DNA of 64,000 nt, counting the filler, from Asterionella formosa (taxonomy: Eukaryota), in the NCBI GenBank assembly GCA_002256025.1. It is 7 parts of 7 records of this genome, joined end to end, with 100 filler letters (N's around TTAATTAATTAA, not from the genome) between each part and the next. Parts side by side here need not be neighbours in the genome. Positions count along the whole stretch, not along the records: positions 9,262 to 18,422 come from NKIB01011028.1; 6 more parts are not named here. One strand, written 5' to 3'. Position numbers and translations under genes: made by a program. Shown one piece after another: positions 1-64,000 of the stretch (positions are counted from its first letter, which is position 1; each line of letters opens with the position of its first letter). A model generated the notes under the pieces. That model was not told the DNA's origin. It made no database searches and worked only from the letters and a program-made list of their open reading frames with translations.

Positions 1-755
1 CATGAATGGGAATGTGTAGCATCTGAGCACAATGAAAATTTTCCAGACAAGGATCGAACTGGAACTTCAATTTGGCGAAAGTTTGCACAACTACAGAAAG
101 TGAAAATTCCAAGTGGTGACCGAACATGTCCTGCTGAGGTCCGACATGCTAAGCAAGTATTCCGAAAAATAGAGGAAAGAGCAGATGCTAGTGGTGAAGC
201 TGATTCTACATACCTTGGGATAGAAGATGGCAACAATGTCAATGATGAATTCATGGTACTTGAGGACAGTCAAGACAATGCTGAAGTGGTTGAAACTTCG
301 GATAGGACTCCTGCTTGTTCTGTTCCTGAAGCAACTCCTGCTGTTTCCGCTGGAGCAACTGTTGCAAGATCTGCTAGTGAAAGAGTTCTTCATTGTATGG
401 TACCCCCTCAGCTCAGGGATAAACCTATGTCAAACAGTCTTAACAAAATGTTGGCTCTAGTTTCAACACAATTGCTTCAAAAGCGGACAAGAATGAAAAT
501 ATTCCAATGCAGACGATGCAAATGCAGCAACAACAGCAACAGCAAACTCAACAGCAACAGAACATAATAAAGATGATGATGTCAATCATGTCATCCATTT
601 TGAACCATGGGATATCACAAACAACCGCCTCAACTACCGTTGTCAAACCCATTAAGGCAATGATGAATTCAATGATAGCTTTGAATGTGCTATCAATAAA
701 ATTGTATAGTAAAAAAATCATTTGGAGTAAGATTTTCCTTTCACCATTCTCTTAA
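1..755 (+). pseudogene. Myb/SANT-like (DUF6818-like) accessory protein of a PIF/Harbinger element; 5' partial, frameshifted near the poly-Q tail
   Basis: Frame 1 from base 1 reads HEWECVASEHNENFPDKDRTGTSIWRKFAQLQKVKIPSGDRTCPAEVRHAK, matching the W...RKF...PTGDP.CP..VR.AK pattern. It is convergent with a Harbinger transposase. Confidence 0.65.
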
Positions 756-1757
756 CAAAGAACTTTATCTTTCATCTTGGGATATGACCCCTGAAGACAA
801 CTCATTCCCCATTCAGACAACTGCCTGACTGAAGTTGCTTGACAATTTATGACAAATCTTTGTCAAAGATTACCATTTGCATCCACATTATTTTGATGGG
901 ATTTTAGCATTGCATTTGATTTCTTAGATTTAAATGCTGAAGCCACAACTACTTTTTTACCTGTATCCCTATAAACCATTTCAATTTGATCACAGATCGA
1001 AGACAAAATTGCCATGGTGGAGTTGTGGAGAACACCAGGTGCATTAAAATAAGAGGAACAAATTTTTCCATCAAGAGAAGAAAGAAACAAGTTAGTCACA
1101 TAGTGTTCATAAGTCCACCCATTGTAGAAATTGTTTTGCTGTCTTTCATTTCCAGGTCGTTGCAGGGTGAGTTTCATAGCATCCATTGCTCCCCAACAAT
1201 TATTTATCAATGGGTACTTCTTATGATCATGGCTGGATGTAAATAAAGTGGTTTCGGTTGCAGTAGGTAGTGGACCAATGTCATCTTCATTAGTCCAAAG
1301 CACTTTGACAATCATTCTCCTTCAAATTCTCAAGGAATTATGAGTTAAGCCGAAAATGATCTGAAGAATCATATAGGATCCACGAGTTCTAGTCCATGCC
1401 AGCTCAAGTGCCAGACAAATGATGGAACACAGCAATCTGGGTCGACCGGATTTTGTTGTTGAATTCTTGATAATGAATTCCGTTTTTTTCTACAAGGAGA
1501 AAAGGAATTAAAATATGGCTTGAATAGCTGGTGTTGTAGGAGCTCAAAGGAAGCACGATCGAACCCACACAATGTGATTCATCATGCTTGCTATCAAACA
1601 AAGTCCAGAGTGGACTTGAAAATGGATGCTGTAGTGCGTGGTGCCGGATTTTGCCACTTCTTCTTCTGATCTCATCAACAGTCAAACTTTCATGAAACGA
1701 TGCTGTCTTATTTTTTGCTAGATCACATGCTGCTAGCAGTAGTAATGTGATGATCAT

Positions 1758-1839
<82 letters not shown>

Positions 1840-1862
1840 GGAGATGAGAGGTCAGCCGACAT
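680..1862 (-). mobile_element. Degenerate PIF/Harbinger transposase (DDE_Tnp_4-like)
   Basis: Fragments RRRSGKIRHHALQHPFSSPLWTLF, CGFDRASFELL, NCWGAMDAMKLTLQRPG..QNNFYNGW...NAPGVLHNS and a C-terminal EWGM..LQGSYP...LLYNF; several frameshifts. Confidence 0.8.
1758..1838. repeat. Perfect (ATC)n microsatellite, about 27 units, encoding poly-Asp in the transposase N-terminus
   Basis: Directly visible. Confidence 0.95.
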
Positions 1863-2405
1863 GGTCAGTGACCAACACTGGTGAAATTATGGAAAACATG
1901 TATACAGTGTACAAGAGGAGGCATAACACACCAGAGGATGCATCGCTATGAAAATTTAACTGTTATAAATTATAGTTAAATTTATATTTACTGTCAGATA
2001 AGAAATCTAAAATAATTCAAGTATCAGATCGCAATGACGATATTATATATTATATCAGCAAAGAATACTTGTGATGTAATAATTTTCGCACAAATTATTT
2101 TGGTATTTCGAAGCGCGCTCATTTTCGGACAAATGATATTCGCAATATTTGGACTTTCCTGGAACTCCCTGTTATGCATGTATACATAGTTATCAAATAA
2201 ATTTTTAAGTACGCTTTACTGTGGGTACCCTGAGCATAAATCCAGCCATCCTTATTTTCCTTATAATTCTTTTGCTACTGGTGGTAGTTGAAGGGTGATT
2301 AAATTGGTGGTCCTCATTGTAGACTCATACAGCACTGCAGACTGCGCCAGTAATTTCGTGAGTTCATATAATAAGTGTCTGGTAGATTGTATGATTAAAT
2401 GAGCA

Positions 2406-2467
2406 GCGGAATGCTAGGTGGTTAGCACACCTTTCTGCAGTGGCGGATTCGATTCCTCCATTCTCCA
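2406..2467 (+). other. tRNA-like / Pol III box-like remnant (possible SINE head or tRNA pseudogene)
   Basis: A-box-like TGCTAGGTGGTTAG, B-box-like GGATTCGATTCC, partial acceptor pairing GGAATG/CATTCT and a terminal CCA. No intact anticodon arm. Confidence 0.35.
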
Positions 2468-4089
2468 CCTGCCTTTTTCATGTATTCCCTAGGGTTCCGG
2501 GGTTTGTGGCTGATGAAAAGACAGGTCCCGTTGTACCTTACAGACGAATAATTCGGTACTAATTGTGTCCATTTATTTGGACCCGAGTGCAATTATTGGA
2601 CAGCTTTAATGTACTATAAAATTTAATTGACATTTTATGAGTAAATGAGCACAATTGTCCAGGCCCATTTGAAATTAAATGTAGACTCTATCATCATTTT
2701 TGCACCGCATAAATTGTAAAATATGCCAAAAGCATGAAAAACCACATTGATGATGGTGTACTCTGCACAGTAAGTTCGATGCAATTGATACATAATCTGA
2801 GCTTCTTCTTCTCATTCCTCATCCACGTAAATCATTGCTTTTCTTGCTACAATCAGTCAACAACCACTATGACGAGATGCTAGTGATACAGCAGCTACTT
2901 TTGTGATTCAAGTGGATGTGGCGGAATAATTGTTGATAATAGAAAGACGACCAGAAGGAGGCCATAGCAAGCAAGCAAGCAAGCATGGGAGTGATTTTAC
3001 ATCAAAATGCATCTGTTCTGCAATTTTCGCACCTGCTTCCACATCAGCATGCTCCTATTCTACCATTTTCTAAACTATCAATAGCACTAGCTAGTTATAC
3101 AATCCAAATATATTTCTGGTACCGGTTGCGTCCATATTATTATGTCAAAAGCATTTTCAGTTTACTTTGTTAATTCATAGAAATTATAGATGATTGCTGC
3201 AAATAATAATAGTGTTCTTTGATTGGACGGACAAAGTATATGGTTATTTTCCTCTAAAATTAATTATAGAAGTTGTCGAGTTAGATCATTCATATCATAG
3301 CTAGTATACAAAGATAGATTGTTTTATAGCCCATTTGTAATCCACTATTTCTAGGCAAGTATTTCATTGTTACCTGCCCACGAGACCTGTGCTTCCCTAC
3401 TTGTTATGTTAGTGCAGGTGAGTCCCCAACCACCTTTCAGGAATGGTGATTGTCTTAGCCGCAGTGTTAGGAGAAACTCCAACTGCCTAGGAAGGCGGCA
3501 CAAGCTGCTTGTAGGGAAGCAACCCACTATTTCTTGTACGCCAGGCAAGACCATGTGGGATTAAATTAGGTATGTATAGCCAAATTCACCATATTGGGCC
3601 ACCCAAATAATTAATTGGAGTCATATCATTCGACTATCATAGCTTTTTTTTGGCAAAAATGTGTACCGATAAATTTTTCTATTAGCGTGCTCCACAAAAC
3701 CCGAACAGTAAGTGGAGATACTAAGAGGTTAACCCTATATCTATATGGTAACAGGTACCGGTATATAATGAGTACATAAAAATTATACTTTGAATATCAT
3801 ACCATTGATGATTTCTTTCGCTATATATTATTATTACTACCGGGTTCTTTCCAGCTTGACAGGCAGATATCAGTCTCCCTTTGCGGCCCGATAAGAAGGC
3901 CTTAACATCTTCTTCCTTTAACTTTAAATACATCGTGAGATAGCACTTTTTCTCCTGAATAAAAGGGCTACACATGTTAAAGACAAAGAATTGAAATTTG
4001 AACCAGTAATATTTAGTCATGTGCCAGTCACAACATGAAAAATTCCATATACCCATATCAGTTTGGACTGGAAGGACTCAATAATGCTT

Positions 4090-5900
4090 CCATGGAATGA
4101 TATAGACAACAATCAACACAACGATAGACACCCATGGAGCATATACAACATGTCCAAGTCTTTATTTTGCAGTCTACACATGTGCTTTGGAGGTGGGAAC
4201 TGCCAGCATCCACAACTTCTGTCCCGAAAAATTTCTTGCCTTTGGGTAGCCGGGAAACTCTGTGCTCAGCATTTCAACGACCTTCGAGGCGACTCTTTTT
4301 CCTCTTCTTTGTAAGAATAAGGATTACATACCAATGCCTCTGCCAAAAACTTGCGAAAACCGAGCATGCCATCAACCTCCTCCTTGTAGAAGTGTTTATA
4401 TGCCAGCATGGCATTTACTTCTTCCGTTGTTACTGACAAGATTCATGCAAACACTCTATTTGGCCACCATTTCGTTGCCCACGCCACCTCCAAACTGATT
4501 GGGGAATGCCTCTTTGCATTATGATTGTCAACAGCATGCCAAAACTTGTAGTGGTTGTGGATAATCTCAGTATATGTAACCTGTTTTTGGCGCTTTGTTC
4601 CTTGTACCAACCAATTTCTCATGGAAACCTTGCCAATTGGTTCTAAGGTCCCATACAGAGACATTAGAAACATCACGTAGTCTGGTTCCTTCGTGCAATA
4701 TATATGGAAGGGGATGTTGTCTAGTTTTCCTGGCCAGGCATCTGCAAAGCCACACTCAAGGCTTTCGAAGTGTGCCTTGATTTCTTCATTTCGGATGTAT
4801 TTTGGCCAGAAGCAGCGTTTCTTTATCAGTGCTGATGCATACAATCCCTTCTTCCTTAATTCAATGATTCCCTTTAGTACACAAAATCCACCATCAAGAG
4901 TGATTATCCTTGCTGACCCCCAAATCTATTTTGAGAGTCAAAGCAATAGGCCAACAGTCTTCCCACCAAGATCATCAAACTCTTGATATTGTCGTGATTG
5001 GGGAGCATCTTTTCCTTCCACTATTTCCATAGCAAACATGATTTGCTCCTGTATCGCCACAGCAAAATGTGTGGTATTCATTTCCGAATGGCCAAGGCTT
5101 TTGGGGAACAAACATGAATCCAGGACAGGTATGCATGTTTGTCCATGTAGACATTGATTGTCTTAAACATACAATGTTTAAAATTTTTCTGCATGTTTTC
5201 ATTTCATACTTCAATCATTTCCCCTACTTCACGAAAACGGTCCGGATAATCAGGTTCTGGCCAAATTGTATAGCCTATAGCCTTAAGAATTGAATCAAAT
5301 CGATCACAAGACATGAGGTGATTTAGCCAAAATGAGGCATTGTATTGTTTGGTGCAACTGACCAAAAATCATGCCGTTTTGTTCCCTGTGTTGTTGCCAT
5401 TAAAAACCATATTCCAATCCATCTGAGTAGCTCACCATAGGTAACAGATTTGCCCTCTATGTTTGGATTAATGATAAACAAATCATTATCTTTCAAGAAC
5501 TCAGAAGGAAATAATAATTCAAACAATTGGAAGACAGTTGGTTTCATCTGAGTTGGAAATGATGAAATTCATGGATTGCAATTTGATGCACCTGTCAGCC
5601 TCCTGTAGCAATTTCCTGAGTGTCCCCAGCCACTCATCCTCAAACAAATTGTTTATTAGTACTTCATTGGGATGAACAACATTTTCAGTTGCTGGGGCAT
5701 TGTCATCATCAATAGCAACAAATCCAGCTGAAAGGGCAATGTCATCAGCATCATGAAATGATCTTGAAGTGCTTTTCAAGAGCATACAGCTCAGTTGTAT
5801 CAGCATCATCCACAGTCCTGGGAGCTGTGACCACAATGGCCATCACCTCTTTTCCTCTAGCTAATTTTGTTGAGCTCCCTCTGCAGAACTGCTATTCCTT
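4090..5900 (-). mobile_element. Degenerate piggyBac-family transposase (DDE_Tnp_1_7-like)
   Basis: ELLRWIGIWFLMATTQG, CPGFMFVPQKPWPFGNEYHTFCC, ASALIKKRCFWPKYI, AVDNHNAKRH.PISLE..W.TK.WPNRVF and a Cys-rich tail (TCVDCKIKTWTCCICSMGVYRCVDC); many stops and frameshifts. Confidence 0.8.
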
Positions 5901-6418
5901 CAAGTCAATGACCCTTTCCAATGTTCAGATGATGATTTTGGACCCGCAGTGAGGGGTGAATGTACTTGGAAAGGCATGAAACAATGGCACCTTTGCCCAT
6001 GGTCAATTTTCGTTTTTGCGCCATCCTGCACAGACATTTTTGAGATTTTTGCAGCTGGTAGGCTTCTCATGTATCTGAAATTTTGAAACCTATACGCTTA
6101 TTTCCATGCGTACCTCCAGAAACCTACAGTTCTGTAGATTTAGATTAACTTTTCAGAAATGAAATATCTGTTGAATTGATCTAGGGGCAAGGGATTGAAA
6201 ACCCAGACTGAATCCAGTCTATTAGACTGAAATCAGCCTAGCTTGAAAGAATCCGCTACCCTACGCTCTGCCTGATTCCAAAGTTCTACCAATAAGAATT
6301 GTGCCGGGACTCCACTGACCTGAGAGCGAGGGCGCGAGCTTCTGTCGCATTGAAAGCAATCACGAAGAAAGAGAGAGGCAACGTTGCATTAGTTGCAATA
6401 GGCTCGTTCCATCCAAGT

Positions 6419-7951
6419 ATGACACAACACTCAAGAAAGACCCTTCTGTCCCTTCTGCTGCTGCAGCAATGCTCAGTATTGGCAACTAGTACGCCCTTGA
6501 CCAGTCTGACTCATTGCCAGCAGCGGATGCTATCATTATCAGGGATCATCTCTGCAGCTCCGTCGAAAGAGTGGTCAAAATTGGTTTTGCAACGGAAGGT
6601 CTGGATGCTGCCAAGTCGGCATCGGCCCCCTACAGCTCTCGCTGCACAGCTGCCCTTCACGGGCACATCTTTGCCGTTTTCACTCACGGAAGAGCAACAA
6701 CAACAGCAGCAGCAGCAACTACAACAACATTCGAGTGTGCATCTCAGGCTAGGATCAGAGGCAATGATGCCGAAGGACGACAATGATGAGGATGACCCAT
6801 CAGGCACCCAAAAAAAGGACCACGCCGTACTTCACACCTACAAGCACCTTAGTCTGCTCCCGCTTTATGGATTGAACGTTTCCAGAGAGAAATTTGAGCA
6901 ATGGATCTATCACTGCTTGCCATCTGGGGCCAGGGTGGAGGCTCACGATATCACGTCGCAAGATGTTTCCATTCGGACCATCCGACACGAACTTCGGACG
7001 TTGTGGAGGTCGAGGCGCCTGTTGTGCGATCGGACGGAACTCTTGACTGTGTATCAAAGTGACACCGATGAAAGCAAGGAAACAGAAGGAACAATAGACG
7101 ATGTCACTGTCAACAAAAAACGTGGAGGATTCACGGACTTACTGCATCTCTATGCCGAGCGACACATTGGAATTTTAGAGGACGAAATTGAGGACAAACC
7201 AAACTCCATTGTGCAGTGGCTTCAATCTGAATATGGAGGAACTTCTCAATTACTTGCACAACACTTTGACACACAGACTCCGGAAGCACAACGTGCTGCT
7301 TTGCAATCCTTTTTAGAATGGTTCAGGACGAACTTCCCATATTTTTATGACAAGTGCCACGCCTGTGGCGCATCCTGCAAGCAAGATGGACTAGATGATG
7401 GTAGTTTCTTGGGGTACGTGTACCCAAATGATGATGAATTAGCTGGTAAGGCTGGACGCACTGAAATTTATCAATGTCACAAGTGCCATACAGTGACAAG
7501 ATTTCCTAGATTCAATGCTGCCTCCCATGTTTTGCAAGAACGACGAGGCAGATGTGGGGAATACAGCATGTTGCTGTATCGCATGATGCGAGCAATGGGA
7601 CATGAAGTGAGATGGATAGTCGATTGGGCCGATCATGTGTGGTGTGAATTATTCTGGCAAGGTCGGTGGATTCATTTGGATCCATGTGAAGCTGCCATTG
7701 ATGTTCCCTTTCTGTATCAGGAATGGGGGAAACAGCAAACGTACATCATGGCGTTTTATGCTCCACTGAACAACAAGAGACAAGTCTCCTCCTGTCATCC
7801 AACAATTGAAGATGTCACTGCAAAATATACCTCAGAGGGCATGGATGTAATTCAGGAAAGACGAGATACCAGTCCAGAGAATGTTGACTCAACAATAGCC
7901 AAGGTCTCATTAGATCTTGAAAGCAAGTTGGCAAATGTCATGATGCGATAA
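6419..7951 (+). CDS. PNG1: Peptide:N-glycanase (transglutaminase-like PNGase) with N-terminal signal peptide and long extension
   Basis: Catalytic motifs RRGRCGEY, DWADHVWCE and WIHLDPCEAA; Zn-binding CHAC and CHKC pairs; RFPRFN. ATG at 6419 starts MTQHSRKTLLSLLLLQQCSVLA. Intronless open frame. Confidence 0.88.
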   Translation: MTQHSRKTLLSLLLLQQCSVLATSTPLTSLTHCQQRMLSLSGIISAAPSKEWSKLVLQRKVWMLPSRHRPPTALAAQLPFTGTSLPFSLTEEQQQQQQQQLQQHSSVHLRLGSEAMMPKDDNDEDDPSGTQKKDHAVLHTYKHLSLLPLYGLNVSREKFEQWIYHCLPSGARVEAHDITSQDVSIRTIRHELRTLWRSRRLLCDRTELLTVYQSDTDESKETEGTIDDVTVNKKRGGFTDLLHLYAERHIGILEDEIEDKPNSIVQWLQSEYGGTSQLLAQHFDTQTPEAQRAALQSFLEWFRTNFPYFYDKCHACGASCKQDGLDDGSFLGYVYPNDDELAGKAGRTEIYQCHKCHTVTRFPRFNAASHVLQERRGRCGEYSMLLYRMMRAMGHEVRWIVDWADHVWCELFWQGRWIHLDPCEAAIDVPFLYQEWGKQQTYIMAFYAPLNNKRQVSSCHPTIEDVTAKYTSEGMDVIQERRDTSPENVDSTIAKVSLDLESKLANVMMR

Positions 7952-8774
7952 TATTAATCAGCAGCGCTGGGCTGTTTCTGCTTTTCTGTACAGGATAAAA
8001 TACTCAGGTTCATTCCCTGAGGGCTGATAAAACTAAGTATTTCTGAAAATAGCATTTTCAATTGCACCAGGACAATATTTATGGCTCTCTTCCTGAGCTC
8101 GCTCATCTACCATTTGCCCACTGTAAGGAGCATAGTACGCCATAAAATATTGACCTGTTCATTGTGAAAAAATTTCGTTGCCTCTCTCCTTTCAATGATC
8201 ACTGGTCATGGTAGAGGTATTTGACACATGCCCAGATCAATCAATAGAAGTAATGCCTTCTCAGCACTACTGGGTTAAATGTTAGTCCTAGGTGTCTATT
8301 AATGATTCATACATCTGTGTTGGTGTACATAGTTGCACAATTCCTACACTATATCAATTCATTGAGCTAGTTCAGTTTCCACACTAGTAAAAGCTCGTGG
8401 ATATCATTAACGTTTGCTATATACATGTAAGTTTCGATTAGTTATAGCTATGTAAATACCGGTAGTCTTATGAATAGGCTATGCAATGTCCCATGGGTCA
8501 CTATAGGTATACCTATTTTAGTTAGACTCATAGGGAGTATATCTTGTAAGAATAAATATTTTAAACGACAAAAATATCACAATACTACTTGGAACACGGA
8601 GGTCATTTAGCTTAAGAGCTTATTGGAAGTGGATCAGCAAATAAATTCAAATGACAGCTCCTCCTTGCAAGTATGTTGACAACACCTTGGTGGTGGTCAT
8701 ACCGTGCATGGGATTTTGCGTTACATCCAAAAGGCCAATTTGTGATCCCTTGTAGTCATGCCAAAATGAAAAGC

Positions 8775-9161
8775 CTACAATTGGATAATTTCTCCAAGAT
8801 TGGATTCCATGAGGTTCAACCCTCGCCCAGCATTCATCAATTCTGGCACAAATTCATTCACCAATGCGCTACCTGGCGGATATTGGTTTTGGTGCAAACT
8901 TTTAAAGTGATCTTGAAAATGATCAGCTTCAGCAACATGTGATGGAAAACTAAAGTTGTCGGGTTGTCTAACAGCGAAGACGCGCGCTCGCGTCGTTGTC
9001 TGTGTTTTGCAGATAGACCGCTTGGAGGTAGGAATTGGTTGAAAGTCTGGAATGCGGCGAAAATCTGCCTCTTCAAAAATCTTTAACGAGTCTTCACGAA
9101 GGAACTGGGCAGGTCGACCCATTTGGTATGCCTCCTGAATTGCAGATCGCCACTTGCGCGT
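8775..9161 (-). CDS. Partial hypothetical ORF at contig edge
   Basis: Open frame with coding-like composition; no recognisable motif. Confidence 0.25.
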   Translation of the reverse strand, partial: TRKWRSAIQEAYQMGRPAQFLREDSLKIFEEADFRRIPDFQPIPTSKRSICKTQTTTRARVFAVRQPDNFSFPSHVAEADHFQDHFKSLHQNQYPPGSALVNEFVPELMNAGRGLNLMESNLGEIIQL

Positions 9162-9261
9162 NNNNNNNNNNNNNNNNNNNNNNNNNNNNNNNNNNNNNNN
9201 NNNNNTTAATTAATTAANNNNNNNNNNNNNNNNNNNNNNNNNNNNNNNNNNNNNNNNNNNN
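9162..9261. other. Artificial contig linker (N44-TTAATTAATTAA-N44)
   Basis: 100-bp spacer with a six-frame stop core; identical to the five other linkers. Confidence 0.98.
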
Positions 9262-9950
9262 ATGATTGGCAAGATAATGTCCGTTGTTGTCGATTGTTGT
9301 CGTCGATGTGCCTCCACTGCTCGAAAAATGGCAGTTTCGGCTTCAGACTCCATTGGAGAAACAATGTCCGACAAGGATAGTTTCTCCCAGCGATTGGTAC
9401 TGGCGGTACTGATTTGTCGCATTGTCGACAATGGTTGTTGCGGTTGTGCAGTGCCATTAATTCCCAAAAACGCCGCATCCACATTTTGATCAAAACTGAC
9501 CGATCTATTACTGACAGCTCGTGGTCTTGGGAGCAACTTCTTCAATGGCGGCGGGGGGATTTCCGTGTCCACGTCACTAACTTCGGTGAGCGCCGATAAG
9601 AAGGAGTAGTCGCCGATGGATTTCTGTTGTGCATTGTGGGAAGGTTTGGTGGCTGCGCGAGGAGGTTTATTTCCACTCCTTGGGATGGAAGGAACAATTT
9701 CAACCTGGCTGGTAGGTTCTGGTTTTACTGGGACTGACGGTGCATTGTTGTTGTTGTTGTCGTCGTCATTGTCGTCAGAGCTCGATGGCTCTGGTGTTGC
9801 GCTCAAAAGGTATTCTCCAACGAGAGAGCTAGAGCTCAAAGCTCTACCTTCGTCTTGAGATTGTGGTAGTGGTGAAGGTGTTGGTGGAGGGCCAATAAAT
9901 GGAAGAGGATAGCCACTTGTTGATGGTTCGTCCTTGTTTTCTTCCTCCAT
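9262..9950 (-). CDS. 5' part of a gene with a disordered Pro/Ser-rich N-terminus, truncated by the contig end (possibly an MscS-type channel N-terminus)
   Basis: Long open frame from ATG 9950 to the contig edge. The motif LSLSDIVSPMESEAETAIFRAVE recalls diatom MscS N-termini; that assignment is tentative. Confidence 0.6.
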
Positions 9951-11702
9951 GCTTGTGATGTTGGGGTTGCTTGGGGAAATGAAAATGTGGGTTTTGTACT
10001 TTCTTTGACGGAAATCGCACGCATATGAATACTACACGGTGAACGGCTTGCCCTCTCTTTTTTTAGTCTGCGTTGAATTGATGTGTTTTGTTACCGGCAA
10101 TGTATCATCAGGTAATGTATATATGCATAAATAATATCATCATATGTGTGAACATCACTACCTATACAAGGAACCAGCAAACAGAAATGTGCTTGCCGGA
10201 ATTTTTTTATTTATTCATTTATATATATGTGATTTAATTAAGAGTGTGTGGATGTGTTCATACAAGTAAAAATGAATATGCTTGCCCGTCATTTTAGTAT
10301 GCTGTGGAAAAATAAACGTGAGACTTCGTCGATCGCGAGGAGGCAGAAGTTAATTTCTGCCACGAGTCAGAGCAACCACAATATGGTAGACAGCCACGTC
10401 AGCAGGATAATGCTCTTCATGTGTACCGGTATCCAAGGATCAATCGTGGTTGATTTTATAGACTACGTGTCTGTTCTTGTGCATTTGTCTCGACATACTG
10501 GTGCCAGGTACTCCTACCAGCCAATTAAAATGTTAGTTTAAGCAAAATGACCCCAACTTCCTGGTACCAGGTACCAGCCAAAACAGGAGAGCTCTGCCCT
10601 TGCTTTGGATCGCGATATCGTATCACTTTGTCAAATTACATAATCACTAATGTACCGCTACCGTTGGTACATGGTTTTCACGGTGGGGTTACGGTGGTCT
10701 ACCGGTATCTCTATCATTAGTGGAGCAAATATAAGTGTTAGAATCCGGGTAAACTAGCGGTGTATAATGTGGTACTAGTACGTGACAACTTTTAATCGTT
10801 CAACAGTACATATGTACGAAGTACTCTCGGGACACGCTCGCCGAGTCACGTAAGAGCAGAGCAGTGTTGGTGACATGTCTGTGTTCGTATGCACGAACAT
10901 TCGTAGTGCGACATACCAGGTACCGTATGGCTGGAAGGTGCGGTAATTTCGCTCTCTGCGCGCTTCTTGGCTTTAGCCCACCTGCAGGGCTTCGAAACCA
11001 CAATGGACTGGCTGACTTCCTTGCCAGTATGAGAGAGAGTGGCTATCAGCTACCAGTACAAGGTGCCAAATTCTTTTGATATGTAGTAGAGGTACCGGTA
11101 AGTACCAGTACCTCCCGATAGTTCGCTCCCTAAAAAGGCCATTGGAAAAAGGTATTTTTAAATGGTCTTTTAACATTCACCAATCATACCGTATACAAAT
11201 TCATAAGAACGGTAGTCTACTGGTATTGGTACCTGGTACCGTACCAGAAAGTTTGTTGAGACAAGGCCCTATTAAAATAGCCTACCAGTACCTACCGGTA
11301 CCGATATTCAGGTATGATGATGTTCGATGGATGAGACAAGGCCTATTAAAATAGCCTTCTACGTATTCAAGGATGATGTACAACTGTCTACCGGTAGGTT
11401 GTTAGAATAAATGGTTACGACTACCGGCAGGTAGTCTAACGGTAGCCTTATTTAGCGACTGGAGGTGAAGTATTTTGATTAGGCCTGTTGAGATGGCCTT
11501 CGACTACCAGTTGCGTACTATATACGGTGGTCGTTCCAGTGGCCCCTCTCGTACCGGTCGCTTTACAATCATTTATGGCCTGTTTTCATATTTGGTAACA
11601 AGAGTATGGGTAAAGAATATTCTTATTACTCATTTTGTCTTGAACCACCCATTGCAAGATAAGGAGTACCAGATAAGAGAGAGAAAGACCTAGTAAGAAA
11701 CC

Positions 11703-12587
11703 ATGACGAAGCAAGCAGACGAAGAGTCTCAAATGATTGCATCGGAGTTAGATTTGGAAAAGGCACAATTTTGTGCCAGCAGAGAAATTCGTCAGGCCGT
11801 TCTTGAAGCCGACAATGACGGCAGCGCTGGACATGTTCATGCGCAAGCAGACCCTGCCTCGGCTCAGATTCTCTACCTAATGGGAGATGTGCACGAATAT
11901 GGAGTGTTGAAGGCTCGTCAGAACCACTTGTTGCTGTACGTCTTCCTAGTTCTGCTTTACATTGGACTCAACGTGGCTTTGTTGGGGGCCAACTTTCAGA
12001 GTCAAGAACTCATTGAGGAGGAGTACTACAACTCGTTCCATATGGCAGCCTTTTGGGGCGTATTCGGGTTTACCTTGCTGGAAGCATTCATTCTCATTGC
12101 TACTGACATTATCACGTGGGCAAACAGGTGTCAGACGCTGGTCATACTGTTCAATGTTATGGCAGCCTTTGCAACTGCCATGCTCTTTAGCTTTGAACCA
12201 CATTTGTATGAAGTACCTGCTCATTACATGGAGTATTCGATTCAAATACTCATTTCATGGGTCAATATTATCTTCTTACGCAGTTACATGATAAGGGCAG
12301 CAAACACTGGCCCTAACAGCATGTACCGATGCGGGAGCGTGGAAATGGCAGTTGCATTGGCAGTCTTGGGACTTGCCATGTTTACCCTTATTGTGTACAC
12401 GGGTGTTATACCTACTGACATGGGACCGGAACGTGCGGCACACTTTTGTGAATTTATCAATGAAATTTTCAATGGACTCTTTGCATTGGCCTATGCGACA
12501 TTTTGTTACAAGGATGCAAACAAGCAACTGGATCAACATTACAAGGGTATGAAGGCATTGCGACGTCATGAAGTGGATGTTTTGTAA
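11703..12587 (+). CDS. Uncharacterised multi-pass (6-7 TM) membrane protein, 294 aa
   Basis: Intact ORF with repeated hydrophobic segments carrying His/Glu (FHMAAFW, AHYMEY, AHFCEF). Confidence 0.8.
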   Translation: MTKQADEESQMIASELDLEKAQFCASREIRQAVLEADNDGSAGHVHAQADPASAQILYLMGDVHEYGVLKARQNHLLLYVFLVLLYIGLNVALLGANFQSQELIEEEYYNSFHMAAFWGVFGFTLLEAFILIATDIITWANRCQTLVILFNVMAAFATAMLFSFEPHLYEVPAHYMEYSIQILISWVNIIFLRSYMIRAANTGPNSMYRCGSVEMAVALAVLGLAMFTLIVYTGVIPTDMGPERAAHFCEFINEIFNGLFALAYATFCYKDANKQLDQHYKGMKALRRHEVDVL

Positions 12588-13074
12588 GTATGTGCATTGC
12601 TTCCTCTTTTGGTTTACGTTTCGTTCATTTATTTGCACACATTAAAGTGTGTTACTTTTACGTCATTGCTGTATAAATAATTATTATCATCATGACAATT
12701 ATTTTGGTGAAAGGATAAAAGCCGTTGTATTCGCATGCAACAGAGAAGAGAAACTACTTCTAATCCAATCTCCTAATGGCCTCTACATTGTTGTTATTCA
12801 GAGCCTATCAGTACGTAAAATAGTTATCAACCAGCGGTAGACTAACGAGCTGTACAGTCAAAGCAACGACTCCAGAAAAGGGAGTATGATGTCATGTGCA
12901 GATCTCCATATTGCAATCATCAGTATTACCGGGGTACATAGGAGTCAAGCTTCGAAGTACTGGATGTGTGGGTTATACCGGTATTAAGGTACCGGTAACC
13001 TTCTCGTTTATTGAAAGCAGTATGAGGGAAATAACTAGTTTCACATGTGATAATATAAATAGATGAAACAATCA

Positions 13075-13272
13075 TTAATATCCAGCCTTCTTATCCACAG
13101 GATTTAACAAGGGCTCTCGTCTCATGAATCTCGGTACATTTTTGCGAACAAAAAATTCAGTCGCTTCGTGCATAAAGGTGGCAGTTTGGTCCATATTGTG
13201 TGGACTCAACAAGACATTTTCCAACTCCCACAATTCACTGGATGCTGGTAATGGTTCGTTTGTAAACACATC
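13075..13272 (-). pseudogene. C-terminus of a D-isomer-specific 2-hydroxyacid dehydrogenase, cut by a Copia LTR
   Basis: DVFTNEPLPASSELWELENVLLSPHNMDQT...NPVDKKAGY is the DVF..EP / SPH signature. Homology stops exactly at the TGTTGG at 13273. Confidence 0.85.
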
Positions 13273-16200
13273 TGTTGGAGAAATTATTTTAGGAAAGAAA
13301 AATCCCGTTATGAAATACCTACTAAATGAATCAAAGAAGAATATGGTACCAGAGAAAACTCAGAATTCGAAAACAATCTACCAGTAAAACCAATAATTCA
13401 ACTAAAACTCTTAGGAATGATTACAATCAATTACTACAACATCGTTGTTCATATCTACAGCCTATTTGGTCCCTTGCGTGTCCTTACAGGAAACAAGAAA
13501 GAAATAGAGGGCTTCGGGACGCAATTTCAAATCAACAACAGGTGGACAGTTGAGAGTCCGGAGAAAAGATCTGAGGGTACCAGACCATCCAGAGTCTGAA
13601 GAAGTTGCATAAGCCACATTATGAGTGGCAAAGGAAAGTTTACCAAGAAGGCTCAGGCCAAGGGCAAGTTTCAAGCCAAGGAAGGGAGCAATAATGCTTC
13701 TTTTACCATCAAAAAGTCAGTTAATGACTTTAACTACTACCTTGGATCAGCAAAGCAGGCATCTGATTATGAGACTACTACTGAGTAACTCATCAACTAC
13801 ATCAAGAAAGTTTTTGACTATGGCAACAACATAGTAGGAACAGCGCTCAAGTTGTTAGAACCAATTAACACATTGGCATGAAAGCCAAGAATGCCAGTGA
13901 GCATTGCATCAGCAGAAGAAGATCACACTGCAGAGAATCGGCAATATGAGATTGAGTTTAAGGCTGATTATGACACCTACAGTGAAAGGGTACAGGCCTA
14001 CGAAAAAAATAACACCAAGGCATATGCTACGAAAAAATAACACCAAGGCATATGCGTTGCTCTGGGAAAGATGCCACAAGGCCATGAAGAACAAGATCCA
14101 AGCAAGATCCGATTACAACAGGATCGAAAAAACCCAATAACATTGCGTATGGTAATTAAAAAACATGCACTAAATTTTCAAGAGAATCAATTTTCAATGT
14201 CAATCATTTGAGATGCAATGAGAATGCTGTTACTTATAAAGCAAAAGGAAAGTGAAAGTCTACAAGACTACACCAAGAGATTTCATTTGGCACCATGAGA
14301 TGTGCTCAAGTCACACATGGGAGGACCCATTATCCTCACCAAGGTCATTGAAGCCATGGATGGATACAACAAGACCAACATCAAGCTATGAGATAAATTT
14401 CGTGAACAATCTTTCAGTCAGTTTCTGGCCTATTTATACCTCAATAATGCGGATAAAGCCAAAAATGGATCGATTATGACCAGGCTGAACACTGATCAAT
14501 CAATTGGCAATGATCAATACTCGAAGAGTATCACCAAATCACATAATGTTCTCAGTAACCATTGGTTTGACATAACAAATAAACCCAACAGTCACAAGAA
14601 ACCAGGTGACCGCAATAAAGACAGAGAACAAAAGGATGCAGTGAAGAAAGATGAAGATGTGAACTTATCATTTGCTCAATTAGAAGGAAAATGTTACTGC
14701 TGTAAAAGAGCGGGACCTAAGGCCCCTTCATGTCAAGATAGGAATAAACCCAAAGAAGAATGGGCAACCAACAAGGCCCAACAAAGCCATGCACAGGCAC
14801 AGGCTTTACATTGGACACGAATACAGTTACCTCTTTTAATTCCAGCAACCCACCGTCATCACAAGCTTCACAGCAAGCAAATGTCAAGCAAGTTGGATGG
14901 GCTGGAGCTCATATCAAACTACAATTTCACCAAGCATCTGAAATGCGTGACTGGATACTATTGGATAATCAATTAAGTGTCACTGGCTTTTGCAATCCAA
15001 AAATGGTTGAAAACATTCGAATGTCAAACGATGGAAGCATGCACCTGGCCACAACTGGTGGATCCATGGTCACTAATATGAAGGCTGATCTTCAACAATG
15101 AGGAAAAATATAGTTTAATGAGAAGGCAATCACCAACATCTTCAGTTATGCCGAAATGGCAGATAAGTACATGATCACCTATGACTCTGAAAAAGAAGAT
15201 GCATTTCTTGTTCATTTTCCTGACAAACCAGTTCTATTTTAATTGTTCATTTGCCTGACAAACCAGTTCGATTTGAAAGAATTGGGATGAATCTGTATGT
15301 TCCAAGCCTCCTACAACAATTAAGTCGGAGAACACTCAAATGTTAAATACATTTGAAGAAAATAAATCATTTTACACTGAACGTCAATTTGAGAGAGCCA
15401 AGCAAGCTCGTGATCTATTTCATGCCTTGGGTACACCACACCATCAATTAATGATTTCAAGGCAATAATTTGTATGAATACAATCAACAACAATCCAGTA
15501 ATTACCGACATCAGAACACTAAAAGGCAAGACAGCTCGTTGCAAGCCGCTGCCAGTTGTGAATGAATACATCGAGATTCCTAAAGAGCTTATCAACGCTC
15601 AACGCGAAGTGACTCTTTGCATGGATGGACTGAAAGTGAATGGACAATCATTTTTCACAACAATTTCTCGAAACATTATGTATAGGACAGCGCAATGGGT
15701 CAAGAATCAGACAGATGATGTCTATCGAGATGCTTTGACTCAGCAGGTATTCCGTGTTTATAATACTGGAGGATTTAAAATTACAACAATCCACTGTGAC
15801 AACGAGTTTCGACCTTTGATGGAAAAACCTTCCAATGAATATCAAGTCACCATGAATCACTCAAACCCAAAAGAACATGTTCCTGAAGCAGAACGAAATA
15901 ATCGAGTGATTAAAGAACGCGTGCCCGCAGCTTATCATCGATTACCTTTCAAACATTTGCCACGACTGATGATTAAGATTCTAGTCACAGAAACACAGAA
16001 ACTGAATTTCTTTCCGGCAAAAAAGGGGATCTCCCTGTATTACAGTCCTCGTATGATATTACATCAAAGAAACCTGGACTATGCTCAACATGGCCAGTAT
16101 AAATTTGGCACTCATGTCCAAGCACATGAAGAACATATGTTTTCAAACACCAATGCACCACGCAGCCTTGACATCAGAACACTAAAAGGTAATACAACTC

Positions 16201-18100
16201 GTCGCAAGCTGCTGCCAGTTGTGAACGACGCAATGGGTCAAGAATCAGACAGCTGATGTCTATCGAGATGCTTTGACTCAGGTATTCCGTGTTTATAATA
16301 CCGGAAGATTTAAAATTACAACAATTCACTGTGACAACGAGTTTCGATCTTTGATGGAACAACTTTCCAATGAATATCAAGTCACTATGAAACACTCAAA
16401 CCCACAAGAACATGTTCCTGAAGCAGAACGAAATAATCAAGTGATTAAAGAACGCGTGCGCGCAGCTTATCATCGATTACCTTTCAAACATTTACTACGA
16501 CTGATGATTAAGATTCTAGTCACAGAATCAGCAAAGAAACTGAATTTCTTTCCGGCAAAGAACAGGATCTCCCTGTATTACAGTCCTCGTATGATATTAC
16601 ATCAAAGAAACCTGGACTATGTTCAACATTGCCAATATTCATATGGCACTGTGTTGTCAAACACTAATGCACCACGCAGCCTAGATTGCATTTATCTACG
16701 CTACAATGACAACGTGAAAGGAGGTCATGAATTATTACACCAACCTACAAATTCATTGATCACTAGACGAACAGTTACTCCTCTACCACTTACCCCAGCA
16801 ATCATAAATCAAGTACACGCCCTTGCTGTCCAGGAAAATATGCCCGATGGTCTCAAGATATCAATTCGAATGGGATAACTATTTTATGATAGTGCTTGGA
16901 TTGCAGGAGTGGATTATGATAATGAAGCATTTGAAGATGTACAAGATGAAGATTATGAAGATCAACAAGCTAGTGAGGATGATGAAAGCAATAATGAAAT
17001 TCTCGGAGAAGACTATGATGAAATGACTCCGGATGAAATATATGAAGCAGAACAGCTTGAATTAAACAACAATACTCAAGAGGATGACCCTGAACCTGAG
17101 GGCGACAACGAAAATAATGTTGAATTGAATGCAGATGAAATACAAGATGAGGATGAAGAACCAGTAAATGAAACTGAAAATGAAGAGGCAAGAATGTTAG
17201 AAGTCAATCCAAGCAGCACTCAGGATGACACAGACCCAAATGTTAGAGCTACAAGGTCTGGAAGAGTCTCAAGACTACCATCAAAACTAACTATGGTCCA
17301 ACATCATTTGCATACCCAGGCACACTGCCAAGAAGAATTCACAAATGATAATGCGAAAGTGATCGCAATGACAATGTGTTTTCTGAATGAGATGTCTATC
17401 GATAAAGAAGCATATCACTTTGTTCAGTCATACTACAGCTTAAGAAAAGGCCTCAAGAAATTTGGCCAGAAAGGAAGGGGTGCTGCATGTAAGGAAATGA
17501 AACAACTGCATGATAGAGTTTTATTTGAACCAATTAGGATTCAAGACCTAACAGAGATCGAAAAGCCACATGCAATGGAAAGTCTAATTCTTTTGGTTGA
17601 AAAGAGAGACAAGAGTATTAAATACAGAGCTTGTGCCAATGGCAGATCGCAATGTGAATAGACTTATGAAAAATTTGTTGTTTATGAAGGGAACAACAAG
17701 GTCCTATATGTTAGGATGATCAAGGCATTATATGGCATGTTACAGTCATCATTGTTATATTACAAGAAATTTCGGAAGGATATTGAGTCAATTGGATTCA
17801 AGGTCAATCAATATGATCCATGCGTTGCAAATTGCATTGTAAATGGCAAACAGCACACAGCTACTTGGCACATGGACAATTTGAAATCTAGTGAACAATC
17901 AATTTTTGGAATGGCTCAAGAAGAAATACGCTTCTGACGAAATTGGTGAAGTCATGGTCATGCATGGAAAGAAGCATGATTATTTGGCAATGAGACTAGA
18001 TTACTCTCTTCCAGGAGTGTTGAGGGTGGATATGACTAAATATGTGAAATTTTCCAGAGAAACTTGAAAATGCCAATTAAATAGGAACTTAAAAATTGAT
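13273..18100 (+). mobile_element. Degenerate Ty1/Copia (CoDi-type) LTR retrotransposon; 5' LTR about 13273-13537, no 3' LTR
   Basis: LTR TGTTG...CAACA. Gag from 13621 (YYLGSAKQASDYETTT), Zn knuckle (CYCCKRAG..APSC), protease (WILLDNQ), integrase (IHCDNEF, EHVPEAERNNRVIKER) and RT (KALYGMLQSSLLYY, YDPCVAN). Integrase precedes RT, which is the Copia order. Confidence 0.9.
15507..16685 (+). repeat. Internal tandem duplication of the integrase region
   Basis: 15507-16169 and 16170-16685 are diverged copies with different deletions; both begin GACATCAGAACACTAAAAGG. Confidence 0.9.
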
Positions 18101-18111
18101 GAGACTACTAT

Positions 18112-18422
18112 CTAAGTCGCGCTTCGAATCGTAAAGAGATCTGCGAGCGCTTCTATCCCCTCTAGGGCTGTTCCTGTGTTGGATTGTGACCTACCGGGCA
18201 CTTCAACTGGCACATTGTGCGATGAGTCAGCTGGGTTCTGTCCTTTGATCTGAAGATCAACTGGCAATGAGGGAGCACTGTAGCGCATGTCTAGTTGCTT
18301 CTGAACTTCAAGACAGTAACTGAACAAATCAGCCTTGCTTTGGAGAATAGGCACCAAATTCTGCCAAGCCTCCCGATGCTGACAAGAAATCACGTAGGCG
18401 ATATATCCTAGGTCTGTCTCCA
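18112..18422 (-). CDS. Partial hypothetical ORF (3' end) at contig edge
   Basis: Open from the contig edge to the stop at 18112; no motif. Confidence 0.3.
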
Positions 18423-18522
18423 NNNNNNNNNNNNNNNNNNNNNNNNNNNNNNNNNNNNNNNNNNNNTTAATTAATTAANNNNNNNNNNNNNNNNNNNNNN
18501 NNNNNNNNNNNNNNNNNNNNNN
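18423..18522. other. Artificial contig linker
   Basis: N44-TTAATTAATTAA-N44. Confidence 0.98.
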
Positions 18523-18546
18523 TGAAATGAAGGATCTCAAGCAACA

Positions 18547-18836
18547 CATGATGCGAAAAACTGAAGTGACAACACAACAATGATACACCATGCGGCTAAG
18601 AATGAGTGAATATGATGGAGAAGGACGGTATCAACAAGCTGTCGTGCATGGTATCACGGCATGTCAAGACAAAATGCCAGGATGATCAATTGCTGGCATG
18701 ATGCGAAAAGCTGAAGTGACGATGATACACCATGCGGCTAAGAAGGAGTGAATATGATGGAGAAGGGGAAGAATAGACAAGGTGTGCATAGCATCACGGT
18801 TTGTCAAGAGCAAATGCCAAGATGATCAATTGCTGG
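18547..18836. repeat. Diverged tandem duplication, about 150-bp unit x2
   Basis: CATGATGCGAAAA.CTGAAGTGAC...GATGATCAATTGCTGG at 18547 and 18697. Confidence 0.85.
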
Positions 18837-20269
18837 GATTACAAATACGGAATGACTCGTCCCCTTTCAGTGATTCAATAGCTCCTTTTCGATTTGGTGG
18901 CTAGCCAGCCATCAATGTGGACAAAAGAAATCGGTATGTGCTATCAGCCATCTTTGGATCAATCTACAACTGTTAGAAAAACTGACACATATGTGTTGCT
19001 TCTTTCAGGATAATGGTAGACAAACAGTATTTGTAAGTTACAAACAGCAGTGTTGCTTGGAGCCCATTTATTGATCGATACTTTCTCATTCAATCTTCAA
19101 CTGACACATTCTTTTACAGACGAAATATGCATCAGTTACTTCCTCAATTTGTGGTAAGTGAAGATAGAAGCGAAATGCATGTTGTTGTGTAAGCAAAATA
19201 TAAACAGTTAACAATGAATTGCTTCTCTTTGTTTGTATGGCTGATTGGAACAACGAAACGGATTCAATAGTAATAGGAAAATGCGTCAATGCAAACTCAG
19301 ATCAATCAGGAGTAAATGGAACAACGCAGAGGAAAAACGGCAAGGCAACCAGTACAACAACCTTCAGAATTGGATTGGGGGGAATGTGGAAGTGAAAGCT
19401 GAAGCATCAATCATTGCGATGAGAGCATTGTAGAACATTCTGTAGCCACCCAAGATATAGAAACATGAAACCATTCTTAAATATATTTCTAAATTTCGAT
19501 CAATTTCATCTTATTTTAGACAGTGATATGGATGAGAATTATGATCATGCTTAGATAGATGCATGACAAAAGTATACACATCATTTGACCATGTTTAACT
19601 AATTATATGATGCAATGGTATTATAACTATGATAGTATCATCATACTTCAAGCTCGGTAAAAGTTTACTGCATGATCATAATTATATGATACATTGATCA
19701 TATTTTTGATCGAAAAACTATCATACATGTAAAAATCCTGTGCCACTCAGCGTACAATACCCTTGATCCTGCCTATATTCATGATAGTTTTTATTTACAG
19801 ACGAGGGCTTCATGATGCATTGCTGTGAATACAGCAAAGCTCTCATTTTGCAAGATAAGTCATATCAGCTATTAATTTGAACAGATTTACATAAGACTCT
19901 CAGACTATGATGGAAGTTCTGTTTTTGAGACTTTGATTTAAATGAATTGCTAGTTATTGAAATGAATGATGGAATTTGGTTCAAGGAGCCTCCAGAAGAA
20001 GCAATAATGATGCCATTATTGAATGTTGTGAACAATTGTTGACAGATCTACTACTAGCACTGAGACTACTCATAGCTATCTATTAAATATTCATGAATCG
20101 TTTCATCTACATTCTATCATTTGGTTGATGTTGAAATGAAGTGATAGTAACAAATTGTAACGTATTATCAGTACTTTCTGTATTAGGTATGGATGGGTGT
20201 GGTCCGCCCGAGGTAGAAGTCATTCTCGTGTGAACATTTTGTACTGACCATTTTTATGTGTTGGTTGCT

Positions 20270-23200
20270 TTGAGGTTCCTGCACTTCAACCCAAAGGCAA
20301 AAATTAAAAGATTACTTAGGGTTGCCGAAATTCCCTAGAACTATGAACTTTGATGAAGTATTTTTAAACGACATGATGCCATTTGAAATATTCAAATCAT
20401 TGCAAATTTGCGCATACGTGCATAGATTCCTTTTCGAATTCGGTAATTATATAGATATGGATTGTACATCTCTATATATATATCGGTATACACTACTCTA
20501 TATACCGATCGACAGTTTATGTGTCATACGACCTGGCGGATCTGCAAATATTTGAAGTGCACTCTAGGAGTGGTACGCGTGTGTCAAATGATGATCATCT
20601 ACCGGCACCCGTAGTGGATAGGGTAACAGGTACCAGGCGGGGTACCGGCGATCACCCAAGAAATTTTTAAATGTGTATCCAGTGTAGCCGGTTTGGGTTT
20701 GCAAGACCTTGCAAACAGGGCCAATCAAACATCGGAATGTAATTGAAGTTGACCAATCAAAATAATTTATTTTGAAGCTGGCACGTGCTATGGAGTCTTT
20801 TGTACAGGTGATTTTACAACTAAATATTTTAGCACAAGACTACCATTCCGATGATGACGTTTTGGCGATTAGTGATTCTGATTCCGACATTTTGGAGACC
20901 GTTGAGAAGGCCGATTTTGTCGAATTTTTACGGGAAGATAGCTCAACGTTGGCTGGGTTTGAAGAAGACTTACCGGTAGGGTTGCGGCCCCTGCTTAACC
21001 TAGTAAGGAGAAAATATCGCTAGGGTTGTAAAAACGGCGTGGAACAGGGAGTTTTCTACTATGACTTCTCATGATTCGAGTGTCCATTTGAATATTTGAA
21101 TTAAATAGGAATCGGGGCCAGATTGATAGAGTTCCATTAAAAAAAATGATATTTAAACGTTAATAATTTGTCTACGTTGCTGTATGTAGACATAATATTG
21201 CTCAACGCCAAAACACACATATAAATAAGGAGTATGCCAACATGTATGCTCATGGCTCTTGTTTATACGTTGATAATGAATCTACATTGCTGTTTGTAGT
21301 TTCAATATCACTCAACACACAAGGTATATTCCGGTTTGTAAATCAGTACCAGGTACCGGAGTCCCAGAGTAACGGTATTTCGGTACCCTGGTACTCGGAG
21401 CACCAGGTACCAGTAGCACACAATATTGGTTCATCATAATGGAGGACAGGATGTACTACCGGTAGTACTGGTACTGATTTTACAAACCAGGATTCAGTCC
21501 ATCTAATACTTGTGGTTCAAGTGTGGCTGGCGAGATACTTCAGCGAATCTGAAGCAGGTGAATATTCTCAATTCAACCAATCAGAATATGTGTAGTGACG
21601 CGGGAACTTACCCTGGAGTCTTTTCGGAATGAGAATTATTCAGCGAAACATACCTACGCAAGACTCCAAGTATACAAGAACGTTTTTGCATGTACAAATT
21701 CTGATTCCAATATTTTGGCGACTGTTGAAAAAGCTGATCGGGTCGACTTTTTGGAGGAGGATTGCTCTACATCTACGGGGTTTCATGAAGAATGAAATAG
21801 ATAGCCGTGTACCCTATAACGTCAGGAGTTAACTTCTGCAGAGAAGTGGCAGTTATCCCTCATAGATTTTTTTAAAAGCTTGATGGCCACCTTTTTTGAG
21901 TATTTTTTGGATAGTTACGATTCCAAGAGAGATAACTGCCACTTCTCTCCAGAAATGACGTCCTTCCCATATCTGTATATAGATCATACCCCTAAATCGA
22001 CCCATGACTGTATCTAAGCATATGCAAAGTGGTCGTATTGGTGAAAGCTAATTTTACCTTTCAACAATTTTATTTCGTTGCTCGTACAGTGTGGATTGAA
22101 GTACATAATAAAATTATTTTGCAAAAAACAGACCTTGTGATGTGTAACTGCGGGGCCGCAACCTTTATGTTGCTGTGTTTGAACCCCTAGCTCGAGGTAG
22201 GGTTTATAAAATAATATTGAGTCAGACTAATCAAACACATACTCTCCACATATAAATCAAATGTGTATAACGCTCAATGGAGCTTTCACCAATACACACC
22301 CTTTCCATATGCTTACACACAATCATAAAGGATCTGGTCAGAAACTCCTGTTTAGAAAGGAACTTCGGTTTTGTAAACTATGCTAAAAAGGCTCTAAAAT
22401 TCGGGGGAAATCTGTTTATTTGGCATAGTAAAAAAACCGAAGTTCCTTTCTACAGTTTCTTGCCAGAAGTTATATACTGATGCTCTTTGAAAGTTACCTA
22501 TGTACTATCTAAATCGCCGTCAGACCCAGCCAACGTTTAGCTATTGTCGTCCAAAAACTCGACAAAATTGGCCTTTTCTAAGGTCGCCAAAATATCGGAA
22601 TCAGAGTTATTAAGTGCTTAAATGTCATCATCGGAATAGTAGTATTGAGCCGGAATTTTTGGTCCTAAAATCTCCTATCCAAAAAATTCCATTGCAAGTG
22701 CCCGCTTCCGCATATTTAATATGATTTACTTTTTGCGTACCACTCTTTGAGTGCACTTTCAAATATTTGCCGAGCCTCCTGGTTGTATGCATGACACATA
22801 GTCATCGATCGGAGTATAGATTGTAGTACTGTTGTATGCACATGAAGCGATGTAGAATCTAAATATATCTATACTATATATAAATATAATAAACGATTTG
22901 AATATGTGGAACGGATTCAATGCATAGCATATAAAATCGTCAATTGGAGTATTAAGTGTCCATGCATAGACATGCAGCGACTAAGAGTGTCTTCTTGCAA
23001 TTACGCATTGCTGCTCCTGCTGATGCTTCGGTGGTGAAGAAAGGGCATCGTCTTCAGGCTCTTCGTAATTGAGAACAGAGAACGATGAGCTGCTATCGAG
23101 GGACAGGAAGAAAGAAAATGCCGCCATGGTGCGTGCGTTACATCAAGGATCAGCCAACTGACAAAATATGTGAACTATTTTTTTAAAAATGTATTGAAAT

Positions 23201-23450
23201 ACCGTAAACCTCTTAAAAGGTTCCTGCATTTGAACCCCTAGGCAAAAATTAAAATATTGCTTAGGGTTGCCGAAATTCCCTGGAACTAAGAACTTTTATG
23301 CGCTAATTTTGAATATCGATGATTCCGTTTGAAATATTTAAATAGGTGGAAATTTGAGTGTGCGTACATATTGCCCGCAGTTACACATCACGAGGTCTGT
23401 TATTTTCCAAAATAATTTTATTATGTACTTCAATCCACACAGCTTGTACA
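20270..23450. mobile_element. Nest of non-autonomous DNA-transposon (MITE-like) copies in direct and inverted orientation
   Basis: 20275-20370 is a direct copy of 23219-23310. 20500-20580 and 20850-20965 are inverted copies of 22735-22820 and 22515-22640. 21700-21790 is a third copy. 22085-22152 is an inverted copy of 23375-23445. Terminal-like GGTTGCGGCCCC at 20980 with its complement at 22152-22163. Confidence 0.65.
21824..21964. repeat. Inverted repeat with about 37-bp arms
   Basis: CTGCAGAGAAGTGGCAGTTATCCCT versus AGAGATAACTGCCACTTCTCTCCAG. Confidence 0.8.
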
Positions 23451-23889
23451 ACTCAACGACAAGTTTGCGCAGGTGCTAGAACTGTATGATGACAAAATGA
23501 AAATTCTATGATGAGAAAGAAGAGCAAGAGGAATGCCGGAATAGCTTCATTCCGCTTGATGGAGGATATTCAAGGCCAGGAGTAGATTCGATTGTAGCAG
23601 TCCTCAATAACGATGTAGAAATGCATTCTATACTATTTTTTATAATATTATGTAGAACAGTAAATAGACTCCAGAGTCATTTCCTTTAGCATTTATAGTG
23701 ATTCATGTCAACTGTAGTTCTACTAGCTTCAACACGAAAAATCAAATCGTAAATTACGACTTAAGCTGTTTAACATTAACGCTATTGAATTGCTTCTACA
23801 AATCAATAATATAACAATAGAGCATGCTTAAACAGACTATAAAGTTATATTTCTAGTCACATGCTACACTTTTTGAATAAAATAGAGTC

Positions 23890-25081
23890 ATCAACCGCTT
23901 GCAATGTAACCAACCGCATTCCAAGTGTTCAAAATTGTTGATTGTGACACCCTCAGCCAAGCTGTCCAAACCCACTGAGCGACATCCTACCGCTTCACCT
24001 TTGTACCATGAGGATGGGCGACCATCCAGTCCTCATAGGCATTCCTAACAAAACCCTTAAAGGGCTTGTTTACTCCAACGTCCAAAACTTGAAGTTTTGA
24101 TGTGTAGCCACCACAAATGAAGTCCACAGCAGTGCCACAATCCTTAGTTGCATTGAGGCTTGTCGCCATCAAATGCACCTGGAACTCGTCCATCAGGAGG
24201 TAGCTTGGTTGAGAATCATGGCTGATTGTCCATGGTTTCCAGACTTCCCGAATTCAAAGCGCAAACACCGACTCATCGACCCACGCCTTTGCCTGACAAC
24301 AATAAACCATCTGTGGGGGATAAGCAAACTGTTGATTGTTGAATTCTCGCTGGATCCCGGCATCAGGTACTCCTTTGAAAACAACAAGAGGAGCAAGCTT
24401 CTCTCCAGACATGGTAACACCCAACAACACTGTGCAACGCATGCTACCATTGGTTCGTAAACTGATGGTTTTCACACCTTTATCAGCTAGCGTGAGCCCG
24501 CCTGCCATATCGAAATAAATGTTTGTCTCATCTATATTTACGATACTAGCACAATGATACAACCCTTCAAGAAACTGTGCGTTTACCGGTATGTACTGGA
24601 GATACTCCTGCATGACACTCAGCACATAGCGCGTGTTTTGTGCCTTGTGGGTGATACAACGATACACAATGTTTTGGGATGTGCACCAACGAGCTACACG
24701 CTGTTGAATAACGCTCAAGCTAGCAACATGTCCCGACAAGCCCTTCAGCTCAGCAGCAAGCAACATGATCGAACAAGCGCGATCATCACCACGAAGCTGA
24801 TCATACAAGAGACGAATCGCCGCAAATTCAGTTGCACTATTGCTACGCGACTTGCCTAAATGAAAAGTTTGTTTTTTCAGAAGGAGACGCCCCTCATCCG
24901 ACAATAAACCTTCTACATCCTCAGAATAACGATTGTCGAAATCATGAAAGTTAGCTTTCCAGTGCCGAATATTGCTGTCGCCAATGCCATACTTACGTGC
25001 AACAGCCTTGATGATGCCGGGGAGTTCCCATGCTTCATCCACGATGTCGCGCTTTTCTTGCAAGGTGAAGAACTTTCTCAT
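23890..25081 (-). mobile_element. pogo-family (Tc1/mariner superfamily, DDE_1) transposase, frameshifted
   Basis: N-terminal HTH (FTLQEKRDIV...VARKYGI), NIDETNIYFDM, GEKLAPLVVFKG, QAKAWVDE, MDEFQVH and GGYTSKLQVLDVGVNKPFK; internal frameshift and stop. Confidence 0.88.
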
Positions 25082-25672
25082 TTTTCACTTTTCGGAAACA
25101 GTGATCATATTAATAAATATTAGAAAAATGCGCGCCATCCTGTAGAACTAATAAAATTAACTTTGGTTGCTCGAAACATCATCTTCAATTTTCATTGATG
25201 TTGCATATTACAATCATTCTCGTGTGTTTTACGCTTGTTGTACCATCTCTATGCATATTTCCGTCATTCTGGTTGTCATGCTAAAATCGGCAATTTTATT
25301 GCCGAAAAGTTCGATGTGCCCCATATTGCCCTTAAATAAAAATTACTTAAGAAATTACTTAGAGCCTAAAAATTACTTAGAAATACCCGAATGGCAAGAC
25401 GATAGCTGGAGCGGGAATTGCCAGTATACGGGTCGGTGAAAGTATACTGCAGTATTGAATAATCATACTGCTCCAGACGCAAGATCAGTATTCCAGTATA
25501 CTGTCATTCTATATTCCAAATACCACACTGTTCTAAAATTTTGCCAATGCGTATACTGGTCTTTCAGGAATCTTACAGAAAATCCGGCATGTCTTTTAAC
25601 GCATTGGAAGCGTGCTTACTATGATGTAGGCTAGCAACACCAGAAACAAAAAAAAAACGGTAGCTATGTAGT

Positions 25673-27678
25673 TGTTGAAATGGTCCGTACTCCTTCCTGC
25701 GGGCTGGGTCTCTCTTCACGTAGACTCTTACGTGATCGTAGTACTACCTAGTACCACTTACTTTCTCTCTTGTCTCTGCTTCTAGCCTTCCTGCCTGCTA
25801 GATAGACTAATTGACCTTCCTGTCAATTAACACACTGTTTCCTCGGTTGATAATCTAAAACTCAAATTAAATTATAAGCTAAACTAAAAGTTTTCTTTCC
25901 ATGCATCGTTGCTTCCTGCAAAGTCGTTCTAAGACTCTCTTCGAGTTTCCACTTAACATTTCCATAGAATTCTTCAATCTTTGATCTCATTAGACAGCTG
26001 ATTGACGTGGCAATGCAATATTCGACTCGTTCGATTACAATCGAGTCCACAATCCTTGTGACTCGGGCTAATATTCTTGACATCCTCCCCATTGCCACGC
26101 TCAAGAGGCTGTAGCATCGTTCCACTCTGGACTGGTTTGGACAATCTTGTTTGTATCTGTTCCTTCACGTTCTTGGTCATAATGTCCACAAAATTATCTT
26201 CCGACCCTATAAAAATGACTTCCAATTCTTCATCCTCAATCATGTCCTTTACATGATGATACTTAATATCAATATGTTTTGTCCTGGTTCCGATTTGCTG
26301 ATTCTTCGCGATAAAAATAGCTCCTGTATTGTCTTCTTGTAGGATACTTGGTAACATGACCTTACCACCAGTAACCTCATTCAGTAGCATTGCTATGAAC
26401 TTGATCTCTTGTCCACACTGGGACATCGCCACATACTTGGCTTCCGTGCTGGATAGCGTAACCGTTTGTTGTCCCTTCGACTGCCAACTGATAAGTGCCC
26501 CGCCAATAGTAACAAGATAGCCAGTCGTGCTCTTCCTGTTAACCTTATTAGTAGCATCCCAGTCACGTAGGCAATGACTCTTAACTCTTTTGGCTTACGC
26601 AACTTGAGAACTCTATTCTCCATATTGGATAGCTAGGTAGCCAATGACTCTTGCCACTGCATGCCATTGTTCTTCACCTGGGCAGCTTAAATGAGCCGAT
26701 AGTTCCCGAACCGCATTCGCACAGTCCGGCGAATCCTTCTTTGTAGACCATAGTAACTTGCCCACAATTTTTCGATATTCTCCTTCCATAATGACTTCAA
26801 CGTCATTCTTGTTCAATGTCTTTCCTGGTACGCCCGCATTGCGTACGACTTAATTTTCATACCGGTCAACTTGTCGTATTCGTGTAGAAGTTGCATACGA
26901 AATTTCTGCATCTGCACCTCCCAGTATTCACCATACTTGTCCTCTTTCCAAGCATATTCCACTCCTAGGTGTTTCTGTAGAATACCCTGCTCGGTAATAT
27001 TGAAATCTTCCTTGATAACATTTTTCATATACTCCACTGCACTTGGAGTCCCACATACAATACCGTCATCCACGTAATTAAAAAGTAGACCATCAATTTG
27101 TCCATCCTTGTTCCGGTGCATAAATAACATAGGGTCGATCTTGCTCTTCGTCATACCTGGTTTATTGGTGACACATTTCGCAAACGTCCTGGACCAGCAT
27201 CGTGAAGCTTGTACTATCCCGTACATAGCCTTCACAAGCTTGCAAACATGTGTATCGGAATCGACTCCGATCAAACCTTGAGGGGGCTCAATATAAATGT
27301 CCTCATCGACGTCAGCATTTAGAAATGCTGCTTCCAAATCAATAGCCTCCGCTCGCCAACCGTTGTACATCGTCACTGCGATTACCGTTTTGATTGTCGC
27401 ATCGCTTGCAACTGGAGCAAATGTCTCAGTAAAATCGACACCTGGGATTTGCTCATATCCCTTCATGACCAATCTTGCCTTGTAAATGGTCTTCCCGGTT
27501 AACACATCTTCTTTAATTCGAAACACCCATCTCGTTTTTAGTGTTCGCTTCTTAACAGTATCACGTTTGATAACTTTCCACACTCCTCTCGACTGGAAGT
27601 TTTCATATTCTTTGTTGATCGCCTTGATCCACTCTTTCTTGTCTGGTCTTGCCATTGCTTCATCGTAGCTTGTTGGTA
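25673..27678 (-). mobile_element. Ty1/Copia retrotransposon 3' half (RT, RNase H, PPT, 3' LTR 25673-26082)
   Basis: KARLVMKGYEQIPGVDFTETFAPV, YVDD, EDNTGAIF, RTKHIDIKYH; purine tract at 26083-26092 followed by a TGT...ACA LTR; a few frameshifts. Confidence 0.92.
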
Positions 27679-27778
27679 NNNNNNNNNNNNNNNNNNNNNN
27701 NNNNNNNNNNNNNNNNNNNNNNTTAATTAATTAANNNNNNNNNNNNNNNNNNNNNNNNNNNNNNNNNNNNNNNNNNNN
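27679..27778. other. Artificial contig linker
   Basis: N44-TTAATTAATTAA-N44. Confidence 0.98.
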
Positions 27779-27970
27779 CGATCAGCGAGGGATCAAGAAT
27801 TAGAAACAGTTCCAGAACGAGTTGCAAAGTCATCCAGTACTCAAAACCCTACCGGTAGCGGTGTTGACGTAGATGACCTCAAAGCTCGACTTTCGAAAAA
27901 GCGTAGCGGCGACAAGGCGAGCGTGTCTGATTTTGTTGAATCTGGTTCGAAAAAGTCAAGACGAAAGTAA
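27779..27970 (+). CDS. 3' end of an unknown gene (basic, NLS-like tail)
   Basis: Open from the contig edge: RSARDQELETVPERV...DDLKARLSKKRSG...KKSRRK*. Confidence 0.45.
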   Translation, partial: RSARDQELETVPERVAKSSSTQNPTGSGVDVDDLKARLSKKRSGDKASVSDFVESGSKKSRRK

Positions 27971-28442
27971 AGAATTCAATGCAGATATATGAAGCAAACA
28001 CATTTAGTTTATTTAGTGTAATTGCAATGCTGCTGTATTATCAGTCTCCATTCCTACTACAAAAAAGAATCTACTGGAACCCAGAAAATAATGCACAGAT
28101 CTTGTCCTCTGCAAAAGAATAGTGTTATAAGCACTATTTTAGGTTGATGAAGATATAGAATACCGGTACTATATTGGCTTCTGTACATTATCCAAAACCA
28201 TGTTCGAGAATTGCTCAATCTCGTTAAAAAATATCAGGATGATACGTGTCGTTACTAGGTAGACTACTGTCCACTGTGAACAAAAGATAATTGAGTATTT
28301 AACTTACTATACATGTTACACTGAAAAATGCAAATGGAAACTCGTCGTTTGACGGAAATAACCTGCTTGAACCTAAACATAAAATGATGTGAGTTTTCAA
28401 TGTGAAAAGGCGACAATACCAGATGGAGCAGAACTGACCTAC

Positions 28443-29507
28443 CTAATATCCCTGGATAAATAGTGTCGCAACCCCGAGATAGAAAGCAGCCTGCGTAAAG
28501 AAGTTAAACTCTGTCGTAGTATTCACGAATGAAGGCACAAGCACGAGTTCTCCGTCAACGCCTTGTAAAGCACCGGTTCCACCAGAGATAGCTAAAGTTC
28601 CACCCGTCAAGTCGATAACCTCTCCAGCTGCATTGAAAGTGACCTGGTTCGATGCTTCATCTACAATGGTGTAGGAGAGGTGGCAATATCCTTTTCCCGA
28701 TACAGCATCTACCGCCGTAATGCCGACTGGTCCTTGAAGGCGAATGCAGTATCCGATCACGGAGGCACCTAGTAATGAACTGGCGTTCACCGTAAGTAGA
28801 CCCGAGTTGTATATCCAGGTAGTACCAATTGGATCAATTGCAGAAGGGAGAGAGAGAGCCGGGTTGGAAGCGTTGGGTGGTAACATAAAAAATGAAAGTT
28901 CTAGGGCTGTGATATTTCTCTTTCCAGTGCCAGTTCCATTTCCTGTACCAGGGCAGCACTCGCATTTGCAAAGTGGCTCTTCGTAGGGGAAACTCATGCT
29001 GTATTCGTAGGATAAACTTGCGTTGTCCTCGTAGAAGAGACTCTTGCTGACTTTGTGGGAGGGACTCTTGCTGACTTTGAGGGAGGGACTCTTGCTGACT
29101 TTGAGGGAGGGACTCTTGCTGACTTTGAGGGAGGGACTCTTGCTGTCTTTGGGGGAGGGACTCTTGCGGACTTTGTCGGAGGGACTCTTGCGGACTTTGT
29201 GGGAGAGACTCATGCTGTACTCATAGGGGGTAAGCGTGCTGTATTCGTAGGAGAGGCTCAAGCTGTACTCATAGGGGGGAAGCGTGCTGTACTCATAGGA
29301 GAGACTCAAGCTGTACTCATAGGAGAGACTGCTTCTGGTTTCAAGGACGGGGCTCTGGATGTCTTCCTTGGCGATGAAACTCTTGCTGTCTTCGTAGATG
29401 ACTTCTTCTTTCACGAGAGCTGTACCTTTCGGTAGACGTCGCCGAGTGTTGGCAGCCAAGGCACATTGGGTTACTACAAATAGTAGTAAGAATAGAAGTC
29501 GAGCCAT
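28443..29507 (-). CDS. Secreted silaffin/cingulin-like repeat protein with a C-terminal dirigent/allene-oxide-cyclase-like domain
   Basis: Signal peptide MARLLFLLLFVVTQCALA, RRL (RXL) site, YEYS repeats, seven KxxKSPS repeats, CKCECC linker, and a beta-rich domain with LAISGGTGALQGVDG. Confidence 0.8.
   Translation of the reverse strand: MARLLFLLLFVVTQCALAANTRRRLPKGTALVKEEVIYEDSKSFIAKEDIQSPVLETRSSLSYEYSLSLSYEYSTLPPYEYSLSLSYEYSTLTPYEYSMSLSHKVRKSPSDKVRKSPSPKDSKSPSLKVSKSPSLKVSKSPSLKVSKSPSHKVSKSLFYEDNASLSYEYSMSFPYEEPLCKCECCPGTGNGTGTGKRNITALELSFFMLPPNASNPALSLPSAIDPIGTTWIYNSGLLTVNASSLLGASVIGYCIRLQGPVGITAVDAVSGKGYCHLSYTIVDEASNQVTFNAAGEVIDLTGGTLAISGGTGALQGVDGELVLVPSFVNTTTEFNFFTQAAFYLGVATLFIQGY
28975..29400. 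repeat. Coding 24-bp minisatellite
   Basis: Units such as GAGGGACTCTTGCTGACTTTGAGG and GAGAGACTCAAGCTGTACTCATAG. Confidence 0.9.
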
Positions 29508-29989
29508 TATGTTTGCTGGGCGACTATGATGTGTGAGAGAAGCTCTTTGTTGTGAGCGATATCTTCACATCGCTCAGCTAGTAGTATGTACGTATCGGAT
29601 AGCAAATGTCATACAAAGAATGCTGCATTCAAAATGCCAAGAACAATTCTTTGAACGAGTCAACGAACAAATAATGTACTAATTGACGAGAATTTAAATT
29701 CCCGAGCGACATCCTCATATAATAACGGTAATATGATAAAGGCTGGATTCGTCAATAGTCAGCAGGGGTTACCGGGTACCGGTAGGTTTACCCGAGGTAC
29801 ATGGTACCTGGTACCCCTGGTACCGTAGTCCGAGGAAGAAGAGATGGTATGTAATTTTCTACCTGAAAATATGATATTCTTTTATACACAAATGAAACAC
29901 TTGATTAAAAATTTGAACTCTCTTTTTACCAGTAGCCAACAAGCATAAAGTAAAGTGCCGGTATAAAGGGTTCGAGTTTAAATAAAGAC

Positions 29990-31075
29990 TACTAAAGTAC
30001 TAAGCACAGACCAGCACAGCAGTATTGAAGCTAAGATGACCTCCGGGTCCCGACAGTCAATTTCCAACCAAAACCACGAGTTCACCATGACGAAAGGCAC
30101 AACAAGCACAGTCAATAAAGCGGCACAAGAAAGAATTAGCAATGTGGGATAGGTCAATACAATAGTTTTGACGTCTGACAGAAACATGATGCAGAAAGCG
30201 AACGTGAAAACGCAGATAAAGCTACTACATACTGGAGTGATGCACAGCAACTACAATTGCCAATGAACTCGATTTAGCATTCAACAAGTCTACAAAAATG
30301 TGCGACTTTATGGAAAAGAGCGCCATTGCTTACAGAACAGGAAGATGAACAAGAATACAAGAATGAAGGTGAGCCATCAGAGGAAGAAACAGAAGGCCAA
30401 GCAAGCGATATGGAAGAAGAAGTAGACGAAGATGGAGAGATTCCAACAAAGTATGAAACAACACAAGACCAGGGGGTACCCAAGAAGGGGAAAGGCGAAG
30501 CGATCATCAAGCATTCCGAGAAAACTCCAAAAGCAATAGCATCAAAGCAACTAAAAGCAACTAGAAACCAGCAACGAACAGACTAAAGTAGCAGAGGCAG
30601 AACAAAAAGATGCATTTACCCCACTTCCATCACCTACATGCAAAAGCAACTCCCCTCCAGATGCCGCAAGCAATCCACAGACTATTAAGAAATCCTGAAA
30701 GCTTCAATGGGAAAAAAATACGATTCCTAAAAAGGGCCAATTATAAATTTAAAGAATCAAAGAAGAAATTCGCTGACAAGAGCCAACAATCACTTCACAC
30801 ATATTACAACACAAAAATCACAAACACTACAATGGCACCAACACCAGAAGTGAGGACAACTAGGAAGGAACCAATAAAATCCACCCTTCCCATCCAAATC
30901 TCAAGCCGACATGAACAGTGCAGCTATGTTGAAACTGCTTAGAGAACAACGCTACCAAAAAAATATTAACCCTACTTCCATATGAGAGATTGACCACCAC
31001 AAAATTCCACAACCCCACCTTTATGGGCCATGGAATGCAAAGACCATTGGCTGACAGCATCCTACAAAAAATGGA
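29990..31075 (+). pseudogene. Decayed A-rich coding remnant, possibly from a non-LTR retrotransposon
   Basis: Strong A skew, an acidic low-complexity ORF fragment and broken frames; no diagnostic motif. Confidence 0.25.
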
Positions 31076-32016
31076 AATTCCAGTTTTAAGGGGAAGAAAT
31101 TCTCATACATTAAGTGTAGTAGCTAGATCTAGCGTCTATTAATATAGTTTCTACTGTTGTTTAGCACATAAGCTGTTCCTAGACCAGCTAGCAACAATGA
31201 CATCTTAATTAGCTATCATCCTGGATGAGATTTGTTCTTGTAAACAAATGCAAGCAATTGATTCGAAGGTTCAGCTATCAAAACAAGGGGCAAGAAAGAA
31301 TTCTAAATTAGTCGACTATCAGATAGAGTTGTGAAACTAAAAGAAATCGCTGTTCTAAACAAAAAAGCTACACGACGTCCTCGTATGCGACATAAGGGAT
31401 CAAAAATCCTATCCTAACGGCAAGTGCTCCATCATGTCGAAATGGCTTTATATAGCCACGAGTACATAGGTACGGTAGGTGAGGTCAAATCTAGCGAAAT
31501 AATTAGTATATTCTATACACATATTCCTACATGAATATACTTCATGATTACACCAGCTTTTGCCGCATCAAAATCGTGCTAATAGATTTTATTTATATAT
31601 GAATGTGAAGAAAATTTATTTATACCGGCACAACTAACTAAATATACACAGAGCAAAGCTGAAAGATTTAGTACCGGGGGCATATGTCGCATAAATAAAT
31701 TTTTCTTTAACCGATAAGTACCGGTAATTGTCTGTTGTCTATAAAGTAAGTGTACCTGGTCATTTTATGGTCATGTTCGCGGATTTGTTGTACGCTTGAT
31801 GGTTTTGGCCGCCTTGTTTTTCGTATGACCCGTCATAACAAGATCGCTCTGCCACTTGTTGAGTAGTTTGTAAAGCAAGCTGAAGCCATACATGAACAAC
31901 CATTCATTTGATACCATTTATTCTTGTTGCAAGCTACTAAGCAAATCGGAACAAGGCTTGTTTGCATTAGATCTGAGGGGCCTTGTTCCTTTGTTTCTAC
32001 AAAGATACAAACTGAC

Positions 32017-33186
32017 ATGCCACGACGGATAGAAATTCTGCCACGACACTTGGCTATGTCACCAGTACTGGTAATAATGCTAATATCACCAGTTGGATCA
32101 TCGGCAAGTACCAGTGGTAGTAGAACTAGTCATGTGCAACGGCGAGATGATGGCACTCGCGCCCAAAGTCTTGATACCCGAACAGATCGATCCACTTTTC
32201 TTATATTCGACGTTCAGAAGGCTCATGAGGAGCAAGCAGGTGAGAAATCAATCGTGGTGTGATTTGATAGGTATTTTCAAGTGAATGTACCTCTCTATAT
32301 ATTTATAGCGAGATAGATATTGACCATTGATCGCATACACGCCCATGATTCAGATTCCAACGTGGAGACTCCCAACGATCTTCGTCTCGAGTCTCGATTG
32401 GATCGTCCTTTTCGCAAGGAACATCCTGATCGAGTTTATAATAACAGAACGAGGCCAATAGGTTCGATACCAAACATGCATCAAGGTGGGAATGGCGTCG
32501 ACCCTACCACACAACAACCCAAAATGGATTATCCCAATGAGATATCACCCTTTCAGCTGCTCTTGACGGCACATGATGAAGTCGCTTGGGATCACATGTT
32601 GCTCATGAACGTTACCAAAAGTCACCTCGAGTGTAGTCTGCAACAAGATGATGAGGCATTTGACCGACTAGAAATGTTCCAACTACTGCACGATCCTGTC
32701 GAAACACTAGGTCTGACGATGGTAGCCATTTCTGGTACTGCACATTATGCCAGAGATGGCAGAGATGGTGCCCATATTGCCGATACAGCTATGCTAGCTT
32801 TTCTAGGCACGAATGCGTCTAGATATCTATTATCTCTGCAACGGGCTAGTATTAGTGTCGATCAAGCTCAACTATTCACGCTTGATGGAAGAATGGTCGA
32901 CTTTAGAAACGGAAATATGATGATCCCTTCCGATGCTGTCACCCAGGTAGACAGTGTCAGAATGACTGATGCCATGTCGTTGACTGTCATTGCAGTGGCG
33001 ATTGGTGTCCCATTGGTTCTGTTTCTCATGATTTGTTTTGGTTATGCTCACCTTTATTGCCAGGGGTACACTTTCTGCGGAAGAAGAAATGTAGACCCTG
33101 AGGGTGATGTGTGGAGGGCAGAATCTCATGCGCCATTCACTCATGTTCAGGAGATTGACGACAAGGAATGTGACAAGAGTTTGTGA
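32017..33186 (+). CDS. Probable type I membrane protein (signal-like N-terminus, C-terminal TM, short tail); likely one intron near 32240-32316
   Basis: Hydrophobic PVLVIMLISPVGSSA; GTGAG donor at 32240; 288-aa open frame ending in TM VIAVAIGVPLVLFLMICFGY. I could not reconcile the splice phase by eye. Confidence 0.6.
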
Positions 33187-33403
33187 AACGTGTCCATGTA
33201 AATTCTTCACTTTGGTTTTGAAATCTATCACAAAACTAGTAAAATTGGAATTTGTTGTTGTTGTGAAGCTACATGCAGCTCCCTTTGTACGCCTACACTA
33301 GAACCAACTATCAATATCCTTTCGTCACGATTTTTCACTAGTACATATGTAAATTTTCTCGTTTTAGTATTTGTCCTTTCATTATAACTTTCAACCATTC
33401 CAA

Positions 33404-35456
33404 TCAGACGGCCTCCAAACTCAACTCACAAAAGTGAATGCAGTCAATATCTTCCTCTACCTTTATGGCAGCCTCCAGTGCTGCCTTGACTTGTCCCCCC
33501 AAAAATTCGCTATCCACACCATCACAAGTTGCAATTTCATGGATTCCCTGCAAGCCCACCATACGCACATTAGGCACTCGGTCAGCAACGCCTCTAAGTA
33601 ATTCTAAAAGGACCTGTTCAAAGAGCGGTCCACTCTTGGCTCTCAAGGCAATTTGGGTATGTCCTTTCAAAATGGTGATCCTCATTAAATAACTAGTGCT
33701 TGCATGGTCGAAAATTTTCACGTGTTGAGGCAACAATGTTTGAATGATCCAGTCATCACCAGCAACATCCACCAATTGCTGTAGTCCTGTACGACATGAT
33801 TAAAAACAATCAGTAAGACCCAAGTGCCACAAAAAATTCAAAACTCGACAAAAGAGTAGCACAAACTGAACTGGCCACCAGAAAGTCAAGCAACTATTCC
33901 ACGTACCTGAAATGCATGCTCCTCTAACTTCTGCGACATTGTCCCACAACAAAGCCAACCAAGCAGGTTCAAGCAAGACCGATGAAAAGAAATCCATGCC
34001 TCTGGCTTCTGCCAAATATGGCATTAATGTAGCAACGCCTCTTCTGACTCTCCAGTTAATCGCTTTGGACATACTCAAAATGCTGCTGACGACTCCATTC
34101 ATTTGTGTCAACAGATGAGAAATACGATTTAGATTTCCCAATACGTGCAACTGGACTTCTGGATACTCATCCTGAAGAAAATTTTCCAATAGCGGAGTGA
34201 AGGCTTTGACAATTGTGGCATCGTCCAATGTTCCACCTTCAGAAGAATCCATCAATGCCAACGCACACTTGGAACGGACATCAACAACAACATCGTCAGC
34301 CAAGGCAGGAAGTAATGCCTGCAACTTTTGTGCGAATAGGGCAGCTCCGCCCCAGTGGACCATCTTTGCGAGGTGAGTAACTGCACTGGCTCTGACGTCG
34401 CTTTCTTGATCTTGCAGGAGAGCGACAAAGCAAGACATGACGGTTGTCTGTGGTCCTTCCTTGCCTTCGATATTTAGATTGAGGGCGACGGTGGAGAAGA
34501 CCTTTGCCAAGTGATTACGGACTCGCCTGTGAATGTAATGTGTAAAATTAGATGGAGAGCAACGCATGAAAAGTGGTATGAGAAAATGTGGTGCGTGTTC
34601 TACCAGTGGAAACTACTGAAAACTCGACTCACCAACTCAAATCAGTACTTCCGCTCCTGACCAACGGGATCAAGGCAACAGTACACCATTCCTCCGGATA
34701 AGCGTCTCCAATATCGCTCAAGCTGGCCACTGCCAGCAATCTAACCGAGTCTTGTTCGTCCTTGCAAAGTCCCTCCAAAATCGGCTGCAGTGCCTGCACC
34801 TTGGGCAAGTCGTCGAGGGCCTTGAGGAACTTCCCAAGATGTTTGGCCGCTGCCCTACGCACCATCGGCGTTTCATCTGTGCATAGATCTCTGTATAGAT
34901 AGCGCAACTCCTCCTCTTGCGTGGCCTCGAAGATCTTGTACATCATGCCAGCAGCGCTGACCTTGGCTGTGAACCACTCCGCGGAGCAGAGCCTCTTGGC
35001 CATGCTGACCAGCTGTGCCTTGTCGTCCATGTATCCGCAAATGTGGTTGCAGCACTTGACTGCCTCTTCCCTGACCACCGTCTCCTCCATGGTGGCGAGC
35101 CTTTCGACAATCGGTAGCAATTGCAGCACTTTCGCCGGTTCAGAAAGCAAGACCGGCACCAAGAGCTGCAGCTGCTGCGCCAGAATCAGCAGCATTTCGT
35201 CCTCGTGTGGCGGCTGCCTCATGGCGATGTTCGATTGCAGGTATGGAATGAGCTGGACAGACGTGGCCTCGCTTCCCAGCGCGAACGCCACGATGGCGAG
35301 GCGCTTCATGGCGTCCACTTTGGCTTCGGTGGACCCGTCTTCCAGCTGAGACCGGAACAGTTCGAACGGCCCCATCAGGCCCAGCTCGTCGACTCCCTGG
35401 GGCAGCGAGCGCGCCATTGTCAGCGAGGGGGTGGGGGAGGCGCCGAGGCTCGTCAT
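33404..35456 (-). CDS. PP2AA: Protein phosphatase 2A scaffold subunit A (HEAT repeats); exons 35456-34633, 34526-33907, 33786-33404; about 608 aa
   Basis: EETVVREEAV, WFTAKVSA, DETPMVRRAAA, DEQDSVRLLAV, DLSWRVR, NWRVR and DRVPNVR; two GT-AG introns join the exons in frame. Confidence 0.93.
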
Positions 35457-35905
35457 GGTGGACAGGACTGGACCGGAGGCTGAGCAGCACACCTGAGCCT
35501 ACTCTATTACCGGTAGAGCACTTTGGTATGATTGAAGTGATATGGAATCGATCATCAAAATTGCTGTCCTCCTGCTTGCTTGAGTTTATTACCCATGCTG
35601 TATTTACCAGTAGACTCCCAGCCTCCTCCTGACTTTGCTGTAAATGATTAATTTAGCCATACCGGTACTTAGAACATGAAATAATCCAATTGGTAGTATC
35701 ATTCACGTACAGAGTTAATTTAGTATGTATTTTGCAACATAAAATTTTTAAACTGACTCTGCCTATGTATGTCGTACAGTACAGTATACCGGTACATGAT
35801 ACCCCCTGGTACCAGGTACCGATCTGGCTACCTGGTACCTGGTACTCTGTACCTGTTACCCACACTGAAGCCCCATCCACCCCACTTCGTCAACATCATT
35901 GTGTG

Positions 35906-36928
35906 TGTTGAGAGGGAGAAACGCTTGCAACGGATGCCAGCGGCAGCTACATTAACAAGGAACTGAGATTCTAAAGTAGTATTTAACTAGCTGTAGAGGG
36001 ACCAGTACTCACGGGAATTAAGCACTTACAGGAATCTTGGTAGGATATACGGAGTAACCGGTATATGGTACCAACACCCCCCTCAAGTGAGAAAATTCCC
36101 ATGAGACGGGACAATAATATTGCGGAGGCGGAGAAAATGGGCATCATCTTTATGTTCTTTGGTGAACAGATCAGCAACATTGGTATCCCCTGGGAGGTGG
36201 GTGACAAAGATTTCGGAAAAACGGTGAGCGTCGCGCACAGCCATGTTGCGGATATTAATATGCCGCATCTTTTTGTTAGCACAGTTGTGGGACCAGTCCA
36301 CAGCACCTCGGTTGTCATTCCAAAGAGGGGTGGGGAGAGTTACATCAGGCATGTGGAGGTCACTAAGGATATGGCGGATGAATTGGGTAACCTTGGTGCC
36401 CTCATCTGCAGATTTGATTTCAGATTCGCAGGTACTGCGGCTCACACGAGGTTCACGAATGACATGCCAGGCAATGGGGCCACCTGTACGTGTACTGATG
36501 GAACCAAGAAGGGAGCAACACTCGGCAAGAGAGATGATGTCGGTGGGGTTGGGTTTGGAAGCATCTTGGGGGCCCCAGTTGGCATCGGTGTAAGTGGTGA
36601 GAGTGGGAGTGTCCTTGGGCCAGCCAAAGGTGGTGGAGAGGTATGAGGAAGCAAATTGCGAGGTAAAGGCAATGCCATGATCGGCAGAGCCAGCCAGGTA
36701 TCGTAACACATACTTGGCACCTAAAAGGTGAGCAGGGGTGGCATAGGAGTTGTGCTGAGCCAGGAGAGTGAGGGCCACAGAGACATCAGGACGTGTGCTG
36801 ACAGCCAGCCAATTGAGAGCCCCAATGAGTGACTGGTATTGTGTAATAATGGCCGCGCGAGCTTTGGGGGAAAGTTCAGCACCATCAGGCACAATGCGGT
36901 CATAGACCAGGCCAGAGCGATAAGGGGT
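35906..36928 (-). mobile_element. Ty1/Copia retrotransposon 3' end (intact RT/RNase H frame, PPT, 171-bp LTR 35906-36076)
   Basis: YQSLIGALNWLAVSTRPD, YTDANWGPQD, SRSTCESEI, WNDNRGAV and NVADLFTKE; GAGGGGGG PPT then TGTTG...CAACA. Confidence 0.92.
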
Positions 36929-37028
36929 NNNNNNNNNNNNNNNNNNNNNNNNNNNNNNNNNNNNNNNNNNNNTTAATTAATTAANNNNNNNNNNNNNNNN
37001 NNNNNNNNNNNNNNNNNNNNNNNNNNNN
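36929..37028. other. Artificial contig linker
   Basis: N44-TTAATTAATTAA-N44. Confidence 0.98.
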
Positions 37029-38467
37029 ATGATTGATAGAATGTAGGTTCGATTCTGTGCGTTGTCGCCCGTGAAGTGACACAATTCGATCAGAGCAAAA
37101 ACCCTTGCCAACAACCCCTGCAGATGCAACGGCAGGACCAAGGCCTTAGTAGCGCCTATGATGAGGTGTCACAATGAATCTTGTGGACCTCTCTCTTTCT
37201 CCTGAAGGGCAATCCTGTTGCTATTCGAGCCTTCCACCCATGTACCAAGCTTGTTTGATCCGAGTGTAATAATATGGGACTGTGATGATGTCGTGTCATG
37301 AAAGGAATACCGGTACCAGGGTACTGGTACCGTATCGGTCATGATGTGATGGAATCAGCGAAAGGAGCCATCATACGTATGTATACCAGGCATTGCAATA
37401 CCGTATATATTGGTACTGGTAATACCTGGCACTCTTATTTGACAATCCTCATGATTACATAGGACCAGGTACCTGGTTCTACCTAGTACCTGGTAGCAGT
37501 ACCGGCACGTAGCTGAAGGAGAACGCGGTTCAGTGACATGTATTGATGTCAGAGATGTGAAGAACCTGGAGCTGAAATGTTCACTCCCCACGTCATATCG
37601 TCTGAAACGATTCTGCCTTGCTGTTTGTGTCGTACATAGCTATCTCAAAAACTCGAGAGTGAGTAATTGACTCCCTGCATTGTATACTGGTATACTAGCT
37701 GAGCTACCGTATTGTACCTGGTATACCGGTATCTAAAGTACCGGTAGCAAGTGGGCGGCAGTCATTTGCTGAAATGGACAACGTGACGCAAGACAGGCGC
37801 TAAAAAAGACTAAATTGAGAATGTCATCAACTCTCCTTGAGTCGACAGTATCATGACTGGTCGTTAGTTACGTATATAATCAATTCGTCTAAAAATGGAA
37901 ATGTCAAAACGAGGCAAATGGCTGAAAAATGAAAATGACAATGACTGGGGCAATAGAGGGGCGGCCTAAAGGAAAAGTAAGCGAGGTAATCAAAAGTAAG
38001 AAAAAGTAAGCAAATCTTCCTAAAATTGCTGAATTCTCTCCAAACTCAAAATCATTCTCCTTTTCCAGCCAAAGTGATGAAAAAAACCAATAATGAACAG
38101 TTCTATTTCAATTAGGATTTGAAATATTTGCATGCTTGCATCATCACATGTAACAACTATGTAGCCTCACACGATATAACTATAATACCTGGTGGTACCT
38201 AGACACATGCTGTTCAGGGTACCTGGTACCTGGTGAGCAATCTTGCACATCGATACAGATGTATATAGGGTTAGGGTTATATCAAATATATCGGAATTCA
38301 ATAATGAGAGAACTCGACCAACACCCATTCTATACTTTGATGTCAGTTCAGGAAATGAGTTGTACATACGGATTATTTAATAAGCCCATATATTCAACAA
38401 ATACTGCTACTTCTAGTTAGATACTTCACTTTGAATTCAAAAAGAGTCGAATTAGAAGACAACAAAC

Positions 38468-38946
38468 ATGGCAATGTATTCAAGGGTTCCTGTGATGCCT
38501 TTGATCAAAGACTACAATGTATTGACTATCAAGACTAAAACATTCTGAGTTGCTTTACCCGGTGGAAGGTTTGAATCGTTTGATCAAGACATGATCGATG
38601 GAAGCTTGGTGGAAGCATTGTTAATTGGAGTGAGTCAATTTCGTGACATGGCTAACACATGTGCCTTTAGCCCTGCAGATACCTTTTCTACTTTAAAAGG
38701 TGTTTGACCGACATTGCCTTATCGGATTGGTTGAATGTTGAAGTACACCCAGAAGATCAATCTTACAATAGTTTCGATGAAGCGATGGCTTTATGGTTAG
38801 ACGATCGTTTACCAAACAAGAGTTGTCAAAGTCAACGACAATGGATGTTACGTTGTTTATCTAAACCCTTTTCTATGTTGGTAATGGATTTCCGAGCTCA
38901 TATTAAAACTTTGAACAGGCTACTTCAACTAATAGTCTGCAAATAA
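38468..38946 (+). mobile_element. Gypsy-like gag remnant
   Basis: CLTDIALSDW...QRQWMLRCLSKPFSMLVMDFRAHIKTLNRLL resembles the stramenopile Gypsy gag KP..M.V..F..R...LN motif; contains stops. Confidence 0.5.
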
Positions 38947-39634
38947 AAACTATCATATTTCCATGATGCATCATAGGATTGTAATCATCTGATCATAATA
39001 TTTCGTTTTATCATCTAATAATTTTGATAAATGCCTTTGTAATTTAAATAGTAACCCTTTTGACTACATGTATTTAATTATTATATGTATTGTTTCTATT
39101 TGATTCCTGTATTCGAATTTCTTGGTAGGATAATGTACCAGTTCAAGTAATGTAATTTGGCTCGTCATTTCCATCCGTCATCACTCCGATTTTTGCAACA
39201 ACAACGAAATACTAGCGATGACAAGCGGAATGAATGTTTGCGACAACGTCTTCCATTTGTTGGTCAAGTGATCATTATATCTTCGAGTAATCGTCATGTG
39301 CAGTGAACCTTTGTTCATAATCATTCAATTAAGAGTTTACAGGAGAGAAGAAATCATTCGAACTCGTAATGGTTCCGCACACAGCGCACAAAGTAAATCC
39401 GTTTTGTCGACTTCAGCATGACAATTTCGCCAAACAACCCGAAAACAAACACATTCTACTTGTTCTCGTTGACATTTTCAATTCTCACATGATACTCATC
39501 TACTATTGAGATTCAGCATAGAAAAAGATGCGAAGATGTAACAAAAGACTACTGTCCACATAGCTATAGCTATAGAATGATTCTGATTAGAATTTCATTT
39601 TCATATCGCTCACTCGTTTCTGCATTTGGCATGC

Positions 39635-40085
39635 TGTACTTGTATTTACTATTGAACTTGTCCGCATCTTTGATACCATCAAGAGAGCGAAAGCAAGTGG
39701 CTCTTTTCATTGTTCTTTGCTCGTAGGAAAAATTTGATATCTGTATTGTCATTTGCTTGTTGGAACTGTCCGTTGCCTCAAACCTGCTTGGCGTATGCGT
39801 ACACACACTGTCGACTTGTTTTCAATGATATGTTGTTCTTGTATTCACTGTTGAACTTGTCCGCATCTTTGTTACCATCAATAGAGCGACAAGTGGCCTG
39901 GCTCTCTTCATTGTTGTTTGCTCCTGGAAAAGTCGGTGTCCGTGTCATCCTCATCAATAGAGAGACAAGTTCTTTTGTTGGAAAAATTGGTACCGTATCA
40001 TCATTCGCTCGTTGGAACCACTGTCCGTTGCCTCAAACCTGATTAGCGTTTGAGTACCGGTACCCGGTATGTGCACTGTCGACTT
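39635..40085. repeat. Diverged tandem duplication, about 190-250 bp x2
   Basis: TTGAACTTGTCCGCATCTTTG and CTGTCCGTTGCCTCAAACCTG...CACTGTCGACTT each occur twice. Confidence 0.85.
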
Positions 40086-40882
40086 TAGTACATTACAGGT
40101 GGAGTGACTTCGCTACTAAATTGCGTGATATAATTATATACCCCCTAGTAGCACGATGCAGAATACAGTTGCTTCCCAATCATCTCATCATGATTGATAA
40201 GATGATACTGTGATATCATGATAGGGTTACATAGATGCATACATCACCAAAGTATGATACGTAATATTGAATAAAGTACATCACATAGCTATGATACATT
40301 GATCCTAAAATTATGATGATTTTATGAAATATATATGATATAATTTTGATCAAAATATGATCATGTAAAAATAGTACAATGACAATAAAATACGATAAAA
40401 TATGTACGTAAGTGTTACCAAGACATCATAGAATATAAATCAAGCAATCATAAAGTATGTTAATTAATTTATATGTTTGTCGTTTAATATATACAGTTAA
40501 AGTCAACAGTTAATATGATAGTATTATACAGTGGATAGGATCTAAGTATATGGATGCGTTGATATGTACATCACTATAATATGATTTGTGATATGGATTG
40601 ATGCCTATCACATACCGGTATCCTCAACAACCAGCCATCACGTTCATTGTCGTGTCGTCTTTCGTTGTTTTAGCTATATATATGCCGGCATGTGTATTGT
40701 GTAAACACTACGCTGGCGGAACATGCATATTACACTGTGCTCTGCTCAACAATTACTACACTCGGTTACCATCACACCAGCTGCACCTCCACAAGCGCCG
40801 CAAAAAGCTCCGCATTTCCCTTCCACTGATTTACATCATAATCTTCTGGCCCTTTGACAACTTGCTTTCCAAATGGCATTTC

Positions 40883-42743
40883 ATGGATTTCATGGAAAGG
40901 ATCAGTCAAACAAGAAACGTGAGCGACTTACTTCCATTGTTTACACTACACGACTTTATGTTTTCGGAAAAGAAGATGAAGAAAGTTATGAAATCAATCG
41001 AAGATTCCTTTGAATACACTCAAAGATCAAATGAATTTTAACAGATTCATAATACTCCAGAAAAAATAATGAAGTATGCCGATACAATAGTGGCTGAGAT
41101 TGAAAAGAAGGAAAGATTGCTTTCGAAGAACAAGGAAACCCAAACAGTTGGACTGGTCTTCGTGGATGAAGACTCTATTTGTACAGAGTCACAGTTCCAC
41201 CATCCAGTGCCGTATTTTGCCCCTCATTCTCCCGAAATCGCTGATAATGAAGAAGAACTCAGTGATTCTCATTCATTTGATGAACAAAATCATGCGATGA
41301 ATGAAATATCGGCGGAAATGGCTGTGGTAGACATTTCTTCAGAAGTAGAAATGGTTGAAAAGTTGCAAAACCAAGAAACATATCTCACTATCCGTCCAGA
41401 ACATCAAGATGAGCATCATGAAAGCAGAGAAACTTTTGCATTTCTAAAAGAACCGATATTCAAGAAAAAGTCTGAGGTAGATCAAGACCTCGAATTCAAG
41501 AAGATCAATGCAGACAGAGATGTGATGCTGGCTAAGGCAGGTGATGCTCTGATTAGGGAACGAAGTCAGAAACACAAAATTGAATCTTTTTAAAAAGAAT
41601 TTCTTTGTAAAATCATTGAAAACAATCCAGAAGGCATCTAGCTACTTTTGTGAAGAGTCGGCATGTGAAATGTGTAGAGTTTTTATGCCAAAGCAAACGG
41701 CATTTTCCTTGAGTTTGCCGAAACGGCATGGACAACTAAAAATGTGGAAAGATTTGTACACTCGTACCCCACAAGATATATGCAATTTCGCCTCTGTATT
41801 TTATGGAGTCAAAGGTATCAAAAAATCATGTTCAGATTTTAAAGATCTGGCATATTGGGACCTTGAAACAATTACCTCTATGATCCATTTTATAATTCAT
41901 GAACTTCATCCAAGCAACTGATGTAAAGGCTATATTTGATCTGGATGAGAACCCAGAAAAGGGTAATAACTATCCATATATATATATCAAGGTGATTGTC
42001 ATCCACTTCATCACGAAAGTAACTATGTGCTAATTGTGTATTGCAAAAGATCAGATGAGGAGGAAAAAAATCATTTTGTGCATTATCTTTTTGCTATAAA
42101 TGATGGATTATGTCAAGTCCGTGACCCAAGAAAAGATGCAAGTGTGGATGAAGATTATGATCAATTATTTCATATTGCCCATAAGTACAAGTACTGCATC
42201 ATCCCCGGATGCAGAAAAGAATTGGAATTTTTATGCACCGATACAGGATATCTTCCACAAGAATGCCATAACATCCATGATTCCATGTTATTTCAACCAG
42301 AAGATGACAGTGGATGGTCATGCGGACCTTTTACAATTGTGAAAGTGTTGGAAACTCTATTGCAATTAGAAAGGAATGGCAAAACCAAATTTCTTGGCAA
42401 ACGGGCACATTTCCATTTGGAGACTGAGTCCTGGAAAGCTTTAAAACGTCAGGTGGTAGCAACGGATCGAACAGACGATTTCTTATCCATTACATCTTAC
42501 CCACCAACCAAGTCAACATACTTTCATCTTGGAACAGTTTGGCCTCAAGTGACAACGACAAATTCTCGTGAGGATATGTTTCAGTTGGAAATAACTGTTC
42601 TTCAATTTTGTATCGACAAAATCTTGACATCCTATTTAGATTTAAAAATGTTGAACGAAGTATTTGGACGAGTTCCTTGCAACTCTTCTTTCAAGAAGGA
42701 TGAAGATGCTTGTCTACGTAAAATCCATGATACAACAAAGTAA
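40883..42743 (+). pseudogene. Disrupted ORF with a Ulp1/SENP-like (C48) cysteine protease domain
   Basis: Ordered motifs DFKDLAYWDLETITSMIHF, HHESNYVLIVY, INDGL and FQPEDDSGWSCGPF; in-frame stops and frameshifts. Confidence 0.55.
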
Positions 42744-43099
42744 TGACAAACTTGCTCCCTTCAAATGATATAATCATGCACCTCTTGTCCAAATTTCTGG
42801 ATGCATCAAAATTGACAAAAAGTTGAAAGAAAATTTTGTATCTGATGATAGCCCTTCTGGAATCAAATTGAAAAAGTTTACAGACTCATATCGAACTGCA
42901 GTTGAAAAGTGGAGAAGCAAAATTTCGGACGAAACGAGAAGGACCATCTTAGGTTCTTTGGGAGTGAAAAAGAACAAATAATGGATCATTGGATATTCAT
43001 TTCTTAGGAAATTGTAGTTTGTGAAAACCTCATAATAATCAATTTAGTATGCGAAACTATATTGTTATCATTATCATTTATCTTATTCTTATATATTTA

Positions 43100-46000
43100 T
43101 CTACGTTCGCTTGTTAGTTTTTGGTCCCACCCGATTGATTTCCATAAATTACGTGGAGGCATGGCAACATAAAAATTATCTTTCCGTAGTATCTGTTCCA
43201 AAACTTCTTGCGGTTTCAGAGATTTCCTTGGCTTGATTCCCGTGGTTTCAAAGCAGGAACAACAAATACTGCCGAAAGTATGTTATGAAATTCAACAACG
43301 CTCAATTCAGTTGTATCATTGCATAAGGTGTCTCCTCTTGCAAAAAACATACGTTTATGAATTTTCATTTCAGTTGAACTTTTCAAGGAACGAATACACG
43401 CTAAGAGAATGGTTGTTGTGTTGGAGAAAAAAACATTTCCCCAAAGAAGTAGTTTTGCAGGAAATGTGTAGGAACTTGATCCATCTCCCTTCTCCCAGTT
43501 CACTTCGACCCAGTCAAACCATTCACGACCAGAGATTCCTGCCTTTGAATCATTATTCCATTTCGGATGGCATCTGAAAATAGTAGTTTGGCCGGGAATG
43601 TTACTTTCAATTTTAACATGATAATTAAAGTCAATCCTTACAATGGAAACAGGCCAATCCCATCTTCAAGACTTTTGATTTTTGCTATTTCTATTGCTGA
43701 ATTCGCAATGCTCTTTACGTAGTTGGACCCCTTCGGTAAATCAGGATGAACCAATTGAGACAAGGGTGCATCCTTACTCCGTGATACATGCCCAATCTTA
43801 TTAGGGACACCTGCTATAGTCCATAGACCATTTGATGATGAAGCAGAAAATTGAACTTTAACAGGAAGGGCTGGTGAATGGATTTTGGTAGGCGATATTC
43901 CCACATTTTCAGACGACCTACTAGGCAACATTCTTGTATCCGGAATCATTCTTTCGAAATCAATTTCTCTTGATATACCCCTATTTACATTGATGATATT
44001 TTCTCTACTCATCTTCTTTTGTTTGTTTTCTATATGTCATGAATCACTTACAAAAACAATTTTCGTGCCAAGGCAAACTGCCTTGTTTCATATGACCTTG
44101 TTAAAATGTCATGCTTTAATCGATGTAATTGTCCATTGACACGCTTACTGGGTATTTTCAATTTGTCTTTCAAAAAAGACTCCAAATATCCACCAAAGAA
44201 ATTAAGAGGAGATCAGAGCGAACTTCCTAATCAGATGAGGGTAATGTTTCATTCCATGAAATTTTGCCATTCGTAAGCCAGGCCAATTTGAGATATCATT
44301 TCCCGTTGGGGACCAATCATAATCTTAGTAACTGACATAAATCTCTTCACCCTTTCCTCTAAAATATCAATAAATGTTGATGTATATTGTGGTATGAATA
44401 AAGTGTCATTGATAGATATACATAGCCATAACAGCAATGTGAAATCCTTTTCTAGGTGCATTTTCTCTGAACCCATCATTCCACCCATTGAAAAAATAGT
44501 TAACAGACATAATCCGGGAATTTCTTGCCCTGACATTTTCGACAAAGCTGTCATCCCAGATCTGTATGACAATTTTGGAATATCACGATCGCTTTGCCTT
44601 CCTATTGATACATCTAGCAGCCACTTTGTTCGAAGTATAGTATCGAAAATACATTTCTGGTGCTGGTACAAGTGTTGGGTCTTGATTTTTGCCAGTGTAG
44701 ATATTTTTGGTAACTGGTGCGTGTGTCCTTTTTGGTCTTTGCCATTTTCTTCGGTTGCTCTTGATCAAGAAAAACAGAGTCTGTTGTTTCAGTGTTGCGT
44801 TTATGATCGGAGATGTTTTCTGGAATACCTGGAGATTTTCTTTCTTTAAAAAAACATGTCCATTCTTCAGGGATAGTCCGATAATTGTACAAAGATTGCA
44901 CCAAATAATCCTTCTAAGTCACCACCAAAAAATGATTTATTAGTGCAAGCATAATAGGATTATGCGATATAACACGGCACCACTCGTTTGACGTTGCGTA
45001 TTTGCCATTAGATCGGGAGACACAATACTCAGGTGGGATACATGGTGCATTTTTGTCAAGAAATTTGTTTAAAGACTTTTTAACATCTGACACTTTACGA
45101 CGTTCAAATCCAATATCAGGATTATCAGCATCCTCAGTTGAAACCAGGCAATCACGACAAACATTTTGTCGATATCATCCATTACCACCCCTGAAGCCAC
45201 AAATTTTATTGTGTTCTTCTGTATCACCAATGATCATTTCAATCTGGAAATAAACTTTTGTCATACCAAGACCATGAACCCAAATATCGTATGACTTGTT
45301 TGGATCTTCGAAAGGCGACAATAGAAATCCTGTAACAGAATGATATAATTTGAGTCTGCATAAGGACAAGTGGTTACCAGATAACTTATTATGCATTTGT
45401 TTTTCCAGATCACTGACTTCAATGTCTGGCAAAAGAGATACTAATAGCCATCCATCAACTTTTTTTCTTCCTTCTAACGTTAAGTTTAACATTGTCAGCA
45501 AAAACGGATACTCGGAATGTTTCATTTGTTTATCAATAGGTGAACCATCCCATCACTGAAAACTGCTAGGGCAACAAATAAACACCCTGTATTGACTTCA
45601 ACACTCCATTTTCTGATGCAGGAGAATTGTTGAATGCATTTTCAAACCATGTCGCAGAAGTTACTTCGTCATATATGCATACGTTCTCCAAAAGTTGTAA
45701 GTTTCACTTGTGGGTGACATACAAAATGTTGCATGATATCGGAATCACGTAGCAATCCTGCCATGAGCTGTACTGGTTCGAAATAATGGAGTGTGCGTGG
45801 GATGATCATATTTGAATTGTTATCTTTCTTTATTTGTTTGGTCAACAGTTGACCACCAGTTAATGTTGGTGGAAATGAAATTTCCATGCGTTTTTTCAAA
45901 GTCTGGTAGGATGGAGCTTGATACCTTTCATCAAAATATTTCATTGCTTTTGCCTTGAACAGCCATTTCATTAGATGATCAAAGTAAACTGGTGGAAGAT

Positions 46001-46174
46001 AATTCTCATTGAGGAATAGAATGAGTTCTAATTCGATTGGATGCATGCTCAGAGAATGTTTACTTGGAAGTTGAATTTGAGGAGGAAGGGGCATTTCCAT
46101 TGCATTTTCAGGGAGAAAGCCGGTGCGATCTTGAAAATCTGAATATTGCATGGTTTCTGAATTCAACCCTTGGA
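43100..46174 (-). mobile_element. Degenerate Plavaka / CACTA(EnSpm)-like transposase
   Basis: FDHLMKW, GLLRDSDIM, YDEVTSATWF, DGSPIDK..HSEYPFLLT, GWLLVSLLPD, MIIGDTEEHNKICG, RQSDRDIPK...GQEIPGL, KFHGMKHY, DWVEVNW...FPAKLLLW, all collinear on the minus strand. Confidence 0.75.
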
Positions 46175-46274
46175 NNNNNNNNNNNNNNNNNNNNNNNNNN
46201 NNNNNNNNNNNNNNNNNNTTAATTAATTAANNNNNNNNNNNNNNNNNNNNNNNNNNNNNNNNNNNNNNNNNNNN
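46175..46274. other. Artificial contig linker
   Basis: N44-TTAATTAATTAA-N44. Confidence 0.98.
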
Positions 46275-47340
46275 AAACTTCCCCAGGTAAGCACACCATT
46301 GTTTCCAGTTTCATATGCCAAAGTGCCCATCATTGTAAACTGACTATCATAATGCTCACTCACACCTTCATTGTTGTCATCTTCTTCCTCCTCGACAATT
46401 TTATATGAATTATGAATGAGATTACTGGGAAATAACAAGGCAAAGCTGCCATCAGCATTCAAGAGTTGGGGTTTAGTAGGGCCACAATGGTCAGGTGTCA
46501 ATGTAGACACCATGGTTGCAGTTGATGGCTGAAAGAGGGACGAACCAGAAGTAGTATACATACTAGTAGTACTAGACTTAACTTCTAGTTTAGCACTTTG
46601 TTTTAGTTCATTCTTCACTTGGTTAACAGATATCCAAGGGAAAATGCATTGCTTAGCTGATACTGTCCTAGAAATAGCACCATAAGGCATTTTTCCACCA
46701 TTCTTAGCCTTCTTAGCTTATAGCTCCCTAATCACATTGTTAAGACAAATCTGAACACTGACCAACTCTTCAGGAGACAATTTCTTTCGAGGCAAGGCAT
46801 TGCCTTGTCGAGGCGCTTTCGATGTCATGGTGTTGGTGTTGTGATGGGTGATGGGTGATTGTTGTGTGTTTGCATTTAATTTTTGTACTCATAATTCGGG
46901 CGCACCAGGAATTCCTATTTGACGTTTTCCATTAATGAAATTATCTCTTTATTATGGCGCACGAGCGAAAGCGCAATGCCGTCGTAGTCATATTAAATAA
47001 ATTTTAGAGGATACTAAATTAGTTTTCTAGCGGAGGAATATTCTCATACCTGAATACGTATATAAAAGGTGATGCTTGCTCAATCGAGTAAACGTGAAAA
47101 TATCCAATTTTCGCAATTTCACGTCGACAGCAACCTTTGGGCGATAATACCTAATTAACAATGTACACAATGCAACAATACAAGTACGGAAGTATTTACT
47201 CGCTATATAAATCTGAACAACTCGTTCGTGACAATAAATAGCGTATCTTGTAAACTAAGTTCAAACCGTGCGTTTACTCCGTTTAGCGGTGGCTTACAGT
47301 TCAAAAGTCGCCGTAGCGGTGGCTTACAGTTTTTAAGTGG
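46275..47340 (-). mobile_element. 5' end of a DNA transposon (pogo-like transposase N-terminus) with a candidate terminus at 47340
   Basis: Disrupted ORF from about 46828 (KNGGKMPYGAISRTV...FPWISVNQVKN); direct repeats TAGCGGTGGCTTACAGTT x2 at 47284-47332 ending ...AAGTGG|TA. Confidence 0.5.
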
Positions 47341-47880
47341 TACGTAAAATCAATGAATATGTGAACAATATAATTCAACATTTCAGGTCTCGTAAAAATA
47401 ATACCGAGTCTACAGAGATAATATTATTACGTGTTCAAAGTAAGCGTTGAAGCATGCATGGTTGTTTTTAGTACCACGTACGTATGTAGACTAGATGACT
47501 GCCGGACCGGTAGAATATCCGTTAAGCATCATCACATACCGGTACATGACCGGAGCAAAAACTTGCCACCAACATCAGATGTATCGATATCATCGTGCGT
47601 CCGACGAAATATGGACGATGCGACTACATGAATACCTCGAGAAGACAAGCAATCCAACAATCAACCGAATCCGTTAGGCAAAGAATCGCTACTGGCGTCA
47701 TCGCGGAACTGATTTCGCTTCAAACCGGTCATGATGGACGACGATTGGCATGGTGAAAGGTGAATTGCCGGAGTTCACTTTTCAGGAGACGAACAAAAAC
47801 GAGGTGAATTTTAGATATAAATTATTAGAATCTGTATAGTATATAAAATGGTTTCCTTAAGTAGACCCCTTGCCGATTTC

Positions 47881-48133
47881 GGCAATCCCAGGGCTGGAAA
47901 ACCGAGGGGCAATTGGTGTCTGTTGTCTTGCCAAAATGCGAACATATGAAATATACAAAATATATTTTAATGATGGGCAATATCGGACCTTTGGCAATTT
48001 TCGAGGTGAAGATGGGAAATATCCAAAATATATTTTATATGATGGGCAATAGTAGGCTAAAATTGACATTTATGCTAAATTTGTGGGCAGTTGGTAAGCG
48101 AATGACGCGACGATAGCTAGAGCGGGAATTGCC
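47881..48133. repeat. Short dispersed repeat, MITE-like
   Basis: Ends GGCAATCCC ... GGGAATTGCC. The right end GACGATAGCT(A/G)GAGCGGGAATTGCC recurs at 25398-25422 on another contig. Confidence 0.5.
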
Positions 48134-48499
48134 TCAACAATACCCTTCTCGGCGGCTACTTGCCTTCTCGTATACTTGCGTACTCGACTGGGATGGCACT
48201 CGTAGGGTGACCTTCTCGCAGCGCCGGGGGCGCCACTCGTACGGTCAACCTACTCGCGCCACCCAGCCTCGAACACATGTATACTCGCAGGCAATAGACC
48301 ACCTCGGGCGTGTATTGCCTTCAGCAATTGCATTCTACACAAATTGCGGCATAAAACAATAATAAATTTTTTAATGTGGCCATAGACAGTCGTTGCATGG
48401 AATACACATACTGGTATGCCCTGGTACCAGTAGCTACCAGTAACATTATATGTATGGCAAAAGCTCTCAGTTTCATTTGTCATGTTGTGGCTGAGAGCG

Positions 48500-50345
48500 A
48501 CAACTTAACGAGAACAGGTCGAGGCTGTTTTGGACTCGGGAAGAGCCAACTGTCCTCTAGAAGCTCACCGTTGGCATTCCTTCTCTCGAATCACATCGCG
48601 TATGAAGCATGGAATCAGTTGCTCACCCTTTGTTTGGAAGGCTTCGAAGCAACAACTACGACAATGTCGTGAAAGCGTTAATGGGAAATCCTCGCCCAGA
48701 TCCAATCTTGATTCCTGCAGTCCTTACTGACAAAACATTGCCACCCATTGCTACCGATGACGTAACAGCAACATCTTCCTTGCAAAGAATTGCAGATGCC
48801 TGCAGTTTGCTACTCCAACAGCGCCGCATAGTCAAGAACGCTCCTGCATTTGCTGCTTCAGCTTCACAATTTGCTCCCACCAATATCCTTCCAATGCCGC
48901 ATTTAGACCCTGCGTATTGTTTCTAGAGGAAGAATGATATGCGAAGAGAAACGAAAGTCAATTTGCTGTTCCTTATTCGTCGTATCTGTTGTATCTACTC
49001 AGCAGCAACCATTTGTGTTCAATAATCGCGCGGACTCATTGCTATTAGGTCGACCGCCTTTGCTTGTGCAGCTTGTGTTGCAGATGCTATTTGCCGCGTG
49101 AAGGCAGTGGATGATCCTAGTGCGTTTGCTTTGCATTGCTTACTCGGGTCTTTTCAAGGGTCCAACTCAGCCATTCGGTATCGAAGCCGGATCGTTCGAG
49201 TCTCTAGCTTCAAATCTCCCAATTTACGACCCAAATATATGTTCTCTACGCTTCCAGTGTCTCGATTATTTGAGGGGATCAACTCTGAGACGTGATGGTA
49301 CATTCAACCTCACAATATTTAATTTCGATGTAAGCGACACTTCGACTGCAGGTGATGTAGAATTGATCACACAGCTTGCGATCCAATTGGCCTTGTCTAG
49401 GCCATATCCCGCAACCAACGAGGCGAGGGCAAATCGTGATGCTACCCTGATCTCTGGGAGGAATGGAGCGATTGTTGAAGGTCTTCCTGACTTTGAGTAC
49501 TTCCGTGATATCATTTTCCATTTCAAGCACTCTGTGTCAGGCAAGTCACAGGCTGCTGAACCGAAAGACAACAAGCCTCAAGTCTGGTTCCCTTCCGATG
49601 CTATTCTTCGATGGGACGTCAAGAGGAAGGAAAAAGAAGATCCTGAACTGATCTACAGAGTTATGGCATACCAGGGTTTTCCTCAAGAGTTTGTGGACAA
49701 ATCTGCCGCAGTCCAAACCGGTCCTGGTGCCTTCCAAGGGTTTCCTGTCGTTGTTCGAAAAATCGAAGACAGAGCGGCAGAAATAATTCTCTGCAGACCC
49801 GACTACAGTTGTCAATTCCTGTGGCAAAAAATTCCAAAAATCAAGAGCCAAGCCTATTCCGGTTGAAAACAAGGATGATGTCCTTCATTTGACAAAAGAA
49901 GAATTGCCTTCGTTTAAAAACGTGATGTCACCGTCAGATGCTGAGCGATTCATTCAGTTCTTAACTGTCCCTTACATACTAATTCCTCTTATTTTAGACT
50001 TCTTTGCAAATGGTTACCCTGGACGGCCTTCTGGCTTGAAAACCAAGTCTTTGCAGCTGATCGTTGATGCATGCCTGTTTGAGCCAGGAAATTGGCGACC
50101 TGCTGATTTCACGGACATCATAACAGAAGTTCCAGTAGTGGATCGAGAGAAGCTGAAGGCTCTTCTGGCGACCCCTCATGGCACTCTCTTCAATAAGTTC
50201 GCCAAGTCTTTTGACGTTTTAACATCGTGTGTAATCAAAATATTCGAAAGGGCGCTGGACATGAACGTTGGGAAGTACACAAAGGTGTCATCGTCTGGTC
50301 CATTGATTCTGTATACAATTCGGTTGGCTGTTGCTTCGCATTGAA
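48500..50345 (+). pseudogene. Decayed internal fragment of a giant conserved protist protein (tentatively the DUF3638/DUF3645 deubiquitinase-like family)
   Basis: DDVLHLTKEELPSF...SPSDAERFIQFLTVPYILIPLILDFFANG...LQLIVDACLFEPG; stops and frameshifts between ORF pieces. Confidence 0.5.
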
Positions 50346-51779
50346 AGATATATGAAATATGAAAGAAGTTGTTGTCTGGCAGCATCCGCCTGTCATCAAT
50401 ATTTACAACGTAAAGGAATTCGGGAGGAGGCATTTAAGAGTGCTGGAGTTCACATCTAGCTTGTCTTTGTGTCTTCACGAAGGCACAGGAGAACCTTATC
50501 CAGACAGAGTTGGAGGCATTTTGTCTCTTTCTACAGGGATTTCGATGACAACGCTTCATCCTGATGCTTCGCTTATCATACATGATTACATAAGTAACAG
50601 GACAATAGGTATTGAATTATCTGGGTGCGGCTAGAGTTAGATATTCTTCATCGGGGTGAGTAAAATCTATTGAAAAATACATTAACTACCAGGCACCTCC
50701 TACCAATATAATATAATATTTTGATAATATTATTTATTTACTACAAACAAAGAGGCATTCAATTCCATAGTAGTAGTACTAATAATTGTTACTACTATTC
50801 GGGGGTTCGGGAGGCACTCATGATTATCATGTACTTCACTACCGGTAAATAGCAGTAATTGTGTACATGATAAACTATTGTATTTCATACCATGTAAACA
50901 TAGATGTCGCATTTATGACTATATTTAACTCCCTACTCAAGATTCCATCGAAATATGGACCACAACAATTAGTGCCTACATGAAAGTCAATACAAAATTG
51001 ACGTAGGGGAATTTGTTGCATCTTGAAATGTTGTACCCTCTCCGAGAATACTGTCGCTCAAGTTTTCTCATCTGTTTCGACAAAACATAGAAAACTGTAT
51101 CTATTCAAATTTATCAAGCTAATCATCACGAACTCAACACTGTTGCATTTTTGGTCATATCTTCAAAACTGAGTGAATGACGACCAGAAACATTTTTCAG
51201 CATTGATTTTAACTTTTTGTTGTCAATACTACTAGTGCAAAAAATTTTATTGTTCAACGATAATCTCGTCTATGTTAGTCTTCATACACGTGCGAAATAG
51301 GAATTGTTCATTGTCAATATTCGTGAAGATATTCAACTCCATAATTTTGTCATGGTCAAGATGGAGTTGCTGTCTCATCAACCCCATCATACCACAGGCA
51401 GCTGTACAAACACACATGGAAGTACTGTCTGGTGGTACCTGGTACCCAGTATTATGCATGCCAAGCATATAATATTTAATGCTATACATACAGAATGTAC
51501 AAAGTTTATGCAAGGTCTGTTGTACTATGTGTGCTGTCTTCCATGTCGAAAACCTAAGTACATCTGATACATTATGCATCCGATTTCTTGACAAAATGTG
51601 CAGTAGATCAAATTTTCAATTATTTTTCGATTATCATGCTACTAAGTAAAAAGATTCATTGAAAATTTAGTTAGGAAAAGTTCCTATCATTGATAGAAAT
51701 TAATATTGATATGCTACAAATTTAGTCAAAGAAAAGTAATCCCTAATTCCTCCGACTAACTCATAATGCATTTTCCAAC

Positions 51780-54020
51780 ACTTTTATGCAAAAAGTGTAA
51801 TGGACCGTTGGTGTCCCATTCAAAAATGTAGCATATTCACTAAAACTTTGTCTCCTATCCGAATCCTTGGCATAATCTGAATCTGACATGCCTGAAATTA
51901 TGAACTCAAAATTTGGAAAACCGTTCCCTCTACCACTTGGTCTTAATTTTAACCACAATCAGGAGTTCCAATGCAATATTTCATGACCCTATTCATTGCT
52001 TGAATATGTGCACCTATTGCTTCCATTATAAAGCATGATAACTCTCTAACACAATTCATGATATCTGGTCTAGACCATTTCATCAAATGCAACAATTTTC
52101 CCACACCAGACCCATATTTTGTCATTTCCTTGAGAGACAACATTTCAGTCGATTTCCCTTTCCTCAAAACATCACCTGGCACTGTGGGAGTAATTGGATT
52201 GTCACCTTTGGGTAACTCAAACTCATCAGCAAAGCTTTGCAACAACACTGGTTGAGTCAACTGCACATAGCCCTCATCAGGATTGTAATCCACTTTGCAT
52301 CCAATATATTTCTTTCATGGTCCAGCTACATCACAGTCAAATCTTCTTATCATTTGCTTCTTAGCCTTTAAAACTTCCTCTTTCATGCCAACCACCACGC
52401 AATCATCAACCAAAGATAACCACATAATTAATCCATTGTTAGTAGTCCATGCAAAGTATAGACATGGATCCGCTTTGCTTCTTGTATATCCCATATCATA
52501 AAATGATTTCACAAGTAACCTCCAGAACGCATGTGCTGCCTGAACTAGCTCATAGATGGCTTGCTTCAACAACAATACTTCATTCCTTTTATAATGCCTC
52601 CAAAAACCTTGAGGTAACTCCATATAAATTGATTCTCCATTAGAAATTCTCATTTGAGAAATGCACTTTGAACATCCAATATTTCACCATACAGCCTTCC
52701 CATTACCATCAAAATAAAGACAATTCTAATTCTAATTTCATTTGTGACTGGTGTAGCTGATTTTGTATTCTTATCACAATGAATACTATCAACTTTTTCA
52801 AATCCTCTTGCATTCAGCCTAGCTCGAAATTTTCCGCTTGCTTTCTTTTTCAATGCCCACGTTGAAGTCAGTACCTTTGAATTACTTGGAATCTTTGCTT
52901 TGTCAATAGGTTTCCAAACATTATCATTTTCTATTGAACTTATCACCATTTGCTTTAGGTCTTGTACCTTTGCCATCTTTATGCTCTTTATCTGGACACT
53001 TAATGGCTTTATACCCCTTTTTCTTGCAATTATAGCAAACACCTCCAAATGCACTCGTTGATATTTCAGCAGCATCATTGCCATCACTAGTCTTTGGGGT
53101 TTTCCCTGGTCTCCAAAATTGATTCATTGCAGTCTCTAAATCACTTATCATCGCAAATGTAGCAGGGTCTTAGTTTTTCTTCATGGCCACTTTATTAAGC
53201 TTATGCCTGAGCTCAACTCTTGTAATTGTGTCTTGAGGTCAATACTTCTTATTCAGAGCTTCCATTACCAAATAAGCAAGCCCACCTGGCCACTCTGGAG
53301 TCATCGCCTTGTACACCAATCCCATTGTTCCTTTAGATGTGAAAGCCATTGACAAATTAGCCATAGCTACACCATTTCTCCTGATGGCCAATGCTTTCAA
53401 CTTGCCATCCTCAGTTGTTTCATCAATCATCTTCTCTTGCTGGCATCATAGCCTGTGGGGCTAATGTCTCAGCAAATCTGCTATCAATTACAAATACTCT
53501 AAATCAAGTAGTCCACATTTGAAATTTCTTGTGGTCTCCATCAAACATTAGAAGTCTCACACCCATCTTGTCACTATCCTTGGATCCATCCATTGTGACT
53601 TTACAAACTTTTGTTTTCTTTCAATCTTTGTTTCACCAACAATCAGCATCTGGGTCCTAACCGTTATCCTTCGAAGTATGCTGAAGGGCTCAAAATACTA
53701 GTACCTTACTCAAGTCAAGGTTTCTCAGATTGTAAAGTAATTGTAATTAGTATATCTAAACTATCAATCTTGCCAACTGGTCCTGCCAAACTTAATCCTG
53801 CCAAATTCAATCGTACCAAATACAATTCAAGCCTTCTACTCCAACTAATTTTGATCCCACTGTCAGTCCCATGAAACATTTCACGACTTTTCTCATCAGA
53901 CTCTCCACATCACCTGGAGTCTTTATAATTTCCAACATTATAGTCTTGGGCACTTGTGCCATGACTGGTAGGACACACCATCCCTTTATCTCCCACTACA
54001 AGTGCAAAACCAACATTTAA
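51780..54020 (-). mobile_element. Internally deleted, degenerate Copia element
   Basis: PBS-like GGTTAGGACCC near 53652-53662, gag (AMANLSMAF...WPGGLA), knuckle CYNCKKKG, then directly RT (TSTWALKKKASGKFRARLNARGF, LVDD) and RNase H (SDSDYAKD). LTR limits are approximate. Confidence 0.85.
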
Positions 54021-54346
54021 CACCATAAAGAAACAAAATAGCTCACTCGTGTCTTGTTAGTTTGTAACTCAGTAGTAGTCATCAGCTTTACCATCAACAT
54101 ACGTAGTCTTAACTGCTACTGTCTGTGATCGATGACAACCTCACAGGAAACGAACAAGCCTTTCAGCATTCCTTCAAAGTATACGCCCAGCCATGTCCTT
54201 TTTTAAAGCATATAGCCAGGCAACGAATCAGTATGACAATATAGTTCTTGTCATTTTTTACTTACAAACAAACATGGCAACGGCTTTCACGCTGAATGTA
54301 AAATCATCGTATTTATTTCATGCATGTTAACTAAACGAAAAGTAAA

Positions 54347-55414
54347 TTATTGAAGTCCGTCATAGTCCCCATCTTCGTCATGGACTCCATCTTGGTTCAT
54401 GCATAATTGCATCTTTCCTACAGTCACAAGCCGTTCTCCGCTATCAGCAACGGTCCCAGTCACTTCGAGCAATTCCTGTTTGCCCTTCCCACAGATGCCA
54501 GAAATGCAATCGTCATCAGATTTGCATGGCCATCCTTCCTCCTTCTTACCCGTGCTGTCGAATTCAGCGGCATCCTTGTTTGTCACAGAAGTGTCGGCAG
54601 CATTGGGTGTATAGTATTCGATGATACCATTAAAGACTCGTCCAAGGAATATTCCACCAAAACGAGGTTGAGCAACGCCGGCACCTTCGTAAACGATGAG
54701 GTCGGAAGACTCTGAAAAAGGCAGCATAACCGTTCCTGTCGATTTACCGTTGGTATATCTGATACCTCCTCCAACAATTGTAATATACAAGGCTTGGATG
54801 TCCCCATTCGCGATCTTCAACTCCTTGAATGTACCTGGTGGCAATTGTGTCGGGTTACCCGATCCCTGGCCTGCAACAGATGCAGATCCAATCAATTGCC
54901 ATGCACTAGATGTGCTGTGCGTGCCTTGCCATGATGTGTTCTTTGTCTTGAGCATGTAGATTTCCACATCTACCATTGCTCCAAACTGATGGTACGTGTG
55001 GAACCACAAGTTAGAAATGATCAAGTCGGTCTTGGCCTTGATATCGAACATACATCCATACGACCCATTCTTGTTCGCCATTGTTGTTGTATGTTTCTTC
55101 AAAACACCGTAGTCACTGGTAAGCGGTACAGGAGATCGTGTGGGTTGAGAATTACTAGCCTGAGACACATAGTATAAAACGCCATTCCAGATGCGATTAG
55201 GATACGCATTTCCAAAGGGATATCTAACTCCAGAGGACTTCACGAAACTGACAGTGCCATCGTTCGCAGAAACAATACCGTTCGTGTATCGAATATTGGG
55301 GTCAGTCATCGTCACGTAGAAAGCTTGAGTCTCTCCAGCACGGATGGTAACAGAAGTGACAGCTTCCCGGGGGATGCGCGTTGGATTTGGAGAACCCGCA
55401 CCATAGACTAACGT
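54347..55414 (-). CDS. 3' part of a probable extracellular protein with a repeated beta-rich module, as seen in diatom secreted proteases
   Basis: Open from the contig edge. The module ...QAFYVT....IRYTNG...G....F....R..NG...Y occurs twice, followed by a Cys-rich tail (CKSDDDCISGIC). Confidence 0.75.
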   Translation of the reverse strand, partial: TLVYGAGSPNPTRIPREAVTSVTIRAGETQAFYVTMTDPNIRYTNGIVSANDGTVSFVKSSGVRYPFGNAYPNRIWNGVLYYVSQASNSQPTRSPVPLTSDYGVLKKHTTTMANKNGSYGCMFDIKAKTDLIISNLWFHTYHQFGAMVDVEIYMLKTKNTSWQGTHSTSSAWQLIGSASVAGQGSGNPTQLPPGTFKELKIANGDIQALYITIVGGGIRYTNGKSTGTVMLPFSESSDLIVYEGAGVAQPRFGGIFLGRVFNGIIEYYTPNAADTSVTNKDAAEFDSTGKKEEGWPCKSDDDCISGICGKGKQELLEVTGTVADSGERLVTVGKMQLCMNQDGVHDEDGDYDGLQ

Positions 55415-55514
55415 NNNNNNNNNNNNNNNNNNNNNNNNNNNNNNNNNNNNNNNNNNNNTTAATTAATTAANNNNNNNNNNNNNNNNNNNNNNNNNNNNNN
55501 NNNNNNNNNNNNNN
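55415..55514. other. Artificial contig linker
   Basis: N44-TTAATTAATTAA-N44. Confidence 0.98.
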
Positions 55515-55546
55515 TTAGCCTCAAGAGCAGGATCTTAGTTGAACTT

Positions 55547-55963
55547 TCAAATGAATTATTTGAAACATCAACTAATTCAGTCTCGCGTTCAAAATTCATT
55601 GTGAAAACTTCACATGAAACAGTTAAAACTTCACATGAAACAGTTAAAACTTCACATGAAACCGTTAAAACTTCACATGAAACCGTTAAAAGTAACCTTT
55701 TTACGTGAAGAGTGGCATTAATGCATGTGAAGTACCACATAATTAACACTCGTATGTAAACGAAATTTCGAAAAGTCAAATGAATTATTTGAAACATCAA
55801 CTAATTCAGTCTCGCGTTCAAAATTCATTGTGAAAACTTCACATGAAACAGTTAAAACTTCACATAAAACAGTTAAAAGTAATCTTTTTTACGTGAAGAG
55901 TGGCATTAATGCATGTGAAGTACCACATAATTAACACTCATACGTAGACGAAATTTCGAAAAG
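55547..55963. repeat. Nested tandem repeat: about 190-230-bp unit x2 containing a 21-bp minisatellite (4 versus 2 copies)
   Basis: AAAACTTCACATGAAAC(A/C)GTT units; higher-order copies start at 55547 and 55776. Confidence 0.9.
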
Positions 55964-56861
55964 TGGCGTATTTCGCGTCTTAGATGTAACAGTAGAAAAC
56001 CGGTAACTTGCCTTCAATCATGGAATGTACAACTGCGAAAGTGGCGATGACATGAAGGAAGAAAATGATGGTATGCTCGTTTTGAGGATTGGAACAAATA
56101 AATATGCGCCAGTATGGTCCATGTAAGCAAGTGCAACAACTGTAGAATATGTAGAAAACGACATGAAGTCTAATTTTTTAATAATTATCATAGTGACATG
56201 TTGTATCAGTTTCCTGCAAATATTTGAGTGGTTGGCCAATATAAAACAGCATTTGGCAATATATACATATATGCTATACGTATGTATGTATGTTAAATTG
56301 GTTTCAAATAATTTATGTAGATGCTAATAATTTAATAAGTGATTACGAGTTTACACTCCCATCTAAATGACTAATAAAAAGCGCATTTTTTTGAGTAAAC
56401 CCACCCTTGCATAGAAAATGGTAGGTTTTCTATGTTATCTGTCCCAAAAAGCTGCTCGGCACTTGAATTGCTGCAAATTGACGCAAGTTGTTTCTTTTCA
56501 CTGGTAAAAAATTTACAGTGAAGAAAGATGTGGAATGCAATCTAGTAAAAAGTCTCTTTATTGGGGCAGACAATGAGAGATCAAGAGATAATGTGGGTGG
56601 AAAACTTCTTTGACCCAAGGAATTGTTTAATGCTATAGAAATGATGCTTCTATAGTCTGGGTCACTTGAAATCATCTGTTACATGGAAAGAGGTGAAGCA
56701 CCATGTTTACAATATCACAATACATCATGTGAATGCATTTATTAGGTGCTTCATCTTGACTAATAAGGTAATCTACCAGTACAGTGGATTTAAAACAGAA
56801 CTATGCAATTGATTGCTCCTTTAATGTGGCCAATTTTTTCACCAAATGTCACTCTTCACTG

Positions 56862-58305
<1,444 letters not shown>

Positions 58306-58564
58306 TCAATCTAGCAACAGTAGCTCGAAGCAGTACGATATGAATGGCACAGGTAACGGAGGAAAAGTAGAAGTAAATCTCCAAGAGGAAACCTCTTCAT
58401 GCTTTGCAAGTTGCGATGAAACAGAGATTTAGCTTAGTTTTCCTCATAATGAGAACCGTCTTCTTCCATAAATTCCTTTTGTGCTTATTTATATACAGAG
58501 CAGACTGTTCCATACATAACCTAACGGGTGTGGCAGATCAACTCCATGGATCAAAAACCGGTAT

Positions 58565-58655
58565 TAAGGTTACGGCCCTCGGCTGAACCCTAGTTTGGAG
58601 AAAAAATTGATAGGGTTGTAAAATTGATGTGGAACAGGGAATTTTTTCTGTCTAC
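58565..58655 (+). repeat. Dispersed repeat end shared with 20980-21060
   Basis: GGTT(A/G)CGGCCC...AACCCTAGT..GGAGAAAA...TAGGGTTGTAAAA...GTGGAACAGGGA. Confidence 0.75.
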
Positions 58656-58859
58656 AATGGAACCTCCCTATAAGATGATACACCCCGTTTGCTCATGCAA
58701 TTATGGCCTTTTTGTATCATATATAGGGAGGTGTATCTTATACAGAGGTTCCGCAAGTTTACGTTGTTTTATACGTACTACAGTGATAAAATATATGGAA
58801 TCCAATGAGTCGAGAATCAATATTCTTAGCAGTGATTAGAAACCAGACCCAAAACATGC

Positions 58860-59010
58860 GACACTTATTGACAAATGACTGGAGATGTTTACTTATTGAC
58901 AAGTGAATCAGATGCTCACTTTATTTTTAAATGATTAAGTGATGCTCACTTATTGTCAAATGAATATGCTCACTTATTGTCAAATGAATATGCTTACTTA
59001 TTGTCAAAGT
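58860..59010. repeat. Degenerate 24-bp tandem repeat
   Basis: ATGCTCACTTATTGTCAAATGAAT units. Confidence 0.85.
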
Positions 59011-59459
59011 AAGCAAGATCATTTTGACGGGATCAAGGAAAGTGTGAGAAGTGTTGTTCGGGATTACATGAGTAATCAGGCAAGAAAGATACTAGATAGA
59101 CTATTAACAGAAAGCTCACAATATTACAAGTGTAAAGTGAAAATACGTTTTCAGCTTTAGAGATCTTAAAAGTAAGATGTGTGATATTTCAACTAGGCAA
59201 TTTGACACTACAGTACCAGGGTACACAATATGTGCAATATGCATAAAAGAAGGCAGGAAGGCAGGTTGAAAAAAATAATTTGCAGTTTATAAGACTTAAC
59301 TTTTGATTTCCATTTGGAAGAAAAAAGATTCGATTGGAGGCTGAATTAGTCTAGAATGAAACCTTTTCTGAACAGTCAATTTTTTCAAGCAATGGAAGAA
59401 GCTCCTGCTTGACTAAATCATTTCCTGTAACATCAGTGCTGTTTTTAAACCAAACAAAG

Positions 59460-60840
59460 CATCTCGTTAGGTTATAGGAACCTTATTGGACACATCACTG
59501 ACTGCTGCCATGATACCACCTTTATCCAAGGCACGACTGCCATCCTCCTCATCCCCTTCATCAATATATTCAGCAACCAAATTTACTATTAGTGATTCTG
59601 CACATGGGATTGGATATTCGCTAATACAATCCTGTACATAATGAACATTAACTTCTCCAAGCCTCTCTGTCAACTCCTCCACTTAATTTTCAGTTTCCTC
59701 TGGTAATGATACACATAATATATCAAAATCACATGCTTTAAAGCATCTTGGAATTGTTTCAGTCGTAACCCTTCCCCAGGATGTAGCCATAAACTTCACT
59801 GCATCAATAAGCTGCAATTTCTTAGCCAGATCTGCTGCATGTTCTCCCATTTCAACAAATTGTAATAACTGTAAAACTTGGTGCTTACAGGAAAGATCTT
59901 TACACTTCTAATAATTCCATCATCCCACGGTTGCAACAAACTTGTCAAGTTTGGAGGGAAGAATTGAACCTTCACATGTGTTAGCCTTGCGGTTGTTTCC
60001 TCATCAACCATATGGACAGGGCGTTATCTAAGAAAAAATGAATCTTCCTGTTCCGAGAAGCCATGTATGCATTCAAATCCAGGATAGGATTTGTCATTCA
60101 TGCTTTGCTAGTTGACTTGTGCACAACTCCAAGGCGGCTCAAATCAATGTTTCGAAAACAATGAAGCTTCTTGGATTTCCCATTTATGAGCGGCTACATT
60201 TTTCCCCCAGCTGCACTACATTTCAAAGCAACTGTAACTCGATCCTTTGCATGTTTGATACTTGATTGGGGATACTTGATTGAGAGTTTAATTGGGGAGA
60301 ACATGATAAAAGAATCTAGTCTCATCCACGTTGAAAATTTCGGCTGGGGTTTATATCCATCACACAAATTAGACACGGAAGCTTTCCATTCTTCCCCCTT
60401 ATCAATGTGTTCATTCCCAGACTCTCCACAAATAGCATATGATTTTACATTTTGTATTTTCTTCAAATTTCAAGCCATTCATTAGATGTCTTAAAATTGT
60501 GATTTGCTTCGAATGCTTTGGCAATCGATTAAGCTTTGCTTTGTAGGATGGGTCCACTAATTGGATATCCATTTGCGCGAGCAGTGCAAAAGAATTTCTC
60601 CACAATACTGTGTTGATTTCTGTACCACTTGTAAGGCAAGCCATTTTCATTGATCACATCGATTCTCCTTCCATCAGTAAGTCCTTCTCCTTTTTCTTTG
60701 CTTTTTGAACATTTCCAATGATTATGGCAAGTTTAGAAGCGAATTCTCTAACACTATTCCTTTTACCAAGTAGCTTTATTGCTGCTAATTTTTGTATCAA
60801 TGAAAACGCTTTTACGCTTTAACTTCATTTCCGACATGCT
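59460..60840 (-). mobile_element. Degenerate Tigger/pogo (CENP-B/Jerky-like) transposase
   Basis: ICGESG, KHAKDRVTVALKCSAAG, LDNAPVH-like and VQFFPPNLTSLLQPWDDGII; multiple frameshifts. Confidence 0.82.
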
Positions 60841-61824
60841 CTTCACAATAGCTCCTTCAGTTCCCAATGGCGATGATGTCTGAATTTTGGATATTGAAAT
60901 GAGTAAAAGAATGGAAGCAAATGGACAAGAAACGATCAAGGTTCATTTCAGTAAATTATCAAACGAAAAATTATTATAAAAAGTGTCATTAACAAGTAAT
61001 GTCTCAAGTGATGCATAGTACCACCAGATAATCGCCATGACAGATGATGTGGTACATGACGTATACTACTGATTCTTCTATTACATTCGTACGCATGTAA
61101 TAGTACTGAGGATTGTCAGTCCACAGCAGTGGCTGATTTGAGATGATCAAAGCATGCAAAACAAGGTAAAAACTGCTGGCTCAAAAGGATTGCAGACTGT
61201 GCGGCGCTCGTTTTAATCTTATACACATCTAAGCCGCGTATTACGTGAAGTGACTATCACATAAATAAGCCTAGTTGATTTTGAATGCATCACATGAATT
61301 AGTTGAATACATCAAAATAGGTAGTTGAATATATCTATATATTATCTGAATACATCACGTTAAATATTTGATCAAAGTATCATGCATGCAATCCTGATCA
61401 TCACTATATTATGTCATCACCTTCACCTAATTATTTGAAATACATCAAGTAATTATTTGAAAAACTTCACGTAACCCTGTAATTTAGTTCACATTGCCTT
61501 ATAATTTCGTCACATAATTCTAGAATAAAGTTCACTTAATATGTAAAATTTGTTTACGTAATTTTCTGGAGTTCATTCAAATAATTATCAAAAGGTTGTT
61601 CAAGTAATTATCTGAAGGCCATTCCACTATTTTTCTGAAGGTTGTTCAACTTTTTACAGCAGGTAATTCAACTAAATTAAAGAGTATCTTCAATGAAATA
61701 AAGCCTGCTCATTCGGAATGGCATGCAAATGCTCCTGCACTGAAAGGGTTTGCTGCAATACCAATTGAATACAGAGGAAGATCAGTGTGAGTTATCAGTA
61801 GCGTTGCTCATATAGCCGTCAAAA

Positions 61825-62283
61825 TAGCGCAGTAATCTTACCAGAACAACTTTCATTGCGGAACTCATTGTCCCTGTTGTCAACAACGATGCGTGAGCTG
61901 ACAAGCCATACTAGCATTTAGGTACACAACAAAAAACACTCACCATTCAACTGTATTGCAGAGTTCTTTTATTTGAGTCGAGGTAGCTGCTGGCACATAA
62001 AGTTTTGCATAGTCGTTCGATAATTCAGTAGAAATACAGCAGCAGGCAGCATGACAAACATCACGCCAAAGCACACTAACAACTTATGATTTACGGATCC
62101 CTATTATCATATGACATTAACAGAGAATCAGAAAGCAACAATACTCAATCCTAAATTTGATCCGAATGCTCCAGTAGCGTTAATCTTACCTGAAAAGTTT
62201 TCATTCTGGACCTCATTTTCCCTGTTGGCAACAACAATGCGAGAGCTGACAAGCCATACTAGCATTTAGATACACAGCAAAAA
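61825..62283. repeat. Direct repeat pair of about 110 bp (61825-61936 and 62175-62283)
   Basis: Shared GAGCTGACAAGCCATACTAGCATTTAG core with diverged flanks. Confidence 0.85.
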
Positions 62284-62999
62284 CATGTTAATCTAGCTGC
62301 TGAAGAGCCAGAAGGGGGTGATTGGCTGTTGACCGCATTGATTGCTTACTTTTTCAGCATGCTAATTTTTGTGTTTGTGGACCCTCCTGGTGTATGGCGA
62401 AACTCCTGGCGCGGCCTGGATTCTCTCGTTGTACCACAACAACGTACATTCTACCAGAAAAACACCGGCGCAGTCTTGCTAAATGTTTCGTCCGGTCCAA
62501 ATTCTGTATCTACAAGCGTGAATTGTTAGAATAGCATATTGTTACTCCTACTAGCTGACTATCAGCCATTGTGCCTTTTTATGATACATATTTTATGTAT
62601 ATGTACCACATCAGTACAGTAGACACTCCTTGATTTTCATTCAATGATGCAATTAAGTGATAGAAGGTGAAAGCTCATCAGTTTTTGCCTAGAAAAATAC
62701 AGGCGACGAGCAACTACTAGATGTACTAGTATGGTAATAGCTAGCTAGTACCGCTCACTAAAATTATGTTTTTTCCTGTTTGTGATCAATATCCCATCGA
62801 TCCATACATTCTCGTATATGTTTTACTCGATGCCACCAGTCGAAACGATTGAGGTAATGAGCAGATATTGGCAGGACGTGCAGACGTTGGAGATATATAG
62901 AAACAACATCCTCTGCAAATGCATTGTTTCATAGATACGAAATTAGTTATCATTTACTAACAGCTAGGTAAATGTGTTACGGTTAGATCTCTTCCATTT

Positions 63000-64000
63000 C
63001 TCCTTCACACTGCAGCATATTTCTCCGAACACTACTACCCATAGAAAGGTAATGTTCATAAGTTAGGTGAACGTTTTCTTATCTTGCAGCAGCATATCTT
63101 CTCTTCAGCTCCTCAGTATGGCAAGCTTGTTCCTTTATATTGAAAGCAGAGAAATTGACCGATGTCTCAGCCAGCATAGCACTCAATGAAATATTTCTTG
63201 AATCTTTTTATCGAGTCGCTTATACTCGGGAATGTCACTGTCATGGAGATCCTCCATAGTCATCTGGTAGAATGCTTTATAGTTGTTGTTTGCCTTTAAC
63301 ATCTCTTGGTGTTCTTTGGGAAATGTCAGGTAATGACATTCCATACATTTTGTCACGGCTTCCAAAACCAGAATAGCCATCCCTTGGCGCTTACAATTCA
63401 TGAAATCCTTGTCCAACGATGATTTCCAGTTAACTTGCACCTGGTTCAAAGTAGTGGGTGTTTTAGTCGAACTTTTTGAGCGATTCGATAAACTTTTAAT
63501 AGAACTTCCTGACTTTCCATTAAGTTCATTTTCTGATGGTGTCACATTTCCTTCCCTTGTTGGTAGCGAATCCACATTGGGTGGCCGTGGGAAAGAACCA
63601 TCAACACTAATTGAATTTCTTAAGGGGGTGCTGCTACTTACTGTTACTGGTGAAGTGCCCGAAAGATCACTAATTGAAGAGGCTGGGGGAGGGATACTAG
63701 CGATACTTGGAGTTTTTCCCTTCTCCAGGTCGTTTCTTACCCTAATCACTGGTGGCATATAAGCAAGAACTTACCCGCATTAGAATTGTGATTACATTAG
63801 TGTAAGCTAGTAAATGAGAATAATACTAATATTAATAATACCAATTCATTTCTTACCTCCCATTTTGGTCACATTTGTATCCTTCTTTTGCATATTCATG
63901 AACATAGACTCCAAAGCAATGCTGTTTGCAGACTCACGTAGGTGCTCGACTTGATCATAAATTGTATTGAACCTTGCATAACCCTTTGTTTCCCACCCTC
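63000..64000 (-). pseudogene. Two tandem hypothetical ORF remnants, probably transposon accessory genes
   Basis: 63846-63998 reads GWETKGYARFNTIYDQVEHLR...; 63183-63758 is a Ser/Pro-rich ORF whose frame appears to continue past a stop. Confidence 0.4.

Follow-up and report, generated by a model that had tools for sequence, protein, structure and literature searches.

Palindromic TA-CCGG-TA words in intergenic DNA of Asterionella formosa as possible excision scars of a TA-targeting transposon

RESULTS

The sequence analyzed is a 64-kb window of one genome, that of Asterionella formosa, assembled from seven pieces, each about 9.15 kb long, with N/TTAATTAATTAA spacers between them. In the second piece, a minus-strand ORF (9262-9950) and a plus-strand ORF (11703-12587) flank a field of short words of the type TA-CCGG-TA at positions 10420-11560, which the initial annotation had read as candidate accumulated transposon excision footprints. 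This field of single-copy intergenic DNA holds 15 of the 67 instances of the word family in the window, five of them the 8-mer TACCGGTA. Its sequencing depth is that of single-copy DNA, apart from 10486-10791. Here, a 36-bp fragment of a repeat present in very many copies (10524-10559), which may be filler DNA, is wedged between TACCAGCCA and CCTGGTACCAGGTACC; it has loose ends on both sides and a depth of 169080, versus about 3000-4000 in the neighboring bins of the public run X1.

The words are not an artifact of assembly, since the flagged field is covered by contigs from four public runs, one from each of four studies; the words are found in independent sequencing data, a check raised by the initial annotation, which had asked for them in raw reads. 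Contigs of X1, which is possibly the source sample, match at 10593-10799, 11121-11368, and 11400-11535 without a difference. The contigs covering 10249-11700 contain 8 and 6 gap letters in X3 (+8 and +6), 28 in X6 (-28), and 39 in X7, while the four contigs listed for the flanking genes contain 0-2. None of the best-supported indel rows falls inside the flagged field: one is at 13049 and the others are in the copia region. A search of metagenome contigs with ORF 11703-12584 found a sole orthologous contig of 1180 bases, whose alignable parts look about 92% identical by eye; it includes 78 bases upstream and covers no motif field.

Similar fields are found elsewhere in the window. Just beyond the same plus-strand ORF, TACCGGGG and two copies of TACCGGTA form a small field (12927-12997) that is 340-410 bp past the stop codon and thus not in the promoter; no gap letters occur in an X7 contig across 12879-13262. 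The chains TA-CCGGG-TA-CCGG-TA and TA-CCTGG-TA-CCCCTGG-TA-CCG-TA (29770-29827) lie 263-320 bp upstream of the ATG of the minus-strand ORF 28443-29507. A further field (35508-35860; period 7, 8.3 copies, 70% matches) is directly upstream of the PP2A-A gene, about 50 bp from its first in-frame Met codon as counted from the translation; it adjoins a copia fragment and includes TA-CAG-TA-CAG-TA-TA-CCGG-TA and TA-CCTGG-TA-CCTGG-TA. By reading of the sequence, the longest chain, TA-CCGG-TA-CCAGGG-TA-CTGG-TA-CCG-TA, is in the field at 37308-37747, and GGTACCTGGTACCTGG, a short period-7 run, is at 38186-38234. The motif listing adds TA-CCTGG-TA-CCCAG-TA (51433-51451) and a field (48409-48442) that has no intact CCGG and consists of CpG-decayed forms only, one TACTGGTA and two TACCAGTA.

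One reading is that the fields derive, as remnants or as copies, from a small non-autonomous element (MITE) or a long-terminal-repeat sequence bearing the words. Two TA-flanked stretches, 11095-11298 (13/16 bases matching) and 21349-21471, have inverted ends made of motif words. The second is a 123-bp insert within a field (21329-21494) that lies inside a long imperfect palindrome; it starts with CCAGGTAC and ends with GTACTGG, with TA on each side, its flanks, AAATCAG-TA and TA-CTGATTT, repeat each other in inverted orientation, and it may be a small mobile element or a set of nested scars. Repeat comparisons place motif words at the edges of dispersed repeats at 20600-20978, where the TACCGGTA at 20971 is the exact junction of two repeat families; both copies of the second family (20973 and 58558) open with CCGGTA. 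Moreover, fields adjoin copia fragments at 35508-36070 and 50840-51451. However, comparison of the window with itself revealed no field-to-field homology, copia interiors in the window have no core motif, and no common extension follows TA-CCGG or TA-CCWG in the window. Since the fields are single-copy, as the depth of the flagged field outside its 36-bp piece also indicates, and have no sequence in common apart from the words, we conclude that they are not repeat copies, and we regard such an element as a very improbable source.

By k-mer counts, TACCGGTA is the most over-represented 8-mer in the window, with 26 copies where first-, second-, and third-order Markov models predict 0.26, 0.45, and 1.3; in 100 dinucleotide-preserving shuffles, its mean was 0.29 and its maximum 2. 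It is the sole enriched member of the 16 palindromic words of the form TA-NN-N'N'-TA, TACATGTA being found three times with 1.3-2.3 expected. When X is 1-7 bases long, the three TA-X-TA words that rank highest in significance have CCGG, CCWGG, and CCAG/CTGG as X: there are 12 copies of TACCWGGTA (0.3-0.5 expected), 14 of TACC-N1-GGTA (0.38 expected), and 10 of TACCAGTA plus 7 of TACTGGTA, a combined 17 versus 1.3-2.4 expected. The window also contains 4 copies of TACCAGGTA, 8 of TACCTGGTA, 39 of GGTACC, and 4 of TACAGTA, with none of TACTGTA. TACCGTA and its reverse complement TACGGTA are modestly enriched (10 versus 2.6-4.3 expected); their skew of 9 to 1 (two-sided P = 0.02) counts against an origin as scars. 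Single-end products are common in known excision systems, and the absence of their enrichment in the window (TACCTA/TAGGTA, 26 versus 18-25 expected; TACCATA/TATGGTA, 7 versus 7.6-11.7 expected) counts against such an origin as well. TACCATA/TATGGTA is also one of two products expected from a three-base cut; the other, TACCATGGTA, does not occur in the window.

The variants follow a simple pattern. The outer parts of TACC...GGTA are fixed and the center varies, with no spacer in 26 cases, W in 12, S in 2, and one base lost in 10, which is what would be expected of two fixed ends that have been joined. CpG transitions far outnumber every other kind of single-base variant, with 17 cases, 13 times the expectation, while the other eleven classes have 0-6 each; this is suggestive of neutral decay of a source word. 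The initial annotation had taken CCAG and CTGG to be end combinations of an element with CCA...TGG ends. They are indeed enriched, but CpG transition of CCGG explains them equally well. CCA...TGG is the best of the 64 possible end triplets, but most of its score comes from CC plus GG, which any CCN end would give.

The distribution of the words bears out several earlier claims. All the examples listed in the initial annotation are present in the sequence at the positions given, and TACCGGTA occurs on six of the seven pieces, in agreement with its count of at least six contigs; the seventh has just one TACCAGTA. By piece, the family instances number 2, 18, 7, 17, 16, 6, and 1. The words were also said to be rare in intact coding sequences: 43% of the window is taken up by ORFs of 120 aa or longer, yet these hold only 6 of the 67 instances (binomial P = 1e-9). 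The chaining through shared TA dinucleotides is real too, with 23 of the 79 units that follow the grammar TA-C(1-4)W?G(1-4)-TA found in 10 TA-sharing chains, and the very large excess of TACCGGTA over Markov expectation answers the proposed enrichment check.

Within homology-supported coding sequence there is a single instance, and its host is a transposon gene. On the minus strand at 23987-25081 lies the remnant of a pogo-like transposase (DDE_1, of the Tc1/mariner superfamily, with HTH_Tnp_1) in two frames, 24254-25081 and 23987-24253. Here TACCGGTA (24584-24591, minus strand) sits in the decayed frame as tac ata ccg gta aac, or YIPVN. The frame reads YI[PV]NAQF, whereas every one of the 20 homologues covering this position has YI--NAQF: PV is missing in 12/12 site-covering homologues of one set and in 9/9 of a second, 8 of them new. 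It follows that the word at 24584 is a 6-bp insertion of CCGGTA at an ancestral TA, by which ...ACA TA AAC... became ...ACA TA CCGG TA AAC...; as in a footprint, the TA was once single. The insertion has no local template, and the flank does not template CCGG, which is how we set aside the palindromic additions made by hairpin opening of the hAT or RAG type. In addition, two frameshifted homologues read PVH--KRTVS where the other frame of the window reads PVHTGKRTVS.

The organism thus has a transposase of the Tc1/mariner/pogo superfamily. The remnant is 96-97% identical to its family, with P0001 at 96% identity. The family numbers 88 members when the identity is set to at least 90%, its contigs measure 2.3-2.5 kb, and most of 15 aligned members are 97-100% identical, with four short fragments at 82-94%. 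None of these 15 has a further PV, TG, or YR insertion; one SF insertion and two single-residue duplications were seen. The family is young and abundant and represents a candidate class of TA-targeting donor. Scans with P0001 of viral contigs and genome contigs found no family copy, and when the two flanks of the pogo-like copy in the window were aligned locally, just 13 matching bases and a weak gapped alignment resulted, from which no termini were read.

A second case of units apparently gained at TA comes from a tandem duplicate. TA-CCGG-TA-CCCGG-TA (40055-40069) comprises 13 bp of motif units only that are absent from the tandem paralogue, which at 39798-39811 reads GCGTA directly followed by CACACACTG; one copy is GTA-CCGGTA-CCCGGTA-TGTGC and the other GTA followed by CACAC, the adjacent CACA reading TGTG. 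To judge from the sequences of this pair, the units may have been gained at TA or a deletion may have occurred in the other copy. In both comparable core-motif cases the change is one of whole units inserted at TA, as the initial annotation had supposed in preferring insertion to substitution, and the one at 24584 alone is polarized by outside sequences. Not all instances are insertions, since the TACCAGTA at 13379 arose by a 5-bp deletion relative to a high-copy consensus. That deletion, and a pair in which one GGTACCGTA differs from its paralogue GATATCTGTA by substitution-like changes, count against an excision origin. In the 20430/22680 comparison, an insert of about 150 bp starts with motif words and is not composed of them; the paralogue pairs 20190/23135 and 61800/62148 were uninformative.

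Clustering raises the question of replication. Of 78 successive units, 32 are within 30 bp of the next, and this strong clustering, together with the sharing of TA, requires an extra assumption if the units are scars. The fields could instead be short, decaying micro- or minisatellites of palindromic GGTACC(W) that arose and expanded through replication slippage or template switching, independently of any transposon. Tandem Repeats Finder places period-7 runs at 10563, 29796, 35805, and 38218; the half-sites TACC and GGTA are enriched at same-orientation spacings of 2 and 3; and one paralogue pair, GATATC versus GGTACC, retains its palindrome through symmetric changes. The 13-mer palindrome GGTACCWGGTACC, which contains CCWGG units, is found at 6 loci, and this resembles a short tandem or palindromic unit as much as it does independent events. 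Nevertheless, of 66 chains, 56 consist of one unit each, in contexts unrelated to one another, the tandem period is inconstant (unit length 5 to 9), the longest clean runs are 2-3 units and never more than about three, and GGTACCGGTACC has 0 occurrences in the window. Slippage can extend fields, but it cannot found them, and the insertion at 24584 had nothing nearby to copy. A purely satellite origin therefore seems to us quite unlikely.

The position of the fields relative to genes suggests the chief alternative, namely that the words are sites for a dimeric transcription factor, selected and multiplied in promoters, with TACC/GGTA half-sites. Indeed, TACCGGTA is a perfect palindrome, the half-sites are constant, and their spacing is 0 or 1. 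The biggest fields (9950-11703, 29507-32317, 35508-35860, and 46717-49111) lie between divergent ORFs or just 5' of genes. Instances also occur downstream of genes (12976, 12990, 27850, 28161, and 50840) and between convergent genes (8457), so that, in a window with few genes, the words are not confined to upstream regions, and the upstream regions of GCN5 and of a glycanase-like gene have no instances. Selection on a binding site leaves the insertion at 24584 unexplained, since a decayed transposon gene is no place for a selected site. Enrichment of the exact 8-mer is 58- to 100-fold, which is far above what is usual for factor sites; moreover, the CpG-decayed form is itself enriched 13-fold, and chained units share their TA.

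The same word is known from oomycetes, where TACCGGTA is the predicted promoter motif M94 of Phytophthora infestans (PMC3597505) and the related TACATGTA is M93 or motif 1; both have the form TA, 4-bp palindrome, TA (PMC3597505, PMC3520976, and PMC10031896). For Plasmopara and Phytophthora, PMC10031896 gives ATACCGGTAT and GTACCGGTA. In the relevant passages of these papers, the motifs are abundant in the intergenic DNA of oomycetes, which are stramenopiles as the organism of the window probably is, M93 reportedly occurring 4150 times in P. infestans promoters, and in contrast to our interpretation they are read as dimeric-factor sites tied to expression. The authors of PMC3520976 weighed a Tc1 footprint origin for TACATGTA and dismissed it for abundance and conservation; the passages covered of the oomycete motif papers mention no indel test. 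That a promoter motif with the identical 8-mer was found independently counts against scars. However, an oomycete binding-array paper (PMC11267843) assigns no factor to the motif, to judge from its text, as distinct from the figure logos, in which sub-strings of the motif are absent. Taken together, we consider it unlikely, though worth entertaining, that the words are sites of the same factor as the oomycete TACCGGTA motif. Scars may nonetheless have been put to regulatory use later.

DISCUSSION

We incline, with caution, to the interpretation that the words are repair scars left by the excision of a TA-targeting cut-and-paste transposon of the Tc1/mariner/pogo superfamily with CC...GG tips, since eroded at CpG and perhaps copied by slippage. 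The target TA would be duplicated on insertion, and a cut a few bases inside each tip, followed by end joining, would leave TA, CC, GG, and TA, that is, TACCGGTA; Tc1 and Tc3 cut two bases inside the element. Joints would vary, an extra A or T giving CCWGG, an extra C or G giving CCSGG, and a lost base giving CCG, and later CpG transitions would convert CCGG to CCAG or CTGG. Scars would accumulate where they are tolerated, in non-coding DNA and in long intergenic regions above all. Chains would form by re-insertion into the TA of a scar or by slippage between short repeats; the TA-sharing chains are real, and slippage could be their source, as could the self-seeding envisaged in the initial annotation. 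From the sequence we infer the transposon as maker of the insertions, the sequence of its tips, the depth of the cut inside them, and self-seeding.

The earlier proposal of excision footprints is partly supported, by the enrichment and by the insertion at TA; its matching element, by contrast, did not appear, the 64 kb having yielded no element between TAs that combines CC...GG tips with a convincing inverted repeat. A scan of the window for TA-flanked inverted ends returned arms made of motif words alone. As a donor, the inverted-repeat element at 22075-23459 does not fit, as it starts with CAGTGTGG. Fragments of piggyBac and PIF elements are both present in the window, but their target duplications, TTAA and TWA, respectively, do not fit.

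Excision footprints are known as rare single-locus scars, and the literature searched on the 8-mer, on diatoms, and on mariner excision footprints yielded no description of dense footprint fields. Footprints of Tc1/mariner elements consist of the first or last 2-4 element bases between TA dinucleotides, as given in the footprint passages of a Sleeping Beauty paper (PMC6943129). One close likeness is to taCATGta of Caenorhabditis elegans Tc1/Tc3, a rare Tc1 footprint (Eide and Anderson 1988, as cited in PMC3520976): TA, two plus two tip bases, and TA make an 8-bp palindrome that adds 6 bp at TA, which is the form of TACCGGTA. The tips here would be CC...GG rather than the CA...TG of the worm, TACATGTA itself is not enriched in the window, and whereas the passage cited describes the worm footprints as rare single-locus events, the words here, if scars, are a major intergenic component. 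Sleeping Beauty footprints, TACAGTA/TACTGTA, likewise keep terminal bases between TAs and have joint variants from end joining, and their outcome varies with cell type; as described there, however, they are scars of 7 bp, produced when three-base overhangs pair and leave a single mismatch at the center (PMC6943129), whereas the main scar here would be 8 bp and CCWGG would need five-base overhangs or one added base. Stowaway footprints in the Triticeae, as reported in PMC1925063, are natural, evolutionary-scale scars of TA-targeting elements in non-coding DNA; they were followed at single loci on a phylogeny, in contrast to dense fields of one word.

The scar-like word family amounts to about 1 unit per kb (79 units in 64 kb) and dominates the non-coding k-mer spectrum. 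If excision is the cause, it would be a sequence-specific mutational force on intergenic DNA, one that makes palindromes, CpG sites, TA targets, and promoter length polymorphism. It would also provide a testable alternative origin for the abundant palindromic "promoter motifs" of oomycetes, and it would mean that motif discovery by over-representation alone can catch mutational scars. A bolder proposal, which we put forward as speculation and think improbable as a whole, is that a resident transposon with CC...GG tips repeatedly enters and leaves open intergenic DNA, prefers the TAs of its own scars, and writes arrays of GGTACC, TACCGGTA, and TACCWGGTA into promoters, where they would be raw material for factor binding, the oomycete TACATGTA and TACCGGTA being the same scars from CA...TG and CC...GG families. 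Were this true, transposon excision would be writing stramenopile regulatory DNA in a sequence-specific way and on a major scale.

A TA-bounded word family in intergenic DNA

No 8-mer in the window is more over-represented than TACCGGTA (TA-CCGG-TA, the core word). It occurs 26 times, where Markov models of first, second and third order predict 0.26, 0.45 and 1.3 copies, and over 100 dinucleotide-preserving shuffles its count averaged 0.29 and never exceeded 2. Among the 16 TA-NN-N'N'-TA palindromes, it alone is enriched. TACC-N-GGTA, expected 0.38 times, occurs 14 times, with A or T as the central base in 12. When all TA-X-TA words were ranked by significance against a Markov background, the top three X were CCGG, CCWGG and CCAG/CTGG. 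The family comprises 67 instances on all seven pieces (the core word on six), 15 of them in the field at 10420-11560, and at 10 places its members form chains sharing TA, e.g., TA-CCGG-TA-CCAGGG-TA-CTGG-TA-CCG-TA at 37308. Long open frames make up 43% of the window but hold 6 of the 67 instances (P = 1e-9), just one of them in a frame supported by homology. The initial annotation, which described fields of such words in intergenic DNA and their scarcity in coding DNA, is thus confirmed. Left unexplained are the 9-to-1 bias of TACCGTA over its reverse complement (P = 0.02), three occurrences of GGTAACAGGTACC in the window, and the flanking of CCWGG units, but not CCGG units, almost always by GG-TA and TA-CC. 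Across the whole window there is also a second, weaker TA-bounded excess, made up of TACTA/TAGTA (157 versus 91-114 expected) and TACTACTA/TAGTAGTA (9 versus 1.0-1.6 expected).

Four runs, one from each of four studies, have contigs that span the fields, and an assembly artefact is therefore rejected. A repeat family is likewise ruled out as the source of those fields that were examined: a sensitive comparison of the window with itself found no field-to-field homology, the bases following TA|CCGG or TA|CCWG differ at each site, and the 10420-11560 field is at single-copy depth in the four runs, whereas the neighboring copia region is 50-200x deeper. The sole depth exception in that field (10524-10559) is 36 bp from a very high-copy repeat, wedged between motif words; it may be filler DNA captured in break repair. 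Length differences between the public sequencing runs concentrate in the same field (X3, +8 and +6; X6, -28; X7, 39 gap letters); the flanking genes have 0-2 gap letters in four contigs among those listed. Fields may grow through slippage of a GGTACC(W) unit, in keeping with period-7 runs and with the 13-mer GGTACCWGGTACC at six loci, but isolated units cannot be founded in this way.

Genomic context

The window, whose seven ~9.15-kb pieces are separated by N runs and the TTAATTAATTAA spacer, is eukaryotic, nuclear, transposon-rich DNA. It holds fragments of a copia reverse transcriptase and of PIF, piggyBac, Plavaka-like and pogo-like transposases, together with host genes for a transglutaminase-core (peptide N-glycanase-like) protein, PP2A subunit A and a GCN5-type acetyltransferase with a bromodomain. 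Window DNA also turns up in contigs from metagenome runs, freshwater and "algae", of 13 studies. An ORF at 28443-29507 (minus strand) encodes a secreted-looking protein in which tandem 24-bp repeats specify KSPS-x-KVS units ahead of a C-terminal domain that contains cysteine. This protein has no match in Pfam; rich in lysine and serine, it resembles diatom silaffins and silica-associated proteins, and the diatom label given by the initial annotation is plausible.

The copia-like element at 13240-18100 has 50-200x single-copy depth in all four runs, an internal duplication (15691-16171 versus 16229-16685, 88% identity) and, in other runs, numerous internal deletion joints. A 1.4-kb inverted-end element at 22075-23459, starting ...GTACAGTGTGGATTGAAG with 38-nt ends at 97% complementarity and more beyond, sits inside a nest of repeat fragments (20273-23459). 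At 1753-1839, next to a PIF-type transposase fragment, 29 ATC units in a row are read as poly-aspartate in a minus-strand frame. Positions 1-1180 of a metagenome contig match 11644-12845 of the window and carry an orthologue of the ORF at 11703-12587 (90% protein identity), with a 52-bp deletion in the contig past the stop codon.

Insertion of the core word at TA

One TACCGGTA, at 24584, falls within the coding frame of a pogo-like (DDE_1) transposase that has decayed; the coding strand there is tac ata ccg gta aac (Y I P V N). A database search with this transposase returned a family of near-identical proteins (best match, 96% identity). All 12 homologues covering the site read YLQYI--NAQF or equivalent, and in the closest cluster the two extra residues are missing from all nine covering members, eight of them new sequences. 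Two frameshifted homologues have PVH--KRTVS where the window's other frame gives PVHTGKRTVS. By these alignments, the window copy has gained exactly CCGGTA at a formerly single TA (TA to TA-CCGG-TA). The insertion is recent, since the copy is only 3-4% diverged from its family, and its host is a dead transposon gene, where regulatory-site selection is not expected.

The pogo-like copy itself (23987-25081, minus strand) has a break between 24253 and 24254 and one residue missing (G-SMRC), in addition to the 6-bp insertion. Its family is young and abundant, counting 88 members at 90% identity or more, most of the aligned ones ~99% identical. As these members sit on contigs of 2.3-2.5 kb, the unit is probably that long. 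In the window the copy is hemmed in by other elements and its ends are obscured, and scans of viral and genome contigs turned up no further copy. Three or four copies of CCAGTATAC and GTATACTGG at 25419-25562, 340-480 bp upstream of the frame, may be transposase-binding repeats of this element.

The second case is a tandem duplicate of ~80% identity, with GCGTA|CACACACTG in one copy (39798-39811) and GAGTA-CCGGTA-CCCGGTA-TGTGCACTG in the other (40055-40069). The 13-bp difference consists of two motif units only, at a TA, and would be an insertion, or else a deletion in the first copy, its direction being unpolarised with no outgroup. The adjacent bases at 40070-40073 and 39803-39806 are mutual reverse complements (CACA against TGTG), which suggests a complex repair event. 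Wherever it could be judged, then, the core word arises by TA-duplicating insertion: both comparable instances show it, and outside sequences polarise only the one at 24584. Some weaker variant words arise by other routes. In the same tandem pair, GGTACCGTA stands opposite GATATCTGTA, apparently through substitutions and a small indel, and TACCAGTA at 13379 came about through loss of 5 bp, as comparison with the 48-contig consensus of the high-copy element shows.

Proposed excision scars, decay and a binding-site alternative

Insertion and later excision of a Tc1/mariner/pogo transposon would account for insertions that are sequence-specific and duplicate a TA. In a paper on Sleeping Beauty (PMC6943129), the first or last 2-4 bases of the transposon are stated to remain between TA dinucleotides after end joining, with TACAGTA/TACTGTA as the canonical footprint. 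Two bases retained from each CC...GG tip would give TACCGGTA, the same form as taCATGta, a rare Tc1 footprint cited in PMC3520976, with different tips. The family keeps its outer parts fixed and varies at the center (no added base, W, rarely S, or loss of one base), which looks like junctional diversity; the extra central A or T, otherwise unexplained, could at a guess be a single untemplated addition. We scored TA + left-tip prefix + right-tip suffix + TA over 64 tip triplets. The CCA...TGG tips proposed initially rank first (72 observed versus 19.4 expected), but CCT, CCC and CCG follow closely, since the signal comes mostly from CC+GG. Neither of the three-base products, TACCATA and TACCATGGTA, is enriched in the window, and two-base retention per tip therefore fits best. 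A scan of the window for TA-flanked inverted ends starting CC or CT found only arms built of motif words and no donor. Two such stretches could represent either nested scars or small elements: 11095-11298, and 21349-21471, which occupies the central TA between palindromic flanks. The initial footprint interpretation is thus supported in part, for TA-duplicating insertion of the core word in the two comparable instances; no matching donor was found in the window, and we infer the responsible transposon, its tips and self-seeding.

The CpG transition of TACCGGTA (TACCAGTA/TACTGGTA) is present in 17 copies, 13x expectation; the remaining classes of single-base variants, of twelve in all, have 0-6 copies each. 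A field at 48409-48442 holds CpG-decayed forms only. This spectrum is what neutral erosion would give if a mutational source kept supplying the word, and it fits poorly with sites under purifying selection. CpG transition is also a simpler origin for CCAG/CTGG than the initially proposed CCA...TGG tips.

That decay product bears on the strongest rival, in which a dimeric factor binds the words and selection maintains them. Phytophthora infestans has the identical 8-mer as motif M94, with related forms in Plasmopara, and the largest fields lie between ORFs pointing apart. However, a binding site does not account for the enriched decay product, the insertion in a dead transposase gene, instances after genes, or the TA dinucleotides common to adjacent units. 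Those who described TACATGTA in Phytophthora weighed a Tc1 footprint origin and set it aside for abundance and conservation (PMC3520976); the present data show that a scar origin is not contradicted by abundance. The two readings are compatible, and scars may have been co-opted. Excision footprints as such are a known phenomenon; what would be new, if confirmed genome-wide, is their standing as a dominant, sequence-specific component of intergenic DNA.
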